In this document: positions 1 through 64,000 of the stretch, in pieces
Layout of the letters: every line of letters begins with the position of its first letter
Position numbering within the stretch: the stretch's first letter is position 1
From: Candidatus Uhrbacteria bacterium RIFOXYB12_FULL_58_10
Lineage (GTDB): Bacteria; Patescibacteriota; Patescibacteriia; UBA9934; GWF2-40-263
Assembly (NCBI GenBank): GCA_943354165.1
Contig: CALRBH010000005.1
Location: 18 to 64,017 of the forward strand
Length of the DNA stretch: 64,000 bases
Direction: 5' to 3'
The notes under the pieces: generated by a model
What the model was told of the DNA's origin: nothing
Database searches by the model: none
Seen by the model: the letters and a program-made list of their open reading frames with translations, nothing else
Made by a program: the position numbers and the translations under genes

Positions 1-3000
1 TACACTCAATGGCGCCCGTATTCTTCTCGAGCGACTCGGTGTCGCGGAAGAAGTATGGGAGGCCGACGCGATGTTCCGTGGTGCGGTCGGTCGGATCGCG
101 GAACTCCGTACACTGGTCGAACTGTTGGGCGCACAGGCCGACGAATCCGCGGTAGGCGGCGTCGCCGTTGGTCGGCATCAGGAATTCATTTCCTCCGCGG
201 GCGCGCGGCGTATCGATGCCGAGCGTGAAGGCCAAGTCGTTGTTTACGTCCACGTATTCGCATGGTTCGTTCGTTCCCTTGCGGAACCAGCCGAAGAATC
301 GGCGGCTGCTGATGGAAACGTCCGTCTTGTACTCACAGTTCTGGCCAAGCGGGTTCTTGAAGTAGAAGTTGCCGTCCTTGGTGGACTTCCATTCGTCGCA
401 GAACAGCGCTTCGTGGCTGCAGAGCGTGTTCTTAAACACCTCATCGCCGTAAATGAGCGGATCAATGATGAGGAACTCGGAGTCAAACTTGGTGACCCGG
501 CTCTTATCGAGGTTGAACACTGGCACACCCACTTCCTCACACCCAACGGCTTCCGGAGAACACTGCCCTGCCCCGTTGTTCACAAGGAAGACAGGAACGT
601 CATTTGGAATCACGCGGGTTTCCGGACCGAGCTGGGCGGCGTTTTCTTCCGTGACGTTGCGAATGGTTCGGATCGCACCATCAAAGTCAAAGAGGCAGAA
701 CGTCTTACCTGGCTGGATGGTGCAGACGTTAGGGTTGGAGAGGTACCGGCAAGCCCCTACTGGACCGACGCAGCGCGCATTATGCGTTTCTCCGTATGGC
801 GAGGTGCTGTTGCGTTCATCGTAGAACGCCTCGCAGCCGACTTTCTGCTCCGAGCAGAGGCTGGTGAACTGGTAGAACGAGTGGCTCTGGCTGGCGCGGT
901 CCGTATAGCCCTCACAGCCGAGGAAGAACTGCGGGCTCGCGGCGCCGGTTGGCGTCTGGTCACAGGACGCTGGGACCACGAAGGAACCCTTGATGAGGGT
1001 GATGTTGTCCTCGACCTGCTTCAGGACAATGTTGTCGAGGAAGATGTCATCACTGCCGCTTGCATGAGCAAAGCGAAGGATCGCCGTGTCGGTAATCTCT
1101 GGAATCAACGATGCATCGAGCGGTCCTACCGAGTATGGAAGCCAGCCCTGCGTGAGCGTAACGGCTGGACCAAAGCTGCTTGCGATCCCGCTTCCATTGC
1201 TTGGAATAAGCGTTGCAGCGAGAGGTCCTGTCCCTTTTGCCCAGAACTCAAGGACAAAGGTCTTACCGGCCACCAGCTTCCCTTCGAAATCACCGTACGA
1301 CACGTTACCGAAACCCGTCACGCGCATCGAATGACCGCCTGCTGACACAGACTCATTGGAGACCGTTGGGGTTGCCCCACCGGCTCCGACCCATGGAGCG
1401 AAGGTACCGCTTTCAAACGATTCATTGATAACAGTCGTCGCGTTGCGCCCAGCGCCGCCGGTGTAAGAACGGCAACCGGATGCGGCAGCTGGACACTGCA
1501 CGCTTTCAGACGGGAGACCGAGATAGCGACAATCGCCGTTTGGCAAGGAGAATCCGCCCGTGGAGTTACAGTCCGCAGAAGTAGGCGCGGCGGTCTTACG
1601 ATACTGATTACAACCGACGTCCACGGTGACGGTCTTTGAGAAAAGACGATAATGAATCGCGCCGGCGCCATCGTAGAACTCACGACAATCTGGATTTGTA
1701 AAAATATCCGTGTGCTCATTACAGGAACTGTCTGCCGCGAGAACAGCGATGGAGTCGTTGCAGGTTCGTACTGTCTCGGAAAGCATCGATGAAGACGTAC
1801 ATGGAGCAGCTCCTGCGCTCGCATCGTTGGCTGGAGCTGGAATCGAAGGCTGGACTGCGTTGTTCGCTGGCTGCGTATAATCAATCACCGAGTTCGTGGT
1901 GAGATTAGACTTGAGCAACGTAAAACTCCGGAGCTGGAACCCTGACGTATCGGTTCCCTCCCAGGTGAAGAATGGCGCCTGTGTGCGATCAGCGGCGGCG
2001 GTTGCTACGGTAGATGCCTGTGCAGGATCCGGTAGCACGCACGCACGGAGGTCGGTATAGTGCTCAACGCTTTCTCCGCCGGCGCCAGGATTGAGATTGG
2101 TGAACGCGTCACATCCAACGAACTGCGCGTCACAAGACTGAGCCTTAGCGGGAATGAAGAACAATGGGAACTTGGAACCTTCATACTTGGTGGGTTCCTG
2201 CTTGAATGCCGCGTAACCGACGCATTCGCCTGGACACTGGTCTACGGCGGACGCGACGGCTGGGACGGATGGATCGCCGTCTTCCGGCGTGTAGAGCTCG
2301 CAGCCGACTTCCTGAGCCGAACAGACCTCTGCGTATTCATCACACTGCGCCGGATCCGTTGGGAGGCCCTTGCAGTTGAGATAAGCCGGAGGAACCTTGA
2401 GGGCAACGCTCTGCGCATTCGCATCGCTATATCCATTGGCAAAATCTGTGGCGCTTTCGCCGCGTTCGAGCTGGATCGCATCGACGAGAGAAGTTCCCGC
2501 AATGCGAATTTCCGCGAGGAGCGAGGTGGCACCGGTCGTGAACGTACATGAAGATCGAACGTATGCAGACGCGTTTGCTGTTGCCGGAGTTACGGAAACC
2601 GTATTTCCCGTGATGGTACATCCGCGTGCGTTTGTCCCGGCGATATTTGCCGCCGCACTTCCTCCGGCGAGCGTAGAGAGAACAATGCTTGCAGTTGGAA
2701 CGGTTGCGCCCTTGGATTCAAAGCTGAAGGTATAGAAGGATCCAGCGGAAAGCTCAATGTCCTTCTGAGAAATTGTGTCTATGGTGAGGTCTACGGCATT
2801 CCCGCCCTCTGCCGGATCAACCGATGGAGCTGGCAAGCCAGAGAACGTCCATCCCGCAAGCAACCCGCCTTCTTCATTTGGCGCCTCAAATCCAGGGTTG
2901 CGCACCTGGTTGAGCGTAACACCGGCCGCGCGCGTAAGTTCACCGCAGCCGACCTGGCTGCCGTCGCATTGCTTCACGTCCTTATTGAAATAGACGCGAT

Positions 3001-5041
3001 CTTCCGTGGCGTAAAGTCCTTCTTGCGTATTTGCGGCGGAACGAACGGCAAAAGTTTGAATCGCCGCATCATGCGCAGGAACGTTGTATGTGGCGCCCGT
3101 TGGCAGGAACGAGAAGGTGTCGTCTGTGGTGACAAGTGTTCCCTTTCCATCAAAGTATTTATTCACGCGGTACCAACGGCAACCGGCGTTCCCCTGGTTA
3201 CAGACGGAAAAATCTACCGTGTTCGCGAGGAAGGCAGTGCGCTCGTTATCGATGGTGTTGGTATAGGCAAGACAGCTTGCAAACTGTTCCGGACACTCTT
3301 CCCCGCGGAAGCGCCAGATGTTCTTTTCGCGCACGCAGTAGCCGAACCCGCCTGTACAGTTCCCCTTGCTGTCTTCCGAGAGACAGGAAAGCGTATCTGC
3401 ACAGTATGTGTTGCGCGCCCCTGAGGCTGAAGAAATCGGCACCTCGCCGTTCACAAAGGACTTACACTGTGTTTCCGGATATTTTAAAATCCAGTTTGGA
3501 TCGATGAGGTGGCAAAACGGATTCCCTCCTCCGCAATCGTTATACGAATCAACGATCTCTTTGAGGGTCTTAGGCGGATCAAACGACGCGTTGATGGTAG
3601 CAGCAATCTCCCAACCGACAGGAATAATGCGGGCCTTGCGCAGTTTCACAAGGTTGCCATAACAGAAGGCTGACGTATAACAGAACGGATCCTGATTTTT
3701 GGCTTTGTTCGTTGCTGGAAAAAGAGGCCAACTACCGTTCAATAAGCCTTCCTCTCCAGACATAGCATCGCGCACCGTGAGCGCGATCCCGGCGTCTGAG
3801 CGTGTGACGGCCGCGGCGAAATTCGGATCCATCACGCAGTTGTTGATGTTACGCGGGATGGTTCCTCCGGCCGGACACACCACAAACTCCGCCAGCAGGT
3901 TGTAGTTGGAGACGGAGATGGGGTTTGCTGTGATGAGCGACCTAAATTGCTCCTGGGCGGCTTCTCGGCCACCATTTGAAAGTGCTTCGATGTCAAACGG
4001 ATTGTCTCCCCCCACAAGCGGAGCCATCCCCTTTGAGATGCGGTCGATGGTGGTGGAGAGCAAGGTGTTCGTAAACGTAGACGCGACGTGTCCGAACAAT
4101 CCCCAGATGAGGTCGGCGTTATTGATGGCGTTCAGGATTTGGAGGTCTGCCGGCTTATCAGGATCTTCCAGTTGTGACTTTTTCACCTCAGCCTCAAGAA
4201 ACGAAGCTGGTGTCTGTACCTTGCCCGTAACCGTGTCTACAACATTCTTATACCCATTGTTAGCCAACTGTTCTTGAATATTGATCTGGCGTTTCTGGTT
4301 AGCCTGTTCCTGCGTCAAGAACGAGATGCTTATGGAAGCGGAAAGTTCGTTCCGTCCCGGAGACAATCCCGCTGAAAATCCTTTTAAAACCGCGCCGACC
4401 GGGTCCTGTGCCGTCGCCGATGTTGTCGCGATAAAACTCTCCCAGTTTTTTATGGTGGAATCAAAATCACATTTTGGCTTTCCTGGCTTGTACGCCTGCG
4501 CGATACCCAACTGAAGGGCGAGCTTAAACTCCGGCAACACGGGAGAACAGATATCAAACTTGATATCGAGTCCAGTGCTGATGACTTCCCCAAGCTGACC
4601 GATCGTCTCTCCGGCCACGTCCTTTCCAAACTTTGTCCAGGCATCCTCTGCGGTATCCGCGTACAAAAGAGGTGTTTGTCCCTTCCCTCCGGAAGCGATA
4701 AACACGGCGGATTCGTACGCAAGTCGATCCGTGACGAAGGTCAAGATGTTCAAAAGCCCGGTGACCAAGGCGATCTGCATGAGAGGGCTTACTACCAAAG
4801 TATCCACAGCGTGTGTGGCCGCTGCTGCACCTTTTGGTGGGTTTGGTGCCACCCCAGGAATCGCTCCACTCGCCGTTTCTAATGTAGCTTCAAGACCCCC
4901 GGAAACCGGGCTTGAAGGACCAGATGCTGCCAACGTCGGCCTCGGCATCAACAAAGCCGTAACCAGACCTCCCCCCACAAGCCCAACGACGGCGAGGGAA
5001 AGGAGAAATGCAGAAATGGACTGGCGGACCTTGAGCGACAT
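1..5041 (-). CDS. Giant cysteine-rich secreted/cell-surface protein, partial (C-terminus beyond window start). It has an N-terminal signal/TM segment, many Cys pairs and two CBM4_9-like beta-sandwich modules with GFE..GW motifs. More than 1,680 aa fall within the window.
   Basis: The reverse-complement frame starting at the ATG at 5041..5039 reads without any stop down to position 1. No long ORF is reported in the track for 1..5040, which fits a stop-less ORF running off the edge. The N-terminus MSLKVRQSISAFLLSLAVVGLVGG is hydrophobic, and the codon bias matches neighbouring genes. Confidence 0.75.
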   Translation of the reverse strand, partial: MSLKVRQSISAFLLSLAVVGLVGGGLVTALLMPRPTLAASGPSSPVSGGLEATLETASGAIPGVAPNPPKGAAAATHAVDTLVVSPLMQIALVTGLLNILTFVTDRLAYESAVFIASGGKGQTPLLYADTAEDAWTKFGKDVAGETIGQLGEVISTGLDIKFDICSPVLPEFKLALQLGIAQAYKPGKPKCDFDSTIKNWESFIATTSATAQDPVGAVLKGFSAGLSPGRNELSASISISFLTQEQANQKRQINIQEQLANNGYKNVVDTVTGKVQTPASFLEAEVKKSQLEDPDKPADLQILNAINNADLIWGLFGHVASTFTNTLLSTTIDRISKGMAPLVGGDNPFDIEALSNGGREAAQEQFRSLITANPISVSNYNLLAEFVVCPAGGTIPRNINNCVMDPNFAAAVTRSDAGIALTVRDAMSGEEGLLNGSWPLFPATNKAKNQDPFCYTSAFCYGNLVKLRKARIIPVGWEIAATINASFDPPKTLKEIVDSYNDCGGGNPFCHLIDPNWILKYPETQCKSFVNGEVPISSASGARNTYCADTLSCLSEDSKGNCTGGFGYCVREKNIWRFRGEECPEQFASCLAYTNTIDNERTAFLANTVDFSVCNQGNAGCRWYRVNKYFDGKGTLVTTDDTFSFLPTGATYNVPAHDAAIQTFAVRSAANTQEGLYATEDRVYFNKDVKQCDGSQVGCGELTRAAGVTLNQVRNPGFEAPNEEGGLLAGWTFSGLPAPSVDPAEGGNAVDLTIDTISQKDIELSAGSFYTFSFESKGATVPTASIVLSTLAGGSAAANIAGTNARGCTITGNTVSVTPATANASAYVRSSCTFTTGATSLLAEIRIAGTSLVDAIQLERGESATDFANGYSDANAQSVALKVPPAYLNCKGLPTDPAQCDEYAEVCSAQEVGCELYTPEDGDPSVPAVASAVDQCPGECVGYAAFKQEPTKYEGSKFPLFFIPAKAQSCDAQFVGCDAFTNLNPGAGGESVEHYTDLRACVLPDPAQASTVATAAADRTQAPFFTWEGTDTSGFQLRSFTLLKSNLTTNSVIDYTQPANNAVQPSIPAPANDASAGAAPCTSSSMLSETVRTCNDSIAVLAADSSCNEHTDIFTNPDCREFYDGAGAIHYRLFSKTVTVDVGCNQYRKTAAPTSADCNSTGGFSLPNGDCRYLGLPSESVQCPAAASGCRSYTGGAGRNATTVINESFESGTFAPWVGAGGATPTVSNESVSAGGHSMRVTGFGNVSYGDFEGKLVAGKTFVLEFWAKGTGPLAATLIPSNGSGIASSFGPAVTLTQGWLPYSVGPLDASLIPEITDTAILRFAHASGSDDIFLDNIVLKQVEDNITLIKGSFVVPASCDQTPTGAASPQFFLGCEGYTDRASQSHSFYQFTSLCSEQKVGCEAFYDERNSTSPYGETHNARCVGPVGACRYLSNPNVCTIQPGKTFCLFDFDGAIRTIRNVTEENAAQLGPETRVIPNDVPVFLVNNGAGQCSPEAVGCEEVGVPVFNLDKSRVTKFDSEFLIIDPLIYGDEVFKNTLCSHEALFCDEWKSTKDGNFYFKNPLGQNCEYKTDVSISSRRFFGWFRKGTNEPCEYVDVNNDLAFTLGIDTPRARGGNEFLMPTNGDAAYRGFVGLCAQQFDQCTEFRDPTDRTTEHRVGLPYFFRDTESLEKNTGAIEC

Positions 5042-5044
5042 ACG

Positions 5045-5671
5045 CTACGGCGTTGGGGTTTGAGTATCTACGGTCTGTTGAAAGGCTTCTCGGAACATCG
5101 TTTTCAACTCCTCATCTGTAAGGGTGTCGAGTTTTTCCTTGGGGACTCCGGCCTGCACAAGCATGGCCTTGAGCTGTTCTGGCGGCAGGTCCAGGAAGAT
5201 GTCCTTATACCCTTCCGCACTCTGGTAGTCGGCCGGAGCGTCTGGTTCTGTTGGCGGTGTTGCATTCACGGCGGCAGAAGGGCTTGCGGCCTCTTCCCCG
5301 CGTCCGCAATCTTTCCCTACCGGACAGTTTGGATCATTCCCGGAATACGTTTCCGTGCGGTCATCGAACCCATCTGAGTCAGAGTCGGCGAGGTAGGGGC
5401 TGGTCTTGAAGACGTAGAGCTCGTCGTAATCCACGAGACCGTCTCCGTCCGTGTCACGGGTCTTCATCGCCTCCTTGTCCGCGTCTTCCTTTTGCGAAGG
5501 GGTCAGGAATCGGTCCGCACTGAAGCGGGCGATCTGTGCATCGATCGGCGCACGGATGGAACTTCCAAACGCGTGGAACCCAAGGAACAGTCCCGCAATT
5601 CCCAAAACAATAATCAGAACAAAAGCCGCCTTTTGTTCCCGAGAAAGTTGCGTTCGGGGACGGACATCCAT
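5045..5671 (-). CDS. Membrane-anchored protein with thrombospondin type-3-like calcium-binding repeats (DTDGDGLVDYDE and DSDSDGFDD...NDPNCP)
   Basis: The 208-aa ORF has an N-terminal TM helix (AAFVLIIVLGIAGLFLGF) and two TSP3/OmpA-like Asp-rich motifs. Its stop lies 4 nt upstream of the giant gene start on the same strand. Confidence 0.7.
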   Translation of the reverse strand: MDVRPRTQLSREQKAAFVLIIVLGIAGLFLGFHAFGSSIRAPIDAQIARFSADRFLTPSQKEDADKEAMKTRDTDGDGLVDYDELYVFKTSPYLADSDSDGFDDRTETYSGNDPNCPVGKDCGRGEEAASPSAAVNATPPTEPDAPADYQSAEGYKDIFLDLPPEQLKAMLVQAGVPKEKLDTLTDEELKTMFREAFQQTVDTQTPTP

Positions 5672-5700
5672 AGGTACACAGGAAGTATACCAAAGGACGG

Positions 5701-5780
5701 AGTTAGTAGTAAGTAGATAGTAGTTAGTAGAGCTGACGGTGGAAACCCTACTACCTACTTACTACTATCTACTAACTAAG
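5701..5780. repeat. TAGTAG-family stop-codon-rich hairpin, copy T1 (arms of TTAGTAG/TAGATAG units, 17-nt loop)
   Basis: The left arm agttagtagtaagtagatagtagttagtag pairs with the right arm ctactacctacttactactatctactaactaag. Related copies occur at 8250..8326 and 34899..34997, with a half copy at 46400..46432. Confidence 0.85.
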
Positions 5781-6535
5781 ATCCCATGCAACCGCTTCCA
5801 CTGCTCGATCGAGACAATCTCCGCGCGGACGCGGGCGTCCAATCCGACGGCTTCTATGGCCGATTTTACGATGGCAGGTTCTCCATACCCTGCAGCCGTG
5901 AGGTTTCCGTGCATTTGTTTACGAGGATGGGAAAAACCAGCCTTTGCAAGCTTAATAATCGCTTCCATATCCCCGCCAGGAGGATATAAATCGAACCGCA
6001 CGATGGCTGAATCAACTTTTGGCACTGGCCGAAACACTTCGCGGGAGACGTTGAACACTTTTTTCACCTTTGCGTAGACCTGACAGGCCACCGCGAGCAG
6101 GCTCATGTTCGGCGACTCGGCGGTAATCCGGTCCGCCACTTCCCTCTGCACCATGAGGGTCATGCTCGTTGGGTACGGCTCGGTGGTCAGAAAACATTCG
6201 ATGATGGGAGAGGTGATGTTGTACGGAATGTTCGCGACGAGTTTGTATGGAGCGACCGGAAGAAGCGAGGCTGGCGTATTCAGCGCATCGCCTTCAATGA
6301 GGTTCAGCTTGTCGCCAAAGATTTCTTTGAGCGGTTCGATAAGGTCGTGGTCGGCTTCAATGGCGGTCACGATCGCTCCGGCTTCGATGAGCGCGTCAGT
6401 GAGGACGCCGGTGCCAGGGCCGATCTCAAGAACTCGGTCGCCGGGTTTTACCTCGGCGGCTTTGATGATGCGTTTCACGATGTTTTGGTCGGCGAGGAAG
6501 TTTTGACCAAAGGATTTCTTGGCGCGGGGAAGCAT
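5765..6535 (-). CDS. ksgA: 16S rRNA (adenine1518-N6/adenine1519-N6)-dimethyltransferase RsmA/KsgA
   Basis: The protein reads MLPRAKKSFGQNFLADQNIVKRII...LEIGPGTGVLTDAL...NIPYNITSP. The start is the internal ATG at 6535; the longer ORF up to 7204 is a frame artefact overlapping tsaC. The stop TAG lies within the T1 hairpin arm. Confidence 0.9.
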   Translation of the reverse strand: MLPRAKKSFGQNFLADQNIVKRIIKAAEVKPGDRVLEIGPGTGVLTDALIEAGAIVTAIEADHDLIEPLKEIFGDKLNLIEGDALNTPASLLPVAPYKLVANIPYNITSPIIECFLTTEPYPTSMTLMVQREVADRITAESPNMSLLAVACQVYAKVKKVFNVSREVFRPVPKVDSAIVRFDLYPPGGDMEAIIKLAKAGFSHPRKQMHGNLTAAGYGEPAIVKSAIEAVGLDARVRAEIVSIEQWKRLHGILVSR

Positions 6536-6544
6536 ACGAAATAT

Positions 6545-6614
6545 ATTGCCTGAGCTTGTCGAAGGCCACGCCGCGACCCTTCGACTTCGGCTGAGGCCTC
6601 CGCTCAGGGAATAA
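6545..6614. repeat. 70-bp palindromic intergenic element, copy A1 (stem gcctgagcttgtcgaagg / ccttcgacttcggctgaggc)
   Basis: Near-identical to 7206..7274. An 18-bp inverted repeat flanks an 11-nt loop, followed by ctccgctcagggaataa. It supplies the TGA stop and the last residues (..IP) of tsaC. Confidence 0.85.
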
Positions 6615-7197
6615 ATAGTGAGCCCTGTCTTAATACTACTAATTTCCCTTCTGAAAAAGCGATAATCGTTGAGGGTTTTCGCTTTGGGAGGCTGCCGGCG
6701 TCGATCAGGGCGTCTGGCTGGATCTTCGCATCTTTGAAGGCTTTTTGCACGGCTCGGGCGCTGTAACAGGCGGGTTCGCCGGATTGATTCGCGGAGGTGG
6801 AGACGATCGGGGCCGCGAGCGCTTTCGAGAGAGCCTGGGCGATAGGATGAGCAGAAACACGTAACGCGATCGTTCCGTCGGCTGCGACGACTTGAGGCGC
6901 GAGCTTCGCCTTCGATTGTTTTGGAAGCACCATCGTAAACGGACCTGGCCAGTGTGCGCGAGCTAACTTCGACGCTTCGATGGGAAAGGTCGCCCACTTC
7001 TTCGCCATCGCCGTCGTCGAGACGATCAACGGGACGGTTTTTTCCGGAGCGCGGCCTTTGATCGAAAAAACTTTCTCGACCGCCGACGCATTTCGGGCGT
7101 CCGCGGCGAGTCCATAACTCGTCTCGGTCGGGAATACGACAACTCCGCCCTCTCGAAGGATGCGGATCGCCTCTTTTGTCGAAACGACAGGAATCAT
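6604..7197 (-). CDS. tsaC: L-threonylcarbamoyladenylate synthase (TsaC/YrdC/Sua5 family)
   Basis: The 197-aa protein carries YrdC-like motifs (VVFPTETSYGLAADA, PIVSTSANQSGEP). Confidence 0.85.
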   Translation of the reverse strand: MIPVVSTKEAIRILREGGVVVFPTETSYGLAADARNASAVEKVFSIKGRAPEKTVPLIVSTTAMAKKWATFPIEASKLARAHWPGPFTMVLPKQSKAKLAPQVVAADGTIALRVSAHPIAQALSKALAAPIVSTSANQSGEPACYSARAVQKAFKDAKIQPDALIDAGSLPKRKPSTIIAFSEGKLVVLRQGSLFIP

Positions 7198-7205
7198 AAA
7201 CCATT

Positions 7206-7274
7206 ATTGCCTGAGCTCGTCGAAGGCTCGCAGCGCCCCTTCGACTGCGGCTGAGGCCTCCGCTCAGGGAATAA
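7206..7274. repeat. 70-bp palindromic intergenic element, copy A2
   Basis: About 90% identical to copy A1, with the same hairpin. It supplies the TGA stop and the C-terminal ..LIP of the epimerase gene. Confidence 0.85.
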
Positions 7275-8247
7275 GAGATTTCAATGTCTTTCGGAGCCCC
7301 TCCTCAAGACTCATTTCTGCTTTCCACCCAAGTTCCTTCATGGCCTTCTTGGAGACCAAGGCACTACGGCGAACTTCACCTGCTTTCGCCGGACCAAACT
7401 GCATCGTGCTGCCACGTACAGCTCGTACCTCCCCTGACCCCTCCTTCGTAAGGAGGGGGGCTGAGGCCGCGGTGAGTCGATTCATCATTTTGAAAAGTTT
7501 CAACACGCTTGTCTCCTGTCCTGTGCCGATGTGATAGATCCCGTGAGCATTCTTGCCCATCGCAAGGACGTTGGCGCGCACGACATCGCCGACGTAGACG
7601 AAATCGCGCGTCTGCTTGCCGTCGCCATTGATGATGATGTCCTCATTCGCAAGCAAATGGCTGCCGAACAGTGCCACCACACCCGCTTCGCCTTTTGTAT
7701 TCTGACGCGGGCCGTACACATTCGCGTAGCGCAAAGAAACCGTGTCGATGCCGTACGTCGATGAGGCAAATTCGAGGTACATCTCCCCTGCCCGCTTGGA
7801 AATTCCGTAGGGGGAGACTGGTTCGGCTGGCTGGGACTCGCTATAGGGCGGACGGACACGATCAGAAAACATCGCCCCACCTGATGAGGAGAAAACGATC
7901 TTCTTCACACCGGCTTCGGCCGCGTGCTGAATGAGCGCGAGTGTGCCGAGCACGTTTACTTTGGCATCCGTGACAGGATCGACGACCGACGAACGAACAT
8001 TCACCTGCGCAGCCGTGTGGAAAACAATGTCAGGCTGAATCTTTTTAAGCAGTGCCGGAAACGCCGGGCTGGTAATCGACATTTTGACGAACTCCGCATT
8101 CGGATTCACGTTTTTCTTGTCCCCGGTCGTCAGGTCATCGATGACATACGTCTTAATCCGGCGCTTGATGAGAGCGTCGGCAATATGGGAGCCGATGAAT
8201 CCGGCTCCGCCGGTGACGAGGGCGCGTTTGTAGGGCATAAGGCTCAT
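7264..8247 (-). CDS. NAD-dependent epimerase/dehydratase (UDP-glucose 4-epimerase-like, SDR family)
   Basis: The protein has TGGAGFIGSH, a YxxxK site (YGISK) and NVYGPRQ. Its C-terminal region contains the in-frame P-family repeat at 7438..7460. Confidence 0.85.
   Translation of the reverse strand: MSLMPYKRALVTGGAGFIGSHIADALIKRRIKTYVIDDLTTGDKKNVNPNAEFVKMSITSPAFPALLKKIQPDIVFHTAAQVNVRSSVVDPVTDAKVNVLGTLALIQHAAEAGVKKIVFSSSGGAMFSDRVRPPYSESQPAEPVSPYGISKRAGEMYLEFASSTYGIDTVSLRYANVYGPRQNTKGEAGVVALFGSHLLANEDIIINGDGKQTRDFVYVGDVVRANVLAMGKNAHGIYHIGTGQETSVLKLFKMMNRLTAASAPLLTKEGSGEVRAVRGSTMQFGPAKAGEVRRSALVSKKAMKELGWKAEMSLEEGLRKTLKSLIP
7438..7460. repeat. CCCCTCCTTCG-TAAGGAGGGG hairpin (P family) embedded in-frame in the epimerase CDS
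   Basis: The same hairpin core occurs at 12599..12620 (in-frame in the O-antigen ligase) and at 25231..25252 (intergenic). Here it encodes ..PLLTKEG.. Confidence 0.75.
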
Positions 8248-8249
8248 GA

Positions 8250-8326
8250 GTTAGTAGTAAGTAGATAGTAGTTAGTAGGGTTGAATGACGGAAAACTACT
8301 ATCTACTTACTACTATCTACTATCTA
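8250..8326. repeat. TAGTAG-family hairpin, copy T2
   Basis: The arm gttagtagtaagtagatagtagttagtag pairs with ctactatctacttactactatctactatcta. It lies between the epimerase start and the prfB stop and provides the prfB TAG stop. Confidence 0.85.
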
Positions 8327-9422
8327 TCGATGCTTAAGCTCCTCCCGCAGGAACGCTTCCATAAACGGCTCTAGATCCCCTTCAAGCACCCCTTCCGCGT
8401 CCGACGTTTCATGCTCGGTTCGATGATCCTTCACGAGCTTGTACGGATGAAGCACGTACGAACGGATCTGATTTCCCCATTCAGCACTCTGATATTCACC
8501 ACGGAGGCGGGCGCGCTCGGCACGGCGCTCTTCTTCCTGCTTGGCGACGAGTTTGCCCATGAGAACTTTCATGGCCATCTCGCGGTTCTGTTTCTGGCTG
8601 CGTTCGTTCTGGCAGGAGACGGTGATGTTGGTTGGTAAGTGCACGATACGCACAGCGGAATAGGTTGTATTCACACTTTGTCCACCTTTTCCCCCAGCCA
8701 TGAAGGTATCGATGCGCAAATCTTTGGGATCAATGACGACCGCGGCGGATTCCTCGAGTTCAGGGATGACTTCGATGAGGGAGAACGTCGTGTGACGCAT
8801 TTTCTCGGCGTCGAACGGACTGATGCGGACCAAGCGGTGCACGCCGTGCTCGCTTTTCAGGTAGCCGTACGCGTACCGGCCGGAGACGCGGAACATGAGG
8901 CTCTTGAAGCCGACGGGTTCGCGCGCTTCTTCGAGAATTTCGATCTCAAATCCCTTCGCTTCGCAAAAGCGGGCGATCATACGGTAGAGCATGGCCGTCC
9001 AATCCTGCGCTTCCGTGCCGCCGCTGCCTGCGTGCATCGCGATGATCGCGTTGCTCACATCATGCGGACCGGAAAAGAGCGTCGCGAATTCCATCTTCGA
9101 AAATTTCGCTTCGAGTTCCTTAAGCTTGGTGGCAATGTCATCATGCATGCCGTCCTCGCCTTCTGCCTGCGCGAGTTCCGTCATGTCCTTCAGGTCATCG
9201 ACCTCCTTCAAAAAGCTTTCCCAGGTGGAAAGTTCGGTACGCATGTCCGCCGCTTCCTTCCCTAACCGCTTCGCACGTTCCTGATCCTGCCAGAAATCCG
9301 GCGCTTCCATCTTTTTCTCCAATTCCGATAACTTCGTCTTTATCGAATCCAGGTCAAAGCAACCCCCACGTGCGCACAGCGCGCTCGCGGAGGGCTTGGA
9401 TTTGGTGGAGGAGTTCTTTCAT
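8324..9422 (-). CDS. prfB: Peptide chain release factor 2 with programmed +1 ribosomal frameshift. Frame 0 is 9422..9357 and is followed by an in-frame TGA at 9356..9354. The +1 frame is 9355..8324.
   Basis: Upstream of the annotated ORF, frame 0 reads MKELLHQIQALRERAVRTWGLL and then hits TGA. The motif tgg ggg ttg CTT TGA C matches the canonical RF2 shift site (SD-like GGGGG, then CUU UGA C). After the +1 shift the frame reads DLDSIKTKLSELEKKMEAPDFW.., which aligns with RF2. The downstream SPF and GGQ motifs are present. Confidence 0.9.
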
Positions 9423-9448
9423 AGGGATCGTGTGGCGCCCTTACCACC

Positions 9449-9760
9449 TTAGAGGTTAATTTGCTTCGCAAATTTACCGAGCACGGGCAGCTCCCACATC
9501 TTTCCGTTGGCGGCGTTTACGATTCCCATGATGATCAGCATGAAGAGCAGGATGGAACCGAGGGCCCAGACGATCTGACCGAGCACCGGGATGATGTTCC
9601 CTACCCAGAGCAGGATCCAGGCGAGGAGAATGACCAGCCCTTGCTTCCCGTGGTGCTGGGCGAACTTACTGTCCTTGGCGAGCAAAAGCGGGATCAGGCA
9701 CAGGATGCCGAGATAGCCGATGGCTGCGAAAAACTTGTTGTCTTCGATCTCTTTTTCCAT
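9449..9760 (-). CDS. DUF4870-like small membrane protein
   Basis: The 103-aa protein has 3 predicted TM helices and a pattern (IGYLGILCLIPLL..KDSKFAQHHGKQGLVILL) resembling the DUF4870 family. Confidence 0.55.
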   Translation of the reverse strand: MEKEIEDNKFFAAIGYLGILCLIPLLLAKDSKFAQHHGKQGLVILLAWILLWVGNIIPVLGQIVWALGSILLFMLIIMGIVNAANGKMWELPVLGKFAKQINL

Positions 9761-9772
9761 AGTGGAGGTATT

Positions 9773-11742
<1,970 letters not shown>

Positions 11743-11748
11743 AAGATA

Positions 11749-11864
11749 GGGTTGTAAGGGTTGTAATGGACTGTTAGGGGCGAAAGGTCGCTAGGAAAGC
11801 ACGGACGGTCGGGAAAACCCCTTACCACCCTTACTGCCCTTACAGCCCTTACAGCCCTTACCGC
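11749..11864. repeat. GTAAGGG-family hairpin (G family) upstream of groES
   Basis: The forward arm gggttgtaagggttgtaatggactgttagggg is complemented by ccccttaccacccttactgcccttacagcccttacagcccttacc. Confidence 0.8.
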
Positions 11865-11884
11865 CCACGGAATGTCGCTAGATA

Positions 11885-11911
11885 TTAGCAGTCATCAGTT
11901 TAGATTGCTAG
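11885..11911. promoter_or_regulatory. CIRCE-like inverted repeat (putative HrcA operator) about 145 nt upstream of groES
   Basis: TTAGCAGTC-N9-GATTGCTAG has 3 mismatches from the consensus TTAGCACTC-N9-GAGTGCTAA. It overlaps the 3' end of the upstream ligase gene. Confidence 0.4.
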
Positions 11912-13253
11912 CGGCGATATTTTTATCGGTTTTTATTGACTTGTCAAGACAAATCCCACACACAATCGCTGCGAGGGCGAGCCCGCTCCAGAGGCTCCAG
12001 AGGTAATGATCAAACAGGGCAAGGACGATGAGGCAGGCGATCAACGAGGCGGCCATGATGCCGTCGCGCGTAAATAATCGAGGACGGAGCGAGCGCCACA
12101 GTTCCCTTCCCGCTAGGAGAAAGAAGAGGGAGGCGAGAAGACCGCCTTCGGCGAGGAACAGGAGGAAGGCGTTGTGGACTGGCTGGTAGGCGTAGGACGG
12201 GAATCCGGGGCGAAGTGCGGCGAGCTTCGAAGTGAATTGTGAGGTCCCGGTTCCAAGGATCGGACTCGACATGAACACCTCTGGAAATTGGGCGAGGGCG
12301 GCGTAGCGTTCTGCGATCGAACGTTCTTCCAGCCGCGCGGTCGGAATGGCGCGCGTAAGGACTTCCGTTCGGAAGACGATGAGAGTCAGGAGGATGGCGC
12401 AGCCGGCGATGCCGGCGACCGGAAGCGCGCGGCGTGGAAGTTCACGACGGGACCAGAGCAAGAGGATGCCGACGGTTCCGGTTCCAGCCGCCACCGCGAG
12501 CCAGGCGCTGCGGGAAAAGGTGAGGATCAGGGTCGCGGAAAAGATCGCGAGAGCTAAACGCGTCGCGGGCTGATGCCATGAACGGCAACCGCCCCTAACC
12601 CCTCCTTGGCGAAGGAGGGGAATCGCGCTTAGTTCCCAAATGCAAAGCAGGATACCAACTGCCAAATAGCCACCAAACACGTTTGGATGCGGGAATGAAC
12701 CATACGCACGCAGCGTGCGGATGCCTCCGGCGGATTCCACGACGGATGCGCCGAGTTCTGGCGCGTTGTGCGCGGAAAGGCCGAGCCAATGACTGGCGGG
12801 ACTATCGCCCATGAAGGTCTGAATTATCCCGAAGAGACTCACGGGCACGAGTCCGGCAATGAAGGCGTGGCGTGCCATCGAGACATCGGTTCGCTCATCG
12901 GTGATGAGGAGAGCGAGTGCCGCGGCCGCAGCAACATGGAAGAGATGCGAGAGGGCGAGGAGCGGATCTGCGCTCACGAATGAACTCGCGAGCAGGGCAA
13001 GAGCACAGAGTTTTGCCCAGCGGAAAAGTAGTTGGTAGGTGGTAGTTGGTAGTTGGGGTTTTCCGCGTGCAACAAGAAGAGCGAGTGCGAGGAGTTCGGT
13101 TGCGTACAACAGGGTTTTTCCGTACTCCCATCCCCCGCCATCAAGCGTTCTCTCCATCACGATCCACACCATCTGCCACGGCAACAGGAAAAGCAGCGCG
13201 TACAGGCCGTTGGTTACGAGGCGATCTTTGTTCATACGCCGTGAATTCGACAT
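11895..13253 (-). CDS. O-antigen ligase / O-antigen polymerase family membrane protein (Wzy_C domain)
   Basis: It is a multi-TM protein with the motif TFSRSAWLAVAAG characteristic of the WaaL/Wzy_C family. It contains an in-frame P-family hairpin at 12599..12620 encoding PLLRQGG. Confidence 0.7.
   Translation of the reverse strand: MSNSRRMNKDRLVTNGLYALLFLLPWQMVWIVMERTLDGGGWEYGKTLLYATELLALALLVARGKPQLPTTTYQLLFRWAKLCALALLASSFVSADPLLALSHLFHVAAAAALALLITDERTDVSMARHAFIAGLVPVSLFGIIQTFMGDSPASHWLGLSAHNAPELGASVVESAGGIRTLRAYGSFPHPNVFGGYLAVGILLCIWELSAIPLLRQGGVRGGCRSWHQPATRLALAIFSATLILTFSRSAWLAVAAGTGTVGILLLWSRRELPRRALPVAGIAGCAILLTLIVFRTEVLTRAIPTARLEERSIAERYAALAQFPEVFMSSPILGTGTSQFTSKLAALRPGFPSYAYQPVHNAFLLFLAEGGLLASLFFLLAGRELWRSLRPRLFTRDGIMAASLIACLIVLALFDHYLWSLWSGLALAAIVCGICLDKSIKTDKNIAASNLN
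12599..12620. repeat. P-family hairpin (cccctccttggcgaaggagggg) in-frame within the O-antigen ligase CDS
   Basis: A perfect 9-bp stem with a 4-nt loop. It is the same core as at 7438 and 25231. Confidence 0.75.
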
Positions 13254-14131
13254 TCCTCAAGCCATTGATCCCTATATTCCTCTCGACGATCCTGGTCGTG
13301 GAACTTTAGGTACTCCTCATTCGCGATCACGCGGCTGTCCTTGTTGAGGAGGTCGCGTATGGGTTGTGGGAAGCGACGTTCTTGGAGCTTGCGTGCCCAG
13401 GTTTCAGGAATGAATTTGGGAAACTTCCAGACGGGAACCCCTGCCGAAACAGTCGGATGCAGTGCCCGTCCCGCTGCCTGCGGAATGAAGCGATTCGTCC
13501 ACACGTTAAGCTTATGGAACCTCTCAAATACGCCACCCGCGTCATATACAGGGACAAGTGAACGCGCCCATACCGCCAGATACGGATCACCGCCTGGAAT
13601 CGAAAGACGTTCCAGGTTGAGCGCGTCCTCGCTTGCGAAAAAACTGAAACAGAACGGGTCGCGCGTCTTCACTCCTGGCCGCTCGCGCGTCAAAATGAAC
13701 GGCGCAACGCAGAGCAGACGTGACGACCACAGCTGACCCGGCTTCGTGATGACAAAAAGGTCGATGTCGGAACTTTCGCGCGTGTGCGAAAACGCGAGCG
13801 TGTTCCCCGCCGCGATGCCAATGACTCCGGGAACGCGTTTGAGATATTGAACGGCCCTGTGAACGCGCGCGAACTTTCGAATTGCGTCGTGCGTCCGCTC
13901 ATCACGTACCTGAGCGAGCCCCGAGGTTCCCTTTCGTCCGATGTAGGCGCCTTCCTGCACGCATTCTGCCCGTAAGACCATCGACGTCTCCAGGGTGCGA
14001 TCGATTTCTCCACGCGACGTCTCCTCCCCGTTCTGAAACATCCATGTATAGAGCTCATCGCGCGTCAGCGGATAGTCGAAGAGCGCGTACCACGAGACCG
14101 TCCGGAAGATGGCGCTCTCCGTGCGGTTCAT
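13232..14131 (-). CDS. Hypothetical protein with a nucleotidyltransferase-fold-like motif (GIAAGNTLAFSHTRESSDIDLFVI)
   Basis: The 299-aa ORF has a G[SN]-x(9-13)-D-x-D pattern resembling Pol-beta-like nucleotidyltransferases. It overlaps the upstream gene by 22 nt. Confidence 0.4.
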   Translation of the reverse strand: MNRTESAIFRTVSWYALFDYPLTRDELYTWMFQNGEETSRGEIDRTLETSMVLRAECVQEGAYIGRKGTSGLAQVRDERTHDAIRKFARVHRAVQYLKRVPGVIGIAAGNTLAFSHTRESSDIDLFVITKPGQLWSSRLLCVAPFILTRERPGVKTRDPFCFSFFASEDALNLERLSIPGGDPYLAVWARSLVPVYDAGGVFERFHKLNVWTNRFIPQAAGRALHPTVSAGVPVWKFPKFIPETWARKLQERRFPQPIRDLLNKDSRVIANEEYLKFHDQDRREEYRDQWLEECRIHGV

Positions 14132-14140
14132 AAGGAAGGT

Positions 14141-14881
14141 TTAAGCTGGAGGAAGGGCTGGAACTCCGACAGGCTTTCGGAACACGATCCACTGCTGGAG
14201 GATGGACATGGCGGTGATGACGACCCAGTACAACGCCAGACCGGCGGGCAGTGTGGCCCCGATGAAAATGGTCATGAGCGGCATGGTGTACATCATGGAC
14301 TTGTTCATGGTCGCGAGCATGTCCTCGTCCTTTGCCCCTGGCGTTCCCTGCACCTGCTTGGGTGGTCGCTTTGCCATCAGCATCTTCGTCTGCACAAACT
14401 GAAGGGCTCCGGCGAGCAAGGCGAGAGGGAGAGATTTCTGGGTCAGGTTGAGGAATCCAAGGAACAGCTCATGGATTTCTGTCGGGTGTTTTACGAACGA
14501 GTACAGCGCGGAAAAACTCTCCGTAGAGAGCCCCGCCTGAAGCACAGAATAGAGAGCGATAATAATCGGGAGCTGGATGAGGAGCGGTAAGCAGGAAGAA
14601 AGAGGGTTCACTTTCTCCTTCTTGTAGAGTTCCATCATGGCCTTTCCGAGCGCTTCCTTGTCGTCCTTATGCTCCTTTTTCAAATCTTCAAGCTTTGGCT
14701 GAAGGTCCTGAAGGGCCTTCTGCGACACGAGCGAGGAGTGGTTGAGCGGCCACATGACGAGCTTCACGAGGATCGTGAGCGCGATGATGGCAAACCCCAT
14801 ATCCGCACCGGGCAGCGTGTTATACAACCAAATCAACAGGTTATAGAGCGGCTGATAAAGGACGGTATGGAACAAAGACAT
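14141..14881 (-). CDS. yidC: Membrane protein insertase YidC/Oxa1 (short form)
   Basis: The 246-aa protein has conserved YidC core helices (FAIIALTILVKLVMWPL.., LYWVVITAMSILQQW). Confidence 0.85.
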   Translation of the reverse strand: MSLFHTVLYQPLYNLLIWLYNTLPGADMGFAIIALTILVKLVMWPLNHSSLVSQKALQDLQPKLEDLKKEHKDDKEALGKAMMELYKKEKVNPLSSCLPLLIQLPIIIALYSVLQAGLSTESFSALYSFVKHPTEIHELFLGFLNLTQKSLPLALLAGALQFVQTKMLMAKRPPKQVQGTPGAKDEDMLATMNKSMMYTMPLMTIFIGATLPAGLALYWVVITAMSILQQWIVFRKPVGVPALPPA

Positions 14882-14884
14882 AGG

Positions 14885-16174
14885 TTACGTGGTCTCAGGG
14901 GTAGAAGGTGTTGAATCGCTCGGCTGCGCCTCGCTTGTAGAAGTTGTAGAAAGTGGAGTCGTTTCTACATTTTCTACACCTTCTACACTTTCTACAATCT
15001 GGTCCGGCTTCCCTTCCTCAGCAATATTGATCTTCCAACCAGAGAGCTTGGCAGCGAGGCGGACGTTTTGACCTCCGCGTCCAATGGCGAGCGAGAGCTG
15101 ATCGGCATTCACCTTCACGGAAGCGGAACGATCGGATTCTTGCACACTCACGGCCAGGACTTTTGCTGGAGCAAGAGCATTGGCAATAAACTTCTCTGGA
15201 ATGTCGTTCCATTCGATGATATCCACCTTTTCTCCACCCAACTCTGCAATGATGGTCTGAATGCGGGTTCCGCGCTGACCAATACAAGCACCGATTGGAT
15301 CAATGGAATCATCCTTCGCAGACACGGACACCTTGGAGCGTGATCCTGCTTCGCGAGCGAGAGCTTTGATCTCCACGGTTCCTTCGGACACTTCTGGAAT
15401 TTCCATTTCAAAGAGCTTGCGGACTACTTCCTCAGAGGCGCGGGAGAGGAGAATTTCCGGACCACGCGTGGTGAGGGCAACCTGGCGGACGTACACCTTG
15501 ATGCGGTCGCCGGTGGCGTAACGCTCCGTTGGAATCTGGTCCTCCGGGCGAATGATGCCGGTGGTGCGGCCAATGTCGACAAGAACCACGCGACCCTCGC
15601 GGCGCTGCACAGTGCCGTTGAGCATCTTGCCCTCATGTTCCTTGAACTCGTTGAACACGATTTCGCGTTCGGCCTCGCGCAGCTTCTGCATGATGACCTG
15701 TTTGGCGGTCATTGCCGCCATGCGTCCGAATTCGCCTTCCATCGGCATTTCTGTGCGGAGCACGTCGCCGATGCTTGCAGACATCTTAAGCACGCTCGCC
15801 GCAGAAAGCATGAGCTCCGTCTTTGGATTGAAGGATGGAAGATCGTCTTCGTCGATCGTTACGGACGTAACGCTTTCCCCGCGATCACGGGCCTGTTTGA
15901 TTTCGTTTGCGAGCTTCTCCACGCGTGCTTTGCGCTCCAGGTCCGCCGCCTCAAGCGCTTCCGGAGTAATGTCGGCAACGACCATCTTTACATCAAACAC
16001 ACGGGTGGCGCCCGTTTCCGGATCGAACTCCACTTCAATGTTCATGTTCTTATCGCCGAAGTCCTTACGGTAGGCGGCGGCGAGGGCGGCTTCGATGGCG
16101 GAAAGGACTGCTTCATATGCGAGCCCTTTTTCCTCGCAAATCTGACGAATAGCTTGTTCAATGGGTGATGACAT
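14885..16174 (-). CDS. nusA: Transcription termination/antitermination factor NusA, with a low-complexity Val/Glu/Thr/Ser-rich C-terminal tail
   Basis: The N-terminal domain, S1 domain and two KH domains (GACIGQRGTRIQ, IGRGGQNVRLAAKLSGW) are recognisable. The C-terminal tail is encoded by TTCTACA/TGTAGAA repeats at 14935..14997. Confidence 0.92.
   Translation of the reverse strand: MSSPIEQAIRQICEEKGLAYEAVLSAIEAALAAAYRKDFGDKNMNIEVEFDPETGATRVFDVKMVVADITPEALEAADLERKARVEKLANEIKQARDRGESVTSVTIDEDDLPSFNPKTELMLSAASVLKMSASIGDVLRTEMPMEGEFGRMAAMTAKQVIMQKLREAEREIVFNEFKEHEGKMLNGTVQRREGRVVLVDIGRTTGIIRPEDQIPTERYATGDRIKVYVRQVALTTRGPEILLSRASEEVVRKLFEMEIPEVSEGTVEIKALAREAGSRSKVSVSAKDDSIDPIGACIGQRGTRIQTIIAELGGEKVDIIEWNDIPEKFIANALAPAKVLAVSVQESDRSASVKVNADQLSLAIGRGGQNVRLAAKLSGWKINIAEEGKPDQIVESVEGVENVETTPLSTTSTSEAQPSDSTPSTPETT
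14935..14997. repeat. TTCTACA heptamer tandem and inverted repeats inside the nusA 3' coding end
   Basis: TGTAGAA x2 is followed by TTCTACA x4. The segment is hairpin-capable and encodes VESVEGVENVETT. Confidence 0.65.
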
Positions 16175-16243
16175 ATCAAGAAAAAACGTCTTGGTAAAAA
16201 TCGAACCCGTCGTTGTCGACAGGTCCAGTACCCACCGAGACTA

Positions 16244-16615
16244 TCACCTTCCATACGGCCCGTCAACGGCCGGAAAGTGAACAATGCTGGGCTCTTCACC
16301 CGGTTTCATAGAGATGGAAACTACGTCGATGCGATAGGAACGACCCTCCCAGCTCCGTTCAATAATGTAGGCCTCCGCGCAAGACACCATATGTCGCCAT
16401 TTCTGCCGCGTGATGGATTCCTCCGGATAGCCATACTCATCCCCCGCCCGTGTTTTTACCTCCACAAAAACGACCTCGCCCTGCAGATCGCAGACGAGGT
16501 CGATTTCTCCAAAATGAGTCCGTGCCTGGCGCGCGAGAACTTTCATCCCTTTGCGTACAAGATACTCCGCCGCAATTTCCTCCCCACGATTACCGAATTC
16601 CCTCCTCGATTCCAT
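16244..16615 (-). CDS. YraN family (UPF0102) endonuclease
   Basis: EEIAAEYLVRKGMKVLARQART.FGEIDLVC..VVFVEVKTR matches the YraN signature. The start is taken at the internal Met (MESRREF); the ORF extends to 16657. Confidence 0.7.
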   Translation of the reverse strand: MESRREFGNRGEEIAAEYLVRKGMKVLARQARTHFGEIDLVCDLQGEVVFVEVKTRAGDEYGYPEESITRQKWRHMVSCAEAYIIERSWEGRSYRIDVVSISMKPGEEPSIVHFPAVDGPYGR

Positions 16616-16622
16616 AATGCGG

Positions 16623-17027
16623 TTACGATCGTCCAGGAAGATACTTGTTCCGTTCACGGTCCAATCGTTCCTGTTCCCTGATTTCCGGAAGACGCTTTTT
16701 CAAAAATACGACGATGCGCACCGCCCAAACGATGGCGAGGATGAAAAGGGCCGCGTACCAGAACCGGTTGCCGAAGAACGGCACGTTCTCATAGCTCATG
16801 AACGCAAGGATGGTTCCGAGGAGTCCAACCGTTACGCACAGGCTGCCCACGCGGGAAAACATCCGTCCGATGTGGCGGTCCGTCTTCTTGCGGGCGTTTA
16901 CGATGCGGATGACGATGCCGAGGAAAAACAGTCCGAGGGTGAGCGCGAACACGACGCGGCCAGCGCCTGAGGTGACGTCCGGAATGGAGGTCCAGAAATT
17001 ATAGGAAATCAGCGAGGAAAAATTCAT
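16623..17027 (-). CDS. Hypothetical membrane protein (3-4 TM)
   Basis: The 134-144 aa hydrophobic ORF sits between yraN and a small membrane protein gene. No family is recognised. Confidence 0.45.
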   Translation of the reverse strand: MNFSSLISYNFWTSIPDVTSGAGRVVFALTLGLFFLGIVIRIVNARKKTDRHIGRMFSRVGSLCVTVGLLGTILAFMSYENVPFFGNRFWYAALFILAIVWAVRIVVFLKKRLPEIREQERLDRERNKYLPGRS

Positions 17028-17034
17028 AATGAGA

Positions 17035-17283
17035 TTATCGAACAAAAATTCCAGCAAAACCGTTCAGGATATCCGAGACAATGTTGGTCGCGATGAACAT
17101 GCCGATGAACGCGATGATAAGGCCAACGATCTTATACAGGAACCTGGATTGGCCAACGCCGAGCTTTTCCTCCGCCCAGTCATTGGTGCCAAACCATTCA
17201 AACACGGTCTCCGTCTTCCAGACAATCAGGAAGCCGACGACCATGACGACAAGACCTAACGGGATGCGCAACAGTGGGGACAT
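17035..17283 (-). CDS. Hypothetical small membrane protein (2 TM)
   Basis: An 82-85 aa ORF with two hydrophobic helices, immediately downstream of tRNA-Val on the same strand. Confidence 0.4.
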   Translation of the reverse strand: MSPLLRIPLGLVVMVVGFLIVWKTETVFEWFGTNDWAEEKLGVGQSRFLYKIVGLIIAFIGMFIATNIVSDILNGFAGIFVR

Positions 17284-17298
17284 ATTGTTCAAAACTTG

Positions 17299-17375
17299 TG
17301 GTGGACGCTGGGGGATTCGAACCCTCGACCTACTCGGTGTAAACGAGCCGCTCTAACCAGCTGAGCTAAGCGTCC
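17299..17375 (-). tRNA. tRNA-Val (anticodon TAC), CCA encoded
   Basis: The reverse complement GGACGCTTAGCTCAGCTGGTTAGAGCGGCTCGTTTACACCGAGTAGGTCGAGGGTTCGAATCCCCCAGCGTCCACCA forms a cloverleaf with a 7-bp acceptor stem, the anticodon loop TTTACAC and a TTCGAAT T-loop. There is one A:C mismatch in the T-stem. Confidence 0.9.
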
Positions 17376-17630
17376 ATAATTTTCAACTAACCAGGTCCGA
17401 CGCCCTGATGGGGTACGGACCCCCGACCGCATCAGCGCGTCGGGGCTGAGCTAAGCGTCCATAATTTTCAACTAACCAGGTCCGACGCCCTGATGGGGTA
17501 CGGACCCCCGACCGCATCAGCGCGTCGGGGCTGAGCTAAGCGTCCATAATTTTCAACTAACCAGGTCCGACGCCCTGATGGGGTACGGACCCCCGACCGC
17601 ATCAGCGCGTCGGGGCTGAGCTAAGCGTCC
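17376..17630. repeat. Three perfect tandem 85-bp units immediately 5' of tRNA-Val(TAC). In tRNA orientation each unit is the tRNA 5' 15 nt (GGACGCTTAGCTCAG), then a 51-nt GC-rich hairpin insert, then TGGTTAG and 11 nt.
   Basis: The period is 85 (units start at 17376, 17461 and 17546), and every unit ends with gctgagctaagcgtcc, identical to tRNA positions 1-16. The insert has inverted repeats (CCGACGC/GCGTCGG and CTGATG/CATCAG). A related single element lies 5' of tRNA-Ile at 34528..34620. Confidence 0.9.
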
Positions 17631-17640
17631 ATAATTGCTA

Positions 17641-17669
17641 TTGACCATGCCTTCCGCAGAGAGTATCTT
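17641..17669 (+). promoter_or_regulatory. Sigma70-like promoter for the 17737 ORF
   Basis: TTGACC, a 17-nt spacer and TATCTT, followed by the RBS AAAGGAGA 6 nt before the GTG start at 17737. Confidence 0.45.
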
Positions 17670-17736
17670 AATGCTCGCGTCTCATCAAGCCTGCCCGCCG
17701 GTAGGCAGGAGTGCGTAACCCTAAAGGAGAGTTTCC

Positions 17737-18048
17737 GTGCAGCAGCCCCAACCGCAGACCGCCACCGTTCCTTCCGTCCCCCCGACCGTCGTTGGTCCCA
17801 AGACGCCGCCCATCGACCCGTCGAACATCACCCCCGAGCAGATCATCTTGGCGATCTCCCGAGATCCAAAGATGTTCTCGCAGCTGTGCACGGAGTTCAG
17901 GACCGACAAAGACCCCGTGTACCGTGAACGGCTCCGTCACACCGCCACCGCGCTCATGAAAAACAAGAAGATCAGCTGGAACGACGAGACAGGGCTCATC
18001 GGCCTCACGCGTGCCGTGACCGTGCGCAAAGCGGTCGCCGCCGCCTGA
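17737..18048 (+). CDS. Hypothetical small protein with a Pro-rich N-terminus
   Basis: The 103-aa ORF has its own promoter, RBS and a downstream terminator hairpin. No family is recognised. Confidence 0.5.
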   Translation: MQQPQPQTATVPSVPPTVVGPKTPPIDPSNITPEQIILAISRDPKMFSQLCTEFRTDKDPVYRERLRHTATALMKNKKISWNDETGLIGLTRAVTVRKAVAAA

Positions 18049-18088
18049 TGATCGCGTCCCGCTCCCGCCACGAGGCCCACGTTCTTAT

Positions 18089-18118
18089 GACCTACCCCAT
18101 GCGGTAGGTCTTCTTCTT
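18089..18118 (+). terminator. Rho-independent terminator
   Basis: The hairpin gacctacc-ccatgc-ggtaggtc is followed by ttcttctt. Confidence 0.6.
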
Positions 18119-18145
18119 GCCAAACTCACCCCCTGTGACTATACT
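18117..18145 (+). promoter_or_regulatory. Sigma70-like promoter for tRNA-Leu(GAG)
   Basis: TTGCCA, a 17-nt spacer and TATACT, about 18 nt upstream of the tRNA 5' end. Confidence 0.5.
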
Positions 18146-18163
18146 GCGCGCGCGATTCAATTC

Positions 18164-18250
18164 GCGGACGTGGCGGAATTGGTATACGCACTAGCTTGAG
18201 GGGCTAGCGCTCGCAAGGGCTTGAGGGTTCGAGTCCCTCCGTCCGCACCA
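18164..18250 (+). tRNA. tRNA-Leu (anticodon GAG), class II with long variable arm, CCA encoded
   Basis: GCGGACGTGGCGGAATTGGTATACGCACTAGCTTGAGGGGCTAGCGCTCGCAAGGGCTTGAGGGTTCGAGTCCCTCCGTCCGCACCA; the anticodon loop is TTGAGGG. Confidence 0.9.
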
Positions 18251-18251
18251 C

Positions 18252-18288
18252 AAAACGCTCCACCGTAAGGTAGAGCGTTTTGTCTTTC
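18252..18288 (+). terminator. Rho-independent terminator after tRNA-Leu
   Basis: The hairpin aaaacgctc..gagcgtttt is followed by gtctttcc. Confidence 0.7.
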
Positions 18289-19035
18289 CTAAAACATTCT
18301 CGTCTTCCCCGTAATCACCTTGAAAGTCATCGGTTCCACGGTGATGTCGAATCGGTTCCCGTGCATCTCTTCCCCGTCAGCAAGGACGGTCATGGTTTCC
18401 TGAGAACGGATCTCTAATGTCTGAAGAGGGATAATGCTTTTTCCCATTTTGCGCTTCTTGAACCATCCGCCGGATTCGGTGGTACGGATCACCACTTCAA
18501 GGAGTCCATCGCGCGGGTTCCCGACTTCCCCTTCCGTTGGATGTTCCACGGCGGCAAGGTTACGAATTTCGAGCGAGCCCGCGCCCGTAGGACTGAGCTT
18601 ATATCCGTCACAGATAAGTTCTGCCTTGAAGCGCGGAACCGTGACACCCGCAATGAACCGCCGACCGTTTACCAGACCTGAGTCTATGGTCTCTACAATG
18701 CGCGAAGACAACGTATCGCAGGCGGCAATGCCTGTGGGGATTCCGAGAATTCTCGCGAGCCCTTGTGGCTCTCCCATGGGAATCATCCCGAACACCACAC
18801 CAGTGTCTGCCACGGCATCCAGGACTTTCTTTGCGGTCGCATCGTTCCCTACGGCGACGACCGTCGTAAGCCCGCGCCGAACCTCATCCCGAATCATTTC
18901 TCCCGGATCCCGAAAGAGCGCGAGGCGCACGACTTTTCCGGAAAGGCCGAGGTCGGTAAGGCGGCTTTCTACGTCCGCAAGCTCATTGCGGTACTTGGGC
19001 TCCGCCAGAAACTCGTCATAGATGTACCCGTACAC
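18289..19035 (-). CDS. Diacylglycerol kinase catalytic-domain family lipid kinase (YegS/BmrU-like)
   Basis: The 248-aa protein has the DAGK_cat-like motif VVAVGNDATAKKVLDAV and a C-terminal beta-sandwich region. Confidence 0.6.
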   Translation of the reverse strand: MYGYIYDEFLAEPKYRNELADVESRLTDLGLSGKVVRLALFRDPGEMIRDEVRRGLTTVVAVGNDATAKKVLDAVADTGVVFGMIPMGEPQGLARILGIPTGIAACDTLSSRIVETIDSGLVNGRRFIAGVTVPRFKAELICDGYKLSPTGAGSLEIRNLAAVEHPTEGEVGNPRDGLLEVVIRTTESGGWFKKRKMGKSIIPLQTLEIRSQETMTVLADGEEMHGNRFDITVEPMTFKVITGKTRMF

Positions 19036-19041
19036 ACGCGG

Positions 19042-19410
19042 TTATTTCTCCTGTGGCTCGACCGAGCCCCCTTCCATGCTGATGCGGCCGTTCACAATGG
19101 CCCCAGGGGCAATAGAGAGTACACGTGCTTCGATATCTCCATGCACACGGGAAGTTTCAAGGAGTTCGAGTCGATCGGACACGCGGAGGTTTCCCTGAAT
19201 CTCTCCTGCAATGATGGCCGAGTCTGCGGACACGTCCGCTTGAATGCGTGCGCTCTCGCCGACGCGAAGCGACTCGTCCGTATGGACCGATCCGCTCACC
19301 TCCCCATCGATCACCACATCTCCCTTGCTCGTAAATTCCCCCTCAACGCGAACACCGACCGCGATGATCGTCTCGGCATGGTTGCTTGGCATAGAGTCTC
19401 GTTTGAACAT
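19042..19410 (-). CDS. Bactofilin family cytoskeletal protein
   Basis: The 122-aa protein has repetitive beta-helix motifs (..GEVSGSV....GE.QGNL.VS..LEL...VHGDI...L.I) typical of bactofilin (DUF583). Confidence 0.7.
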   Translation of the reverse strand: MFKRDSMPSNHAETIIAVGVRVEGEFTSKGDVVIDGEVSGSVHTDESLRVGESARIQADVSADSAIIAGEIQGNLRVSDRLELLETSRVHGDIEARVLSIAPGAIVNGRISMEGGSVEPQEK

Positions 19411-19418
19411 AAACCGGT

Positions 19419-20807
19419 TTACTTGAGTCTAGCCTTTCCCGTTGCGGCCTTCAAGGTCGCCCGGAACGTAGATCCCTTCAGTTTTCCGGCACTCTCGGCA
19501 ACAATGGTGCCTCCCATCCCTTCCATAAGCTTTTTGACGACGTACAACCCAAGTCCGGAAGACGTTTTTACAAACTTCGACGCATGGCCGCGGGCAAACT
19601 TTTCGAACAAGTGCATCTTGTCCTCGGGAGAAAGCCCAAACCCAGTATCCTTTACCTCGATGACCACAGAGCCTTCCTTCCGTTCGAGACGGATATGAAT
19701 CGATCCCTTCTCTGTGTACTTGAGCGCGTTGTCCGTCATGTTCATAACCACCTCCTTGAGCTTCTCAGGATCCGCCTGCGTCATGACAGGCTCCTTTGGC
19801 ACGTCGAGCGTCAACGCGACGCCCTTTTCCTTCGCATGTGCCTGCAGGAAGTCGCCGACCCAATGCACGATGGCTCCCGCATCCACATCCGCCATCTTCA
19901 CCTGCAGCCGGCCGGACTCGATGCGAGTAAGGTCAAGAAGATGGTTCACGAGCAGGATGAGCGATTCGGTGCTCTGGCGTACGTTTTCAAGTGCTGAGTG
20001 CTGTTTCTTGTTGATTTTTCCGACCATGCCGTCCTCAAGCATGGCCACATAGCCTTTCGTGATGGCGAGTGGCGTGCGCAGCTGATGGCTCGCGATCGAA
20101 AGAAATTCCGTCTTGAGGGAATCGAGCGCCTTGAGCTTATTATTTGCGACACGCAGCTTGCTGGTGGTGAGCTTCAACGCCTGGAACGTCTGCGCCTTCT
20201 GCACCGCAATCATAATCAGAGAGAGAAGGTTTTCGATGGTCTCACGCTCGTATCGCGTAAGATCGTCTGCCGCGCGGTTCAGTCCGAGGGCAAGTACGCC
20301 TACGGGGATTTTTCCAGAACACATCGGAAACACGAGCGCAAATTTCGCGCCGTGCTTCTCATCAAGCCGCTCCATCTCTTCCGCCGTGAAGGAAGGGGTG
20401 AAGACCTTTCCGAGCCAGTCATGTGTCTGACGCTTCCCGTTCTTAAGGGCTTTCACGCACAAATTTTCCTTGTGGGAGAGGGGAATGGGCAAACGATCAC
20501 CCACGGGCACATCACAGATCGAAGACTTCTTATCTCCACATGCGGCCGCCATCCAAGTGAGGTGTTTCCCTTCCATAACCGCAACGGCAACAAGGGGAAA
20601 AGAAAATTCGCGCACCAGGATCTGCGCGATCTGCCCCGTGAGCTCATGCGGCTCAAGGGAGGCCATGGCGACTTCATCGATGTCGCGCAGGAGCGAGAGG
20701 GTCTTATTACGCACAGCAAGCTCGGCGTTGCGCGCATACATCTCTCGATTCACTTCATCGAGCATGCGCTCCCGGCTCGCAAGTGAATGAGAGGTGCGGT
20801 CGGCCAT
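19419..20807 (-). CDS. Sensor histidine kinase with an N-terminal GAF-like domain (HisKA + HATPase_c), cytoplasmic
   Basis: It has an H-box (SIASHQLRTPL), an N box and a G box (DTGFGLSPED, GLGLYVVKK), and no TM segment. Confidence 0.85.
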   Translation of the reverse strand: MADRTSHSLASRERMLDEVNREMYARNAELAVRNKTLSLLRDIDEVAMASLEPHELTGQIAQILVREFSFPLVAVAVMEGKHLTWMAAACGDKKSSICDVPVGDRLPIPLSHKENLCVKALKNGKRQTHDWLGKVFTPSFTAEEMERLDEKHGAKFALVFPMCSGKIPVGVLALGLNRAADDLTRYERETIENLLSLIMIAVQKAQTFQALKLTTSKLRVANNKLKALDSLKTEFLSIASHQLRTPLAITKGYVAMLEDGMVGKINKKQHSALENVRQSTESLILLVNHLLDLTRIESGRLQVKMADVDAGAIVHWVGDFLQAHAKEKGVALTLDVPKEPVMTQADPEKLKEVVMNMTDNALKYTEKGSIHIRLERKEGSVVIEVKDTGFGLSPEDKMHLFEKFARGHASKFVKTSSGLGLYVVKKLMEGMGGTIVAESAGKLKGSTFRATLKAATGKARLK

Positions 20808-20814
20808 ACTGGAT

Positions 20815-20935
20815 TAAACGACAAACAACAAATCCCAAACGACAAAGAAAGAGGGAAAAGAAGAAACAGCTAAACCTTTTACCCTTTTTTCGTTTTCCAT
20901 ATTTCTTTGTCGTTTGTCGTTTTTCGTTTCATCGT
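20815..20935. repeat. CGACAAA-family long hairpin (arms of about 35 nt)
   Basis: aaacgacaaacaacaaatcccaaacgacaaagaaagag pairs with tttctttgtcgtttgtcgtttttcgtttc. It lies between the histidine kinase start and the upstream gene stop. Confidence 0.75.
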
Positions 20936-20938
20936 CCC

Positions 20939-21232
20939 CTAACGCAGAACTTCAGGCACCGCATCCTTAGAAAACTGAGAAAGATACGGCTTTACCGCCT
21001 CGCGGCACACTTCGCGGGACGCCGGCCCGAAGAGTTCTTCGAACTGGCCGACCAGCCCTTCGAGCACGGCTCGAGTATTTCCTGAGATGGTAATTTTATG
21101 ATTCTTCGCGATCACTAAACCCGACACCTTGCCGGCTTCACGCCAAGCGAGAGGCCCGATCACGAGCTCTTGTTCCTTGATAATGTGTTCTGCAAGAAAA
21201 GCGGCTTCCATAGGTCCGTATAAGATTACCAT
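20939..21232 (-). CDS. Hypothetical protein (97 aa), possibly roadblock/LC7-like
   Basis: The ORF has codon bias consistent with its neighbours. The family assignment is uncertain. Confidence 0.4.
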   Translation of the reverse strand: MVILYGPMEAAFLAEHIIKEQELVIGPLAWREAGKVSGLVIAKNHKITISGNTRAVLEGLVGQFEELFGPASREVCREAVKPYLSQFSKDAVPEVLR

Positions 21233-21300
21233 GTTTCAAGTTGCGGTGAAACATCGAGGACGCGTATCATGCCCGCGAGCGGACGTGTTTCTCCCCTTAT

Positions 21301-22203
21301 ATGCCTAAAATTTTCCCGCAGTTCGAACCCCTGGACCTCAGCCATAAGCCCCAGGTCGAATCCCTGACCTCGCGGTTCCATCCTTACTCAGATTTCAACT
21401 TCACTAGCCTGTTTTGCTACAACACAAACGGGTGTGTCGCCCTCTCGGACCTTCATGGCAACGTTGCCGTGCGGTTTGCCGACTACCTCACGGGCCTCCC
21501 GTTCTATTCATTCATCGGCGATGCGTATGCGGATGAAACGGCCCACACGCTCCTCACGCACGCACGCGACGAAGTCGGCGTCGCGGAATTGAAACTTGTT
21601 CCTGAATCCACAGCACAAAACCTCGATCGCAACCGATTCGAGGTGCAGGAAGACCCAGACAACGTCGACTACATCCTGTCTGTAGATCGACTGAAGACCT
21701 ATAATGGCAGCGTCCTGAAACCGTGCCGGAACTCGGTCACCCGCTTCCTCCGTTCCCATATTCCGGAAACGCGACTCCTTGACCTTGCGAACCCCGAAGT
21801 CCAAAAGGAACTAAAAACGCTCTTCCTCGCCTGGGCCAAGCAGAAAAAGATTCCGTTCGACCAGACGGAAAACGAGTTCAAGGCGATCAGTAACATTTTT
21901 AAGCTTCCGACCTATGATCGTCTGGTGACTATTGGTGTTTTTGTCGAAGGACAGCTCGCGGGATTTTCTATCAGCGAGATCCTCGCCAACGGATACGCAA
22001 CGACCCACTTTGAGAAGGGCAATCCTTCACGCCATGTCGGCATCTACCAATACATGACACAGGAGACGGCCCGGATTCTTTCGACGATGGAGTGCGCGTT
22101 CATCAACTACCAGCAGGACATGGGACTCCCCGGCCTCAAGACTTACAAGAAGGGATACCATCCCATTTCGTATCTAAAAAAATTCCGCGTCACGTGGAAG
22201 TAG
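21301..22203 (+). CDS. DUF2156 domain protein (MprF C-terminal-like, putative aminoacyl-tRNA-dependent transferase with GNAT-like fold)
   Basis: The 300-aa protein resembles the phosphatidylglycerol lysyltransferase C-terminal domain (LPG_synthase_C). It has no TM domain. Confidence 0.5.
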   Translation: MPKIFPQFEPLDLSHKPQVESLTSRFHPYSDFNFTSLFCYNTNGCVALSDLHGNVAVRFADYLTGLPFYSFIGDAYADETAHTLLTHARDEVGVAELKLVPESTAQNLDRNRFEVQEDPDNVDYILSVDRLKTYNGSVLKPCRNSVTRFLRSHIPETRLLDLANPEVQKELKTLFLAWAKQKKIPFDQTENEFKAISNIFKLPTYDRLVTIGVFVEGQLAGFSISEILANGYATTHFEKGNPSRHVGIYQYMTQETARILSTMECAFINYQQDMGLPGLKTYKKGYHPISYLKKFRVTWK

Positions 22204-22233
22204 ATCCGCGTGTGTGATACTATTTCCCTAAGT

Positions 22234-23064
22234 ATGAAGCTCAATGAACCAAAGCATTTGCGCAACAGCCTGTCCCTGCGCATCGCGGTCGCTCTGTTCG
22301 CGGCCCATCTCGTTTGGTGGGGAGCATTAACACTCCTGAATGCGCCCGACGAAACCAAGGCCATTTGGGGAGCCTCATACCAGGTGCTCGCCCTCTGGGG
22401 AGGTGTCTGGGGACTCATCATCGCCCGGTCATGGGGCGGCATGAAGAGCGTCATGGGACGATCCGTCGGTGCGTTTGCCATCGGGTTGATTTTGCAGAAC
22501 TTCGGACAGAGCGTGTTCAGCTACTTCAACTTGTTCGCCCAGGTTGAAATGCCCTACCCTTCGCTCGCAGACCTTGGCTACTTCGGCAGCATCCCGTTCT
22601 ATATCTACGGCGCCATCATGCTCGGAAAGGCCTCTGGGGTGAGCATTTCCCTCAAGTCCGTCTCGAGCAAATTGCAGGCCGTTACCATTCCGGTCATCAT
22701 GCTGGGACTTTCCTACTTCTACTTCCTTCGGGGGTATGAGTTTAATTGGTCGGCACCGCTCCGAATGTTCCTCGATTTCGGCTATCCATTCGGTCAGGCC
22801 ATTTACGTATCGCTCGCCATGCTCGTCTACCTGCTGTCTACCAAGACTCTGGGGGGAATTATGAAAGACAAAGTGCTCCTGATCCTCGCCGCCCTCGTCG
22901 TCCAGTACCTCGCCGATTATAACTTCCTCTACCAAGCCGCCGCCGGGAGCTGGGCCGTCAGCGGATATGGCGATGTCATCTATCTCACGGCTTACTTCCT
23001 CATGGCATTCGGACTCATCCATCTTAAGACCGAATACATCCACGCCCGCCCCTCGGCCTCCTAA
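22234..23064 (+). CDS. Hypothetical polytopic membrane protein (about 8 TM)
   Basis: The 277-aa protein starts at the internal Met (the ORF opens at 22210) and lies 30 nt downstream of the DUF2156 gene. Confidence 0.55.
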   Translation: MKLNEPKHLRNSLSLRIAVALFAAHLVWWGALTLLNAPDETKAIWGASYQVLALWGGVWGLIIARSWGGMKSVMGRSVGAFAIGLILQNFGQSVFSYFNLFAQVEMPYPSLADLGYFGSIPFYIYGAIMLGKASGVSISLKSVSSKLQAVTIPVIMLGLSYFYFLRGYEFNWSAPLRMFLDFGYPFGQAIYVSLAMLVYLLSTKTLGGIMKDKVLLILAALVVQYLADYNFLYQAAAGSWAVSGYGDVIYLTAYFLMAFGLIHLKTEYIHARPSAS

Positions 23065-23068
23065 AAAA

Positions 23069-23104
23069 ATAGCCTCGCCAATATGGTGAGGCTATTTTGT
23101 TTTC
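23069..23104. terminator. Bidirectional rho-independent terminator
   Basis: The hairpin aatagcctc..gaggctatt is flanked by A-tracts and T-tracts on both sides. It lies between the convergent genes ending at 23064 and 23107. Confidence 0.7.
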
Positions 23105-23106
23105 CC

Positions 23107-23460
23107 CTAGTTCCCCCAACAGACCGTCTGTTCCCTCACCACCGTTTCCGGCGTAGAAAAATACTTTAGACAGACACGCCGTGCATCTTCGATCACAAAC
23201 GCCTTACAGGAAAAGATGTCGATGAGCGCTTCGTTGAACTTCGTGAACGTATGAATGGAAACGTGTGAGTAGTCCAGCACTGCGAAGCAGGACAACCCAG
23301 GATTTTCCGGCACGCCTTCACAGACCACCGGCCCGTAAAGGATGTTCATCTTCACCACCGCAACGACTTCTACGGCGAATTCCTTTAGGCAATCTTCATC
23401 ATGAATCGCATCCCCGGCGTGGGAAAGATCGAAGAGAATATGGTACCGAGGTGTCTGCAT
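23107..23460 (-). CDS. speH: S-adenosylmethionine decarboxylase proenzyme (small class 1A, SpeH type)
   Basis: The 117-aa protein has the motif LDYSHVSIHTF matching the self-processing region of AdoMetDC. Confidence 0.7.
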   Translation of the reverse strand: MQTPRYHILFDLSHAGDAIHDEDCLKEFAVEVVAVVKMNILYGPVVCEGVPENPGLSCFAVLDYSHVSIHTFTKFNEALIDIFSCKAFVIEDARRVCLKYFSTPETVVREQTVCWGN

Positions 23461-23468
23461 AGTGGGGG

Positions 23469-25178
23469 TTACATTTCCATTGCTGGCTTGATGCCGAGGA
23501 GCGCAAGACCGTTTTCGAGCACCTGCTGCACGGCCTTCACCGTCGCGAGGCGCGCCATGCGCTCTTCCCCTTCACTCGAGGCGACGGGAACGGCTTCGTA
23601 GTAGGAACTGAAGGTCTGGGCGAGGTCGAAGAGGTACTGGGCGATGAGACTTGGCTTCAACTCGGCTCCCGCGGCCGCTACGGCTTCAGGATAAGAGGCC
23701 AGCGCAAGCAGCAACCGATGCTCCAGTGGATGTGTGAACCTCAATCCCTTACCACCTTTACCGCCCTTACCACCTTTACCCGCCTTCTTGAGCACACTCG
23801 TTGCGCGGGCGAACATATAGAGGAGGTATGGGCCGGAGAAACCTTCGAACGACATGGCTTCGGCGCGATCAAAGATGATTTTCTTGTCCGGATCCTGCTT
23901 GAGCATCGCGAAGCGGATGGCGGCGAAGGCTACCGACTGCGCCGCGGCGTCGAGTTGCTTCTGGCTCCAGTCCTCATGGCGCTTCTTGGATTCCGCATGC
24001 GCCGCCGCGATCAGCTCATCGCGGAACTCTTCATACCGAATCGCGTTTCCTTTCCGGGAGGACATTGATCCTTCCTTAAGAGTGACGAATTCGTAGGAAA
24101 CGTGTTCCATCTCCTTCTCGAACCCCATCCGCTTGAGGGTCGCAAACAGCTGGCGCATGGCGAGCGTCTGGCGGCCGTCGATCACGAACAGACTGCGCGG
24201 GGCGTGATAGTCATCATCCTTGCGCATCGCGAGGGCGAGGTCCTTGGCGTTGTACAGAAGCGTCCCATCGGACTTCACAAGCAGGTTGGCTCCGAAGCCT
24301 TCATCCTCCAAGTCGACGATCCAAGCTCCTTCACTCATTTTTACGATCCCTTTCTTTTTCAAATCCTCGATGATCTCCTTGGTTTGAGGAATGAGATCGC
24401 TCTCATAATAGGTTTTCTGGATGGTGAGGCCGAGTTCCTTCTGGATGGCCTTAAAGTTCTTGAGCGACCAAGTGCGGGTTTGCTTCCAGAGGCGCACAGC
24501 GGGACCCTTGAGGTCCTCGAGCTCGTGGTGGATGGCGGAAATAGCCTGCTTCACTACTGGATCTGCAGACGCAGCGACCGCTTCCACGTACATGCGCTCA
24601 AGAAACGCGATATCATCCTCGTCCGCGCGGCGCTGGTCCTTGCTGCGCTGGATGGCCCAAAGACAGGCGGCCACGTTCGCGCCCAAATCGTTCACATAGG
24701 ACACGGGAATCACCTCATGACCGAGCGCACGCAGAAGATCAACGACCGCCTGGCCCAAAAAGAAATTTCGAAGGTGACCGACGTGCAATCCTTTGTGCGT
24801 ATTCGGGTTCGCGAACTCGACGAGGACCCGTTTGCCCTGGCCCGAATCGGACGTGCCGAACTTTTTGCCATCGGCGGCAATCTCTCCGAGGATCGCGGTG
24901 CCGAAAGAAGTGTCGTCGAACGTAAAGTTAATGTACGGACCCTTGGCCTCCGCCTTCTTAATGAATCCGTCTGGCGAAATCTTCGGCGCAAGCTCGGAAG
25001 CGATCTCCATGGGGTTCCGGCCCATTCCTTTTGCGAGGACGAAACAGGGAAACGCAATGTCGCCCATTGCTGGGTCTGGTGGGCTCGTGAGGTCTGCCAT
25101 CGTCGGCGCGTATTCCTTGCCGATCGCGGACTTCAACGCGAGCAGGACCTGCTTTTTGGCATCGAGCATGATGGACAT
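23469..25178 (-). CDS. argS: Arginine--tRNA ligase
   Basis: The 569-aa protein has a HIGH-region variant (PNTHKGLHVGHLRN), a KMSK-like motif and a DALR anticodon-binding C-terminus. It contains a GKGGKGGKGGKG insertion encoded by the G-family repeat. Confidence 0.95.
   Translation of the reverse strand: MSIMLDAKKQVLLALKSAIGKEYAPTMADLTSPPDPAMGDIAFPCFVLAKGMGRNPMEIASELAPKISPDGFIKKAEAKGPYINFTFDDTSFGTAILGEIAADGKKFGTSDSGQGKRVLVEFANPNTHKGLHVGHLRNFFLGQAVVDLLRALGHEVIPVSYVNDLGANVAACLWAIQRSKDQRRADEDDIAFLERMYVEAVAASADPVVKQAISAIHHELEDLKGPAVRLWKQTRTWSLKNFKAIQKELGLTIQKTYYESDLIPQTKEIIEDLKKKGIVKMSEGAWIVDLEDEGFGANLLVKSDGTLLYNAKDLALAMRKDDDYHAPRSLFVIDGRQTLAMRQLFATLKRMGFEKEMEHVSYEFVTLKEGSMSSRKGNAIRYEEFRDELIAAAHAESKKRHEDWSQKQLDAAAQSVAFAAIRFAMLKQDPDKKIIFDRAEAMSFEGFSGPYLLYMFARATSVLKKAGKGGKGGKGGKGLRFTHPLEHRLLLALASYPEAVAAAGAELKPSLIAQYLFDLAQTFSSYYEAVPVASSEGEERMARLATVKAVQQVLENGLALLGIKPAMEM
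23746..23784. repeat. GTAAGGG-family repeat embedded in-frame in argS, encoding (GKG)n
   Basis: cccttaccacctttaccgcccttaccacctttacccgcc is the reverse complement of GGTAAGGG/GGTAAAGG units and encodes KKAGKGGKGGKGGKG. Confidence 0.75.
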
Positions 25179-25187
25179 AGGGGTCGG

Positions 25188-25252
25188 AGGGCTGTAAGGG
25201 CGGTAAGGGTCGTAAGGGGCTGAATACGTTCCTCCCCTTCGCCAAGGGGAGG
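25188..25252. repeat. Composite intergenic spacer between argS and tyrS: GTAAGGG units followed by a P-family hairpin (cctcccc ttcgccaa ggggagg)
   Basis: gggctgtaagggcggtaagggtcgtaagggg is followed by cctccccttcgccaaggggagg. Confidence 0.75.
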
Positions 25253-25277
25253 TTGGGAGGGGTTGCCGTCCATGGCA

Positions 25278-26489
25278 TCAGCCTTGTATGACACGAACGA
25301 AGTGCCGCTTTCCTTTCTGGATGACGTTTCCATTTTCCGTCGGGGTGATCGACAAGTCGTAGCCCGAAACGACAACCTCATCGACTTTCACTCCCCCGCC
25401 ATCGATCAAACGGCGAGCTTCGCCGTTGCTTGTGGCGAGGCCGGTGCGGACGAGGGCGTCGATGATGCCGATGGAGCCCAGGATTTTGACCGTTGGGATT
25501 TCGGTTGGCATCGCATGGTCCTGGAAGAGCGCATTGAACGCTTTCTTGGCGGCCTTTGCCTTGGCGCGGCTGTAAAAGAAGGTGACGACTTCCTCGGCGA
25601 GGTGGGCCTTCACATCGCGTGGGTTGGCGCCGGTCGCAAGTTCGTCTTTGATGGCCGCGAGTTCGATCGCTGGGATCTCCGTGAGCAATTCGAAGCCTGG
25701 TTCGATCATGCCATCAGTCCAGCTCATCACCTTGCCGAACATTTCGTCTGGCGAATCCGCAAGCGTGATCATGTTCCCTTCGCTCTTCCCCATCTTCTTG
25801 CCGGTATTGTCGACGAGAAGCTTCGTGGTGAGGACGAATTTCTCCTTGTGCTTGATTTCCTTCATGAGCGTGCGGCCGGCAAGCATGTTGAACGTCTGAT
25901 CGTTCCCGCCGATTTCCCCATCGACATCCATAGCGACAGAATCGTAGCCCTGCATGAGGGGATAGAGGAATTCGTGGAGGTGGACTGGCTTTCCTTCTGC
26001 GACGCGCTTCTCAAACATGTCGCGTTCGAGCATTTGCTGGACGGTGTAATGCGAAGCGAGTTCGACGACGTTGCTGAACGACATCTTGCCGAGCCACTTA
26101 GAGTTGTACTTAAGCTCGGCCTTGTTCTCGCCGGAGAATTTAAGGATCTTCGATGCCTGCTTCTTGTAGTTCTTGGCATTCTCGAGAACCTGTTCGCGAG
26201 TGAGACGGACGCGAGTTGCCGACTTGTCGGTAGGATCGCCAATCATGGCGGTGAAATCGCCGATGAGGAGGATGATCTTGTGGCCGAGGTCCTGGAGCTC
26301 GCGCAGTTTCATGAGGACGATGGCGTTCCCCAAGTGGAGCGATGGGCCGGTTGGGTCGATGCCAAGGTAGATGGTGAGTTGTTTCCCTTCTACGAGGCGG
26401 GCGCGAACGAAATCGCGCGATGGGTACACGTTTTCCACTCCTCGAGTGAGGAGGGCGTCGATTTTGTGGGCGTCAGTAATAACGTTCAT
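25278..26489 (-). CDS. tyrS: Tyrosine--tRNA ligase
   Basis: It has HLGN (a HIGH variant), KMGKS and a C-terminal S4-like domain. The start is at MNVITDAHK, the internal Met of the longer ORF. Confidence 0.93.
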   Translation of the reverse strand: MNVITDAHKIDALLTRGVENVYPSRDFVRARLVEGKQLTIYLGIDPTGPSLHLGNAIVLMKLRELQDLGHKIILLIGDFTAMIGDPTDKSATRVRLTREQVLENAKNYKKQASKILKFSGENKAELKYNSKWLGKMSFSNVVELASHYTVQQMLERDMFEKRVAEGKPVHLHEFLYPLMQGYDSVAMDVDGEIGGNDQTFNMLAGRTLMKEIKHKEKFVLTTKLLVDNTGKKMGKSEGNMITLADSPDEMFGKVMSWTDGMIEPGFELLTEIPAIELAAIKDELATGANPRDVKAHLAEEVVTFFYSRAKAKAAKKAFNALFQDHAMPTEIPTVKILGSIGIIDALVRTGLATSNGEARRLIDGGGVKVDEVVVSGYDLSITPTENGNVIQKGKRHFVRVIQG

Positions 26490-26519
26490 ATCCCGCGCAT
26501 CGTAGCGGAAATGACTGAT

Positions 26520-26557
26520 TTTCGCAAAAATCAAACGACCCCGTTGTGGGGTCGTTT
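26520..26557 (-). terminator. Rho-independent terminator downstream of valS
   Basis: The hairpin aaacgacccc-gttgt-ggggtcgttt is followed on the minus strand by gatttttgcg. Confidence 0.65.
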
Positions 26558-26568
26558 ATTGCAGGTTA

Positions 26569-29229
26569 TTACAGGGCTTTGAGCTGAACCTCTAAGGCCG
26601 ACAGCTTCAACTGCGCCTCTGCGAGCTTCGCCCGCATCTCGGCGACCACCTTCTCCGGCGCCTTACCAACGAATTCCTTGTTAGTAAGCTTGGCTTCCGT
26701 ACCATCAATGTACTTACGAGCCGAAGCGATCTCGCCTTCGATGCGCGTGCGTTCCTTCGCCATGTCTACGAGACCGGCGAGGGGGATATGTATCGTGAAT
26801 CCGGTACCGACGGCGGACATGCTTCCCTCTGGCTTAGCGGCATCAGCCGCAATCGTCAGTTCGCCCACACGCGCCAATCGACGAATCAGCGATGCGTTCG
26901 CTTCGAGAAGTTCCGCCTGCGCACCCGCCGAAATCACCGCGACAATTTCCTTGGCTGGTTCCACCTTGTAGTCGGCACGCATCGCACGAATCGACGTAAT
27001 GACGCTTCGGACGGTTTCGAACTGCGCTTCGGCCTCTTCGTCGCGCGCGCCCGAACTTGTCGGATAAGGTTCGATGATGAGCATGCCCTTCTCACCCATT
27101 TCCTTCCAGATCGTCTCCGTCACAAACGGCATGAACGGATGCCAGAGGCGAATGATTCCATTGAGAATGAACCGAAGGTTCGCGTCGGTCGATACGAGAA
27201 GCGTCGCGTCCGTACGCTGGATCTTTGCGATCTCGAGATACCAGTCGGCGAACTCACTCCAGGTGAATTCACGCAAAGTTTCTCCGGCGGCAGAGTAATC
27301 CTTGTTCTCAAGGAATCGAACGGTTTTGCTAACAGTTTCCTCGAATCGGGACATGATCCACCGATCAGCCAAGGTCGTTCCTGTGGCCTCCGGCCTAACG
27401 CCTAACGCCTGTGCCCCAACTGTCGTCAGCACGAACCGGGAAATGTTCCAAAGCTTGTTCGTAAAGTTCCGCAAGCCGGCAACCTTCTCCTCAGAGAGCT
27501 TCACGTCGTTCCCCGCCGTCGAACCGATCACGAGCGAGAGACGCGTGGCGTCCGCTCCGTACTTCGCGATCATGTCGAGCGGGTTGATGATGTTGCCGAG
27601 GGACTTCGACATCTTCCTTCCCTGCTCATCACGCACGAGGCCGTGCAAGTAAACTTCCTTGAACGGAACTTCACCGAGAAGATAAGTCGTCATGCTCACC
27701 ATGCGCACGACCCAGAAGGTCAGAATGTCGTAACCTGTTTCGAGAACGCTCGTCGGATGGAATGTCTTGAGATCGTTCGTCTTCTCAGGCCAACCCAATG
27801 TCGAAAACGTCCAAAGTCCGGAGCTGAACCAGGTATCGAGGGTGTCTTCATCCTGAACCCACCCATCTCCCTCAGGAGCCGATGTGCCGACAAAAGTTTC
27901 CTCCCCGACCTCCCGGACCTCCCCAACCTTCCCAACCTTTCGGTACCAGACAGGAACGCGATGTCCGAACCAAATCTGGCGGCTGATACACCAGTCGCGG
28001 AGATTATCGACCCATTGGAAGTAGGCCTTCTCGAATCGCTCTGGGGTGATCTTCACCTTGCCGGAACGAACGGCGTCCTGGGTCAAAGTTTTCAACGTCG
28101 CCTTCTTGCCATCGCGATCAAATTCCTTGGAAGCACTGATAAACCACTGCAATTTAGGCAAAGGTTCGACGGTTCCGCCCGAACGTTCGGCGGTCGCCAA
28201 GTTCTGAATCGTCTTTTCCTCTGCTTCGATGAGACCTTGCTCCTTCAACCATGAAGCGACGATTTCGCGGGCTTCTTTCGTTGTCTTGCCAGCGACGAGT
28301 GGTCCGGCCACCTCGTTCATCCGTCCGTCTTCACCAATCACCTGCTTCAAGGTGAGTCCGTGACGATCTGCGATATCGGCGTCGATCAAACTATGTGCAG
28401 GCGTAACACCAAGCGCACCGGTTCCGAACTCTGGATCGACGGAATCGTCGGCGACGACCTTAATGGAAATCGTCGTGCCAGCGAATGGGATGTTTCCGAA
28501 TGTCATCCCGACGAACTGCTTGTAACGAGCGTCCTTTGGGTTCACGGCCACGGCCATGTCCCCTACTTTGGTCTCCGGGCGCGTCGTGGAAATGGCGATC
28601 GGGAAGTCCTTGCTGTACTTGAACGTATAAAGCGTCGCCTCCACTTCCTTATAGATAATTTCGATGTCTGAAATGGTCGTCTGTCCAAGCGGATCCCAGT
28701 TAATGACGCGATAGCCGCGATAAATAAGGCCGTCGTCGTACATCTTTTTGAAGGCGACATTCACGGTATGATTGCGCTCTGCGTCGAGCGTGTAGGCCTC
28801 GCGACTCCAATCGAGCGAGCTCCCCATCTTCTTGCACTGGTTCACGATAGTATCGTGGCTCTCCTGGGCGAACTTGTTCACCTCATCCAAAAACTTCTCT
28901 CGGCCAAGCGTGTGGCGAGGAGATTTCATGCCGCCCTCGATCAAAAGCTTCTCGACTTTCGACTGAGTTGCAATCGCGGCGTGGTCTGTACCAGGAATCC
29001 AGAGCGCCTTCTTGCCGCGCATGCGCTCAAAACGGACCATGAGGTCCTGGATGGCGAGCATAGTGGCGTGGCCCATGTGGAGCGTGCCGGTCACGTTCGG
29101 TGGAGGCAGAACCATGGAGAACGGTTCTTTGCGTTCGCCTGGAAGATTGTCGGGGTTGAAGAATCCACTCTGTTCCCAGTCCTTATAGACCTGGTCTTCG
29201 TGGGCTCCTGGCTCGTAGGCTTTTGGCAT
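26569..29229 (-). CDS. valS: Valine--tRNA ligase
   Basis: MPKAYEPGAHE.. aligns with ValRS N-termini, and a HIGH-like motif (PPNVTGTLHMGHA), KMSKS and a C-terminal coiled coil are present. A W-family repeat is inserted in-frame at 27901..27943. The ORF extends upstream to 29388 through another W-family copy. Confidence 0.95.
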   Translation of the reverse strand: MPKAYEPGAHEDQVYKDWEQSGFFNPDNLPGERKEPFSMVLPPPNVTGTLHMGHATMLAIQDLMVRFERMRGKKALWIPGTDHAAIATQSKVEKLLIEGGMKSPRHTLGREKFLDEVNKFAQESHDTIVNQCKKMGSSLDWSREAYTLDAERNHTVNVAFKKMYDDGLIYRGYRVINWDPLGQTTISDIEIIYKEVEATLYTFKYSKDFPIAISTTRPETKVGDMAVAVNPKDARYKQFVGMTFGNIPFAGTTISIKVVADDSVDPEFGTGALGVTPAHSLIDADIADRHGLTLKQVIGEDGRMNEVAGPLVAGKTTKEAREIVASWLKEQGLIEAEEKTIQNLATAERSGGTVEPLPKLQWFISASKEFDRDGKKATLKTLTQDAVRSGKVKITPERFEKAYFQWVDNLRDWCISRQIWFGHRVPVWYRKVGKVGEVREVGEETFVGTSAPEGDGWVQDEDTLDTWFSSGLWTFSTLGWPEKTNDLKTFHPTSVLETGYDILTFWVVRMVSMTTYLLGEVPFKEVYLHGLVRDEQGRKMSKSLGNIINPLDMIAKYGADATRLSLVIGSTAGNDVKLSEEKVAGLRNFTNKLWNISRFVLTTVGAQALGVRPEATGTTLADRWIMSRFEETVSKTVRFLENKDYSAAGETLREFTWSEFADWYLEIAKIQRTDATLLVSTDANLRFILNGIIRLWHPFMPFVTETIWKEMGEKGMLIIEPYPTSSGARDEEAEAQFETVRSVITSIRAMRADYKVEPAKEIVAVISAGAQAELLEANASLIRRLARVGELTIAADAAKPEGSMSAVGTGFTIHIPLAGLVDMAKERTRIEGEIASARKYIDGTEAKLTNKEFVGKAPEKVVAEMRAKLAEAQLKLSALEVQLKAL
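27901..27943. repeat. W-family repeat (GGTTGGGGAAGTTTGGGAGGTTCGGAAGG type) inserted in-frame in valS, encoding KVGKVGEVREVGEE
   Basis: The plus strand ctccccgacctcccggacctccccaaccttcccaacctttcgg is the reverse complement of the family consensus. It lies in the conserved ..WYRK^..TFVG.. region. Confidence 0.8.
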
Positions 29230-29244
29230 GTCGGGCATAAGCGA

Positions 29245-29284
29245 GAGGTTTGGAAGGTTGGGGAGGTTCGGAAGGTTTGGAAGG
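29245..29284. repeat. W-family repeat just upstream of the valS start. If translated in the valS frame it would encode LPNLPNLPNL.
   Basis: gaggtttggaaggttggggaggttcggaaggtttggaagg. Confidence 0.8.
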
Positions 29285-29336
29285 ATGAGTTGAATCGGGT
29301 TTACTGTAGGGGAAATTGGGCTGGGGGGCAATATTG

Positions 29337-29361
29337 ATGTCATCACAAATTGTGATGACAT
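29337..29361. promoter_or_regulatory. Perfect 12-1-12 palindrome atgtcatcacaa-a-ttgtgatgacat (possible operator), with a second related palindrome at 29654..29678 (ctaaggtcacaa-t-ttgtgaccttag)
   Basis: Both palindromes share the core TCACAA-N-TTGTGA. One lies just downstream of the ORF6N gene stop and the other inside its coding region. Confidence 0.4.
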
Positions 29362-29365
29362 GGCG

Positions 29366-29905
29366 TCAACTTTTGAATCCGATTTCATCTTGTGATGAGT
29401 CTGGTTCGGAGAGAAGATGGCGCAGAGCCTCGAATACCGTGACGAACTGCTCGTCGTATGTCTTTTCCATCGCTTCTACTTTTTCAAGTAAGTCCTTATA
29501 ACCCTGGATCATTTCTCGCATTCTCGTAAATACACGGATGATCTGAATATTTACAAGAATCGCCCGCTCACTCTTTAGAACACTTGAAAGCATGGCAACG
29601 CCTTGCTCAGTAAAAGCCATTGGTCTCCAACGAAAATGTGTGGAGTCTTCGCCTAAGGTCACAATTTGTGACCTTAGATTTCTTGCTTCATACACAGTTA
29701 AAATGAACATAAAATCCTCCGGAAACCGTTCACTGTTTCGTTTCACTGCTTGCTTCAATACCTTCGTGGGCACGCCGTACAGTTCGGCTAAATCCGCATC
29801 CAACATCACCTTCCTCCCCCGAATCACGAAAATCCGTTGCTCAATCCTCTCCGACGGTACGAGCGACATATCCATACACGTAAAAAATAAAAACGCCTCC
29901 GGCAC
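29366..29905 (-). CDS. ORF6N (KilA-N-related) domain protein, typical of phage/mobile-element antirepressor-like genes. The region is locally AT-rich.
   Basis: RIFVIRGRKVMLDADLAELYGVPTKVLKQAVKRNSERFPEDFMFILT matches the ORF6N domain signature. The segment visibly has lower GC than its flanks. Confidence 0.7.
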   Translation of the reverse strand: MPEAFLFFTCMDMSLVPSERIEQRIFVIRGRKVMLDADLAELYGVPTKVLKQAVKRNSERFPEDFMFILTVYEARNLRSQIVTLGEDSTHFRWRPMAFTEQGVAMLSSVLKSERAILVNIQIIRVFTRMREMIQGYKDLLEKVEAMEKTYDEQFVTVFEALRHLLSEPDSSQDEIGFKS

Positions 29906-30069
29906 AAATGCGGGAGGCTACTTATGCAGGTATTAAACCTGATTTTTTCGTTTTTGTCAAACCTGAACATGCAGGCTTGACGCCTCTCAAATTGATCGCT
30001 AAGGTACGCCATTCCCATGCTTGTCTCTTACGGGGCCCTTACGCCCTGGAGGATACTCTTAGGCAACGC

Positions 30070-31206
30070 ATGCCCTTCAATAAGGCCCAACAAATCAGCG
30101 AAGCATTGAAGCGGAGTGCCTCTCCGGTGGTTTGCGTAGCTGAGGGGGCTGGGGCCGATGGATACGCCGCCGCACTTGGCCTTGCCCGCGCCCTCGGCAA
30201 GCTTGGCAAGAAAGTAGAGATCGTCGCAGCCGACGGGAAGACTCCATCCGTCCTCTCCTTCCTCGCAGGTGCCGACACCGTAAAAACTACCTTCGAACGC
30301 CTCCGCCGGTTCCGGATTGAACTCGATATTTCAAAGACTCCGGTGGACGGCCTTTCCTACGAATTGAAAAACCAGAAACTGCTCATTCACCTCGAACCTC
30401 GCCAGGGATCTTGGAAGAAGGAAGATGTGAAGATGGCCGCCTCGATGTACCGCCACGACCTCATCATCGTCCTCGGAGCTGCGGACTTTGAAGCGTGTGG
30501 GAAGCTCTACTCCGCGCATCCGGATTTCTTCACGCACACTCCCGTCCTCAACATCGATGTTCGCGCGGAGAACGAACATTTCGGTCATCTCAACGCTGTT
30601 GACCTTACGGCCTCCTCGCTTGGCGAAGCCTGTCTCGCGATCGTTGAATCGATGGACCCGTCGCTCGTCGACGAAGAGATGGCGACTGCCTTCCTCACCG
30701 GCATCATCGCCCGCACCCGTAGTTTCCGCGCCCGCACCGTGACACCGAAGCATCTCGAAGTAGCTGGAAAGCTTCTTGGAAAAGGAGCGAAGCGCGATAA
30801 GATCGTCGAGAACCTTTATCGCACTCGAACAGTCCCTACGCTCAAGCTTTGGGGCACCGCGCTTACCCGACTTAAGTCCGACGTAGCAACGAAACTCGTC
30901 TGGTGCGTCCTCACCCGCGCCGACTTTACGGCGGCTGGGACCGATGAACGCGAACTCGCCGACGTTGTCGACGAACTTATCACTTCGAGCCCTGACGCCC
31001 AGGTCATCGCCCTCTTCTATGAGGCGGCCGACGGGTCCATTCAGACCCTGGTCCGCGCCGAGCGCCCCCGCAACGCCGTTTCCCTCACAGAAAACTGGCA
31101 TGGCATCGGGACGCCGGAAGAGGCTCGTGTGAGCTTCAAGGGAAAGACGATTATTGATGTGGAACGCGAGGTCATCGCACAGATGAAAAAGACGCTGACT
31201 GCATAA
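30070..31206 (+). CDS. DHH/DHHA1 family phosphoesterase (NrnA-like), with DHH motifs partly degenerate
   Basis: It has DHHA1-like C-terminal motifs. The N-terminal region VVCVAEGAGADGYAAALGL lacks the canonical His residues. The ORF begins at 29908, and the start at 30070 (MPFNKAQ) is inferred from alignment with NrnA. Confidence 0.5.
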   Translation: MPFNKAQQISEALKRSASPVVCVAEGAGADGYAAALGLARALGKLGKKVEIVAADGKTPSVLSFLAGADTVKTTFERLRRFRIELDISKTPVDGLSYELKNQKLLIHLEPRQGSWKKEDVKMAASMYRHDLIIVLGAADFEACGKLYSAHPDFFTHTPVLNIDVRAENEHFGHLNAVDLTASSLGEACLAIVESMDPSLVDEEMATAFLTGIIARTRSFRARTVTPKHLEVAGKLLGKGAKRDKIVENLYRTRTVPTLKLWGTALTRLKSDVATKLVWCVLTRADFTAAGTDERELADVVDELITSSPDAQVIALFYEAADGSIQTLVRAERPRNAVSLTENWHGIGTPEEARVSFKGKTIIDVEREVIAQMKKTLTA

Positions 31207-31236
31207 AGCCGATCCTCGAGGGTCGGCTTTATTTCT
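31206..31236 (+). terminator. Rho-independent terminator
   Basis: aaagccgatcc-tcgag-ggtcggcttt is followed by atttc. Confidence 0.65.
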
Positions 31237-31253
31237 GGTACAATGCCCGCACT

Positions 31254-32603
31254 ATGAACGGAGGAGCCGAAGCCGTACGCGAAGCTCTTGGGCGCGATCA
31301 TGCGCTTGGGTTTGCGTTTCAGCTCATGAAGGATTGCTCCGATGCGGAGATATTCCTCGTTGGAGGGTTCGTGCGCGATGCCCTGCTTGGCCATCCGTCC
31401 AAGGATGCGGACTTTGTCGTACGCGGTATCAGCCAGGAAAAGCTCGAGGCTTGGCTCAGTGAGTATGGCGAGGTCGTGTTCGTCGGCCGCGCGTTTGGGG
31501 TCTACAAGTTCAAGCCATCGATCCATCCAGAACACGACGAAATCGACATTGCCCTGCCACGTACAGAGGTGCCGACTCAGGACAGCCTTGGCGGGTACCG
31601 GGATTTTTCGATGAAGTCCGATGCGATGCTTTCCATCGAGGACGATTTGGCTCGCCGGGACTTTACGATCAATGCCATCGCATACAACTTGAAGGACAAC
31701 ACGCTCGTTGATCCGTTTGGCGGACTCAAGGATCTCGAGGCGAAGATCTTACGCACCGTAGGCGAACCGAAGGATCGATTCGCCGAGGATCTTTCCCGTG
31801 TCCTTCGAGGGATCCGGTTCAGCGCCACCTTGGATTTCACGATCGAGGATGCAACCTGGTGGGCGATCAAGGACGCGGCCTCGCATATCAATCGCACGCG
31901 GGAGGTCGATGACAAAACCGTGTTCGTGGTTCCGCGCGAAACCGTGGGAACCGAGCTCGTGAAGGCGATCCATGCGAACCCGCACGCGTCTCTCAAGCAT
32001 CTGCACGACGCCGGGCTCATGCGTGAACTGTTTCCAGAGCTTGAGCACCTGGTGGTTCACTCCTCCTACCTCGACGTCCTCTCAAAGATGCACGCTGATG
32101 CCCCACCGGACGCCGTGTTCGCCGTTTTGCTGCGCGGCATTCCTACGGAACGCGTCGGCGCCCTGCTTCACCAGAGCGGACTCGACGCCCTGCCCCGCAC
32201 ACACCCGCTGCGCCTGCATGCGAACGACATCACTTGGATCGTCGCCACGCTCCAGGACGGACGCCCGGATCCAACGGCGCTCGTCGCCTGCGACTTCGAA
32301 CGCTTCTTCATGAACGAGCGTGCCCCCGCCTACCTCGCCGCCCTCACTGCACAAGGCCACGAGGACGAAGCGCGCCGCGCACGATTGCGAGCTGCAGAAA
32401 TCCGCGCGCGCTGGTGGGCCACGGACGATGAAAAGATCCCGCCGCTGGTCTCAGGAAACGACGCGACGAATCTAGGCCTGGCCCCTGGCCCCGCCGTTCG
32501 TCTGCTCCTCGATGCGATGCGCTCTGCGCAGCTCGAAGGCCAGGTGAAAAATCGCACGGCGGCGCTACACATGATGGAACAATTGATAAAGGAGATGGAA
32601 TAA
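31254..32603 (+). CDS. cca: CCA-adding tRNA nucleotidyltransferase (Pol-beta head domain type, no HD domain)
   Basis: The head motif is GGFVRDALLG..DADFVV, followed by RRDFTINAIAY and a C-terminal tRNA-binding body. Confidence 0.8.
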   Translation: MNGGAEAVREALGRDHALGFAFQLMKDCSDAEIFLVGGFVRDALLGHPSKDADFVVRGISQEKLEAWLSEYGEVVFVGRAFGVYKFKPSIHPEHDEIDIALPRTEVPTQDSLGGYRDFSMKSDAMLSIEDDLARRDFTINAIAYNLKDNTLVDPFGGLKDLEAKILRTVGEPKDRFAEDLSRVLRGIRFSATLDFTIEDATWWAIKDAASHINRTREVDDKTVFVVPRETVGTELVKAIHANPHASLKHLHDAGLMRELFPELEHLVVHSSYLDVLSKMHADAPPDAVFAVLLRGIPTERVGALLHQSGLDALPRTHPLRLHANDITWIVATLQDGRPDPTALVACDFERFFMNERAPAYLAALTAQGHEDEARRARLRAAEIRARWWATDDEKIPPLVSGNDATNLGLAPGPAVRLLLDAMRSAQLEGQVKNRTAALHMMEQLIKEME

Positions 32604-32605
32604 CA

Positions 32606-32634
32606 AAACCCGGTCACTGAGTGACCGGGTTTTG
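32606..32634. terminator. Bidirectional terminator hairpin
   Basis: aaaacccggtcac-tgag-tgaccgggtttt. Confidence 0.7.
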
Positions 32635-32635
32635 T

Positions 32636-32712
32636 GGTGGGCGGTACAAGGCTCGAACTTGTGACCTTCACAATGTCAATGTGACGCTCTAACCAACTGA
32701 GCTAACCGCCCA
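32636..32712 (-). tRNA. tRNA-Val (anticodon GAC), CCA encoded
   Basis: The reverse complement is GGGCGGTTAGCTCAGTTGGTTAGAGCGTCACATTGACATTGTGAAGGTCACAAGTTCGAGCCTTGTACCGCCCACCA. Confidence 0.9.
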
Positions 32713-32752
32713 TGCCGAAGCGCGGGCATCGTATGTAAAATGCGATGCGCTG

Positions 32753-34006
32753 TCAACGCTTCGAACGCGCCGCCAACATGAGGTCTGAGACGTTCGCTCC
32801 GGTGATCCCCGTCTTGATCTGGCTCCCGACTTTCTTGAAAAACGTATACGCGTCGTTGTCCGCCAAATACTTCTCCGGGTCGAGCTTGAGGCGCTTTGCC
32901 TTTGCCGCAACAGTCACGTCGGCAATGGCTCCAGCGACTGGTGTGTTATCGATCCCGTCAGATGCACACGAAATAACAAGGCTGTCGTCTTCGATGTGCG
33001 GAAGAGCTCCCAGTACCAGCTCCTGATTGCGTCCGCCCTTCCCTTTTCCCTTGAGTGTAACCGTGGTTTCTCCGGCCGCGATAACCATTTCCCCAGGCCG
33101 TGGCAGACCTGCGAGCAGGCGACCCACCTCGCGAGCCTCGCCGCTCACGCTCGTGCCGTATACGCGCAGCGCATACCCGCGACGCTTTGCCTCTTTCCCC
33201 ATCGCCTCAACGGCCTTCGCATTGTTCACGAGGAGAATATTCGTGACGTTCCGGAATATATGTGGATCCTTGGGCGTCTCGCGCAATTCACAGGCAGGCA
33301 TGCGACAGAGTTTGAGAAGGTCATGGTGTTTCATGATGCGTTCAGCGTCCGCAACGGTCGTTGTATCCATTACGGTCGGACCCGAAGCAACTACGCCGAT
33401 ATCATCTCCCGGAACATCGGAAAAAATAAGTCCGAGCACGGTGGCAGGTGCGGCCATGGCGGCCAATTGTCCGCCCTGAACCTCAGAGAGGTGTTTGCGT
33501 ACCGTGTTCATCTCGTGGATGTCGGCTCCTGCGTTCATCATGGCCTGTGTGATCATGGAAACCTGATCGCAGGTGATCGAATACGGCCAGCACAGGAGCG
33601 CGGACCCGCCTCCGGAAATAATCGCGATGACAAGATCATCCTCGCGAAGGCTTTTTAGGATCCCAAGGATATCCCCGGTGGCGCGGATGTTCGACATGGA
33701 CGGCAACGGATGCGTCCCAGCAATACTTTTCACCTTCTTGAGCTTGCCACGCTTCACGTCGAGCACGACCCCGTCCGTCAGCGAATCACCAAGAAGACCT
33801 TCGAGCTCCTTCGCGGCATCGAACGCCGCTTTTCCAATCCCAATGAGGTATACGCGACCGAATTTTTTGAGATCAAAAATCTGTCCGTCCACCACAAGAC
33901 GGTTTCCGATGCGTTTCACCTTCGTATTCACCACATCGGTCGTACGGACCGCATCCATCCCCGCCTTCAGCACAGCCAGGGCATCCGCGCGCAATGAGTG
34001 CTTCAT
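32753..34006 (-). CDS. Glycerate kinase (MOFRL family, GckA/TtuD-like)
   Basis: The 417-aa protein has DUF4147 + MOFRL architecture (GIGKAA.., IISGGGSALL, GGRNQE). Confidence 0.8.
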   Translation of the reverse strand: MKHSLRADALAVLKAGMDAVRTTDVVNTKVKRIGNRLVVDGQIFDLKKFGRVYLIGIGKAAFDAAKELEGLLGDSLTDGVVLDVKRGKLKKVKSIAGTHPLPSMSNIRATGDILGILKSLREDDLVIAIISGGGSALLCWPYSITCDQVSMITQAMMNAGADIHEMNTVRKHLSEVQGGQLAAMAAPATVLGLIFSDVPGDDIGVVASGPTVMDTTTVADAERIMKHHDLLKLCRMPACELRETPKDPHIFRNVTNILLVNNAKAVEAMGKEAKRRGYALRVYGTSVSGEAREVGRLLAGLPRPGEMVIAAGETTVTLKGKGKGGRNQELVLGALPHIEDDSLVISCASDGIDNTPVAGAIADVTVAAKAKRLKLDPEKYLADNDAYTFFKKVGSQIKTGITGANVSDLMLAARSKR

Positions 34007-34434
34007 ACGATATGAGTATGTTCATCATCCGTTGGTTCATCGAGCCGAATCCATGGTTCCGAGTCCGTGCGGGAGAGATACATGATCAGGAATCCTCCGA
34101 GCACTACAACCGCTGCCCCGATGAGGAGCGTGCCGAGGATGGCGACGGATCCGCACCCGACGAGTGCGACGATCTGCTCGGCATCATTGGTACTATCCAG
34201 GAGGCAGGCGGTCAGCGAACCTTGCGCGTACCGCACACCGATGAGTGATGATCCGATCCCGGAAGCGAGGGCGAGGAGGCTGAACAGGCAGCTGAACCTG
34301 ACCTTGCGGACGCGGCCAAGGCGCAGCAGGGCGACCAGAGAAAAAAAGACCCCTCCAAGCACCCAATACGCAAAGAAGGAGATAATCGAAAGGATAATGA
34401 AGAGGGCGGTCAGCTCGGGGGGCATGCCAAACAT
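34003..34434 (-). CDS. Hypothetical membrane protein (4 TM)
   Basis: Its stop overlaps the glycerate kinase start by 4 nt (ATGA). The start is taken at MFGMPPEL; the ORF extends to 34503. Confidence 0.45.
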   Translation of the reverse strand: MFGMPPELTALFIILSIISFFAYWVLGGVFFSLVALLRLGRVRKVRFSCLFSLLALASGIGSSLIGVRYAQGSLTACLLDSTNDAEQIVALVGCGSVAILGTLLIGAAVVVLGGFLIMYLSRTDSEPWIRLDEPTDDEHTHIV

Positions 34435-34527
34435 AGTAAAAGAGAGTATACGGGGATTTCCGCTGCATTGACAATCGGCCTCCCGACAGGTAGAACAACT
34501 CATCGCCCCGGGTTAGAATGACCGACA

Positions 34528-34620
34528 TCGGGTCCGTAGCTCAGCCCCGACGCTCCCTGATGGGAGGTCGGGGGTCCGACCGCCTCAGCGCGTCGGACCT
34601 GGTTACTCGCTCGGCAAACT
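34528..34620. repeat. tRNA-associated element 5' of tRNA-Ile(TAT): the tRNA 5' 15 nt (GGGTCCGTAGCTCAG), a 55-nt GC-rich hairpin insert, TGGTTA and 17 nt
   Basis: The insert CCCCGACGCTCCCTGATGGGAGGTCGGGGGTCCGACCGCCTCAGCGCGTCGGACC is clearly homologous to the insert in the 85-bp units at 17376..17630. Confidence 0.85.
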
Positions 34621-34621
34621 T

Positions 34622-34698
34622 GGGTCCGTAGCTCAGTTGGTTAGAGCGCCGAGCTTATACCTCGGTGGTCGATGGTTCGAGTCCATCCGGACCCACCA
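34622..34698 (+). tRNA. tRNA-Ile (anticodon TAT), an unusual UAU anticodon, CCA encoded
   Basis: GGGTCCGTAGCTCAGTTGGTTAGAGCGCCGAGCTTATACCTCGGTGGTCGATGGTTCGAGTCCATCCGGACCCACCA has a 7-bp acceptor stem, the anticodon stem CCGAG/CTCGG and the loop CTTATAC. Confidence 0.8.
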
Positions 34699-34709
34699 AT
34701 CAAATATCT

Positions 34710-34889
34710 ATGCCATTTCTGCTTCTCGGAATAGTCAGCCTGGTCGCTGGACTCATCTTCCATCGGCTCGCAAAGAAAAATCATGACCACGACGGCGAGC
34801 TCGGTTCTACCGGACTCATCCTCGGCGGGATCCTTTTGATCGTCTTTTTTGGACTGTATTACCGGGTCGTGACGCTGTTTGGTAACTAA
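34710..34889 (+). CDS. Hypothetical small membrane protein (59 aa, 2 TM)
   Basis: MPFLLLGIVSLVAGLIFHRL...ILGGILLIVFFGLYY lies between tRNA-Ile and a TAGTAG hairpin. Confidence 0.35.
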   Translation: MPFLLLGIVSLVAGLIFHRLAKKNHDHDGELGSTGLILGGILLIVFFGLYYRVVTLFGN

Positions 34890-34898
34890 AGAACAAGA

Positions 34899-34997
34899 GT
34901 TAGTAGATAGTAGTAAGTAGTTAGTAGATAGTAGTAAGTAGTTAGTAGATTTTCCGTCGCACATCCCTACTAACTACTATCTACTAACTACTAACTC
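34899..34997. repeat. TAGTAG-family hairpin, copy T3 (left arm internally duplicated)
   Basis: gttagtagatagtagtaagtagttagtagatagtagtaagtagttagtagat, a loop, then tactaactactatctactaactactaactca. Confidence 0.85.
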
Positions 34998-35006
34998 ACG
35001 CACCCT

Positions 35007-35753
35007 ATGCCAGCCCTCGACATTCTTTTTGAAAATGCGGATATTCTTGCCATCAACAAACCGGCGGGACTTATTGTGCATGAGGTGAACGAGGGGGATG
35101 TGGAGCCGACGCTCGTGGATGCCATCGTGAAGCATGTTCCTGCCATCAAGAATGTTGGCGATGATCCCGTGCGCCCAGGCATCGTCCACCGCCTGGACCG
35201 AGACGTATCCGGAGTGATGGTGATTGCGAAGACTCCTGAAGCTTTCGAAAATTTAAAAACAGCATTTAAGGAGCGAACGGTTGTGAAGGAATACATCGCT
35301 CTTGTATACGGACAGCTCCCAAAGGAGTTCGACACCATCACTCTGAATATCGGGCGTTCCCAGCGCAGCGGGCGCATGGTTGGCCGGCCGACCTCGCAGG
35401 ATGGAATGGAGGCGATCACGGATTATGAGGTCATCGAACGCTTCCGCACCGCCACGCTCGCCAAGGTGAACATCAAGACGGGACGCATGCACCAGATCCG
35501 CGCGCACATGTTTGCCATCGGCCATCCTGTCGTCGGTGACACATTGCACACCCGCGTCATAAAAAAGATCCGTCCGATTGAGCTTGGACGCGTATTTCTC
35601 CACGCCGCCAAACTCACCATCCCGATGCTGGACGGTTCCTCAAAAACCTTCGAAGCGCCCATGCCGAAAGAACTGACGGACCTTCTCGCGAACATGCCGA
35701 AGCAGCAGATCAAAGTCAGCAGCCATAAAGACATACCTCTCGGCGATTTCTAA
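35007..35753 (+). CDS. RluA family pseudouridine synthase
   Basis: ILAINKPAGLIVH... HRLDRDVSGVMV ... RMHQIRAHM. Confidence 0.85.
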   Translation: MPALDILFENADILAINKPAGLIVHEVNEGDVEPTLVDAIVKHVPAIKNVGDDPVRPGIVHRLDRDVSGVMVIAKTPEAFENLKTAFKERTVVKEYIALVYGQLPKEFDTITLNIGRSQRSGRMVGRPTSQDGMEAITDYEVIERFRTATLAKVNIKTGRMHQIRAHMFAIGHPVVGDTLHTRVIKKIRPIELGRVFLHAAKLTIPMLDGSSKTFEAPMPKELTDLLANMPKQQIKVSSHKDIPLGDF

Positions 35754-35763
35754 AATCCTGCAT

Positions 35764-36315
35764 ATGGTCATCTCCATCACGGGCATGCCTGGATCCGGAA
35801 AGTCTACGGTCGGACGCGAGCTCGCAAAATCACTCAACGTTCCCTTCTATTCCATGGGCGACCTGCGCGCCAAAATGGCGATGGAACGCGGGTTGACCAT
35901 CGACCAGCTGAACGAGCTTGGAGAACGTGAATCGTTTACAGACAACGATGCGGACGCGTACCAGACCAAGCTCGGGGAATCCGGCGAAAGCTTCGTGGTG
36001 GACGGCCGGCTGTCCTGGCACTTCATCCCCCGCTCGTTCAAGGTCTTTCTCGACGTAGACGATGTGGAAGGCGCCCGCCGCATCTATGGGGCCTCCCAGA
36101 AGCACGCCCGGCCTGATGAGCGCCCGTATGCGAGCGTGGACGACGCCAAGGAGGCCATCGCCGCCCGCGTGGCCTCGGACCGGCGCCGCTATGAAAAGTA
36201 CTATGGGGTCGATTTTACCGACCGGTCCCGCTATGACCTGGTGGTAGACACCACGTCCTTCCAGGCCAAACAGGTCATTAAGCGCATTCTTGACAATCTG
36301 CCTGCACACAGCTAA
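35764..36315 (+). CDS. P-loop nucleoside-monophosphate kinase, cytidylate kinase-like (family 2)
   Basis: Walker A motif ISITGMPGSGKSTVGRELA in a 183-aa protein. Confidence 0.55.
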   Translation: MVISITGMPGSGKSTVGRELAKSLNVPFYSMGDLRAKMAMERGLTIDQLNELGERESFTDNDADAYQTKLGESGESFVVDGRLSWHFIPRSFKVFLDVDDVEGARRIYGASQKHARPDERPYASVDDAKEAIAARVASDRRRYEKYYGVDFTDRSRYDLVVDTTSFQAKQVIKRILDNLPAHS

Positions 36316-36416
36316 GGTTCCGGCACTTATAAACCAAGCAGCCTGGCTACGAACGCAGATCCTTCCCCTCCGTTGAGGGTCAGGATGCGGTCCTCTGGAA
36401 GGCGCTCATACGCATT

Positions 36417-36812
36417 ATGTCCGACGCAAAAGTAGTAAACCCGAACGACTCGGTCAAAGTCGCTTCCCCTAAGCAGGGCGAAGTCACCGTGATCCGCGTA
36501 GAAGACCTCAAGCCAGGCATGACGGTCCGCGTCCACGAGAAAATCTCGGACGTGTCCGCCAAGGGCGAAGCCCGTGAACGCGTGCAGATCTATGAGGGCT
36601 TGATCCTCGGACTGCGCGGCGCCGGCCTCTCCCGCACCATGACGGTGCGCAAGAACGCCAACGGCTGGGGCGTCCACAAGATCTACCCAGTTCGCTCCCC
36701 AGTAGTTTCAAAGATCGAACTCGTGAAGCAGGCCAAGGTTCGCCGCGCGAAACTTTCCTACATCATCGACCAGAAAAAGCCGTTCAAGCGCAAGCTCAAG
36801 GAACGCAGCTAA
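36417..36812 (+). CDS. rplS: 50S ribosomal protein L19
   Basis: PGMTVRVHEKI..RVQIYEGLILGLRGAGLSRTMTVRK..NGWGVHKIYPVRSPVV..RRAKLSY aligns with bacterial bL19. Confidence 0.85.
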   Translation: MSDAKVVNPNDSVKVASPKQGEVTVIRVEDLKPGMTVRVHEKISDVSAKGEARERVQIYEGLILGLRGAGLSRTMTVRKNANGWGVHKIYPVRSPVVSKIELVKQAKVRRAKLSYIIDQKKPFKRKLKERS

Positions 36813-36815
36813 AAC

Positions 36816-36850
36816 AAAAACCCCGGCCTTACGGCTGGGGTTTTTGTTTT
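36816..36850. terminator. Bidirectional rho-independent terminator
   Basis: aaaaaccccggcc-ttac-ggctggggtttttgtttt. Confidence 0.7.
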
Positions 36851-36855
36851 AGCTC

Positions 36856-38595
36856 TTAGAGATTCGCAAGGTCACGAGCGGTCTGGACGATGCCGCCGAG
36901 GCGGACATTGAACGACTCCGCTTCCGTGAGCTGGATCACCTTGGTCGGCCAGTCAGCCCCGAAGAGCTGGAGGGCGACGTCAGGGGAAGCAATGCGATTG
37001 ATGGTGTTGTTGGATCCAAGAACGTACACGTTCTTGGTGTCCCCGAAGATGCGAACGAGGGTTCCTGCAGCCACGGTTGCTTTTGGTGCAACTCCACCGA
37101 ATGGAATCGCGTTGAGCTCGGTCACAGAGATCGTCTTCACGCCACTAAAATTCTTAAAGTAGGTGAAGAAGGTGACCTCATCGTTGAAGACGAAGCGCAC
37201 CTCGTTCTTTACGAGATACACCGTCTTGCTCCCAGGAGCTTTTACGGCATAGATCCCGGAAGTTGGGTTCATCGTATCGATCAGGATGGAAGTCTTCATG
37301 GTAGCCGCATAGATGCGGCCATCAACGCCCTTCCAGTACGGACGGTTGTCCGCGCCGATGGCGGCAGAGGTTCCGCGGCCGATGTCGTGGGCAACGCCCG
37401 TGACACGGTCGAGGAAGGCAACCTGCGACTCAGCATTAATGCCGACGGCCTTGTTTCCGCGCACACCGGTGATTCCAATCGCCACCTGCTTTGGAGCAGA
37501 AGCGATGTCGAACACGTTCGTGCGAGAACCGCCGTTAGCGGTTGCCGAGAAGAGTTCCGTGCTGGTGAGCAAGAACCGACCGAATGCGGCGTTGCCAATA
37601 AACTTGGCGGCGCCGGAGGTGGAAAGTGAGAGGCGATCCTCTGCATCAATCCATGCCATACGATTGCCCTTAATCTGGTAGGCGTCCTTGATAGGGCGGA
37701 ACCAAGTAATGGTCTGGCCTGGGTAGTTCGTCGGCTCAGCCTGCAACTTTGGGTTGTAGGTGTGGCGCGTGTAGAACTGGAAGTACTCAATGGACCCATT
37801 CGAAAGGTAGTGGGCGGCCACGAGGTCTTCCGAGCTGATGGTGTAGCTTGTTGGCACGAATACCGCCTTGCCACGACGGGCATCGACGATCTTCGCATCC
37901 ATGAACCAGAGCTGCTTGTCTCCGTTCGGGAAGACCATCTTTACGAGGACTTCGCCGTTGAAGACATCCTGAATCTCTTCACGATTCAGCTGGAAGCGTT
38001 CGGTAGGCGGACGAGCTTTCTGCTCCTCATAGTCGTACACATACACCGCGGCCTGCTTAAAGGCCTTATTGGTGTTGGTGTGGTTCATTTCAACCTGGAA
38101 GAACACGTTCTTCCCTTCCACGAACACATCAATTTTTGTCGCTTCCGCAAAGAAGACGTTCGTAAGGAGATCTGTAACCTCGCCGGTAGCAAGGTTAACT
38201 TCCTTTACGTTCCAGCGGCTGTCGGACAGGCCGGTAGGAATGGCGTACACGAGACGTGTGCCGTTCTTCTCTACGCGCTCTGGGGAAAAGGCTCCCGCTG
38301 GCACGTTCTGAATGCGCTTCATGGACCCGCTGTTCAACAGAACAAGGTCATAGCGCTCGCAGCCAGAAGCGCCACAGGCGCCGGTTGGCTCCGCGATAAA
38401 CACGTTTCCACCCAAAGTGTATGGACCAAGGGCGCCGGTAGCAAACGGAAGGCGTTCGACGGAATAGCCGTCGTAGTGCCAGACCGCTTCGGTGACAACA
38501 CGCTCAAATCCACCAACGTCCGCGTGGACGCCGGTAGCGAGAGGAGCGAGGGCGGCAGACAAAGCGACTGCCGAGATCACAAGTGGTTTAAACAT
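36856..38595 (-). CDS. Hypothetical secreted protein (signal peptide, 579 aa)
   Basis: It has the N-terminal signal MFKPLVISAVALSAALAPLATGVHA and is beta-rich. No family is recognised. Confidence 0.6.
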   Translation of the reverse strand: MFKPLVISAVALSAALAPLATGVHADVGGFERVVTEAVWHYDGYSVERLPFATGALGPYTLGGNVFIAEPTGACGASGCERYDLVLLNSGSMKRIQNVPAGAFSPERVEKNGTRLVYAIPTGLSDSRWNVKEVNLATGEVTDLLTNVFFAEATKIDVFVEGKNVFFQVEMNHTNTNKAFKQAAVYVYDYEEQKARPPTERFQLNREEIQDVFNGEVLVKMVFPNGDKQLWFMDAKIVDARRGKAVFVPTSYTISSEDLVAAHYLSNGSIEYFQFYTRHTYNPKLQAEPTNYPGQTITWFRPIKDAYQIKGNRMAWIDAEDRLSLSTSGAAKFIGNAAFGRFLLTSTELFSATANGGSRTNVFDIASAPKQVAIGITGVRGNKAVGINAESQVAFLDRVTGVAHDIGRGTSAAIGADNRPYWKGVDGRIYAATMKTSILIDTMNPTSGIYAVKAPGSKTVYLVKNEVRFVFNDEVTFFTYFKNFSGVKTISVTELNAIPFGGVAPKATVAAGTLVRIFGDTKNVYVLGSNNTINRIASPDVALQLFGADWPTKVIQLTEAESFNVRLGGIVQTARDLANL

Positions 38596-38741
38596 AGGGT
38601 CAATATTGATTACTGCTTGTACAAGCCCTCCTTATGAAGGACCGCGCAATATAGCCTAAAAATCGACTTCTGTCAATGATCTTACCCCTTTATTTCCCTT
38701 TGTAAAGGACAAAAATACGGGCCGTGTTGGCCCGTATTTTT

Positions 38742-41603
38742 CTAGAAAATCGCTTTGAGAAACTTCCCTGTCACGCTTTCTTTTACTTTCGCCACTTCCT
38801 TTGGCGTCCCTTCCGCAACCACGCGTCCGCCGGCATCTCCGCCATCCGGACCCATATCGATGACCCAGTCGGCCCCCTTAATGACGTCCAGGTTGTGTTC
38901 GATGATGGTAACGGTGTTCCCCTTCTCCACAAGCTGGTGGAGCACTCCCATGAGGCGCTTGATGTCCTCGAAGTGCAGACCCGTCGTCGGCTCATCGAGA
39001 ATATACATCGTGCGTCCCGTGGCGCGGCGCGAGAGTTCCGTCGAAAGCTTCACACGCTGGGCTTCTCCGCCGGAGAGCGTGGTGGCGCTCTGGCCAAGGC
39101 GCAGATACCCGAGCCCGACCTCATGCAGAACATCGAGCTTGTCGAAGATGGCGGGCTGGTCCGCGAAGAAACGGCGGGCTTCCTCCACCGTCATCGAAAG
39201 GACGTCCGCAATCGACTTGCTCTTGTAGTGGACCTCGAGAACTTCCGCGTTATAACGCGTGCCATGACACTCGGAGCACTCCACGTACACGTCCGGGAGG
39301 AACTGCATTTCGATGCAGCGCATCCCGTCTCCGCCACAAGCCTCGCAACGTCCTCCGCCCTTCACGTTGAAGCTGAAATGTCCGGCGTCGAACTTGCGGA
39401 TCTTCGCTTCCGGCACCTCGGTGAAGAGGTCGCGGATGGCGGTGAAGACGCCAGTGTAGGTGGCAGGATTCGAACGCGGAGTCCGTCCGATCGGCGACTG
39501 GTCCACGGCCACAACCTTATCGATGTGTTCAATGCCCTTAATTTCCTTGTGGGCACCTGGGTAAACTTTTGCTCGATAAAAGTGCCTGGAAAGCGTGTTT
39601 CCGAGAATATCCAGAATCAGCGTGGATTTTCCGGAGCCGGAAACGCCGGTTACACACACTAATTTTCCAAGCGGAATATCTACGGATACATTTTTTAAAT
39701 TGAAGGCCGTAGCTCCCTCGATACGAACCGACTTTCCGTTTCCCTTCCGATAGTTCCGTGGAAGCTCGATCTTCTTCGCACCAGAAAGGTAGGCGCCGGT
39801 CAGCGACTCCTTATTCTTCGCGAGCTGGGCAGGAGTTCCTTCGGCAACAATCTCCCCGCCGTACTCCCCCGCTCCTGGACCCACGTCGAAGACGTAATCC
39901 GCCGCCTGAATCATCGCTTCATCGTGTTCGACGACGATTACAGTGTTTCCTAGGTCGCGCAGGCGCTTGATGGTTTCGATGAGCTGGTCGTTGTCGCGCG
40001 AGTGCAGCCCGATGGACGGCTCATCAAGAATATAAATGACGCCGGAGAGCGAGCTTCCAAGCTGGGTCGCAAGGCGCACGCGCTGCGCTTCCCCGCCGGA
40101 GAGCGACATCGCGGAACGGTCGAGCGTGAGATAGCCGAGACCGACATCCGTAAGGTGCGTGAGACGAGCGACGACTTCCTTCGCGACGCGTTCTGCGACC
40201 ATCCGTTCTTCCTTCGAAAGATCATCCCAGGTCACATCGGACTTCCCTTTCTTTTGTGCGAACGATGCGAACCATTCGAACGCCTTGCCGATCGGAAGGT
40301 TCACGACATCAGCAATGTTACGCGTACCAATGAGGATCGCGAGCGCTTCCTTGCGCAGGCGCTTCCCCATGCAGGCCGGGCACATCATGGTGCGCATGTA
40401 AGTCTCGAGCTCGGTGCGGACGTACTCGGAATCGGTTTCCTTGTACTTGGCTTCGAGCTGGGCGAGCACGCCTGGGAAGGTGACCTGTGCGCCGTCGAGT
40501 TCGTACGTCTCATCACCCGTTCCTTCGAGGGCAATCTTGAACTTATCCTTTGGAAGCTTTTCGACGGGGACGCTCATGGAGAACTTGTGGCGCTTGGCGA
40601 CGAGTTCGAGGAGGCGCTGGTAGCTGGTCTGGTTCCCGGCGATGCGCGTCCAAGGGCGCACGGCGCCTTCTGCGAAGGAGAGGCGGGGATTTGGGATCAC
40701 GAGGTCAGCTTCGAGGACGAGCTTCACGCCAAGGCCGGTACAGTCTGGGCAGGCGCCATGAGGGGAATTGAAGGAAAAGAGGCGTGGCTCCGGTTTTGGG
40801 AGGTTCACGCCACAGCGCGGGCAGGAAAAACTCTGCGAGAAAAGCGTTTCGTCTCCCGTATCATCATTCACCGCGACCATGAGCCCGTTTCCGTACTCAA
40901 GCGCCTTCTTTACGAAGTTCTCGAGCGTGGCGTTGTCGTACGTGTTCCCTGCGAGGAGCTCGACGACGAGCATGTCCACGGAATGCGACTTCTTTTTGTC
41001 CTTGCGCATGGCGATGGCTTCATCGGTATCCATAAGAAGACCGTCGAAACGCACGCGGGTGAATCCGGCATCAAGCGCGGCCACGAGGGCGGCCTTGTGT
41101 TCGCCTTTCTGCTCGCGAATGACCGGAGCGAAGAGTTGGATCGTGCCCTTCCCCATAAGGATGCGCATGCGCTCGAGGATCTGCGGCAATTTCTGCTCGG
41201 ACACCGCATCGCCGCAGGTCGGACAGTGCACGCGGCCAGCGCGGGCGAAAAGCAAACGGAGGAAATCGTAGATTTCCGTGACGGTCCCAACGGTGGAGCG
41301 CGGGTTATGCGAAGAAGACTTCTGATCGATGGCGATGGTCGGCGAGAGTCCCGTAATCTCATCCACGTCCGGCTTGTCCTGCAGTTCCAAGAACTGGCGG
41401 GCGTAGCTCGAAAGCGATTCCATGTAGCGGCGCTGCCCCTCGGCATACACCGTGTCGAACGCGAGCGAAGATTTTCCGGAGCCGGACAGGCCAGTGAACA
41501 CCACCAACTTCCCCTTCGGAATATCTACATTCACGTTCTTCAGATTGTTAACTCTGGCGCCGCGGACAGAGATGAAATCGGTGTGGGAAGAGCGTTGAGA
41601 CAT
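38742..41603 (-). CDS. uvrA: Excinuclease ABC subunit A
   Basis: It has two ABC ATPase modules ([14 protein letters not shown] and [10 protein letters not shown]), zinc fingers (CPTCGD and CEACGGDG) and signature motifs (LSGGEAQR). The start is at [17 protein letters not shown]. Confidence 0.97.
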
Positions 41604-41666
41604 AGTGCGTGCGATGCTATCAAACAAAACCCCGCCGGGCAAGGGGCGGGGATAGATATCACTAAT

Positions 41667-43280
41667 TTACTCGCGCGCACCAGCAGGTGCTTCGCCTGAA
41701 TCAAATCGTTTTTGTGCGGCGCCAGGGGTGATACAGGAATCTAAAAGAGTCCCAGGGACAAATGCACATTTCTTGCCGATCTTTTGCTCCACACCACAAG
41801 GATCAGTCTCACACATCAGCTTGAGGGTTACTTCCCCCGACATAAAGTGTCCGGGTTGAAGATGGGTCATGCTCGTAATCGTTGTTCCCGTCGCCATTTC
41901 ATTTTGCACTTTCAAACTCTCATATTGTTCACAATTTTTTATGGTGTTGCAAACAATCGGAACCATCGCACATGTCCCTGTCGCCACATCATCTGCATAC
42001 CCCGCGACAAGTAGGGCTCCCGTCACCTTGGTCCCTGACCATAGGCTAGAGACAATAATCGACCCGGCACTGACAGCCGCCGCGGTTGTACCAACCACGC
42101 CAGATGCCGCTCCGACCGCTCCAACAGCCGCGGTCCCACCGCTGAGCACGAACGCAGCGGCTGCAGTTCCGATCGCAGCAGTAGCAAATGCGAGCATCTC
42201 ACCACCGCTCGAGATGGCATTAATGTCCTTTGTATAAAAGCACTGCTCTTTAGAAACTAACTTCTCGTTATTCATGACGACGTTCCTGGACAAGGTACTG
42301 CAAATTGCCGCCGAAGGAGGCACTTTACCTGGATTTCTGCTGGAGTCGGAAACCACCTCTTCACATCTCGTACAGATCCCTTTCCCATCTGGCTGAATTG
42401 CACACAGCTTGCCGGCCTCACCGTTACAATCTTTTCCTGTCACAGACCCTCGGAAAGAGCACAAGGAACCGTCAGCCTGTTCAACACCAGCTTCGTTTTT
42501 TATGATCACTCCTTTATCCCCACACTTCCCAGAAGTAATTGGTTTACTATTTTTATCACCAATCGTAAATTTTTTCTCAATCAATTCTTCGCAACTGAAC
42601 CCTCCGGTAAGAGCTACGTTCCGAGGCATCGGCATGCTTGGGACCTGTAATTTTACGAGCTGCGGGTTCACGGTGAAGAGAATTACGTAGGCACCCATAA
42701 GAAGAACGAGACCGATGACCGCATTTTGGATCATCCCCTTGGCCTTTGCCGTCTCCCCCGTCTGCGCCGCAAGGATATATCGCAACCCTCCGATCATCAA
42801 AAGGACGATTGCAATAGTGACTGATACCCCAAGCAAAAACTGGTAAGCCTTCTCAATATAATCCCCAAGGTCTGTCACAGTAATGACTCCTGCTCCAAGA
42901 GGAATGGAAAGTGAAATCCCTTCTGAATTGATTGGAAAACAATACCCTCGTTCTCGTGAGCATCTCGGGGCATCATCTTGAAACTCACCGGTTATTTTTC
43001 CATCAGGAGATTTGAAGGATGTGCATTGTTTTTTGGTAAAACAGAACAAGCCGGTGTCCGGATGTTGATCGAGTGTCTGTGCACAGACGATCATGGCATT
43101 TCCATCGCTGGCACAGGCAGCGCTACACGCCTCCGCAATTGTCTTTCCCTTAAGCTGCGCGAACTTACTCGTCTCGCACCAACAATCGCACGCAGGGCCC
43201 GACTGCGCGCCTGCTGGCATCGGCAACGCTAAGAGCAGTGTGGCGATAGAGAGGAGGATGGAGGCAAAGACACGTCGCAT
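41667..43280 (-). CDS. Cysteine-rich secreted protein with a central TrbC/VirB2-like double-TM hairpin and an Ala/Gly-rich region
   Basis: It has the signal peptide [25 protein letters not shown], about 30 Cys residues and two adjacent hydrophobic helices ([51 protein letters not shown]). It has its own terminator at 41627..41655. Confidence 0.6.
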
Positions 43281-43287
43281 ATCGGTT

Positions 43288-44007
43288 CTACTTGAGGGCC
43301 CGTTGAATAAGCGCGTCCAGGACATCGGCGGGGATAGATCCAGGGATCATGGTTCCGTTCACGAAGAAGGTCGGGGTGCCTTTCACGCCTGCGGCGACCC
43401 CATCGGCGAAATCGGCGGCGACTTCCTTTGCGTACTTTCCGCTCGAAAGACAGGAACGGAAGGTCGCCTCGTTCAAATTGAGCGCACGGGCGAAGGTCTG
43501 GAGCTCGTTTGCCGACACTACTGACTGGTTTGCGTAGATCTTATCGTGATATTCCCAAAACTTCCCCTGGTCCCCCGCGCAGTTGGCCGCTTGTGCCGCC
43601 ATCTCCGCGAGCGGATGAAGTTCCGTGATGGGAAAGTCCCGATAGATGAACCGAACCTTGTCTCCATATTTGAGCGCGGCTGATCGAACGACGAAACTAG
43701 ACTCGCGCGAGTACGGACAGCCGAAGTCGGCGAACTCCACGATGGTGATCGGGGCCTTGGCGTTTCCAAGGGACGGATCGTCCGTGGTCGCCACGTTCGT
43801 CGAAGTTCCTGTAAGAGGGATGGAAGCGGCGATGGAGCTCGGGGTGTAGGCGGAAAGAAAGGCGAGTTGCGACGGATCGAGTTCCCCGGAGCGGATGAGA
43901 CGCGCGTAGTGGGTCACGCGCCACGCGAATACCCCAAACGCACCGATTGCACAGATGATGGCAACCCCTCCAAGCACTCGCCCAATTCTGATGCGCCCTC
44001 CCCACAT
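43288..44007 (-). CDS. DsbA-family thiol:disulfide oxidoreductase, membrane-anchored (CPYS active site)
   Basis: It has a TM anchor followed by a thioredoxin fold with FGCPYSRE. The start is at MWGGRIR; the ORF extends to 44163. Confidence 0.75.
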   Translation of the reverse strand: MWGGRIRIGRVLGGVAIICAIGAFGVFAWRVTHYARLIRSGELDPSQLAFLSAYTPSSIAASIPLTGTSTNVATTDDPSLGNAKAPITIVEFADFGCPYSRESSFVVRSAALKYGDKVRFIYRDFPITELHPLAEMAAQAANCAGDQGKFWEYHDKIYANQSVVSANELQTFARALNLNEATFRSCLSSGKYAKEVAADFADGVAAGVKGTPTFFVNGTMIPGSIPADVLDALIQRALK

Positions 44008-44211
44008 AGTGAAAGGAAGTATATCATGGTGAGGTATGGAGGAGCACGAGCGGGACGTCCGTACTACGGACGAAAAATTCAAGAAACGGCAGAAGAAGCT
44101 CCGGCCGACGATGAAGGTGAGCGGACGTGGGATGAAACGCTTTGCAGGACGCAAGATCCCCAAGCGTTGACGTAAGAGGTTACTTTTGATAGATTCTTGC
44201 CAACCAAATCT

Positions 44212-44430
44212 ATGATTTCCACCATCCTCAATTGGAGCGAGCTCGTCTTAGCCGGCCTCCTCACTGCCAGCATTCTCATGCAGTCCCGCGGCGCCGGCCT
44301 TTCGAGCGCTTTTGGCGGAGAAGGCAATGTGTACCGCACCAAGCGTGGCGTTGAGAAAGCCCTCTTTCAGGCCACAATCGTTTTCGCTATTTTGTTCTTC
44401 GGAACCGCTCTTGCGAATACACTGGTTTAA
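44212..44430 (+). CDS. secG: Preprotein translocase subunit SecG
   Basis: MISTILNWSELVLAGLLTASILMQSRGAGLSSAFGG.. matches SecG. Confidence 0.75.
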   Translation: MISTILNWSELVLAGLLTASILMQSRGAGLSSAFGGEGNVYRTKRGVEKALFQATIVFAILFFGTALANTLV

Positions 44431-44472
44431 CCTGTGTTCCAACGTAAACAATCGCATTCAAAGGACCTGGCA

Positions 44473-46251
44473 ATGCGTCAGGTTCTTTCAACCTTGAAGC
44501 GTTCTCGCTTCCCAAGCCTTCGCCAGTGGAAACATCTTCCACGGCTGCTTACGAGCACGGAACGACTCACTCTCCGTATCTGCCTGGGCGTTGGAATCGC
44601 TTCCCTTGCCATTCTCGCCACTTGGTACGTACTCACGCACCGTGCCGAGGTCCCAGCCGTTGGCGGAACCTATACAGAAGCCTTTATTGGAGAACCGAGA
44701 TTCATTAATCCGCTTTACGCCTCCACAAGTGACGCGGATGCAGATTTATCGCATCTTATTTTTTCCGGACTTGTACGTTGGGATCCCATCGAGGGGATCG
44801 TAAATGACCTGGCGGAAGAAATCACCATCTCGGAAGACGGAAAGACCTATACAGTCCAGCTTCGTGAGGATGCGCACTTCCACAATGGCACATCTGTCCG
44901 TGCAAGCGATGTCCTGTTTACTTTTGCGGCCGTTCAAAATCCGGAATATCGATCACCTCTTGCGGTGAGCTTTCGTGGCATCACCATCAGCCAAGTTGAC
45001 GACCTTACGGTTTCTTTTGAACTCACCAAGGCATTTGCCCCATTCATCGCAAGCCTTTCGTTCGGTATTCTTCCCTCCGAGCTCTGGGTAGACATTCCAG
45101 CAAAAAATGTTCCGCTTGCAGCCCTCAACCTTGAACCTATCGGGAGCGGTCCATTTAAGTTCAAGGAATTTTCGAAAGACAAAAAGGGGACCATTCTTTC
45201 CTATACGCTCGAGCGCAATGCAAATTTCTATGACGAGAAGCCGTTCCTAGAGACGTTCACGGCTAAATTCTACGCAAATGCCGAGGATGCCATTTCCGCG
45301 CTCGACAACCGCAATGTCGAGGGGGTTGCCTTTGTGCCACCAGAACAAGAGGATCGCGTCCTCAAATCCTCCATCGCCAGTTTGGCTCACCCTTCCATTC
45401 CTCTTACGGCTTCCATTTCATTCAACCAAGACAAGCACGCAGCCTTAAAATCGCTCGCTGTGCGCCAAGCGCTCGAACGTCTCATTGATCGGGAGGCGCT
45501 CGTTCGTGAAGCACTGCATGGAAACGGTCAAACGGCTTATTCCCCAATCCCTGACGGGATTCTTGGAGCAAGCGTGGATCTTGCAAAACATCCCTTCGAC
45601 CCAGGGGCCGCCATCGCGCTGCTTGAAGGCGCGAAGTTCATAAAAACGGAAGGTCAACCATACCGTTCTCTCCCGAAAGATATAGCGGATGCCCGCAAAA
45701 AGCAGCTTCCGGAGAATGCAGACCCCTCGACAGCATCGGTGCTTTCTGTTACCATTACCACGGTACAGAAACCGAAGTTCGTGCGCACGGCAGAACTTCT
45801 GAAGGCTCAGTTCGAGGCGGCCGGCATAAAAACAGAGATTGCGGTTGTGCCCGCCGAGAATCTCCTCGACTCCGTCGTAAAGCCAGGAGCCTACGAAATT
45901 CTTCTCACGGAAACCTTAACGGGAGGCGATCCTGATCCCTATCCGTTTTGGCATTCTTCTCAGATCGGCAACGGCGGACTCAATTTGGCGCATTACGCGA
46001 ACCGCAACGTAGACACGTTGTTAGAGGACGCGCGTGCGACCGTGGATCCAACCGTACGAGAAGCCAAGTACAAGGAATTTCAAACCATCCTCGCCGATGA
46101 GGTGCCTGCCGTATTTCTCTACCGTTCTACGTATGCATATGCCTACGCCAGCAAGCTTCGTGACGTGACGATTGATCGCATTCTGACCCCTCCAGACCGT
46201 TTTTCCACGATCTCCAAGTGGTTTGTGAAAACAAAGAAGGTGTTGAAGTAG
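44473..46251 (+). CDS. ABC transporter substrate-binding protein, family 5 (OppA/DppA-like), membrane-anchored
   Basis: The protein is about 590 aa with an N-terminal TM/signal anchor, the SBP_bac_5 fold and the conserved motif PYPFWHSSQ. Confidence 0.7.
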   Translation: MRQVLSTLKRSRFPSLRQWKHLPRLLTSTERLTLRICLGVGIASLAILATWYVLTHRAEVPAVGGTYTEAFIGEPRFINPLYASTSDADADLSHLIFSGLVRWDPIEGIVNDLAEEITISEDGKTYTVQLREDAHFHNGTSVRASDVLFTFAAVQNPEYRSPLAVSFRGITISQVDDLTVSFELTKAFAPFIASLSFGILPSELWVDIPAKNVPLAALNLEPIGSGPFKFKEFSKDKKGTILSYTLERNANFYDEKPFLETFTAKFYANAEDAISALDNRNVEGVAFVPPEQEDRVLKSSIASLAHPSIPLTASISFNQDKHAALKSLAVRQALERLIDREALVREALHGNGQTAYSPIPDGILGASVDLAKHPFDPGAAIALLEGAKFIKTEGQPYRSLPKDIADARKKQLPENADPSTASVLSVTITTVQKPKFVRTAELLKAQFEAAGIKTEIAVVPAENLLDSVVKPGAYEILLTETLTGGDPDPYPFWHSSQIGNGGLNLAHYANRNVDTLLEDARATVDPTVREAKYKEFQTILADEVPAVFLYRSTYAYAYASKLRDVTIDRILTPPDRFSTISKWFVKTKKVLK

Positions 46252-46258
46252 CGGTTTT

Positions 46259-46345
46259 GCCCAGGTGGCGGAATTGGTATACGCGCAGGTCTCAGAAGCC
46301 TGTGCCCTTACGGGCTTGAGAGTTCGAGTCTCTCTCTGGGCACCA
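46259..46345 (+). tRNA. tRNA-Leu (anticodon CAG), class II, CCA encoded
   Basis: GCCCAGGTGGCGGAATTGGTATACGCGCAGGTCTCAGAAGCCTGTGCCCTTACGGGCTTGAGAGTTCGAGTCTCTCTCTGGGCACCA. Confidence 0.9.
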
Positions 46346-46442
46346 TTCGACTCGCTGTTGCTCGCTCATGGTCTTTGACCATCGGAACGAATTTTTCAAA
46401 CTACTAACTACTTACTACAAACTACTAACTGTATTTTTTGCT

Positions 46443-48323
46443 ATGGACCCTAAGCCCCAGACCCCAGCCCCACGCCGCAACGACCGTCCGAGCGGACGCC
46501 CAGCGCCGAGCAACTCCTCACGCCCAAATCCAAACGGACAGGGACGTTTCGACAAGTTCCGCGGCAAGGTGTTCACCCGCGATACTGTGAAGCCAAACGT
46601 TGCCCCCGCCGCTGCCGCGCACCCAACCGGCCCAGAAGCGCAGCCAGCCACCAAGCCACCCGCCACCGGCGATAAGCTTCGCATTGCGGTCATGGGCGGC
46701 TGCGAGGAAGTTGGGCGCAACTGCACCCTGCTTGAATACGGCAATGACATCATCTTCGTAGACATGGGCCTTCAGTTCCCTGAAGAAGACATGCCGGGCG
46801 TTGACTACATCATCCCCAACATGAGTTACATCAAGGGGAAGGAAAAGAACGTCCGCGGCATTATCATCACGCACGGCCACTACGACCACATCGGTGGGAT
46901 CCCGCACAACGTGCCAAAGATCGGCAACCCGCCAATTTTTGCCCTTCCGGTATCCGCCGCGATTATTAAGCGCCGCCAGGAAGATTTTCAGTCCCCACCG
47001 CTGAACGTGAAGATCACGGGCGTGGATCAGGTCCTGCAGCTCGGTGTCTTTAAGGTCAGCTTCTTTCACATCAATCACTCCATCCCTGATGCTGTCGGGA
47101 TTGTGATCGAAACTCCAGCAGGTGTGGTGTGTCACACCGGCGACTGGAAGTTCGATTTCCATCCAACCGGCACCGTGCATGCGGATTTCCAGAAGATCGC
47201 CGCCATCGGACAAAAGGGCGTGCTGTGTCTCATGGGCGATTCCACCAATGCCTCCAAGCCTGGCCACCAGGTTTCTGAAAAGGTCATTGGTGAGGAGATT
47301 GAACGCATCATTGAGAAGGCTCCAGGACGTGTAATCGTCGGGACGTTTGCTTCCCTTCTCGGCCGCATCAAGCAGATCATCGAAATTTCTGAAAAGCTTG
47401 GCAAGAAGGTGGCACTCGACGGCTTCTCCATGAAGACCAACGTCGAAATCGCCAAGGAGCTTGGGTTCATCAAGGTTTCTCCTCATACTTTCATCCCCAT
47501 CGAGGATGCGGACAGCGTTCCACCAGAAAATCTGGTGATCGTCTGTACCGGTGCGCAGGGCGAAAAGAACGCGGCCCTCAATCGAATTGCCAGTGACGAA
47601 CATCGATCCATTAAAATCATCAAAGGCGACACGGTGGTGTTCTCGAGCTCCGTCATTCCGGGGAATGAAGGGTCCATTCAGCGCCTGCAGGACACGCTTT
47701 ACCGCAAGCGCGCCCGCGTCATCCATTACAAGATGATGGACGTGCACGCCGGCGGACACGCGCAGCAGGAGGACATTAAGCTCATGCTCGCGCTGTTCAA
47801 GCCAAAGTATTACGTGCCTATCGAAGGCAACCATTTCCTCCTGCGCGAGAACGCCCAGGTGGCCTACTCCATGGGTTGGAAGGAGGAAAATGTCTTCGTC
47901 GTAGACAACGGCCAGGTCATGGAATACTGGCCAGGCGGCGGCCGCATGACCCAGGAGAAGCTCGTCACGGACTACGTGTTCGTGGACGGCCTCGGGGTCG
48001 GCGACGTTTCGCAGGTCGTGTTGCGTGATCGTCAGGCCCTCGCTGAGGACGGTATGGTGATCGTGGTGGTGAAGGCCGACAAGCATACGGGAGATCTCGT
48101 AGGCGTGCCGGACATCATTAGCCGCGGATTCATCTTCATGAAGGACCACCAGGAACTCGTCGAAGGGACCGCCAAGAAGGTCCAGGACGTCCTCAAGAAA
48201 ACCACCAAGAGCGAAGCGGATCCTGAGCACATCAAGACGCTCATCCGCGATGAAGTTGGAGCGTACCTGTTCCAGAAGACGGAACGCCGCCCAATGATTC
48301 TCCCAGTCCTGATCGAAGTCTAG
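46443..48323 (+). CDS. rnj: Ribonuclease J (metallo-beta-lactamase/beta-CASP), with an N-terminal Pro/Ala-rich disordered extension of about 85 aa
   Basis: HGHYDHIGG, the beta-CASP motifs and an RNase J C-terminal domain are present. The start is at MDPKPQT; the ORF opens at 46368. Confidence 0.92.
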   Translation: MDPKPQTPAPRRNDRPSGRPAPSNSSRPNPNGQGRFDKFRGKVFTRDTVKPNVAPAAAAHPTGPEAQPATKPPATGDKLRIAVMGGCEEVGRNCTLLEYGNDIIFVDMGLQFPEEDMPGVDYIIPNMSYIKGKEKNVRGIIITHGHYDHIGGIPHNVPKIGNPPIFALPVSAAIIKRRQEDFQSPPLNVKITGVDQVLQLGVFKVSFFHINHSIPDAVGIVIETPAGVVCHTGDWKFDFHPTGTVHADFQKIAAIGQKGVLCLMGDSTNASKPGHQVSEKVIGEEIERIIEKAPGRVIVGTFASLLGRIKQIIEISEKLGKKVALDGFSMKTNVEIAKELGFIKVSPHTFIPIEDADSVPPENLVIVCTGAQGEKNAALNRIASDEHRSIKIIKGDTVVFSSSVIPGNEGSIQRLQDTLYRKRARVIHYKMMDVHAGGHAQQEDIKLMLALFKPKYYVPIEGNHFLLRENAQVAYSMGWKEENVFVVDNGQVMEYWPGGGRMTQEKLVTDYVFVDGLGVGDVSQVVLRDRQALAEDGMVIVVVKADKHTGDLVGVPDIISRGFIFMKDHQELVEGTAKKVQDVLKKTTKSEADPEHIKTLIRDEVGAYLFQKTERRPMILPVLIEV

Positions 48324-48333
48324 ACAGACAAGG

Positions 48334-48362
48334 AACGCCCCACATGGGGCGTTTTCCTTTTC
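48334..48362 (+). terminator. Rho-independent terminator after rnj
   Basis: gaacgcccc-acat-ggggcgtt is followed by ttccttttc. Confidence 0.7.
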
Positions 48363-48388
48363 TGGCTCCCCTGTTACCATGCAGCCGT

Positions 48389-49372
48389 ATGATAAAAGCT
48401 CTGACCGCTCTGCAACCGACCAATTTTTTCCATATCGGAAACTGGTTTGGGGCGATTGAACCCGCGGTTGCCTTGCAACGAGACCATAAACTCTCGATGT
48501 TCATTGTCGATTACCATGCGATTACGGTTCCGCAGAAGCCGGAGGAGCTACGGAAGAACATTCTCTTCGCCGCCGCCACGTATCTTGCGGCTGGCATCGA
48601 TCCGAAGACGACGACACTCTTCCAGCAGTCGGCCGTCTCCGAACACACGGAGCTCGCCTGGGTCTTGAACTGCATTGCCAAGGTCGGCGAACTTGAACGG
48701 ATGACCCAGTTCAAGGATAAGGCGAAGGGCAAAGGCGAAAGCGTTTCTATGGGCCTCTTCGGATACCCTGTGCTCATGGCCGCGGACATTCTTCTCTACG
48801 ACACGGAAGTCGTTCCCGTCGGCGAAGATCAGAAACAACATGTCGAACTCGCTCGCGACTTGGCGATCCGCTTCAACCGCGACTTCGGCGAAACGTTCGT
48901 GGTCCCAGTTCCGAAGATCCGCGAAGTCGGCGCCCGCATTATGGGACTGGATGACCCGATGAAGAAAATGTCGAAGTCGGCTCCGAGTGCGAAGAACTAC
49001 ATCTCCCTCATGGACGATGCGGACACGGTCGTGAAAAAGATTAAGGGTGCGGTGACGGATTCCGGAAGCGAAATTCGAGGTGGCAACGATCGCCCTGCGT
49101 TCTCGAACCTACTCGCGATCTATTCGCTCATCACGCACCGATCAGTTGAGGCCATCGAGACGGAATATATCGGCAAACAATACTCAGACTTCAAGGGCGA
49201 TCTCGCGGAGGTTCTGAACCTCTGGTTGGCCCCGTTACAGGCCAAAATCAAGACATTTGTTGAACACGAAAATGATCTCAAGGCGATTCTTAATGAGGGG
49301 GCGCAGAGGGCGCGGGAGCAAGCGCAGAGGCGCATGAAGCAGGTGCGGGAGAGGATTGGGGTGGCGCTCTAA
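48389..49372 (+). CDS. trpS: Tryptophan--tRNA ligase
   Basis: HIGN (a HIGH variant), GEDQKQH and KMSKS are present in a 328-aa protein. Confidence 0.93.
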   Translation: MIKALTALQPTNFFHIGNWFGAIEPAVALQRDHKLSMFIVDYHAITVPQKPEELRKNILFAAATYLAAGIDPKTTTLFQQSAVSEHTELAWVLNCIAKVGELERMTQFKDKAKGKGESVSMGLFGYPVLMAADILLYDTEVVPVGEDQKQHVELARDLAIRFNRDFGETFVVPVPKIREVGARIMGLDDPMKKMSKSAPSAKNYISLMDDADTVVKKIKGAVTDSGSEIRGGNDRPAFSNLLAIYSLITHRSVEAIETEYIGKQYSDFKGDLAEVLNLWLAPLQAKIKTFVEHENDLKAILNEGAQRAREQAQRRMKQVRERIGVAL

Positions 49373-49375
49373 CTG

Positions 49376-49403
49376 TTGACCAACCCGCCCAATCGTGTTA
49401 TAT
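49376..49403 (+). promoter_or_regulatory. Strong sigma70-like promoter for rnpB
   Basis: TTGACA (49376-49381), a 16-nt spacer and TATATT (49398-49403). The predicted TSS at about 49410 coincides with the P1 helix start. Confidence 0.55.
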
Positions 49404-49407
49404 TCCG

Positions 49408-49925
49408 GCGGTCCTGGGACGGCCGGACGGCTACGGTGGATCGCAAGATTCGCTGAGGAAAGTCCGAACACCCGTGGCATCGCAAGGTGCTACGCCAAGG
49501 AACGTCGCTAACGGCGACCGGGTATACCTGTGGGATGTAGAGGCGTTGGAGCAATTCACGCTTTTGGATCTCATAATAAGCCTAGGGAAAGTCTCCCCTG
49601 AAGATAGGACGGGGAGTGCGAAACCAGATCGAAAGGTCTGGGGACGTAGCCACAGAGACAATACTGACGGCCTTCGCGCAAGCCAGGCAGCTGCCTGGCA
49701 AGCATGGCCGCTCAAGGTGAAAAGTGAGGTGATGTGTCGCAAGACGCTGCACCTCTCCCTGCATGGTGACATGCAGGCGATGCAAACCCGTTCCGGTGCA
49801 AGAGCAAGTTTGGTAGCTCGCACGAGCCATGCAGCAATGTATGGACCAGAGAGATGGCCGTCTCCTGCGCACCTAACCCGTGCGGAGAAGACAAAATTCG
49901 GCTTACAGGCCGCTCCCAGGACAGC
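49408..49925 (+). ncRNA. rnpB: RNase P RNA (bacterial type A)
   Basis: The P4 strands GAGGAAAGTCCG and ACAAAATTCGGCTTACAGG are conserved, as are ACAGAGACAATAC..GGCC and AAGGTGAAAAGTG, which correspond to E. coli M1 CAACAGAGAGCAAACC and GGTAAGGGTGAAAGGGTG. P1 pairs GTCCTGGGA with TCCCAGGAC. A terminator follows. Confidence 0.85.
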
Positions 49926-49957
49926 TAAAACCCTCGCTTACCGCGGGGGTTTTTGCT
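49926..49957 (+). terminator. Rho-independent terminator after rnpB
   Basis: aaaaccctcgc-ttac-cgcgggggttttt. Confidence 0.65.
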
Positions 49958-49971
49958 ACCATACGCCTACT

Positions 49972-51393
49972 ATGAAGCGCTCAGAGCTATTCTTCACGAT
50001 CGTTCTCCTCCCCGTGGATCTGCTGGCCCTCATCGCGGCGTCTATTGCGGCGTTCCATTTGCGTCTGCACCCGTATTTCGTGAACCTCCGACCCGTCACC
50101 TTCGACCTCACCATCGAGAACTATCTTCCGGTAGCGACGCTCGTCTCCTTTGGGTGGATGGTCATCTTTGCCGTGAGCGGATTGTACGGCATGCGCCGGC
50201 GCGCGATGGCGACAGAGCTTACGCGCGTATTCCTTGCCTGCTCTGCCGGCATGGCCGGAGTGTTCTCCATTCTCTTCTTCTCCCGCACGCTTTTTGAATC
50301 GCGTTTCATCGCTGTCGCCGCATGGATCCTGGCAATCATTTTCGTCTGCGCGGCACGCATCGCGGTTCGTCTTGTCCAGCGCAGTCTCCTTTACGCCGGC
50401 ATCGGCGAACATAAGGTCGTCCTCATCGGCAACAGCCATTCCGGAGACGAGCTCGAGAAATTCTTCAAAGCCCGTCATCGGTTCGGCTTCCATGTCGCCG
50501 GTCATTTTCCTAAGTTCGATGAAGCCGCCCGCGAACACATCCATGCCCTCAAATCCAAGGACCAGGTCGATGAAATTTTCCTCGTCGATCCGGAAATGAG
50601 CCGAAAGGACGCCTTTGAGATCCTTTCGTTTACCGAAAACGAACACCTGGGCTTCCGCTACGTCGCCGATCTCTTTGCCGCGGCAGCCGGACGATCGATT
50701 ATCCATACGTTCACGGGGATTCCCGTCATCGAAGTACAGAAGACTCCCCTCGATGGTTGGGGCGCCATCTACAAGCGCATTTTCGACATCGTCGGATCGC
50801 TCGTTCTCATCATTGCAACCTTACCGATTCAAATCGTGGTCGCCATCGCCCTTTTCATCGAGAGTCCTGGGCGCGTATTCTTCTCCCGCCTTCCGAATGG
50901 CAAGAAAGTTCTGCGCATGGGCGGTTCAGGCCGGCCGTTCCACTACTTCAAGTTCCGTTCGATGATCAAGGACGCCCACCTGTTCCGATTCGATCCTGAC
51001 TTCGTAAAAAAGTACGGCAACCTTCGGGAAGGATCCCCCATGTTCAAACTCAAGGACGATCCGCGCGTCACCCGCGTAGGAAAGATCCTGCGCAAATACT
51101 CGCTCGATGAGCTGCCGGAGTTTTACCTCGTCCTGCTAGGCCGCATGTCGCTGGTCGGTCCACGCCCACATCTCCCGGAGGAGGTCGCTAACTACAAGCC
51201 GCACCAGCGCAAAGTGCTTACGATTAAGCCTGGAATCACCGGAATGGCCCAGATTAGCGGCCGTGCCGACCTTGACTTTGACGAAGAAGTCCGCCTAGAT
51301 GTGAGCTATATAGAGCGCTGGAGCCCATGGCTCGACCTCTACATCTTGCTCAAGACCCCCTTTGCTGTTTTGTTTAGAGGAGGGGCGTATTAA
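49972..51393 (+). CDS. Polyprenyl-phosphate sugar phosphotransferase (WbaP/CpsE-like bacterial sugar transferase)
   Basis: It has N-terminal TM helices and the C-terminal Bac_transf domain (..LDELPEFYLVLLGRMSLVGPRP..). The start is at MKRSELFF; the ORF 49474.. overlaps rnpB. Confidence 0.88.
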   Translation: MKRSELFFTIVLLPVDLLALIAASIAAFHLRLHPYFVNLRPVTFDLTIENYLPVATLVSFGWMVIFAVSGLYGMRRRAMATELTRVFLACSAGMAGVFSILFFSRTLFESRFIAVAAWILAIIFVCAARIAVRLVQRSLLYAGIGEHKVVLIGNSHSGDELEKFFKARHRFGFHVAGHFPKFDEAAREHIHALKSKDQVDEIFLVDPEMSRKDAFEILSFTENEHLGFRYVADLFAAAAGRSIIHTFTGIPVIEVQKTPLDGWGAIYKRIFDIVGSLVLIIATLPIQIVVAIALFIESPGRVFFSRLPNGKKVLRMGGSGRPFHYFKFRSMIKDAHLFRFDPDFVKKYGNLREGSPMFKLKDDPRVTRVGKILRKYSLDELPEFYLVLLGRMSLVGPRPHLPEEVANYKPHQRKVLTIKPGITGMAQISGRADLDFDEEVRLDVSYIERWSPWLDLYILLKTPFAVLFRGGAY

Positions 51394-51395
51394 AA

Positions 51396-51487
51396 GGGCT
51401 GTAAGGATGGTAAGGGCGGTAATGGACTGTAAGGGCGAAAGATCGAACCAACCCCTTACCATCCTTACAACCCTTACAGCCCTCACC
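51396..51487. repeat. GTAAGGG-family hairpin (G family) between wbaP and the GT4 gene
   Basis: gggctgtaaggatggtaagggcggtaatggactgtaagggcg pairs with ccccttaccatccttacaacccttacagccctcacc. Confidence 0.8.
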
Positions 51488-51501
51488 ACCCCACGATCCT
51501 C

Positions 51502-52587
51502 ATGAAACTCGCGATTGTCCACGACCACCTCGTCCAAGACGGGGGTGCGGAACAGGTGCTGCGGGTTCTCCAGGAAATCTGGCCCGAGGCACCCACCTAC
51601 ACCCTCGTTTTTGATGCGGCCAAAATGCCGTCGTTCAAGGACAAGGACATTCGATCTTCGTTCCTCCAGAAGCTCCCGTTCGCGAAGTCCCGCTACCAGT
51701 GGTACATCGCCCTCATGCCAACCGCTACGGAGTCCTACGACCTGCGGGAGTTCGATGTAGTGGTCTCGAGCTCGAGTGCATTCTCCAAAGGCATCATCAC
51801 GCGCCCTGGAGCCATTCACATCTGCTACTGCCACACGCCGACGCGTTACCTGTGGTCGGATTCCGTGAGCTATGTGAACGAGCTCAAGGTTCCAAAGCCG
51901 ATCAAGATGTTCCTGCCTCCCCTGCTCTCGATGCTGCGGGTTTGGGATCGCCATGCGGCAGATCGCGTCGACCATTTCATCGCGAATTCTGCGACGGTGA
52001 AGGAACGCATCAATAAATATTACGAAGCACCGAGCACTATCATCCATCCGCCGGTTGATGTGTCGAAGTTTGCGATTTCTGATGCGCCAAAGAGTTATTT
52101 CCTCGCTGGCGGACGACTCGTTCCGTACAAACGGTTCGACCTTGTGGTGCAGGCAGCCAATAAAACCGGCATTCCTGTGAAGATTTTCGGTTCTGGCCCT
52201 GCGGAGGCGGAGTTGAAGGCGATGGCCAAAGGGAACGTCGAATTTCTCGGTCGCGTTACGCTCGCCGAGCAGGCGAAGCTGTACGCGAACGCCAAGGCGT
52301 ACATTCATCCGCAGGAGGAAGACTTCGGGATGACGGCGGTTGAGTCGATGGCCGCGGGCCGGCCGGTGATTGCGTTCAATCGCGGTGGAGCGACAGAGAC
52401 GGTTGTTCCAGGCGTGACGGGAGAGTTCCTCGATGAGCAAAGTTGGGAAGAGCTTGCGGATCATCTCATTCGATTCGACAATGCGAAGTACGATCCAGCG
52501 GCGATCCGAACCCATGCGGAAAAGTTTTCTACGGAGCAATTTAAAGCCAAGCTCAAGGCGTTCGTCGAGGAGAAACTTCGGAAATAA
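51502..52587 (+). CDS. Glycosyltransferase family 4 (GT-B)
   Basis: It has the C-terminal GT4 EX7E region (..EDFGMTAVESMAAGRPVIA..). Confidence 0.85.
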   Translation: MKLAIVHDHLVQDGGAEQVLRVLQEIWPEAPTYTLVFDAAKMPSFKDKDIRSSFLQKLPFAKSRYQWYIALMPTATESYDLREFDVVVSSSSAFSKGIITRPGAIHICYCHTPTRYLWSDSVSYVNELKVPKPIKMFLPPLLSMLRVWDRHAADRVDHFIANSATVKERINKYYEAPSTIIHPPVDVSKFAISDAPKSYFLAGGRLVPYKRFDLVVQAANKTGIPVKIFGSGPAEAELKAMAKGNVEFLGRVTLAEQAKLYANAKAYIHPQEEDFGMTAVESMAAGRPVIAFNRGGATETVVPGVTGEFLDEQSWEELADHLIRFDNAKYDPAAIRTHAEKFSTEQFKAKLKAFVEEKLRK

Positions 52588-52590
52588 TCT

Positions 52591-53727
52591 GTGAACATTC
52601 TCATAGACATCCGACATCTTGGAGGAGGAACTCCGAGCGGAGTCGGTCAGTACGCGCGCGAACTTTTGCGTGCGCTTCTTCCGCTTGATCCGACCGTTTC
52701 GTACACGTTGCTTTCGACCGGCTTTCGAAAACCAACGCTTCCCTTTTCACTTCCGCTAAACGCAAAACACGTTCACATCCACGCGCCCAACCGGGCGTTG
52801 TTTGCGTCCATGGCGTTGGCATTTCCGAAGCTCGATAAGCTCGTAAAAGGCCGATTCGACGTAGTTTTCGTGCCGAATCTACATGTGACTCCCCTCTCGG
52901 CTGGAATCCCGATGGTCCTCACGATCCACGACGCGAGCTGGCTGGTAAATCCGTCCTGGTTTTCTCCAAAGACAAGGCTCTGGCACAAGATCGTCCGACC
53001 GAAAGTGCTCGTCGATCGCGCAACGCGATTGATCGTTCCGTCTGAAAGCACCGCGCGAGAAGCACAGGCTTTCCTTGGCGCTGACCCGTCGAAAATTCGT
53101 ATAATCCCACACGGCGTGGATCCGATCTTTTCGCCGAAGCCGACGCCACAGGATCACGGCGTGCGATCGCGCTTGAATCTTCCGAAGCGCTTCGCTCTCT
53201 TCCTTGGAACCATCGAAGCGCGTAAAAACGTCGACGGAATCATCGAGGCGGTCCGAATGTACCGCGAGAAGACCGGCGATCGACTCGAACTCGTTCTCGT
53301 GGGATCGAAAGGTTGGGGAAGTTTGGGAGGTTCGGAAGGTTTGGGAGGACGAAAGGATGAGTGGGTTACTCGTCTAGGTTACGTCCCCGACACTGACCGT
53401 CCGGCGCTCTACCGATTCGCGTCCGTGTTTCTTTTTTCATCTCACATGGAAGGGTTCGGCATGCCTGTCCTTGAGGCGATGGCGAGCGGGACGCCGGTCA
53501 TCACCAGTCCGCGCGGTGCGCTCCCGGAAGTTGCCGGTGACGCGGCGATGTATGCAGACCCAATCGACCCGAATCGCATCGAAATGTGCCTTGAGCAATT
53601 CTTCGGTAGCCAAGAGTTACAAGCGAAATTATCGGCGCGTGGATTGGAACGAGCGAAGGGGTTTGATTGGGGAGAGACCGCGCGAAAGACCTTGGAAACA
53701 TTGAGAGAAGCGGCTGGGCACGAATAG
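52591..53727 (+). CDS. Glycosyltransferase family 4 (GT-B), with an in-frame W-family repeat insertion
   Basis: EGFGMPVLEAMASGTPVI is present. The linker LVLVGSKGWGSLGGSEGLGGRKDE is encoded by the repeat at 53311..53348. Confidence 0.85.
   Translation: MNILIDIRHLGGGTPSGVGQYARELLRALLPLDPTVSYTLLSTGFRKPTLPFSLPLNAKHVHIHAPNRALFASMALAFPKLDKLVKGRFDVVFVPNLHVTPLSAGIPMVLTIHDASWLVNPSWFSPKTRLWHKIVRPKVLVDRATRLIVPSESTAREAQAFLGADPSKIRIIPHGVDPIFSPKPTPQDHGVRSRLNLPKRFALFLGTIEARKNVDGIIEAVRMYREKTGDRLELVLVGSKGWGSLGGSEGLGGRKDEWVTRLGYVPDTDRPALYRFASVFLFSSHMEGFGMPVLEAMASGTPVITSPRGALPEVAGDAAMYADPIDPNRIEMCLEQFFGSQELQAKLSARGLERAKGFDWGETARKTLETLREAAGHE
53311..53348. repeat. W-family repeat in-frame within the GT4 gene (encodes GWGSLGGSEGLGG)
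   Basis: ggttggggaagtttgggaggttcggaaggtttgggagg. Confidence 0.8.
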
Positions 53728-53741
53728 TAGTCAGAAATAAT

Positions 53742-53776
53742 GAGCACCCGGCAGACGAGCTGGGTGCTCTTTGTCT
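53742..53776 (+). terminator. Rho-independent terminator
   Basis: gagcaccc-ggcagacgagct-gggtgctc is followed by tttgtct. Confidence 0.65.
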
Positions 53777-53789
53777 ACGCGGGTGCGAT

Positions 53790-53969
53790 TCAGTTGTCGG
53801 TTTTGTTTTGACGTACCGTTCCAGTGAAGTACATCTTTTGGAAACGATCATTGATGTAGACCATTATCACCTCGTACTCCGTGGGGCCTCTTCCCTGCCA
53901 CCAGGTGTAGTGTTCTACTTCCTTTTCTCTGGTATCCCTGCTGTCGTCGCGACGCTCTTTTCTTGTCAT
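53790..53969 (-). CDS. Hypothetical small hydrophilic protein (59 aa)
   Basis: MTRKERRDDSRDTREKEVEHYTWWQGRGPTEYEVIMVYINDRFQKMYFTGTVRQNKTDN, with AGGAGG 11 nt upstream. It is the only plausible part of the long antisense ORF 53790..54689. Confidence 0.35.
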   Translation of the reverse strand: MTRKERRDDSRDTREKEVEHYTWWQGRGPTEYEVIMVYINDRFQKMYFTGTVRQNKTDN

Positions 53970-53995
53970 GGGCACGGAATCCTCCTGGAGCGCCA

Positions 53996-54259
53996 TCAGG
54001 TGATGATGAGTCGCTTGAAACGACGTGAGAGCCTGAAAGCTCGTTTGGCCAACAACCCAAAACTGAGTGCAGCGACAAAAAAGAACACGATGAGATAGAC
54101 AGGACTTTCGAGGAAATACTGCCGGACGGCGCCCACCAGCATTCCACCTGAAGCCACGACGTTTCCTATCGCCTGAAACAGGCGGAATCGACTCTCTGAT
54201 CTGTACTTCATGTTGAGCCTGTCCTGCATCTTGATAAGGACCCATCCAATCATATTCAC
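53996..54259 (-). CDS. Hypothetical small membrane protein (87 aa, 1-2 TM, basic C-terminus)
   Basis: It has a strong RBS, GGAGGTGAAT, immediately before the ATG, and a hydrophobic core PVYLIVFFFVAALSFGLL. Confidence 0.5.
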   Translation of the reverse strand: MNMIGWVLIKMQDRLNMKYRSESRFRLFQAIGNVVASGGMLVGAVRQYFLESPVYLIVFFFVAALSFGLLAKRAFRLSRRFKRLIIT

Positions 54260-54297
54260 CTCCGCCGAAGATCCTAAGCTTTTCCAATAGTTTTTTC

Positions 54298-54346
54298 AAC
54301 CCCAACCTCCCCAACCTTCCGAACTTCCCAAACCTCCCCAACCCCT
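54298..54346. repeat. W-family repeat (reverse orientation), intergenic upstream of the GT4 gene
   Basis: caaccccaacctccccaaccttccgaacttcccaaacctccccaacccc. Confidence 0.8.
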
Positions 54347-54368
54347 CGCGATTTGCTATACTGCCCGT

Positions 54369-55478
54369 ATGAAACTCGGCATTGATGCACGCATGTATGG
54401 GCCGCGCGTGGGGGGTGGGGGGATTGGGCGGTATGTCGAGGAGCTTGTGAAGCGCCTGGCACGCCGGTCTGATGGGATCCGCTACGTGCTGTTCGTGAAA
54501 CCAGAGGCCCGGGACCTGATCCCGAAGGCCGCCCACTTTGAGGTACGCGAGGCTGACATTCACTGGTATGGCGCCGCTGAACAGCTCCGGATGCCGGCGC
54601 TTATCGACAACGAAAAGCTCGATCTCGTCCATGTGCCGCACTGGAACGTGGCGATGCTGATGAAAACGCCATTTGTTGCGACGATTCACGACCTGATTTT
54701 GCTCGAAGAACCTCGCTCCGCCCGGGCAACGACTCTGCCTGCGGCGTTATATACACTGAAGTACCTCGCGTACCGTGCCGTTTTGCGCCAGGCTGTGGTA
54801 AAATCTCGTGGGATCATCGCTCCATCGCAGGCGGTAAAAGATTCGATTCTTTTTCACTTTTCGACTACGGACAACGCAAAGATCCAAGTGATCAACGAAG
54901 GGGTCACTGAGCTCCCTGCGCCAGCCGGAAATCTCCCTGCGTCACTTGCGGGCCATCCGTATTTCCTCTGCGTGGGCAACAGCTATCCGCACAAGAACCT
55001 TGGAATGGTTCTGAACGCTTTCGCCGCCTTTTTCCCGTTCCATCCGGAAACCAGACTCGTCTTTGCCGGCCGGAGGGACACGTTCCGCATGAGCCTCGAA
55101 GCAGACGTTGCAAAACTCGGCCTGCCGGAGGACGCCGTCGTCTTCATCGACAGTCCGTCGGACACGGAACTTTCGCTCCTGTACGCAAACACCACGCTCT
55201 ACTTGTTCCCTTCCCGCATCGAAGGGTTTGGCCTGCCGCCACTTGAGGCGTTGGCCGCCGGAGCACCTGTCGCCGTGTCCGACATTCCAGTACACAGGGA
55301 AATCCTCGGGGGCGCGGTAAAATATTTCTCCCCGAACGATCCAAAGGCCATCGCAAAGATCATGAGTGAATCTCTTACACGTTCTGTCACCCCGACTATC
55401 GACCCCCGACTACCGACTGCCTACTCGTGGGACAAGATGACCGAAGAAACCGTCGCGCTCTACAAAAAACTCGCTTAA
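54369..55478 (+). CDS. Glycosyltransferase family 4 (GT-B)
   Basis: EGFGLPPLEALAAGAPVAVS in a 369-aa protein. TATACT lies 8 nt upstream of the ATG. Confidence 0.85.
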   Translation: MKLGIDARMYGPRVGGGGIGRYVEELVKRLARRSDGIRYVLFVKPEARDLIPKAAHFEVREADIHWYGAAEQLRMPALIDNEKLDLVHVPHWNVAMLMKTPFVATIHDLILLEEPRSARATTLPAALYTLKYLAYRAVLRQAVVKSRGIIAPSQAVKDSILFHFSTTDNAKIQVINEGVTELPAPAGNLPASLAGHPYFLCVGNSYPHKNLGMVLNAFAAFFPFHPETRLVFAGRRDTFRMSLEADVAKLGLPEDAVVFIDSPSDTELSLLYANTTLYLFPSRIEGFGLPPLEALAAGAPVAVSDIPVHREILGGAVKYFSPNDPKAIAKIMSESLTRSVTPTIDPRLPTAYSWDKMTEETVALYKKLA

Positions 55479-55482
55479 ACGT

Positions 55483-58188
55483 ATGGAGGAGAACGGCCGC
55501 AACAATCCACGCATTATTGCTCGGGTAAACGAAACCGCGAGCGACTCGGCGCTTGAGAGGCTTTTGCGTACGCGCCGTTCGAGTCTCACCGCGGACAACT
55601 CGCTTCCAGGCGAGGTGCGGGCGCGCAGTCTGTTCCAGCCGGAGGAACAGGGACTTTTTCTTAAACGCACTTCACACAATCCCCTTTCCCCGCACATTCT
55701 CTCCCTGCGCGCGCCCGCCCAGGAGCCAGAGGCCTCGTTTGATGGCGTGAACATGCTGGATGGCGAAGTGGTAGAAATTGTAGAAGGCGTAGAAAATGGG
55801 CTTGGTTTGGATCGCGACGACCTTGCCGGACAGCTGCTTGAAGAAACCCTGCCGCTCATCGACACTTCAAAGACTTCTTTGCAATACGTAGAAATTGCCC
55901 TGCCGGATCTTGCTGGTTTCCGCCGCGAAGCCGAGCTCCTTGGACTGAATGCCTTGGAGGTTGCGCCGGATGGCGCAGACCTCTCCGTACTGGCGCCGGT
56001 TTCCATGCCAGAGCGGCTCGCAAACATGTTCGAACTCCCCGATGCCGATGAATCGGAGGGTGAGGAAGAAGACGTTCTCATCGAATTCGCCGGACACGAC
56101 GAAGGTGTCGTGACAATCGAAGAGGTTGGGGAAGTTTGGGATGTTCGGGAAGTTGAGGAGGAAATAAACCTTCCGAACCTACCAAACCTCCCCAACATCC
56201 CAAACCTTTCGTTTTGGCGCTTGCCGCAGCTCCGCACGCTCGGAGCGTTCGTTCTGCTTTCCTTCGCCATCGTTCTGCCGATTCATGCAATGAATGTGGC
56301 GGGAATTTGGGGGAATGCCAAAGACGCTGTGACGAAGCAAGGAGAAACCGGGGCGACGTTGCTTTCTTCCGGAGCCTCTTCCGCGCTTTCGCGTGATGCG
56401 TCTGAGGCGGCGCGTGCGTTTGGCAGCGCGCAGACGAGCTTTGCGCAGGCCCAGTCGTCCGTGTCGAATCTTGGCGTCGCGGCGAACGCGATCATTTCGG
56501 CATTGCCATCAGGATCGAAGGTGGCCTCTGCGAACGCCGTGCTTACGGCCGGTGAAGCTCTCTCGATTGCTGGCGGTCGCATCTCTGAAGGCATCGCTTC
56601 GCTTGGGAACGATCCGCTCGCGAGCCCAACGGACCGCATCGCGCTCTTGCAGGCGTACCTTGAAGGCGCGCTTCCTCACCTTGAGCGTGCGGAGGCAGCC
56701 ATCGCAAAGGTGGATGTACAAACCCTCCCACCAGAAAGCCAATCACGTTTCACCATCCTTCAACAATCCATTCCAAGCGTCGTCTCCGGGATCCGCGAGC
56801 TCATCGAAGTGACCGATGCGGCCTATGCCGTGCTTGGCGGAACCGGGACCAAGCGCTACCTCGCCATCTTCCAGAACAATACGGAAATTCGCCCAACAGG
56901 TGGGTTCATGGGGAGCTTCGCCGAGATGGATATTCGCAAAGGCGAGATCGCCAAGCTCACCATTCCGGGCGGCGGAACGTACGATCTGCGCGCGGGCGTC
57001 ATGAAGCCGTTCATTTCTCCGAAACCACTCAGACTCCTCTCCGCCGCATGGGAATTCCAGGACGCGAACTGGTTCCCAGACTTCCCTACGAGCGCGCGCC
57101 AGATCATGCAGTTCTATGAACATGCCGGACAACCAACGGTAGATGGGGTGATCGCCGTGAACGCCACGTTCGTCGCCTCCCTCCTCGATCTCCTTGGCTC
57201 CATAGAGATGCCGGAATACGGACGCACCATCGACAGCAAGAATTTCCTCCTCGAGACGCAGAAAATCGTAGAGAATGAATACGATCGCGACGAGAACAAG
57301 CCGAAGGCGTTCATCGGCGACCTCGCACCGAAACTTCTTGAGAAGGCTAAGGCGCTTCCGCCAGAAGGATTCCTCGCCTTCCTCGACACCTTGCAGCAAG
57401 GACTCTCTTCCCGCGACATCCAGATCTACTTCGATGATCAGGAGCTCCAGAAACAGGTGATTGAACGCGGATGGGGCGGCGAGCTCAAGTGGAGCGACGG
57501 CGATTACTTCATGGCCGTGGACACCAACCTCGGCGGCGGGAAAACAGACGGCGTCATCCAGCAGAAGATCGACATAAAGGTGAACATTGAGGCCGATGGA
57601 ACCGTTACGGACTCCGTCACGGTCACCCGCACGCACTTTGGCCAGCCAGGAAGCGACTTCTCCGGAGTGAACAACGTCGATTACCTGCGCTTATACGTTC
57701 CCAAAGGCAGTGAGCTTCTCTCAGCCGACGGGTTCTCCATTCCAGACGCCTCCCTCTTCGACGCTCCGATGACGGATTGGCTCATCGACGATGACTTGAT
57801 CTACGGATTGGACGGTGCAAAGACGGATGCGAAGAGCGGAACGGACATCTTCGAGGAATCCGGGAAGACCGTATTCGGCAACTGGATCCAAACGAAACCA
57901 GGCGCCACATCCACCGCACATTTCACCTATCGACTGCCGTTCAAGGTGGAGGTCGGGAAGGCGGATCCTACGCTCATCGACCGGCTGAAGACTTCCCTAG
58001 GGGTCCCAAACACCGGCCGCTACACACTCACCCTCCAGAAGCAGTCCGGGATCCTCGATCGCACCACGACCGTTCACCTTACCGCACCTGAAGCCTGGAA
58101 TCTCGCCTGGTCTTCGCATGAAACGGACGGCGTATCCTTCACCAACGCCATGGATTCATTCTTCGCTACCATCTTTGAACGCAACTAG
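55483..58188 (+). CDS. DUF4012 domain protein (membrane-anchored, cell-envelope glycan associated), carrying an in-frame W-family hairpin
   Basis: The 901-aa protein has an internal TM helix (LGAFVLLSFAIVLPI) and the DUF4012-like core (YLAIFQNNTEIRPTGGFMGSFA...DANWFPDFP). The region 56124..56211 encodes EVGEVWDVREVEEEINLPNLPNLPNIPNL. Confidence 0.7.
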   Translation: MEENGRNNPRIIARVNETASDSALERLLRTRRSSLTADNSLPGEVRARSLFQPEEQGLFLKRTSHNPLSPHILSLRAPAQEPEASFDGVNMLDGEVVEIVEGVENGLGLDRDDLAGQLLEETLPLIDTSKTSLQYVEIALPDLAGFRREAELLGLNALEVAPDGADLSVLAPVSMPERLANMFELPDADESEGEEEDVLIEFAGHDEGVVTIEEVGEVWDVREVEEEINLPNLPNLPNIPNLSFWRLPQLRTLGAFVLLSFAIVLPIHAMNVAGIWGNAKDAVTKQGETGATLLSSGASSALSRDASEAARAFGSAQTSFAQAQSSVSNLGVAANAIISALPSGSKVASANAVLTAGEALSIAGGRISEGIASLGNDPLASPTDRIALLQAYLEGALPHLERAEAAIAKVDVQTLPPESQSRFTILQQSIPSVVSGIRELIEVTDAAYAVLGGTGTKRYLAIFQNNTEIRPTGGFMGSFAEMDIRKGEIAKLTIPGGGTYDLRAGVMKPFISPKPLRLLSAAWEFQDANWFPDFPTSARQIMQFYEHAGQPTVDGVIAVNATFVASLLDLLGSIEMPEYGRTIDSKNFLLETQKIVENEYDRDENKPKAFIGDLAPKLLEKAKALPPEGFLAFLDTLQQGLSSRDIQIYFDDQELQKQVIERGWGGELKWSDGDYFMAVDTNLGGGKTDGVIQQKIDIKVNIEADGTVTDSVTVTRTHFGQPGSDFSGVNNVDYLRLYVPKGSELLSADGFSIPDASLFDAPMTDWLIDDDLIYGLDGAKTDAKSGTDIFEESGKTVFGNWIQTKPGATSTAHFTYRLPFKVEVGKADPTLIDRLKTSLGVPNTGRYTLTLQKQSGILDRTTTVHLTAPEAWNLAWSSHETDGVSFTNAMDSFFATIFERN
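56124..56211. repeat. Complete W-family hairpin (forward and reverse arms) embedded in-frame in the DUF4012 gene
   Basis: The forward arm ggttggggaagtttgggatgttcgggaagttgaggagg, then aaataaa, then the reverse arm ccttccgaacctaccaaacctccccaacatcccaaacctttcg. Both arms are translated. Confidence 0.8.
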
Positions 58189-58191
58189 CTT

Positions 58192-60048
58192 ATGTCGGAC
58201 GTCCCCTCCCCACAGTCGGAACCACTCACCCGCAAGGAAACTCTTGAGGAGGGATTGAATTCGATTTACAAGGATGCGGCAGGAGACATGCCGGACTTCA
58301 CAAAGCTCGAAAAGCGCGGGAGCAACAAGCTCACCGGGCTCCTCGTGAAAATTCTCTTGGTGCTGACGGTCGCCTCGGCGCTTGCCTGGGGAGGATTCTT
58401 CCTCGTGAACACGTTGGGGACGGATTCCAAGAGCTTGGAAACATCCATCGAAGGCCCAGCAACGCGTCGGGCGGGCGAGGAGGCTTTTTATACGATTCGT
58501 TATAGGAACACGGGCAATGTTCCCATCGCTGCACTCTCGCTCACCGTAAGCCTCCCCCCTGGATTCGAACTGAAAGAAACCCTCCCAGCCCCCACGAATG
58601 ACTTCACTTGGACGCTCGGGTCGCTGACGCCGAGTTCCGATGGGGCCGTCACGATCCGCGGGCGATTCCGGAGCGCCGTGCCGAGTACGGAAACCATCCA
58701 GGCACTGTTCAACTATCGTCCAGCCAATTTCAGCTCAGAGTTCCAGGACCTTTCGACGATTCCTGTGAGCATTAACGACTCTTCCGTAGAGCTTTCGGTG
58801 ACGGGGCCGGAAAAGGCGCTGCCAGGAGACGAGGTCACCTACACGATCGAAGTCCTGAACACGACACGTGAGATACAGAAAGGCCTGGTGGTGACAGCAA
58901 AACTGCCGGAGTCATTCACCTTCGCCGGATCTGAACCAAAACCGGAAGATCCTCTCCGTGCGGAGTGGAAGATGGCGGAACTTGCCGCGGGAGAAACGCG
59001 CTCCATCACGGTGCGCGGCCGTTACACCGGATCCTCGGAAGGCACGCAATCGTTTGGTGCGGACCTTTCCTTCCTCGATACGACAAACCGCCTGCCGCTT
59101 GCCACCAAGCAGGTGGCGACGGACTTACTGGGCGGAGACCTCACGTTTCATCTGGTCGTGAACGGAAGCGCGAGCGATGGGTACGCCACGCTCGGCCAGA
59201 ACCTCAAAGTTTCCATCGATTACGCCAACCGCGGGCGTGAGCTCATCTCTGGCGTTTCGCTCACCCTCGCCATCGCGGGCGTTGGAGGCAAAGCGGCTCC
59301 GATCGCCCTGGATAAGGTCACTGGGCTTCCAGAAGGCATGATCGCAGGCGGTACAATGGTCTTCGACGTAACTCACTTCCCTGACATCGATAGTCTGGAT
59401 CCGAATGAAAACGGAATCATCGATCTCAACATTCCCCTCCTCGGGGCGATTGACCCGGCAAAAATTGCGGATGAACTGACGCTGACCCTCACGGCCAAAC
59501 TCGAGAAGGTCGGTTCCGTAGCGAGCCCACGCTCGATCCCCCTCTCTCCCATCGACATCCGTCTTGGTTCCAATCTCGCCATCTCCGCGGAGGCCCGTTA
59601 CTTCGATGATGAGGGGATCCCGGTTGGCAGCGGTTCCCTGCCTCCAAAGGTTGGCGAGTCCACCAAGTACCGCATCTTCTGGAAGGCCGCCAACACGCTG
59701 CACCCGCTCACTGGGCTGCGCATGACCACCAACCTTCCTCCGAACGTTGCCTGGACCGGAGTGAGCGGCGGAGAAGGCACCATGAAATTTAATGACACAA
59801 CACGGATCGTCTCCTGGGAGATTCCCGCCTGGGCCGCAGATAAAACCGCCGCGAACGCCTACTTCGAAGTCGGGGTCGCGCCGAATGCGAGCGACGTGGG
59901 AACCTTCCTCAAGCTGACCAACGCGATTTCGGCGGAGGCCACGGACGGGAAGAACGGTGCTCACCTCTCGAGGGCGCTCGACATCCTCACGAGCGAGGCG
60001 CCGACGGACGCAGGAGTGAAAGGAAAAGGAGTCGTCATTGATCGCTAG
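58192..60048 (+). CDS. Membrane-anchored surface protein with DUF11 (conserved repeat domain) modules
   Basis: It has an N-terminal TM (LLVKILLVLTVASALAW) followed by DUF11-like motifs (YTIRYRNTGNVPIAALSLTVSLPPGFE, VTYTIEVLNTTRE). Confidence 0.65.
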   Translation: MSDVPSPQSEPLTRKETLEEGLNSIYKDAAGDMPDFTKLEKRGSNKLTGLLVKILLVLTVASALAWGGFFLVNTLGTDSKSLETSIEGPATRRAGEEAFYTIRYRNTGNVPIAALSLTVSLPPGFELKETLPAPTNDFTWTLGSLTPSSDGAVTIRGRFRSAVPSTETIQALFNYRPANFSSEFQDLSTIPVSINDSSVELSVTGPEKALPGDEVTYTIEVLNTTREIQKGLVVTAKLPESFTFAGSEPKPEDPLRAEWKMAELAAGETRSITVRGRYTGSSEGTQSFGADLSFLDTTNRLPLATKQVATDLLGGDLTFHLVVNGSASDGYATLGQNLKVSIDYANRGRELISGVSLTLAIAGVGGKAAPIALDKVTGLPEGMIAGGTMVFDVTHFPDIDSLDPNENGIIDLNIPLLGAIDPAKIADELTLTLTAKLEKVGSVASPRSIPLSPIDIRLGSNLAISAEARYFDDEGIPVGSGSLPPKVGESTKYRIFWKAANTLHPLTGLRMTTNLPPNVAWTGVSGGEGTMKFNDTTRIVSWEIPAWAADKTAANAYFEVGVAPNASDVGTFLKLTNAISAEATDGKNGAHLSRALDILTSEAPTDAGVKGKGVVIDR

Positions 60049-60054
60049 AAGAAT

Positions 60055-60084
60055 AAAACGACTCCCTCTATGGGAGTCGTTTTA
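60055..60084. terminator. Bidirectional terminator hairpin
   Basis: aaaacgactccc-tcta-tgggagtcgtttt. Confidence 0.7.
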
Positions 60085-60161
60085 TGGTGCACCTGACTCG
60101 ATTCGAACGAGTGACCTCTTCCTTCGGAGGGAAGCGCTCTATCCAGCTGAGCTACAGGTGC
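60085..60161 (-). tRNA. tRNA-Arg (anticodon CCG), CCA encoded
   Basis: The reverse complement is GCACCTGTAGCTCAGCTGGATAGAGCGCTTCCCTCCGAAGGAAGAGGTCACTCGTTCGAATCGAGTCAGGTGCACCA. Confidence 0.9.
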
Positions 60162-60209
60162 AAGGCGGGGTGCGAAGTGAGGAGACGGTAGGTCGAAAAG
60201 GCCTTTTCG

Positions 60210-61139
60210 TCAACCAATCCTCCTTATCATTCTTCCTAGACGATAGACCTGATACCCGATCGACGAGACAGGAACGTCAAACGTTCCTGGAACGGATACT
60301 CGTGTCCCATCGAAGCCGAGTTTAAAGCGAGTGATGCCAGACCATGAATGATCTGCGGGCGCGTCTACCGGAGCGATCCCCCACCAGTCGTAGGCCTTGA
60401 GTCCTTTCGCCTTGGCATCTTTCATGAGGGCCCAGTGAAGGAAAAATGGAGCCATGACGTTCCTGTGGCGGTCGCCTGAGGCGCCATGCAGGTAGGTGCG
60501 CGTGCCTTCAAAGTCTATGGCAATGGCCGTGGCGATAGCTTCGCCGGCGAACATGGCCTCGGCGCAGATGACGGACGGGTTCGTCTTCAGGAGCTCATAA
60601 TAATAAGAGGCTGGATGCACGCGGAAGTCTCCGCGGTGCGCGGTGGTTTCGAAGAGGGGCCAAACGCGGTCGAAGGCGGCATGCATGGTGACTTCTACTC
60701 CTTTGCGCTCTGCCAAACGAACGTTGTAACGCGTCTTTTCGTGCATGGCGGCGAGGAGAGCTTCTTCGGCCTTCGTCAGGTCCGTGATGAGCGTGTCCGA
60801 TGGCTGGATCGGCGATGATTCTACCGCGTGAGCAACGTATTCGCACGGTTCAACGCGTAAAAAAACTGCACGCTGTGCCCGGGCGTACTCGATGAGCTCG
60901 AACATGGCGCGCTCCGCATCGCCGATGGGGCCTTTTGGACAATAGAGATACGACATCTTGAGCGGGAGCGGCATGGTAATGAGCTGGGCGGCCCAACCAA
61001 CGCCTGCAACGCGTTCGACCTTCCGACCGACGGACGATTGAAACTCTCCCCAGCCCCAGGAATGCAGAAATCCGCCGGATGCGGGGAGCATTGGCGCAAC
61101 GAGGGCGTTCCATTCGTGTTGATCAGTGACAATTCGCAC
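60210..61139 (-). CDS. FemAB-family aminoacyl-tRNA-dependent peptidyltransferase (peptidoglycan interpeptide bridge formation; FemX/MurM-like)
   Basis: The 309-aa protein carries the FemAB hallmark GGFLHSWGWGEFQ. Confidence 0.75.
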   Translation of the reverse strand: MRIVTDQHEWNALVAPMLPASGGFLHSWGWGEFQSSVGRKVERVAGVGWAAQLITMPLPLKMSYLYCPKGPIGDAERAMFELIEYARAQRAVFLRVEPCEYVAHAVESSPIQPSDTLITDLTKAEEALLAAMHEKTRYNVRLAERKGVEVTMHAAFDRVWPLFETTAHRGDFRVHPASYYYELLKTNPSVICAEAMFAGEAIATAIAIDFEGTRTYLHGASGDRHRNVMAPFFLHWALMKDAKAKGLKAYDWWGIAPVDAPADHSWSGITRFKLGFDGTRVSVPGTFDVPVSSIGYQVYRLGRMIRRIG

Positions 61140-61141
61140 AC

Positions 61142-61693
61142 TTATCGTGAAAGCGATTTAAGCGCGGCGCGGATACGGTCTTCGACGGAGCCTTTCGTGT
61201 CCTTCAGCGCGTCGTCGGCTTGTTTGCGGGTGTAGCCAAGGCCCATAAGCGCATCGATTTCCTCTCCGTTTTGTCCGCTACCTGTCGAAGCGTCGCCTTC
61301 CTCGGCGATGATTCCTGAAAGTTCAAGGATGATCTTCTGCGCGGTCTTCTTTCCGATCCCCGGAACCGCCGAAAGGAACGCGACGTCCCCTTTCATGATG
61401 TGTGACTTCACTACATCGACCGTTCCCGCGTTTGCGATCTTCTGCGCGCTCTTTGGCCCGACCCCGGAGACGGTCGTCAGCCTCCAGAACAGCTCCAGCG
61501 TGTTCATGTTTTCAAACCCAAAGAGTTCCCGGCCATCATCGCGTTGGACCTCGTGCGTATAGAGCATGACCTCGGACGGCAGCGCGCGGATGAGCATTTC
61601 CGGCATGGTGACTTTGTAGCCAACCCCGGCCACGTCCACAATCAAAAACCCATTTCCGCGAAAAGCCACTGTTCCCTTGAGCATGGCAATCAT
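61142..61693 (-). CDS. ruvA: Holliday junction branch migration complex subunit RuvA
   Basis: MIAMLKGTV..GVGYKV..LELFWRLTTVSGVGPKSAQKI...VPGIGKKTAQKII. Confidence 0.92.
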   Translation of the reverse strand: MIAMLKGTVAFRGNGFLIVDVAGVGYKVTMPEMLIRALPSEVMLYTHEVQRDDGRELFGFENMNTLELFWRLTTVSGVGPKSAQKIANAGTVDVVKSHIMKGDVAFLSAVPGIGKKTAQKIILELSGIIAEEGDASTGSGQNGEEIDALMGLGYTRKQADDALKDTKGSVEDRIRAALKSLSR

Positions 61694-62934
61694 AGGAATG
61701 AGGCCCGATAGAACTTCTGCGCGCGATCTTCGATTTCTTTCAGGACAGGCACGGGAAGTCGCGGCATTTTTCCATGGCCGACAATGGCATCATGAATGAT
61801 GCGCATCGTTTTTCCAAACGAGGGGCCTGGATCCATCTTGAGCAGCTCCATGAGCGCCATTCCATCAAGTCCGGCCTCGCGGAAGAGGCGGTTGCGCTCC
61901 TTGGTCTTCTCCACGCCCCGGATGGATGCTTTTTCCGCTCGTTTCCAGGGGGCGAAGTCGTGTTCTGCACGCAAAAAGTTCACGAGGACCGAGGCGTCAT
62001 GCCACCAGACGTGCCCATCATGGCGGACGGACGAAACTACGGCGTCGAGAAAGACGGCGCCTTGGAGAATGTCGATGAAATCATCCGGATCGTATCCGCG
62101 ATCATGAGACAGTCGGACAAGGGATTCGATCTTCCCGGGATCGGCGCCCATCGAGAAGCTTCCGATGGGTTCCAGGTGGCGTGCAATGACGTCTTCCACG
62201 ATAGCGGTGTCGCGCGAGGTGAGGCGACGTGCCCCGGCGACGCGATGCAGAAACGATTGGTAATGCGGCGAATGAATGGCGCGGTCATGCCCGAGGAAAT
62301 GTGCACGAATACCGTACGATTCGTAGAACATGAGTTCGAGCGCGCGGGCGGATAGGTTTTTGTGCTTAAGCGCGAACTTTTCGAAGAGATCGATGTACCG
62401 GGCGCGAAGTTTAGCCCGATCTGATGCACCGATATCCTCCCAACTGGAGGAAGCATCCATTTTGAACCCCAGCTTCTCCCCTTCGCTCCCCGGAAGCACG
62501 CTAAAACTCACCGTGGCCCACTTGGCGGTGTCATGACAAAGGACAAACACCTCAAACAGCGCCGCATACTCCTTAAGCGTGTCTTCGAGTTCCTGAATCT
62601 CACCTTCGTACCCCTTCAAGCGACGAAACTCTTCGATATCAAGGAGGTGAATGTCCCCTTCAATGAGGCCGTAAAGTACGGTGAGGGCGATACGCAGGTG
62701 ATCTTCCAGGAATGGGCCTTCGCAGTGGTACGGCGGGGTTTGCGGGGTCTTGAGGGACTCGGCAAACAGGGGTTCCTGGGAGGCCATCCCGCGCAAAGTA
62801 GCTTCCGCCCGGCCGGCCAGGGTCTTATTGCGAAAAACGGCCTCTAAAGCCGTGGTAAGCGGCTGAGATTCCGGTCGGTCATGGGCACGTTTCGCTCCCC
62901 ACATAATGAAAAGATTATACTCCTTTCCCGCCAT
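61690..62934 (-). CDS. HD-domain phosphohydrolase with a CCA-enzyme-like C-terminal tail (possible stand-alone HD partner of the head-only cca gene)
   Basis: It has HD motifs (VLCHDTAKW and FLGHDRAIH). The C-terminus MELLKMDPGPSFGKTMRIIHDAIVGHGKMP resembles the tRNA-NT body/tail motif also seen at the end of the cca product (GLAPGPAVRLLLDAM). Confidence 0.45.
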   Translation of the reverse strand: MAGKEYNLFIMWGAKRAHDRPESQPLTTALEAVFRNKTLAGRAEATLRGMASQEPLFAESLKTPQTPPYHCEGPFLEDHLRIALTVLYGLIEGDIHLLDIEEFRRLKGYEGEIQELEDTLKEYAALFEVFVLCHDTAKWATVSFSVLPGSEGEKLGFKMDASSSWEDIGASDRAKLRARYIDLFEKFALKHKNLSARALELMFYESYGIRAHFLGHDRAIHSPHYQSFLHRVAGARRLTSRDTAIVEDVIARHLEPIGSFSMGADPGKIESLVRLSHDRGYDPDDFIDILQGAVFLDAVVSSVRHDGHVWWHDASVLVNFLRAEHDFAPWKRAEKASIRGVEKTKERNRLFREAGLDGMALMELLKMDPGPSFGKTMRIIHDAIVGHGKMPRLPVPVLKEIEDRAQKFYRASFL

Positions 62935-62987
62935 CTTCTGAAATAAAATGGCGGCCCTGGGGTCGGGCCGCTTCAGACATCAGAACC

Positions 62988-63620
62988 TCAGCGTGGAAAC
63001 CGGCGTTCAATCTCTACGGCAAGCTGGGCCGCGATGTCGGCGCTCGACATGTCGTGACTGACAGAAATCACCACATCGGCATGTTTCTGCCAGATTGGAC
63101 GCATTTCGCGCACAGAAGGCAGCATGATTTTCTCATGATACTCATCCGTATACGAGCTTCCCTGTCGCATCCGGCGCCGCTCCAGAATGAGCGATTCTTC
63201 CGGGTCAATGAACACCTTCAGGTCCGCATACTGCCGCACCGGATCGTGAAATCCGAAGATGCTATCGAGCAGGATCCGTTTGCCGACCACCGCATCGGGC
63301 TCAAACTTCTCCACGCCGATCCGCGCATGCTGCTGGCGAGAATAGGCCGGAAGCTCCACGTAGCTCACTCCCTTTTTCAGGGCGCGCACAACGTATGAAA
63401 GACCCACCAGATCAAACGCGCGTGAATCCTCCCAGTTGTGCATCCCGTCCACCATCGGCACCGACTCAAGTCCGTGGTAGAACCCGTCCCCTCGCAATCG
63501 CTGCGCGCACCGCGTGTCCTGCAAGAGGTCAGCGGTTGTCGACTTCATGGACCCAGCGGACGGTCCCGTAACCACAATAATCTTTCTTTCCGAACTTTCC
63601 ATGGAAACCTCCGCGCGCAA
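62988..63620 (-). CDS. P-loop kinase-like protein (uridine kinase/PRK family-like, degenerate Walker A)
   Basis: IIVVTGPSAGSMKSTTADLL, with later segments similar to nucleoside kinases. The assignment is weak. Confidence 0.35.
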   Translation of the reverse strand: MRAEVSMESSERKIIVVTGPSAGSMKSTTADLLQDTRCAQRLRGDGFYHGLESVPMVDGMHNWEDSRAFDLVGLSYVVRALKKGVSYVELPAYSRQQHARIGVEKFEPDAVVGKRILLDSIFGFHDPVRQYADLKVFIDPEESLILERRRMRQGSSYTDEYHEKIMLPSVREMRPIWQKHADVVISVSHDMSSADIAAQLAVEIERRFPR

Positions 63621-63632
63621 CTATATCACACG

Positions 63633-63968
63633 CTATTTTTTTAGCACGGCGTAAACGGAGGCTCCCATCGCGGCGACCCCTGGGCGATGGAACACGACAC
63701 GCTCGTCTTTCTCAAGCGTGCGACGAACGGATTCGCGCAACGCGCCGGTTCCATTTCCGTGGACGATGTGGATGACTTCTGAACCACTCAAGTATTCAAC
63801 GTCAATAAATCGTTCGAGTACGGCGCGAGCTTCATTCAAATCAAGCCCGTGAAGATCGACTTCCGGAGCATTCCCCGCCATCTCGGCAACCGAAATCTTG
63901 CCCTCAGGCGAACTCTGCCCGTGGCTGATTGGGTCCCCGCTCACGGTAGGAACATTCTTGCGTTTCAT
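63633..63968 (-). CDS. Smr domain protein
   Basis: VDLHGLDLNEARAVLERFI....VIHIVHGNGTGALRESV matches the Smr/MutS2 C-terminal domain signature. Confidence 0.7.
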   Translation of the reverse strand: MKRKNVPTVSGDPISHGQSSPEGKISVAEMAGNAPEVDLHGLDLNEARAVLERFIDVEYLSGSEVIHIVHGNGTGALRESVRRTLEKDERVVFHRPGVAAMGASVYAVLKK

Positions 63969-64000
63969 AGGTTATTCGGCGAGAACGGCTTGAACATCCA

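Follow-up and report, generated by a model that had tools for sequence, protein, structure and literature searches.

Upstream of a tRNA-Val gene of a groundwater Candidatus Uhrbacteria (CPR/Patescibacteria) lies a series of perfect 85-bp repeats, each of which starts like the tRNA itself and is then interrupted by a GC-rich insert, here called E. What are these units, and how has the tRNA gene behind them stayed whole? The question was addressed by computational analysis of a 64-kb stretch of the genome (hereafter the window), its relatives and sequence collections from other organisms.

Interrupted tRNA 5′ ends upstream of two tRNA genes

The intact tRNA-Val(UAC), which has an encoded CCA, lies on the minus strand at 17299–17375 (ARAGORN; Rfam tRNA, 66.7 bits). 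It begins with GGACGCTTAGCTCAG-C-TGGTTAGAGC, directly after the last of the repeated units. Analysis with Tandem Repeats Finder revealed a tandem array at 17360–17636 with a period of 85, 3.3 copies and 100% matches (score 554), the sole long perfect array in the window. Read in tRNA orientation, each unit is composed of GGACGCTTAGCTCAG (tRNA nucleotides 1–15), CCCCGACGCGCTGATGCGGTCGGGGGTCCGTACCCCATCAGGGCGTCGGACC (E), TGGTTAG and an 11-nt filler, TTGAAAATTAT. The length of E is here 52 nt, or 51 nt if one C is taken as C16. A first-pass annotation had described the units as the tRNA 5′ 15 nt, an insert at the D-loop position, TGGTTAG and 11 nt, followed by an intact tRNA; the sequence read in tRNA orientation agrees with the layout, and ARAGORN and Rfam agree with the tRNA.

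The tRNA-proximal unit occupies 17376–17460 on the minus strand (sequence, Tandem Repeats Finder, covariance model), with tRNA nucleotides 1–15 at 17446–17460, E at 17394–17445, TGGTTAG at 17387–17393 and the filler at 17376–17386. The middle unit (17461–17545, minus strand; E at 17479–17530) has the same sequence as the others and is the one assigned as absent from a two-unit alternative assembly. The tRNA 5′ fragment of the promoter-proximal unit (17546–17630, minus strand; E at 17564–17615) abuts the native leader. This leader (...GGTCAATAGCAATTAT) precedes the first unit in tRNA orientation, and its AATTAT (17631–17636, minus strand) is repeated at the end of every unit, so that the direct repeat flanking each E plus tail extends to 21 nt at the Val locus.

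A single unit was also found on the plus strand upstream of tRNA-Ile(UAU), where a homologous element had been reported; it spans 34530–34621. Its order is a copy of tRNA-Ile nucleotides 1–15, GGGTCCGTAGCTCAG (34530–34544), a 55-nt version of E, CCCCGACGCTCCCTGATGGGAGGTCGGGGGTCCGACCGCCTCAGCGCGTCGGACC (34545–34599; CCCCGAC-loop-GTCGGGG, then GTCCGAC-loop-GTCGGAC-C; 68.2 bits with the covariance model), the D-loop remainder TGGTTA (34600–34605) and a 16-nt filler, CTCGCTCGGCAAACTT (34606–34621). The intact tRNA-Ile(UAU) follows at 34622–34698 on the same strand (ARAGORN, Rfam) and begins with GGGTCCGTAGCTCAG-T-TGGTTAGAGC. The Ile unit is diverged from the Val units and is made with tRNA-Ile's own 5′ 15 nt, the direct repeats at this locus being 15 nt long. 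It has a C at the position where tRNA-Ile has T16. The three conserved blocks occur together at only four places in the 64 kb, namely the three Val units and the Ile unit, against a chance expectation of ~0.2–0.6, and no E-free duplications of the 5′ fragment were seen at the other four tRNAs.

The two loci are built alike: E stands precisely in place of nucleotide 16, and the fragment runs to A21/G22 before giving way to a short, unique filler. Common to both are the GCTCAG and CTGGTTA flanks of E, whereas the 5′ fragment is tRNA-specific and matches the adjoining tRNA in each case (GGACGCT... for Val vs. GGGTCCG... for Ile).

The copy number of the Val array differs between assemblies. In an independent assembly of the same scaffold (ENA ERZ28613056, scaffold_448) there are two units vs. 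three in the window. No difference between the two assemblies was seen in the sequence compared on either side of the array (5.7 kb and 6.4 kb), in a separate stretch of 20.7 kb or in the Ile unit. In run SRR7054680, one Logan contig breaks off precisely at the last unique 31-mer before the array on the promoter side, and another at the first unique 31-mer on the tRNA side. As these ends fall at branch k-mers, the reads contain both unit-to-unit and unit-to-tRNA continuations, and hence at least two units. The Val array thus has at least two units, a number that short-read assemblies cannot separate from three, more or a mixture. Of the three perfect tandem 85-bp units first reported, the perfect 85-bp tandem repetition stands, and the count of three has become uncertain in view of the second assembly. 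E units break short-read assemblies, inflate pre-tRNA leaders and can mislead tRNA annotation.

Homologues of NusA and RluA assign the organism to the groundwater Candidatus Uhrbacteria. The gene order at the Val locus (DAGK, tRNA-Leu(gag), tRNA-Val(tac), small membrane protein, YraN, NusA and YidC) is retained in Uhrbacteria with NusA 75–76% identical; a 103-aa neighbour protein is an orphan and was of no use for finding relatives. Orthologous tRNA-Val loci have a short leader and no unit (L122, with NusA 76% identical, and L123/L125, 75%), and no unit is present at the orthologous tRNA-Ile(tat) locus (L134, RluA 65% identical). Absence at the same loci in these relatives indicates that the units are recent, lineage-specific additions and not conserved leader elements. 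Alignment with the region upstream of tRNA-Val in a relative also revealed a promoter-like block, gcTTGATG-N12-TAAGAT, at 17665–17690 on the minus strand. In the form gcTTGAT(G/A)-N12-TAAGAT, followed by GTCAAT, it is conserved upstream of tRNA-Val in the relative without units; a sigma-70 consensus scan did not flag it. Since the block lies upstream of the entire Val array and the native leader (GTCAAT) is joined to the most upstream unit, the units would be placed inside the transcribed 5′ leader of tRNA-Val, and we infer from this arrangement that they are transcribed within a long 5′ leader.

The inserted element and its occurrence elsewhere

E is made up of two adjoining hairpins, CCCCGAC-loop-GTCGGGG and then GTCCGAC-loop-GTCGGAC(C), and is GC-rich, with a size of 46–55 nt across copies. 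The four 7-nt arms (CCCCGAC / GTCGGGG / GTCCGAC / GTCGGAC) are the same in the Val and Ile copies and the loops vary. The upper stem of hairpin 1 carries a compensating change, CGC/GCG in Val vs. CTCCC/GGGAG in Ile, with the TGAT loop kept in both. The two-hairpin fold was obtained for all copies with z-scores of −3.2 to −5.7 vs. shuffled sequence, with the exception of one outside copy (L128, −1.4); at the tRNA loci the values were −4.2 to −5.7, well beyond the stability of shuffled sequence. The Val copy can alternatively form one long hairpin. Hairpin 2 is approximately the reverse complement of hairpin 1, and for this reason a model of E matches the opposite strand too, at ~32 bits. E sits within a CAG|CTG palindrome, and the flanking tRNA-derived stretches (T)TAGC-CAG and CTG-GTTA(G) are accordingly able to base-pair, closing a three-way junction.

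Trained on five E copies, a covariance model detected no further E, whether in the window or across ~115 kb of sequence taken from relatives and E-bearing loci. A search of Rfam 15 over the units gave no credible match at an E-value ≤10, and the matches at gathering score were tRNAs and RNase P RNA only. A hammerhead-like reading of the CUGAUG in E loops was dismissed, given the position of the motif in a hairpin loop and the lack of a GAAA core; a 114-nt insertion in the RNase P RNA, considered as a relative of E, proved not to be E-like.

When JGI metagenomes were scanned with a strict three-block pattern, three matches were obtained, all outside tRNA leaders. In the first (L126), E lies in frame within leuS of a genome with 33% GC, as a GC-rich island encoding APTLIKNNVGGPTGSVGQ; it adds 17 aa, which align to a gap in solved LeuRS structures. 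The second copy (L127) is found between a terminator and rpsB, directly after the terminator, and at a locus whose RpsB falls in the same 90%-identity cluster (L132) the terminator is kept and E is absent. The third match (L128) is weaker, with one arm imperfect. None of the three has a tRNA-like flank or a long flanking duplication, and around E in leuS and next to rpsB there is no consistent short duplication either; the ends of E are inverted copies of each other. A loose pattern, CCCCGAC-N8-24-GTCGGGGGTCC, yielded, among the genome-contig matches listed, chance matches in high-GC genomes, and the two loci at which CTCAGCCCCGAC was present as well (L009, L064) proved to be unrelated repeats or coding sequence. 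Viral contigs, searched with two patterns, gave nothing or one chance match (L129), and nothing relevant was obtained by blastn from phage and plasmid collections.

As E is present elsewhere without tRNA pieces, we regard it as a stand-alone, sporadically distributed mini-element. It has been tolerated in frame in a protein-coding gene, leuS, as well as in the window at the D-loop position of tRNA, a combination also known from Rickettsia palindromic elements. Absence from relatives and recurrence in unrelated contexts elsewhere support the earlier proposal of a discrete, structured, apparently mobile miniature element. It is this pattern of presence and absence that suggests mobility, since no integrase, recombinase, transposase or Y1_Tnp domain was found among the window genes scanned (called genes, 11.7–64 kb; scanned ORFs, 0–9.3 kb). 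The E-bearing genomes span 33–56% GC, and invariance of the arms across genomes of such different base composition suggests that a protein recognises them, probably an enzyme that acts in trans and uses the arms as its sites. A double hairpin of ~50 nt, with invariant arms and common to genomes of 33–56% GC, points to an undescribed hairpin-recognising enzyme.

Origin of the units

The tRNA pieces are locus-specific and E occurs elsewhere without them, which identifies them as local duplications of host sequence and not as cargo of the element. The idea that the element carries its own copy of the displaced tRNA 5′ segment is not supported, given that the segment differs by locus and that outside copies of E lack a tRNA flank.

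In the tRNA leaders, E is probably a very small selfish DNA, which survived because a short duplication kept each tRNA whole. The complete account that we favour, tentatively, combines a non-autonomous hairpin element with a survival filter, namely duplication of the tRNA 5′ end, and with growth of the array by slippage. According to this account E, a non-autonomous GC-rich double hairpin, would be mobilised by an enzyme acting in trans and would have landed twice at one D-loop site, between G15 and T17, at the CAG|CTG centre. Genomes of CPR/Patescibacteria are tiny, so that most tRNA genes are presumably single-copy; with such a status, taken from the small size of the CPR genome, insertion into an indispensable tRNA gene would be lethal. 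Only insertions coupled to a short local duplication of the gene's 5′ end would survive to be seen, whether the duplication came earlier than the insertion, was simultaneous with it or was coupled to it by templated repair. The interrupted original 5′ end (nucleotides 1–15, E, nucleotides 17–21/22) would keep the native promoter and leader, and a clean copy of nucleotides 1–22, with up to six leader nucleotides, would be joined to it via a few filler nucleotides, by which an intact tRNA would be restored. RNase P would then cut the units away as part of a long 5′ leader. Finally, the repeat-insert-repeat arrangement (21-nt direct repeat) may expand and contract in 85-bp steps by slipped-strand or unequal recombination, which would explain both the perfect copies and their unstable number, two vs. 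three.

The evidence base of this account is two tRNA-associated loci and three outside copies, L128 being weak among the latter. Its cost is two events per locus, a duplication and an insertion, or one complex event, yet the same architecture is seen at both loci. The precise layout shared by the two loci, together with the C in place of T16 in the Ile unit, hints that the process is reproducible and goes beyond pure chance with selection, and truncation at A21/G22 at both loci suggests that some mechanism more specific than selection was at work.

The fillers (TTGAA... at the Val locus and CTCGCTCGGCAAACTT at the Ile locus) have no source in the native leader, the trailer or the rest of the window: searches of the window for fillers and diverged E copies by regular expressions with mismatches, shared k-mers and the covariance model returned nothing. 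As a separate observation, the Val filler resembles the tRNA-Val 3′ trailer (10/12) and the flank of E next to rpsB in L127 (10/12).

Several other ways of forming the units were considered and rejected. Tandem duplication of the whole gene followed by deletion would allow the Val filler, TTGAA|AATTAT, to be read as trailer plus leader, but misfits the Ile filler. For unequal exchange with the native leader, the predicted junctions differ from those observed. Integron attC sites, ends of the IS200/IS605 type, a casposon-like 15-bp target duplication and an 85-nt circle were considered by hand and set aside, as none of them explains both the tRNA-specific 5′ piece and the TGGTTA(G) that follows E. 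A tRNA intron or a split tRNA (group I/II or bulge-helix-bulge type) would resume beyond the insert as a complete tRNA, whereas here the fragment breaks off at A21/G22 and gives way to filler and then to a fresh, uninterrupted tRNA. An IS-derived MITE was likewise rejected, as there is no target-site duplication of fixed length, the duplications at the tRNA loci being 15 and 21 nt.

Beyond these, it is possible, if doubtful, that the E units are themselves a self-propagating system exploiting the tRNA D-arm, with the 5′ end of the target rebuilt automatically. Such a system could be a 5′-regenerating mini-integrative cassette that depends on an as yet undiscovered recombinase or HUH enzyme able to bind hairpins, or else a template-switch or homing module that uses TAGCTCAG microhomology to spread between tRNA leaders. 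If true, it would represent a previously undescribed route for selfish DNA into essential single-copy RNA genes of minimal CPR genomes.

The first specific form of this idea, which we consider unlikely, takes the whole 85–92-nt unit as a mini integrative cassette, site-specific by virtue of the 5′ 15–21 nt of the cognate tRNA, of which it brings its own copy; serial integration would then give the array. Such a cassette would be a 5′-side mirror image of the classical islands, which target the tRNA 3′ end. Formally the units can be written as attL-insert-attR, with direct tRNA repeats of 15–21 nt and the native leader on the upstream copy; the four repeated arms of E resemble protein-binding sites, and perfect tandem units fit accretion. 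Against this, E copies in other genomes bear no tRNA segment, while the Val and Ile units differ both in their fillers and in their tRNA-specific 5′ segments. Were the crossover to lie in the shared TAGCTCAG, chimeric, dead tRNAs would result; every cassette would thus need to be fitted beforehand to a single tRNA, which is less parsimonious than local duplication. A crossover within nucleotides 1–15 would instead leave the D-loop remainder TGGTTA(G) after E unexplained. No integrase domain was found among the window genes called or scanned, and a double-stranded circle of 85 bp is physically implausible.

Ranked after it, and unlikely too, is templated repair, as opposed to transposition, of the MMBIR/FoSTeS kind (microhomology-mediated break-induced replication / fork stalling and template switching), in which a fork broken or stalled in the highly transcribed tRNA gene would switch via microhomology in the conserved D-arm, TAGCTCAG, to a donor E. 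E, CTGGTTA and the donor flank, which becomes the filler, would be copied, and a return to the sister copy, at its +1 or upstream of it, would create duplication and insert in one event. One step would cover the tRNA-specific 5′ piece, the shared GCTCAG-E-CTGGTTA and the differing E variants at the two loci, and of the rivals this is the best account of C16 in the Ile unit and of the unique fillers. However, a donor copy was not found within the 64-kb window, the scheme requires an initial E already in a D-arm context, and leuS and the rpsB region (L126 and L127) show E entering sites without D-arm homology. Templated repair is, moreover, purely inferential.

The first-pass annotation had also offered a structured leader or processing module as its alternative. 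In full, the units would be a functional module acting in processing, stability or regulation of the pre-tRNA, or as a decoy for the tRNA 5′ strand, with selection keeping them and gene conversion making them uniform. In favour of this, the fold is strong and its stability significant, tRNA-derived flanks can close the three-way junction, the units lie within the presumed transcript, and the 22-nt tRNA pieces are identical to their tRNAs despite the loop differences between E copies. Nevertheless, the same tRNAs are without units in all the relatives examined; E also resides in coding sequence and in an unrelated intergenic region elsewhere; no Rfam family matches; and the copy number is two in one assembly vs. 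three in the other. We therefore disfavour such a module as improbable.

An assembly artefact, with chimeric units or a spurious repeat, is highly improbable: two assemblies do disagree on copy number and perfect 85-bp repeats are poorly handled by short-read assemblers, but the leader/fragment/E and filler/tRNA junctions are present in independent Logan contigs, these contigs stop where a de Bruijn graph must branch given at least two units, the Ile unit is identical in the ENA assembly, and no artefact could produce a second, diverged copy with compensating changes.

Comparison with known systems

A selfish hairpin element that survives in tRNA leaders by local duplication of the 5′ end, as we favour, can be set beside several known systems. 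Among elements that target tRNA genes, the classical tyrosine-integrase islands and prophages displace and replace the 3′ part of the tRNA, with a crossover in the anticodon or T loop, and carry an integrase, and their decayed, integrase-less derivatives accrete in tandem. The units resemble them in that the insert is flanked by direct tRNA repeats, the intact tRNA is kept and tandem accretion is possible. They differ in that the 5′ part is duplicated, the insert is 64–78 nt, no integrase was seen in the window, and the core is found elsewhere without tRNA repeats.

In architecture, E is closest to REPINs, which are REP doublets that form hairpins and are mobilised by RAYT/IS200-like Y1 transposases (Bertels & Rainey 2011, PMC3116915). 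REPINs have alternative folds, a long hairpin or a two-hairpin 'clover', the latter thought to be recognised by the enzyme (PMC3116915). E too consists of two inverted REP-like hairpins in one non-autonomous unit, with conserved arms and less conserved spacers; it too has long-hairpin and two-hairpin alternative folds, and both elements are found in clusters or tandem arrays. With 46–55 nt vs. REP spacings of 71–110 nt (PMC3116915), E is half the size or less. REPINs are extragenic, whereas E is found also at the tRNA D-loop position and in coding sequence. A further difference is that E is present at two loci (four copies) in 64 kb, both of them tRNA leaders, with no RAYT among the scanned window genes and in a CPR host. 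We know of no REPINs with duplicated gene 5′ ends.

Rickettsia palindromic elements (RPEs) are small repeats that can invade coding as well as non-coding regions, RNA genes included; of the 728 RPEs in R. felis, 85 are in ORFs and three in RNA genes (PMC1166351). The in-frame copy of E in leuS (L126) is reminiscent of this, the comparison being one of behaviour and not of sequence. RPEs are ~100–150 bp long and very numerous, and to our knowledge they have not been reported with regenerating duplications of tRNA 5′ ends. In mitochondria, repetitive hairpin elements have been described that are short, GC-rich, sporadic and apparently mobile, intergenic and occasionally located in rRNA or protein genes (PMC2800124); double-hairpin elements of non-metazoan mtDNA are the subject of work that this paper cites. 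E likewise is short, GC-rich and sporadic, with one or two hairpins. The mitochondrial elements are, however, organellar and unrelated in sequence, with no targeting of the tRNA D-loop and no duplication of a 5′ fragment. The SDRs of Nostoc are very small dispersed repeats of 21–27 nt in cyanobacteria, and resemble E in that they look mobile, form hairpins, are far smaller than MITEs and insert into other structured sequences; we are aware of no tRNA fragment duplication described for them. 'Small dispersed repeats' are mentioned in PMC3116915 as well. For Patescibacteria, a recent survey of tRNA introns reports group I introns in the anticodon loop (PMC13011429), and in the text searched there was no mention of hairpins, duplications or pseudogenes.

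An element that repeatedly lands in tRNA genes must avoid killing its host. Here the problem is solved, in a way for which we found no description, by leaving the disrupted 5′ end in the leader while a short duplication supplies an undamaged one. Should this mechanism be a property of E itself, tRNA genes would be targeted in a new manner; otherwise, the loci still offer a clean natural example of selection filtering insertions in essential RNA genes and of the emergence of VNTR-like arrays in tRNA leaders. Tiny palindromic selfish repeats are already known, and from REPINs, RPEs and the mitochondrial elements E differs in size, in host, in the repeated hit on the D-loop and in the duplication that regenerates the tRNA 5′ end, an insertion outcome that is possibly novel.

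Neighbourhood of tRNA-Val(UAC) and copies of the hairpin element

Each 85-bp unit lying 5′ of tRNA-Val(UAC) on the minus strand is closed by an 11-nt filler, TTGAAAATTAT(G) (window 17376-17386 in the tRNA-proximal unit), which resembles at 10 of 12 positions the 3′ trailer of the same tRNA gene (TTGAACAATATG, window 17285-17298). Its reverse complement shows the same degree of likeness (10/12) to the 5′ flank of the GC-rich double-hairpin element in the metagenome locus upstream of rpsB (ATAATGTTGAAC, L127 136-150). These resemblances may reflect chance in AT-rich sequence, or a common origin.

Two further metagenome loci carry copies resembling this element within coding sequence (L126 5256-5305, in leuS, and the weaker L128 8421-8464). 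The reading frame is identical in both, and the encoded peptides, PTL..N(N)VGGPTGSVG and PTLDNVGGPMGIVG, are alike.

In a related Uhrbacteria contig (L123, 7412-8299), the strand of tRNA-Val(tac) relative to NusA is opposite to that in the window. Between this tRNA gene and tRNA-Leu(gag) sits an ORF of 223 aa that matches LAGLIDADG_3 faintly; in the sister contig L125, no gene was called between the two tRNAs.

Short-repeat arrays and an ORF-poor stretch

Heptamers rich in stop codons (AGTTAGT / CTACTAA) are arrayed into extended inverted repeats at intergenic spots (window 5704-5778, 8249-8321, 13028-13056, 34898-34996, and 46399-46430), two of these five sites being directly downstream of tRNA genes. 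The short-read contigs L131 and L133 terminate near one such array. Tandem arrays of 9- and 18-mers, of the CCCTTACAG / AGGTTCGGA type, also recur across the window (11819-11866, 23746-23786, 51394-51491, 53310-53356, 54300-54343, and 56166-56208).

Within approximately 3 kb (window 1884-5045) there were no ORFs of at least 180 aa, and the small ORFs found there gave no Pfam match. This stretch may be part of a gene extending past the window end, or non-coding.

RNase P RNA and tRNA-Ile(UAU)

The bacterial type A RNase P RNA (window 49415-49922) is 508 nt long vs. a 367-position model. Besides several smaller insertions, it carries one of 114 nt near model position 92 (approximately window 49522-49636), which does not resemble the double-hairpin element.

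A tRNA-Ile with the anticodon TAT (UAU) is encoded at window 34622-34698 and is kept in a related Uhrbacteria (L134 3730-3804). As most bacteria decode AUA with tRNA-Ile(CAU) and lysidine, its presence in both suggests that reading this codon with a UAU anticodon, the rarer strategy, may be the practice in this clade.

What the first reader, a model, noticed from the sequence alone, without database searches (positions are those of the whole stretch)
23746..23784. GTAAGGG-family repeat translated as (GKG)n inside arginyl-tRNA synthetase
The GTAAGGG/GGTAAAGG units that build intergenic hairpins at 11749-11864, 25188-25221 and 51396-51487 also occur in-frame within argS, adding KKAGKGGKGGKGGKG to the enzyme. 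The family is therefore both an intercistronic hairpin and a tolerated coding insert.
Basis: seen in the sequence. Interest (0 to 1): 0.55.

Follow-up and report, generated by a model that had tools for sequence, protein, structure and literature searches.

The report
Repeat-array tract inside arginyl-tRNA synthetase linker
A short 9-base repeat that elsewhere in this uncultured bacterium builds hairpins between genes also sits in frame in a floppy surface linker of arginyl-tRNA synthetase. There it reads Gly-Lys-Gly four times but lengthens the enzyme by only about three residues, so it is a modest new example of a known kind of repeat.

Summary
Window 23745-23786 (minus strand) is a 9-nt-period array, an exact 18-nt duplication, read in frame as (GKG)4 in a bona fide ArgRS of a Candidatus Uhrbacteria scaffold.

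It is not a 15-residue insert. KKAG[K/R] is conserved in orthologues. The tract overwrites a hypervariable, basic, disordered linker between the first two helices of the DALR domain. The linker is 16 aa against a modal 13 (range 12-18).

The GTAAGGGNN unit belongs to a dispersed family in this window. The third (25188-25221) is a single arm in argS's own leader, complementary to the coding tract 1.4 kb away.

A sister 9-nt family is clearly copied into genes: an 11-aa insertion in ValRS, a same-length replacement in a glycosyltransferase, and a whole hairpin in a DUF4012 protein.

For argS alone, the match to the family is mostly forced by the peptide (recoding P = 0.03-0.09). A relative grew a different 9-nt array at the same site. 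Independent slippage therefore remains a live rival.

The array class is already described in Xanthomonas and Nostoc, so this is a new member of a known kind.

The parts
23745..23786 (-). In-frame 9-nt-period array in argS. Coding strand: GCG GGT AAA GGT GGT AAG GGC GGT AAA GGT GGT AAG GGA, giving A(GKG)4. It is an exact 18-nt tandem duplication.
23469..25178 (-). argS (ArgRS, 569 aa). The tract covers residues ~467-478, in the linker between helix 449-466 and helix 484-494 of the DALR anticodon-binding domain.
25188..25223 (-). Single GTAAGGGNN arm (3 units) in the tyrS-argS spacer. It is C-rich on the argS mRNA and ends 9 nt upstream of the argS AUG. It is 87% complementary over 30 nt to the coding tract 1423 nt away.
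25230..25262 (.). Small separate hairpin CCTCCCCTT-CGCC-AAGGGGAGG (with GGTTGGGAGGGG tail) in the same spacer. Its sequence resembles the second 9-nt family.
11745..11866 (.). GTAAGGGNN hairpin (G-arm, loop, 5-unit C-arm on the + strand) upstream of groES. It shares loop sequence with the 51394 copy.
11416..11449 (.). Single GTAAGGGNN arm between groES and groEL. It is 94% complementary over 34 nt to 11817-11850, 367 nt away.
51394..51491 (.). GTAAGGGNN hairpin that fills the spacer from the stop codon at 51393 to 10 nt before the start at 51502.
27900..27942 (-). In-frame RAGGTYNGG array in valS. It is a 33-nt (KVGKVGEVREV) insertion relative to two syntenic orthologues.
29242..29298 (-). RAGGTYNGG arm in the valS leader. 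It is C-rich on the mRNA and ends 7 nt before the AUG at 29238. It is 84% complementary over 44 nt to the valS coding array 1299 nt away.
53305..53356 (+). In-frame RAGGTYNGG array in a GT4 glycosyltransferase (SKGWGSLGGSEGLGGRKD). It replaces the canonical segment at the same length.
54300..54348 (+). RAGGTYNGG C-arm in the leader of the next GT4 gene. It is 88% complementary over 43 nt to 53306-53348, 957 nt away.
56121..56208 (+). Complete RAGGTYNGG hairpin, both arms, in frame in a DUF4012 protein (VGEVWDVREV-EEE-INLPNLPNLPNIPNL). It lies in the hypervariable linker before the TM helix.
5701..5778 (.). 7-nt (AGTTAGT/CTACTAA) array hairpin in a spacer.
8249..8326 (.). 7-nt array hairpin that fills the whole spacer between the stop at 8324 and the start at 8247.
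34897..34997 (.). 7-nt array hairpin that ends 10 nt before the start at 35007.

Best explanation
**Shown.** The tract is a lineage-specific, in-frame, 9-nt-period array. It overwrites the variable part of an already basic, disordered linker between the first two helices of the ArgRS anticodon-binding (DALR) domain. The net gain is about 3 residues.

**Inferred.**
- It is a coding-region copy of one arm of this genome's dispersed GTAAGGGNN array family. That family consists of G-rich short-period tandem arrays that normally form G-arm/loop/C-arm hairpins in spacers, or single C-rich leader arms directly upstream of start codons.
- The conserved K-K-A-G-K codons (AAG AAG GCG GGT AAR) already resemble a family unit. 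They acted as a homology seed.
- Slipped-strand or template-switch copying, most simply from the nearest array in argS's own leader 1.4 kb away on the opposite strand, laid down GGT-AAR-GGN units. A recent exact 18-nt slippage then doubled them.
- The tract survives because, of the six reading frames of the unit, this one gives Gly/Lys. That matches the flexible, basic character the linker has in all orthologues.
- For the enzyme it is most likely a neutral passenger.
For: **Real and in frame:**

**Linker context.**
- Linker length is 16 aa. The mode is 13 (95 of 120 orthologues) and the range is 12-18.
- The first two linker positions are G (72/120) and K/R (98/120).
- The linker is 27% K+R across orthologues.
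- AF2 model: mean pLDDT 91. The tract is coil with pLDDT about 52, the lowest in the protein.

**Family membership.**
- Core and period enrichment.
- Alignment to the intergenic arms, including the ...GTAAGGG-R-Y-T-G end.
- GGT is 14.8% of Gly codons. GK is spelled GGT-AAR in 3 of 94 cases elsewhere and 4 of 4 here.

**Family copies are homologous dispersed elements.** They share non-repeat loop sequence.

**Precedent in the same window.**
- ValRS: 33-nt in-frame insertion relative to two syntenic orthologues at 69-70% identity, recoding P = 0.0004.
- GT4: same-length replacement.
- DUF4012: whole hairpin in frame in real coding sequence.

**Nearby complementary arm.** For argS, valS and GT4 the best reverse-complement match in the 64-kb window is the nearby one, at 1402, 1308 and 958 nt. 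NusA, GroEL and Wzy arrays have none.

**Junction microhomology**.

**Lineage-specific.** No G/K tract in 131 other ArgRS sequences. The closest relatives, at 64% identity or less, lack it.
Against: - Conditional on the peptide (GKG)4, the nucleotide match to the intergenic arms is only 29/36 against a mean of 25.8. P = 0.028 if codons are independent, 0.07 allowing for the 18-nt duplication, and 0.09 for a single 9-nt seed.
- The first G-K is ancestral, so a seed for pure in situ slippage was present.
- L003 grew an unrelated 9-nt array at exactly this site, with no partner or family in 21.7 kb.
- The nearby arm is only marginally the best match (27 against 26 and 25 of 36).
- Two of the four units carry AAA, which mismatches the partner.
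- No mobilising enzyme is encoded in the window.
- Only one 64-kb scaffold of this genome could be examined.
Confidence: 0.58

Rival explanations
1. Independent in situ slippage. The conserved G-K at the start of the linker, plus a following Gly, was duplicated by ordinary replication slippage (9 nt, then 18 nt). The resemblance to the spacer family is a by-product of encoding Gly-Lys-Gly.
For: - The recoding test is only P = 0.03-0.09.
- The G[K/R] start is ancestral.
- L003 has an independent (GCTCATGGG)4 array at the same site with no family or partner.
- P0027 (VRKEKQVRKEAA) and P0242 (AHRAHGA) also show repetitive linkers.
- The exact 18-nt duplication shows that slippage operates here.
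Against: - GGT-AAR encodes only 3 of 94 GK dipeptides elsewhere.
- The unit, period and array end match a family with 17 hits against 0.03 expected.
- A complementary same-family arm sits in the gene's own leader.
- Three other in-frame arrays in the same 64 kb match a spacer family, one of them at P = 0.0004.
Confidence: 0.3
2. Functional long-range RNA duplex. The C-rich leader arm, which sits where a ribosome would load, pairs with the G-rich in-frame arm 1.3-1.4 kb downstream in the same mRNA. This happens in both argS and valS and creates a 30-45 bp duplex that controls translation start or directs RNase III-type cleavage.
For: - Predicted duplexes are -52.5 kcal/mol (argS), -72.4 (valS), -76.2 (GT4) and -59.9 (groES). 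Shuffled partners give -29 to -40.
- The arrangement is the same in two aaRS genes.
- Leader arms abut the AUG, and the genome is SD-poor, with 8 of 57 leaders showing any SD core.
Against: - There is no conservation. The closest relatives lack both arms, and L003 has the coding array without a partner.
- AAA codons break pairing in 2 of 4 argS units.
- The arms are explained more simply by family identity plus the rule that leaders carry C-arms.
- No Rfam family covers these spacers.
- No expression data are available.
Confidence: 0.08
3. Adaptive protein change. The extra Gly/Lys loop was selected because it improves tRNA-Arg binding by the anticodon-binding domain.
For: - The linker is basic in all orthologues, with K 19.5% and R 7.7%.
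- The tract keeps that character.
- It lies in the DALR domain.
Against: - The linker is hypervariable in sequence and length, which argues against specific contacts.
- The tract is predicted to be disordered.
- No other ArgRS has it.
- The same genome shows equally odd tracts in unrelated proteins.
Confidence: 0.04

Closest known systems
Dispersed G-rich short-period tandem repeats of Xanthomonas (GGGAATC) and Nostoc (GGGGAYT), Rehm et al. 2015, PMC4692102. Related cyanobacterial and Beggiatoaceae heptamer repeats (TAACTGA) are in PMC4679880.
   Same: - Short G-rich units in tandem, dispersed, mostly non-coding and close to ORF ends.
- Upstream copies have the G-rich strand on the non-coding strand, so the mRNA leader is C-rich. 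Downstream copies have it on the coding strand.
- Many occur as convergent inverted pairs able to form stem-loops, and a minority lie inside genes.
- In this window, 10 genes have a C/A-rich arm 1-32 nt before the AUG. Hairpins begin at or just after stop codons.
- TAACTGA arrays likewise end 1 nt before start codons that have no SD.
   Different: - The units here are 9 nt (GTAAGGGNN, RAGGTYNGG) as well as 7 nt.
- The host is a small-genome Patescibacterium (Uhrbacteria).
- The 9-nt families are found in frame in essential genes.
- Copies share supra-unit and loop sequence, so they behave as dispersed elements.
- G-quadruplex formation was not tested here.
Rickettsia palindromic elements (RPEs), reviewed in PMC10969869.
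   Same: Repeated palindromic non-coding elements that are also found inserted in frame in unrelated housekeeping genes. They add peptide segments compatible with the protein fold.
   Different: - RPEs are about 100-150 bp, encode a conserved peptide and insert whole.
- The argS tract is a 36-41 nt single arm made of 9-nt units, with a net gain of about 3 aa.
- Only the DUF4012 case contains a whole hairpin.
- No target-site duplication or transposase was seen.
Amino-acid tandem repeats created by nucleotide tandem repeats in Borg elements (PMC9879509).
   Same: - Tandem repeats occur in both spacers and ORFs.
- Those in ORFs have unit lengths divisible by three and create intrinsically disordered segments.
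- Flanking partial repeats are read as seeds, and slippage is proposed.
   Different: - Borg repeats arise independently at each site with different units.
- Here the coding units match dispersed spacer families and have inverted partners nearby.
- The arrays here are imperfect apart from the 18-nt duplication.
REP/BIME elements and their RAYT transposases (PMC3733652).
   Same: Short dispersed palindromes in spacers, proposed to affect mRNA stability or termination.
   Different: - The arms here are tandem arrays rather than 20-40 bp GTAG/CGTC-tagged palindromes.
- No RAYT is encoded in the window.

Membership tests
G-rich short-period dispersed tandem-repeat arrays (Rehm et al. 2015 class) | Unit of 6-9 nt, G-rich on one strand, in tandem runs of about 2 to more than 4 copies | tested here: met
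   TRF finds period 9 x 3.9-4.1 copies at 23746-23786. Sister arrays have 2-5 units.
G-rich short-period dispersed tandem-repeat arrays (Rehm et al. 2015 class) | Many dispersed copies, over-represented in non-coding DNA | tested here: met
   GTAAGGG occurs 22 times against 3.4 expected, and the two-unit pattern 17 times against 0.03. Five of the six GTAAGGG-array sites are in spacers. Only one 64-kb scaffold is available.
G-rich short-period dispersed tandem-repeat arrays (Rehm et al. 2015 class) | Frequent convergent inverted pairs able to form stem-loops | tested here: met
   Hairpins fold at -31 to -59 kcal/mol with z -3.2 to -6.5. The argS tract itself is a single arm.
G-rich short-period dispersed tandem-repeat arrays (Rehm et al. 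2015 class) | Placement rule: upstream of ORFs with the G-rich strand non-coding, downstream with the G-rich strand coding | tested here: met
   10 genes have a C/A-rich arm 1-32 nt before the AUG. G-arms start at stop codons. There is one exception, at 19419..20807.
G-rich short-period dispersed tandem-repeat arrays (Rehm et al. 2015 class) | Copy-number variation between strains; G-quadruplex formation in vitro | not testable with these tools
   No reads or strain variants are available, and no closer relative than 64% identity exists. The exact 18-nt duplication hints at recent slippage.
RPE-like / MITE in-frame insertion | A whole palindromic element (about 100-150 bp) inserted in frame, adding a peptide | tested here: not met
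   The argS tract is one arm of 36-41 nt with a net gain of +3 aa. ValRS gains 11 aa from a single arm. Only DUF4012 holds both arms.
RPE-like / MITE in-frame insertion | Terminal inverted repeats with target-site duplications, and a related transposase | tested here: inconclusive
   No transposase, RAYT or RT is found among the annotated ORFs. No TSD is evident by eye at the hairpin flanks. This was not searched systematically, and the rest of the genome is unseen.
Slippage-born coding tandem repeat (aaTR) | Unit length divisible by three; perfect or near-perfect copies; flanking partial unit as seed; product disordered | tested here: met
   9-nt and 18-nt units, with the 18-nt copy exact. 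The KKAGK codons resemble a unit. pLDDT is about 52.
Arginyl-tRNA synthetase (class Ia) | N-terminal Add1 domain, Rossmann catalytic domain with HIGH (HVGH) and MSSRKG motifs, and DALR domain | tested here: met
   Pfam E-values are 2e-17, 2e-51 and 6e-30. H132, G134, H135, M372, R375 and G377 are invariant in 51 sequences. TM is 0.91 to 1f7u_A.
T-box or other known aaRS leader RNA | Match to an Rfam covariance model in the 5' leader | tested here: not met
   The Rfam gathering scan of the window finds only RNase P RNA and 6 tRNAs.

The most novel reading that the evidence does not exclude
In this Patescibacterium, spacer repeat arrays are copied in inverted orientation into coding sequence within about 1-1.4 kb, the scale of a replication fork, by microhomology-guided template switching. 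That would make the process a recurrent way for non-coding repeats to rewrite loops of essential proteins (ArgRS, ValRS, a glycosyltransferase).

The resulting leader-to-CDS complementary pairs of 30-45 bp, seen in two aaRS mRNAs, might also act as long-range RNA duplexes. Such duplexes could gate SD-independent initiation or direct RNase III-type cleavage.
Probability: 0.15. Interest if true: 0.75.

Novelty: new member of a known kind. Interest (0 to 1): 0.4.

Why it matters
- It shows that in a reduced-genome, uncultured lineage, short-period repeat arrays that normally fill intergenic spacers can end up in frame in essential translation enzymes. They are tolerated when they land in disordered, hypervariable linkers.
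- This is a small-scale analogue of Rickettsia RPEs and Borg amino-acid repeats.
- It cautions annotators that odd low-complexity tracts in conserved proteins can be repeat-derived DNA rather than sequencing errors.
- If it proves general, the pairing of each coding arm with a nearby complementary spacer arm would point to a specific local copying mechanism or to long-range mRNA structure.
- For ArgRS itself the consequence is probably nil.

Tried and rejected
- **Large insertion in ArgRS: rejected.** Orthologues are 565-572 aa against 569 here. The linker is 16 aa against a modal 13.
- **Known leader RNA or T-box in the argS, valS or tyrS spacers: rejected.** There are no Rfam hits.
- **Mobile element with its own enzyme: no support.** No transposase, RAYT or RT is found in 40 annotated ORFs.
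- **Codon usage as proof of family origin: weakened.** The raw GGT rarity looked strong. The proper recoding test gives only P = 0.03-0.09.
- **Universal 'G-arm first' chirality, suggesting end-healing by a telomerase-like activity: dropped.** The distal argS and valS pairs, the small 25230 hairpin and the 20816 hairpin are C-first.
- **NusA VEx array and GroEL GGM tail as further family inserts: rejected.** These are ancestral protein-level repeats. L003 NusA has the same VEx tail with different DNA, and neither has a complementary partner.
- **More copies of this exact element in metagenomes: none found.** The loop signature gave 0 hits. The RAGGTYNGG supra-unit signature gave 1 hit in an unrelated organism.
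- **Genome-collection scan for (GTAAGGGNN)3: no Uhrbacteria found.** It did show the unit in many phyla. High-GC open frames make coding calls there unreliable.
- **Position of the linker relative to tRNA in 1F7U, 2ZUE or 5B63: not obtainable.** Neither the tools nor the open papers searched gave it.
- **Assembly artefact: unlikely.** Both flanks are collinear with orthologues and the frame is intact. Read support could not be checked.
Full report
**1. What is there**

The + strand at 23746-23786 reads CCCTTACCA CCTTTACCG CCCTTACCA CCTTTACCC GCC. On the minus strand this lies in frame in ORF 23469..25178 (569 aa). The coding strand reads GCG GGT AAA GGT GGT AAG GGC GGT AAA GGT GGT AAG GGA, which translates as A-(GKG)4 within ...SVLKKAGKGGKGGKGGKGLRFTHPLEH....

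Tandem Repeats Finder reports period 9 with about 4 copies. It also reports period 18 with 1.9 copies at 100% identity, so the last event was an exact 18-nt duplication.

The ORF is a complete arginyl-tRNA synthetase:
- It has Arg_tRNA_synt_N, tRNA-synt_1d and DALR_1 domains.
- The HVGH and MSSRKG motifs are invariant in a 51-sequence alignment.
- The AlphaFold model has mean pLDDT 91 and pTM 0.90. It superposes on the yeast ArgRS-tRNA complex 1f7u_A at TM 0.91.

The best homologues are Candidatus Uhrbacteria / Patescibacteria ArgRS at 64% identity or less. The source record is ENA scaffold MEHR18-3_SAMN08297413_METAG-scaffold_448.

**2. Is it more than chance?**

GTAAGGG occurs 22 times in the window against 3.4 expected. 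The two-unit pattern GTAARGGNNGTAARGG (up to 1 mismatch) occurs 17 times against 0.03 expected, and 3 of those hits are the argS tract.

The other sites are:
- 11423-11448;
- 11748-11766 with 11819-11866;
- 25188-25218;
- 51394-51437 with 51453-51491.

The two paired sites fold into very stable hairpins, at -59 and -44.6 kcal/mol with z -4.2 and -5.9. They share non-repeat loop sequence (CGAYCTTTCGCCC...ACAGTCCATTAC), so they are homologous dispersed copies.

Its array stays single-stranded in the fold of the spacer.

**3. Is it an insert?**

Only marginally. In 120 orthologues, the segment between the conserved ...S.LKKA helix end and the P.EH.LL helix start is hypervariable. Its first two positions are conserved, though: G in 72 of 120 and K/R in 98 of 120. 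Overall it is basic, with K 19.5% and R 7.7%.

Its length is 13 aa in 95 of 120 orthologues, with a range of 12-18. Here it is 16 aa. So KKAGK is ancestral. The array overwrites the variable residues and adds about 3 aa.

In the solved ArgRS structures, the aligned linker is of similar or greater length. In the model, the tract is coil between helices 449-466 and 484-494. Its pLDDT is about 52, the lowest in the protein.

No other ArgRS among the 131 retrieved has a (G[KR]G)n or long G/K tract. That set includes a search seeded with the tract itself.

**4. Does the tract derive from the spacer family?**

*For:*
- The period, the core and the array end (GTAAGGG-R-Y-T-G) match the intergenic arms.
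- GGT is the rarest Gly codon, at 14.8%.
- Gly-Lys is spelled GGT-AAR in 3 of 94 cases elsewhere, but in 4 of 4 cases in the tract.

*Against:*
- I recoded the peptide with the window's codon usage and scored each recoding against the six intergenic arms. Any (GKG)4 encoding already matches at a mean of 25.8 of 36 positions.
- The observed 29 of 36 gives P = 0.028 if codons are independent. It gives 0.07 allowing for the 18-nt duplication, and 0.09 if one 9-nt seed was amplified.
- A relative at 57% identity (L003) carries an unrelated 9-nt array, (GCTCATGGG)4 = AHGAHEAHGAHG. It starts at exactly the same point after KKA. No copy or complement of that unit exists elsewhere in 21.7 kb.

The linker is therefore a slippage-permissive hotspot in its own right.

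**5. Context that tips the balance**

The window is full of 7- and 9-nt arrays. A second 9-nt family, RAGGTYNGG, is unambiguously copied into genes:
- **ValRS (26569..29238, -).** It has KVGKVGEVREV as a clean 33-nt insertion relative to two syntenic orthologues at 69-70% identity. Its recoding test gives P = 0.0004.
- **A GT4 glycosyltransferase.** It has SKGWGSLGGSEGLGGRKD in place of the canonical G.G...helix...V.F.G segment, at equal length.
- **A DUF4012 protein.** It holds both arms of a hairpin in frame (VGEVWDVREV-EEE-INLPNLPNLPNIPNL). The hairpin lies in the hypervariable linker before the TM helix. Full-length homologues show that this N-terminal region is truly coding.

By eye, from the sequences, all arms of this family share a supra-unit order (...TTGGG / ...TTTGG / ...TTCGG / ...). 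They are therefore copies of a ~40-nt element, not independent slippage products.

By contrast, the NusA VEx tail and the GroEL GGM tail are ancestral protein repeats.

**6. An unexpected regularity**

An unbiased inverted-repeat scan ranks three distal pairs near the top:

| Coding arm | Partner arm | Length | Complementarity | Separation |
|---|---|---|---|---|
| GT4 53306-53348 | 54306-54348 | 43 nt | 88% | 957 nt |
| valS 27899-27942 | 29242-29285 | 44 nt | 84% | 1299 nt |
| argS 23741-23770 | 25194-25223 | 30 nt | 87% | 1423 nt |

For each of these three coding arms, the best reverse-complement match in the whole window is the nearby one, although the margins are small. The NusA, GroEL and Wzy arrays have none.

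In argS and valS, the partner is the gene's own leader and ends 9 and 7 nt before the AUG. Predicted RNA duplexes are -52 to -76 kcal/mol, against -29 to -40 for shuffled partners.

The junctions show microhomology between the ancestral target and the nearby donor:
- ValRS: TAY CGN | GGN GAS GAG against CGAGAGGTT...GGAAGGA.
- argS: AAG AAG GCG GGT AAA against GTAAGGGCGGTAAGG.

I read this as suggestive of homology-seeded template switching from the nearest array, followed by slippage. It is inference, from one scaffold.

**7. What the arrays are in general**

The genome is SD-poor. Only 8 of 57 leaders show any SD-like core, and leaders are generally G-poor.

Ten genes have a C/A-rich array arm 1-32 nt before the AUG on the sense strand. 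Hairpin G-arms begin at or next to the upstream stop codon.

This is the placement rule reported for G-rich heptamer repeats in Xanthomonas and Nostoc. Those genomes also hold 70-75 convergent inverted pairs each, plus a minority of intragenic copies (PMC4692102). TAACTGA arrays in Beggiatoaceae and cyanobacteria similarly end 1 nt before SD-less starts (PMC4679880).

Arrays of the very same GTAAGGGNN unit occur in Gemmatimonadales, Flavobacteriales, Peribacteria, Mucilaginibacter and Nostoc, often as G-arm/loop/C-arm hairpins. RAGGTTNGG recurs as a post-stop hairpin in another organism.

The window contains no Rfam family on these spacers and no transposase, RAYT or RT.

**8. Verdict**

- **Observation:** confirmed.
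- **Interpretation:** partly supported.
- **Best explanation (0.58):** a coding-region copy of one arm of a dispersed G-rich array family, seeded on the conserved KKAGK codons and expanded by slippage. It is tolerated because this frame gives Gly/Lys in a disordered basic linker, and it is neutral for the enzyme.
- **Main rival (0.30):** purely local slippage with a coincidental resemblance to the family.
- **Other rivals:** a functional leader-CDS duplex (0.08) and adaptive tRNA binding (0.04). Neither has supporting conservation, since close relatives lack the arrays.
- **Comparison with known systems:** relative to RPEs (PMC10969869) and Borg amino-acid repeats (PMC9879509), this is a new member of a known kind.
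- **Loose end worth following:** the nearby-partner regularity.

Noticed in passing
window 17360-17636: An 85-nt unit is repeated 3.3 times at 100% identity. The unit starts inside the 5' end of tRNA-Val(TAC) (17299-17375, - strand) and includes about 69 nt upstream of it. This could be a real promoter or leader duplication, or an assembly artefact.
   Followed up: no
L003 11401-11438 (argS of a 57%-identity relative): An independent 9-nt array, (GCTCATGGG)4 = AHGAHEAHGAHG, starts at exactly the same ArgRS linker position after KKA. P0027 (VRKEKQVRKEAA) and P0242 (AHRAHGA) suggest that this linker is a recurrent slippage hotspot in Uhrbacteria.
   Followed up: partly
window 27900-27942 / 29242-29298; 53305-53356 / 54300-54348; 11416-11449 / 11817-11850: Complementary same-family arms flank 0.37-1.3 kb segments: the 5' part of valS, the 3' part of a GT4 gene plus a spacer, and all of groES. 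Predicted RNA duplexes are -60 to -76 kcal/mol.
   Followed up: partly
window 56121-56208: A complete array hairpin (both arms and loop) is translated in frame in a 901-aa DUF4012 protein. The source record's own gene call (P0121, 100% identical) includes it.
   Followed up: yes
window, all gene starts: Only 8 of 57 leaders have any Shine-Dalgarno-like core within -20..-4, and leaders are G-poor. Ten genes have a C/A-rich repeat arm 1-32 nt before the AUG, which suggests SD-independent initiation in this organism.
   Followed up: partly
window 14962-14996 and 55770-55804: The NusA C-terminal tail (IVESVEGVENVET) and the DUF4012 N-terminal region (VVEIVEGVENG) share 26 of 35 nt on their coding strands. 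This is a third 9-nt 'VEx' unit, seen only in coding sequence. L003 NusA has a VEx tail with different DNA.
   Followed up: partly
window 13028-13056 and 55390-55418: 7-nt-period arrays, (GTAGTTG)x4 and (CCGACTA)x4, lie inside the Wzy_C-family and GT4 ORFs even though the period is not a multiple of three. The two are 72% reverse-complementary to each other over 29 nt. Whether they are insertions was not checked against orthologues.
   Followed up: no
window 49415-49922: The RNase P RNA (class A) match spans 508 nt for a 367-position model, which implies sizeable insertions. The mechanical ORF 49474..51393 overlaps it, so the sugar-transferase gene must start further downstream.
   Followed up: no
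window 29366-29905: An ORF6N-domain (KilA-N-like) gene sits directly upstream of the valS leader array. The syntenic relatives L001 and L003 have different genes there.
   Followed up: no
L029 (Gemmatimonadales MAG SMAG_U3937), match at 6088-6112 (- strand) and the ~190 nt that follow it on that strand; also L037, L080, L084: An unrelated phylum carries many (GGTAAGGGC)n / (GCCCTTACC)n hairpins. Their C-arm (CCTTTACCACCTTTACCGCCCTTACC) is almost identical to the argS tract. The same unit also appears in Flavobacteriales, Peribacteria, Mucilaginibacter and Nostoc.
   Followed up: partly
window 51265-52434 (- strand call in the ENA record) vs 51502-52587 (+): The source record's gene caller chose a 389-aa ORF on the opposite strand with no Pfam hit. 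The + strand ORF is a clear GT4 glycosyltransferase (Glycos_transf_1, E = 1e-25).
   Followed up: no

Follow-up and report, generated by a model that had tools for sequence, protein, structure and literature searches.

The locus analysed here raises the question of how a short repeat came to lie within the reading frame of valS, the gene for valine--tRNA ligase (ValRS), with a second, inverted copy beside its start codon, and whether either copy serves the gene. The valS gene occupies positions 26569–29238 of the minus strand in the window, i.e., the whole 64-kb stretch of DNA that was analysed, and was defined by its open reading frame and translation. Its product is a 100% match to the protein P0001 (889 aa), its homologues carry the Pfam domains PF00133, PF08264 and PF10458, and it aligns end to end with the ValRS of T. 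thermophilus (1GAX, E = 3.9e-194). The full-length class Ia architecture is present, and the invariant columns that flank the insert on either side (W428, Y429 and D460-S469) have been kept. The internal copy of the repeat, termed W, extends over positions 27898–27942 of the minus strand and encodes R430-E444; it was detected by nhmmer (E = 5e-10), by pattern matches and by TRF with a period of 9. In the mRNA sense it reads CGAAAGGTTGGGAAGGTTGGGGAGGTCCGGGAGGTCGGGGAGGAA, which in the frame of the gene gives R-KVGKVGEVREV-GEE, and the ValRS peptide across the insert, taken from the sequence, contains KVGKVGEVREVGEE.

The alignment with 60 homologues defined a net insertion of 33 nt and 11 amino acids, K431-V441 (KVGKVGEVREV; 27907–27939, minus strand), located between the conserved WYR and GEETFVG in the catalytic region covered by Pfam tRNA-synt_1. 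All of the 60 closest ValRS proteins lack the insert and read WY(R/K)-G(E/D)E at this point, and the DNA of 11 relatives (L001-L011) likewise encodes WY-R/K-G-E/D-E. Judged by these sequences, the valS copy is an insertion absent from all relatives compared; the closest ValRS is only 70% identical and a near-identical strain with an empty site is absent from the comparison, so the insertion is deduced from distant relatives. The codons that make up the 12 nt around the insertion (CGA ... GGGGAGGAA) are ancestral, and their sequence already agrees with both ends of W. Translational bypassing or splicing of the insert was considered and dropped, since the insert is in-frame and has no stop codons and neither process is needed.

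The AlphaFold2 model of ValRS (mean pLDDT 88.6, pTM 0.80) contains a single segment with pLDDT below 50, residues 434-442, which corresponds to the insert; strands 427-432 and 442-447 flank it, so that it forms the tip of a beta-hairpin. The insert aligns to the CxxC...CxxC stretch of Thermus ValRS (1GAX). Although the site is inside the catalytic domain in terms of sequence, in the model it is the tip of a peripheral beta-hairpin, and homology with IleRS suggests that this is probably the variable CP3 subdomain. The insert itself is predicted to be disordered and may be pictured as a floppy loop of 11 residues on a surface hairpin.

W is an element of about 45 nt composed of five 9-nt units, CGAAAGGTT GGGGAAGTT TGGGAGGTT CGGAAGGTT TGGGAGGA, and is present in six copies in the window. 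The pattern AGGTTNGGRAGGTTNGGR, with up to two mismatches allowed, matched 18 times, at 6 loci, where dinucleotide-preserving shuffles predict 0.09 matches; none of the shuffles reached 18. A profile search of the window with nhmmer, built from the W copies, recovered exactly six significant copies (E from 6e-8 to 2e-12) and nothing else significant. The 5' end, CGA(R)(R)GGTT, is fixed in all six, the internal period is 9 nt, and neighbouring units are mismatched at 1-3 of their 9 positions. The variable bases follow an order common to the copies: in the valS copy and the five others, two G/T units are followed by a single CGG unit and then by a further G/T unit. The CGG unit holds the same relative position in five of the six copies; in the remaining one, which is the right arm of the pair in the DUF4012 gene, it comes one unit later. 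With its defined length of about 45 nt, fixed 5' end and shared order of variable bases, W is therefore a discrete element and not a free-running simple repeat, and its copies form a dispersed family with a common internal order. There are no stop codons in any of its six frames, four of the six arms lie in coding sequence, and W is translated in three frames, in valS, in a glycosyltransferase and in the DUF4012 protein.

The copy in the GT4 glycosyltransferase gene (52591–53727) lies at 53306–53350 on the plus strand (nhmmer E = 1.8e-12) and is read in a third frame as GWGSLGGSEGLGG / KGWGSLGGSEGLGGR; in the alignment of 44 homologues it replaces an ancestral segment of about 15 amino acids, with a net length gain of zero. 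Another copy, at 54304–54348 on the minus strand (nhmmer E = 3.8e-10, and inspection of the sequence), precedes the glycosyltransferase gene at 54369–55478; in the mRNA sense it is the C-rich strand, followed by TATACT and ATG. A complete W hairpin is found on the plus strand at 56118–56211, within the DUF4012 gene (55483–58188), and consists of a G-rich arm (56118–56163) and a C-rich arm (56164–56211), with nhmmer E-values of 3.2e-10 and 5.9e-8. This hairpin is in-frame, encodes EEVGEVWDVREVEEEINLPNLPNLPNIPNLS and falls in the hypervariable linker that precedes a TM helix (Pfam DUF4012). In the DUF4012 relatives compared, the N-terminal linker is too divergent to tell insertion from replacement.

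Every descriptive point that the initial annotation had read from this locus is borne out by these results. A dispersed W family was recovered by both the profile and the pattern search, and the valS copy is reversed and in-frame between WYR and TFVG, as had been claimed. The proposal that the same DNA gives a (K/E)VG(E/K)V- or an LPN-type peptide depending on orientation is illustrated by the DUF4012 protein, which holds both readings side by side (...EEVGEVWDVREVEEE-I-NLPNLPNLPNIPNLS...). The structural mapping that it had recommended places the insert, by AlphaFold2 and 1GAX together, at the hairpin tip, and the occurrence of the same peptide in orthologues from unrelated lineages, named there as an argument against the claim, was observed in no orthologue.

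The upstream copy, which had been described as abutting the start of valS, is located at 29242–29286 on the plus strand (nhmmer E = 4.6e-11, and pattern matches), inverted with respect to the internal copy. Its distance from the annotated ATG at 29238 (MPDMPKAYEP) is 3 nt, and that from the conserved Met of MPKAYEP at 29229 is 12 nt. In the sense of the valS mRNA it appears as its C-rich complement ...CCTTCCAAACCTCTCG, with CTT and ATG next, and it lies within the 127 nt that separate valS from the stop of the ORF6N gene at 29366. It had also been suggested that an upstream start would add the peptide encoded here. An open frame from ATG 29388 does exist and reads ...ILPNLPNLPNLPNLSLMPDMPKAYEP, but use of this ATG is very unlikely on sequence grounds: the long ORF would overlap the upstream ORF6N gene, and among the N-termini of 120 homologues, about 100 of the 112 with a KAYE/D motif have at most nine residues ahead of it, which favours ATG 29238 or 29229. 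One ValRS homologue starts with the identical MPDMPKAYEP. The PNL peptide is therefore probably not produced from valS, and the upstream copy is intergenic, untranslated DNA of the leader or promoter-proximal region. A scan for sigma-70 promoters upstream of valS found none; a weak TTGCCC-17-TACAGT upstream of the array, noticed by eye (8/12 positions), is not relied on. Most genes of the window have no SD sequence and start in a YYTATG context, so the lack of an SD ahead of valS is uninformative.

The situation in valS is an example of something seen across the genome and across the clade, and several distinct repeat families coexist in this one genome. In bacteria of the candidate phyla radiation (CPR), the WY(R/K) hairpin site of ValRS is an indel hot spot, and it and other loops have been hit repeatedly in CPR lineages. 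Extra residues in this segment are found at 23 of 79 CPR valS loci, most of them directly after WY(R/K) and four as Cys-rich zinc-knuckle versions. Arrays of unrelated 7-, 8- or 9-nt units are present here in several lineages, with 7- or 8-nt tandem arrays in L023, L025, L024, L037, L071 and L075, and the inserts have no common sequence across lineages. The gene next to valS, argS (23469–25178), has the same architecture with another 9-mer family. A (GTAAGGGNN)n array at 23746–23786 on the minus strand, established by TRF, translation and alignment of 45 ArgRS homologues, encodes GKGGKGGKGGKG in a variable loop of the anticodon-binding domain, and an inverted array of this sister family lies in the tyrS-argS spacer (25186–25222, plus strand; TRF, sequence and gene calls), about 10 nt upstream of the argS ATG (25178). 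An AGTTAGT 7-mer family has stops in all six frames and is intergenic only. The doublets of the other families fold with z = -6 to -8.5. Further arrays were found in the NusA tail (VESVEGVENVET), in the valS encoding P0002 (GAEAAEGAEG) and in the L004 valS. By eye, the GTAAGGGNN family fits a G-quadruplex and the 7-mer families do not.

The probable explanation is that W is a genome-specific repeat of short tandem units, in the manner of REPINs and of the palindromic elements of Rickettsia (RPEs), and a tolerated passenger in a permissive loop of valS. The complete form would be the inverted doublet that folds as a hairpin, while single arms occur too, and the copies, themselves non-coding, would be deposited both between and within genes. 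Given the 9-nt period and six frames free of stops, a copy landing in a tolerant part of a gene would merely add or replace a short flexible peptide. The internal valS copy would be such a passenger, occupying the turn of a beta-hairpin on the surface, within the variable insertion after the WY motif. Since disorder is predicted for the insert and none of the conserved motifs is touched by it, ValRS would be expected to work normally, and we infer that the insertion is neutral. New copies may arise from a nearby copy by template switching or a gene-conversion-like patch primed by microhomology. We infer this templated copying from the ancestral flanks that match the ends of W, from the equal-length replacement in the glycosyltransferase and from the arrangement of the isolated arms, which are inverted partners of the same family 1.0-1.4 kb apart. 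The arms cluster with p about 0.003-0.03, with thresholds that were chosen after viewing the data.

The spread of W might instead depend on a transposase encoded elsewhere, of the RAYT or the IS200/IS605-type Y1 kind, which would move W in trans as a REPIN- or MITE-like non-autonomous element; the hairpin doublet would then be the mobile unit, and the single arms, both valS copies included, would be decayed or half elements. The inverted doublet does fold as a stable hairpin (for 56118–56211, RNA -40.2 kcal/mol, z = -4.9; DNA -21.5 kcal/mol, z = -3.6), the CGA 5' terminus is fixed in every copy, and enzymes of the IS200/IS605 type insert beside a short specific target without duplication (PMC3116915). 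As with REP/REPIN groups, there are several short repeat families per genome, and hairpin doublets that nearly fill short intergenic spacers occur together with singlets (PMC3116915). However, REPs are individually palindromic, extragenic and linked to a RAYT gene, whereas the W arms lack a palindromic REP core (the single arms have a DNA fold of -1.8 or 0 kcal/mol, z near 0), and half or more of the W copies are intragenic. Neither a transposase nor a RAYT or Y1 domain is among the Pfam matches of the 50 ORFs in the 64 kb examined. The terminal inverted repeats and target-site duplication of MITEs are also lacking: no terminal inverted repeats or flanking direct repeats were found around the single arms, and comparison of the flanks of the six copies showed no extended homology and no target-site duplication apart from the shared CGA start. 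A weak similarity of flanks (AAGGATGAGT..GGGTTAC) is visible between the valS-upstream and the glycosyltransferase copies. Moreover, the copy in the glycosyltransferase replaces sequence and adds none, and no trace of a partner arm is seen beside either valS copy. Movement of W in trans by a transposase is considered unlikely.

In-place growth of the valS array, by replication slippage from CGA GGG GAG GAA with convergent likeness to the other W loci, would agree with the perfect or near-perfect local arrays of other CPR valS genes at this site, such as AAGTCAA x4 in L071 and AAAACAAG x4 in L024; no second copy of these two units was found within 7-8 kb. In addition, the ancestral GGGGAGGAA resembles a W unit. 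The tandem repeats (aaTRs) of Borgs, which arise independently at each locus, resemble W-type repeats in being short, frequent in ORFs, frame-preserving, quick to turn over between relatives and translated into disordered peptides (PMC9879509). Borg repeats, though, are perfect, unique to a locus and of in-place origin, as expected of locally generated tandem repeats, whereas W is degenerate, its adjacent units being non-identical, and the same 45 nt stand at six loci. Independent slippage would not give the variant order common to valS and the five other copies (the chance is about 1e-5, a rough estimate) nor the CGA(R)(R)GGTT start of all six, which argues against an in-place origin and makes it improbable. 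Repeats of this general kind are common: a metagenome scan for ARGTTNGGRARGTTNGGRARGTT returned more than 120 contigs of 20%-73% GC, many of which carry perfect or hairpin 9-mer arrays, but the unit order specific to W and its CGA start were seen in none of them. Thus, 9-mer arrays like these are widespread, and the scan gave no evidence of homology to W and no further copies from this organism.

A further possibility is that the two valS arms are a functional pair, in which long-range pairing of the C-rich leader arm with the G-rich arm, 1.3 kb into the mRNA, would control translation initiation or mRNA stability, with argS behaving likewise. Very stable RNA duplexes are predicted for both genes (valS, -69.8 kcal/mol; argS, -48.2 kcal/mol), 3 nt separate the leader arm from the start codon, and the layout of leader arm plus internal arm is common to two adjacent synthetase genes with two repeat families and to the L004 valS with a third. 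The pyrimidine-rich strand is, moreover, consistently placed just upstream of start codons, and the hairpins have a uniform purine-to-pyrimidine polarity; this strand bias, the polarity and the shared layout could reflect function rather than neutrality. On the other hand, the third W pair, internal to the first glycosyltransferase gene and upstream of the second, has the opposite topology and involves two genes. The positions of the internal arms are not conserved across genomes, and most relatives have no pair. A duplex in the coding region would be melted by translating ribosomes, the leader arm may not be transcribed with valS, and the density of arrays allows such pairs to form through local copying. 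A functional pair therefore appears highly improbable.

Selection of the inserted peptide for ValRS function, for instance as an added arm, charged and flexible, in contact with tRNA or a partner protein, has slightly less still to recommend it. The site has been elaborated in many lineages, by a zinc knuckle in Thermus and some CPR bacteria and by varied inserts elsewhere, and selection has been argued for the in-frame repeats of Borgs (PMC9879509). However, the DNA element that encodes the peptide is non-coding or read in other frames elsewhere, the peptide is predicted by AlphaFold2 to be disordered, the inserts at this site share no sequence across lineages, and the peptide itself is missing from every orthologue compared. 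Finally, chance similarity or an assembly artefact can be practically dismissed: the contig was assembled from a metagenome, and repeats can be mishandled in assembly, but the excess of pattern matches (18 against 0.09), the 45-nt copy that is shorter than a sequencing read and embedded in unique sequence, and the frame kept in conserved genes by all intragenic copies speak against it.

As a repeat that is tolerated inside genes, W may be compared with the RPEs of Rickettsia, palindromic elements of about 100-150 bp with a conserved encoded peptide. Both are genome-specific dispersed families that occur in-frame in unrelated housekeeping genes as well as in non-coding DNA and that add a peptide where the protein fold tolerates it (reviewed in PMC10969869); W is multi-copy and dispersed, in-frame, absent from orthologues and permissively placed. 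Unlike RPEs, it lacks the palindrome and the conserved peptide, consists of 45-nt arms made of 9-nt tandem units, with at least three reading frames in use, and occurs in valS as a single arm. The host is an Uhrbacteria-like CPR bacterium and not an alphaproteobacterium, and sequence homology is not expected.

Simple-sequence contingency loci, the basis of slippage-driven phase variation, alter the reading frame or the spacing of promoters through perfect repeats of 1-7 nt. They resemble W in having short tandem units at gene starts and inside genes; in contrast, W is imperfect and lies in essential housekeeping genes, and because of this imperfection and its 9-nt period it cannot shift the frame. 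The short tandemly repeated repetitive heptamers (STRR) and small dispersed repeats of cyanobacteria, reportedly described by Mazel in 1990 and by Elhai in 2008, are similar to W as genome-specific tandem units of 7-9 nt at many loci, mostly intergenic, the function of which is not known. Unlike STRR, W belongs to another phylum, and its units are degenerate and fixed in order, often form hairpin doublets and recur inside essential genes.

Given the tiny, streamlined genomes of CPR bacteria, short repeat families that reach even into essential genes such as valS, argS and nusA are unexpected. Full-text literature searches on tandem repeats in CPR/Patescibacteria found no relevant description. 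It may be speculated, with considerable doubt, that Uhrbacteria and other CPR bacteria harbour an undescribed class of fast-evolving, genome-specific repeats with 7-9-nt units, which would spread locally by templated inverted copying and not by transposase, nearly fill intergenic spacers with uniformly polarised hairpins at start codons, and remodel surface loops of essential proteins (ValRS, ArgRS, NusA, glycosyltransferases), the ValRS WY(R/K) hairpin tip being a recurrent landing site. In a stronger version of this proposal, the leader and internal arms of valS and argS would form a regulatory long-range RNA duplex.

Summarizing, the tip of the ValRS hairpin after the WY motif is a recurrent site of lineage-specific elaboration. 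If the phenomenon proves wider, such repeats would naturally map the loops of core enzymes that tolerate insertions, would give CPR proteomes new disordered peptide segments as well as artefacts of annotation and alignment, and would offer a tractable case of the spread of small repeats without an obvious transposase.

The 9-nt-period arrays reported by Tandem Repeats Finder at 27900-27938 and 29246-29284 coincide with the two W copies that the initial annotation had placed inside valS and before its start. The pattern AGGTTNGGRAGGTTNGGR, allowing up to two mismatches, had 18 matches at six loci against a shuffle expectation of 0.09, and none of 100 shuffles attained this number; both copies are therefore confirmed. 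A profile made from the W copies gave exactly six significant matches in the window. One lies inside valS (27898-27942, minus strand) and one in the spacer before it (29242-29286, plus); a third is inside the glycosyltransferase gene GT1, 52591-53727 (53306-53350, plus), and a fourth precedes the glycosyltransferase gene GT2, 54369-55478 (54304-54348, minus). The remaining two form the left (56118-56163, plus) and right (56164-56211, minus) arms of a doublet inside the DUF4012 gene. When oriented alike, all six copies start with CGA(R)(R)GGTT, followed by four or five 9-nt units with their variable bases in a common order (consensus CGAAAGGTT GGGGAAGTT TGGGAGGTT CGGAAGGTT TGGGAGGA). In five copies the single CGG unit has the same relative position; in the sixth, the DUF4012 right arm, it comes one unit later. 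W is a self-contained 45-nt unit rather than an open-ended simple repeat, and the order common to its copies speaks for copying from one shared template and against independent slippage at each locus.

The long valS ORF, on a window taken from a 66-kb metagenome scaffold, spans 26569-29388 (minus strand), and translation from ATG 29229 (MPKAYEPG...) yields a full-length valine--tRNA ligase. The protein is 100% identical to database entry P0001 (889 aa), whose annotated start is ATG 29238 (MPDMPKAYEP); its nearest relative shares 70% identity, and all close relatives are Candidatus Uhrbacteria or other Patescibacteria. In the alignment, the 60 closest ValRS without exception read ...GHR(V/I)P(V/A)WY-(R/K)-G(E/D)E(V/I/T)-(F/V)VG..., and the window protein reads WYR-KVGKVGEVREV-GEETFVG, 11 residues more. 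The junction DNA of eleven relatives is CGN GGN GAR GAR, and the net insertion is 33 nt (27907-27939). The 11 extra residues and the relatives without them bear out the in-frame internal copy, which this comparison indicates to be a true insertion. In an AlphaFold2 model (input alignment of 62 sequences; mean pLDDT 88.6, pTM 0.80), the insert lies between strands 427-432 and 442-447, and its residues 434-442 are the only segment with pLDDT below 50, so the model presents the site as a permissive, disordered hairpin tip. The site aligns to the CxxC...CxxC stretch of T. thermophilus ValRS (1GAX) and, by homology with IleRS, probably belongs to the CP3 subdomain, in which topology and zinc binding differ between species (PMC7191050). 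The invariant flanking residues W428, Y429 and D460-S469 are kept, and the inserted peptide would be a tolerated passenger.

The upstream W copy stops 3 nt short of ATG 29238. At most nine residues precede the KAYE/D motif in about 100 of the 112 homologues possessing it, and the N-terminus of the homologue P0022, MPDMPKAYEP, is identical to the annotated start. The start context, CTTATG, fits the YYTATG typical of window genes, most of which have no Shine-Dalgarno sequence. A 59-residue extension from ATG 29388, containing LPNLPNLPNLPN, has a counterpart in none of the homologues and would run into the upstream ORF6N gene. The upstream copy thus appears to be untranslated. A promoter scan upstream of valS found no promoter, so that transcription of the array as a leader is a possibility only. 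The ORF6N-domain gene occupies 29366-29905 (minus strand), and between its stop and the upstream W copy lies a perfect 25-nt palindrome, ATGTCATCACAAATTGTGATGACAT (29338-29362), which could be a terminator or an operator.

W is free of stop codons in all six frames; the AGTTAGT-type 7-mer family carries stops in all six and is intergenic only in the window. W is read as (K/E)VG(E/K)V... in valS and in the DUF4012 left arm, as NLPNLPNLPNIPNLS in the DUF4012 right arm and as KGWGSLGGSEGLGGR in GT1. The dependence of the peptide on orientation, as originally proposed, is thus visible within one DUF4012 protein. The GT1 copy brought no net gain in length: in an alignment of 44 homologues W stands in place of some 15 ancestral residues, and there is overlap between conserved Gly-Trp codons and its first unit, GGTTGGGG. 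The DUF4012 arms are adjacent and inverted and form a hairpin (RNA -40.2 kcal/mol, z = -4.9; DNA -21.5 kcal/mol, z = -3.6), while a single arm has no calculated structure of its own. The hairpin falls in a hypervariable linker before a transmembrane helix, where the relatives are too divergent to separate insertion from replacement.

Many of the closest ValRS homologues carry unrelated inserts of 3-27 residues, or a zinc-knuckle version, in the same segment. Among 79 valS loci of CPR bacteria, 23 exceed the standard 20-22 residues, mostly directly after WY(R/K), and four of these are Cys-rich zinc-knuckle versions. Several inserts are, at the DNA level, tandem arrays of other units: (ACAGGGA)n in loci L023 and L025, (AAAACAAG)4 in L024, (ACAAGTA)4 in L037, perfect (AAGTCAA)4 in L071 and (AATTACG)n in L075. 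The valS of L080 likewise belongs to those with 7- or 8-nt arrays at the hairpin tip, and no second copy of any of these units occurred in the 7-8 kb fetched per locus. These sequences indicate that the segment after WY(R/K) has been hit repeatedly across CPR. The window peptide itself was found in no other lineage compared, in line with the initial annotation.

The window holds about two dozen 7- and 9-nt arrays of several families, many of them inverted doublets that nearly fill short intergenic spacers (fold z -6 to -8.5). The next-but-one gene from valS, argS (23469-25178), has the same layout with a different 9-mer family: a (GTAAGGGNN)n array at 23746-23786 falls in a variable loop, where it encodes in-frame GKGGKGGKGGKG, and its inverted counterpart at 25186-25222 is about 10 nt upstream of the ATG. 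Some relatives have other tandem peptides in this loop (AHEAHGAHGE, VRKEKQVRKE). In the NusA C-terminal tail, an array at 14962-14996 ((GTAGAAANN)n in mRNA sense) encodes VESVEGVENVET in frame. An O-antigen-ligase-like membrane protein gene (11895-13253) contains in frame GTAGTTG x4 (13020-13066; PQLPTTTYQL), flanked by the inverted repeat GCGGAAAA...TTTTCCGC. The array families of relatives are unrelated to those of the window. The closest genome, L201, has in-frame (GGGGCCGAA)3 at a different position of valS, together with a 7-mer hairpin, GGGGTAG/CTACCCC, in the tyrS-argS spacer before argS (arrays at 12194-12223 and 13958-14014). In locus L004, a GGCGCATAA hairpin immediately precedes valS, and the gene itself contains an array of that family (2897-2960, about 4986-5020, and 7073). 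Families therefore change quickly from genome to genome while tolerated positions recur, and valS exemplifies a genome-wide habit. L201 keeps the gene order valS-tyrS-argS-AdoMet decarboxylase; in the window, a naive ORF list hides tyrS (25277-26488, minus) behind a spurious ORF of greater length on the other strand (25263-26582, plus).

Other features of the window were also recorded. At 17360-17636, 3.3 copies of an 85-bp unit follow one another with 100% identity; the unit starts inside the 5' end of tRNA-Val(TAC) (17299-17375, minus), and about 16 nt from the start of the tRNA, with 69 nt upstream, are thereby triplicated. Either the duplication is very recent or the assembly is at fault here. 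A bacterial RNase P RNA (Rfam RF00010, 130.9 bits; 49415-49922, plus) measures 508 nt against a 367-nt model and therefore has large insertions; it overlaps the start of a long ORF (49474-51393), in which the sugar-transferase domain does not start before residue 434. The ORFs at 71-5063 had no Pfam match.

All seven close inverted doublets (5704-5778, 8249-8326, 11748-11866, 20816-20929, 34898-34996, 51394-51491 and 56118-56211) run from a purine-rich arm through a loop to a pyrimidine-rich arm. The close doublets take up almost all of the intergenic spacers, leaving 2-35 nt to the following start codon. A GACGG(A/T)..AAA motif is common to the loops of three AGTTAGT-type hairpins. Likewise, the five isolated arms adjoining a start codon all have the pyrimidine-rich strand in mRNA sense, and the polarity extends to relatives and most metagenome hairpins. 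Doublets of (AGGTTNGGG)n with this polarity occur in soil contigs L084, L097, L125, L136, L155, L166, L169, L179 and L185 at a GC of 0.67-0.73, so that such hairpins also occur at a GC content unlike that of CPR. The uniform polarity may hint at a constraint or function for which a neutral model does not account.

W probably spread by templated copying primed by microhomology. Although the 12 nt around the 33-nt insertion (CGA ... GGG GAG GAA) are the codons of the ancestral R and G-E-E, they agree with W in its first 3 and its last 9 nt. Isolated arms have an inverted partner of their own family at a distance of 1.0-1.4 kb: the upstream and internal arms of valS, those of argS, and the GT1 internal arm paired with the arm upstream of GT2. 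Under random placement this spacing has p ~0.003-0.03, at thresholds set after seeing the data. From these flanks and paired arms, the replacement in GT1 and the lack of a transposase domain in the window ORFs scanned, we infer templated copying. It is possible that a transposase encoded elsewhere in the genome moves W. In-situ slippage is compatible with some other lineages (L071, for example) and at odds with the common unit order of W. A regulatory RNA duplex of leader and internal arms is energetically possible (predicted at -69.8 kcal/mol in valS and -48.2 kcal/mol in argS) and is suggested by the layout that recurs in both genes; however, the topology is reversed in the third W pair, arm positions are not conserved, and the leader arm is only presumptively on the valS transcript. 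Selection of the inserted peptide for a function is unlikely, given that other copies of this DNA are non-coding or translated in different frames. Chance or artefact is ruled out by the match statistics and the preserved reading frame.

Rickettsia palindromic elements are in-frame selfish repeats of housekeeping genes at fold-compatible sites (PMC10969869), and REPINs are hairpin doublets in spacers (PMC3116915). Borg repeats resemble W in encoding disordered peptides in frame, but they are perfect and specific to their own locus (PMC9879509). By analogy, W seems to work most like the Rickettsia elements and also resembles REPINs, although it fails defining features of both: its arms are not palindromic, half of its copies are intragenic, it has no conserved peptide, and no RAYT is in view within the window. 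In its substructure of tandem 7-9-nt units it recalls cyanobacterial STRRs. Summarizing, the literature searched contained no account of elements of this kind in CPR bacteria, and W-type elements would appear to be new in CPR and kin to known in-frame and hairpin repeats.
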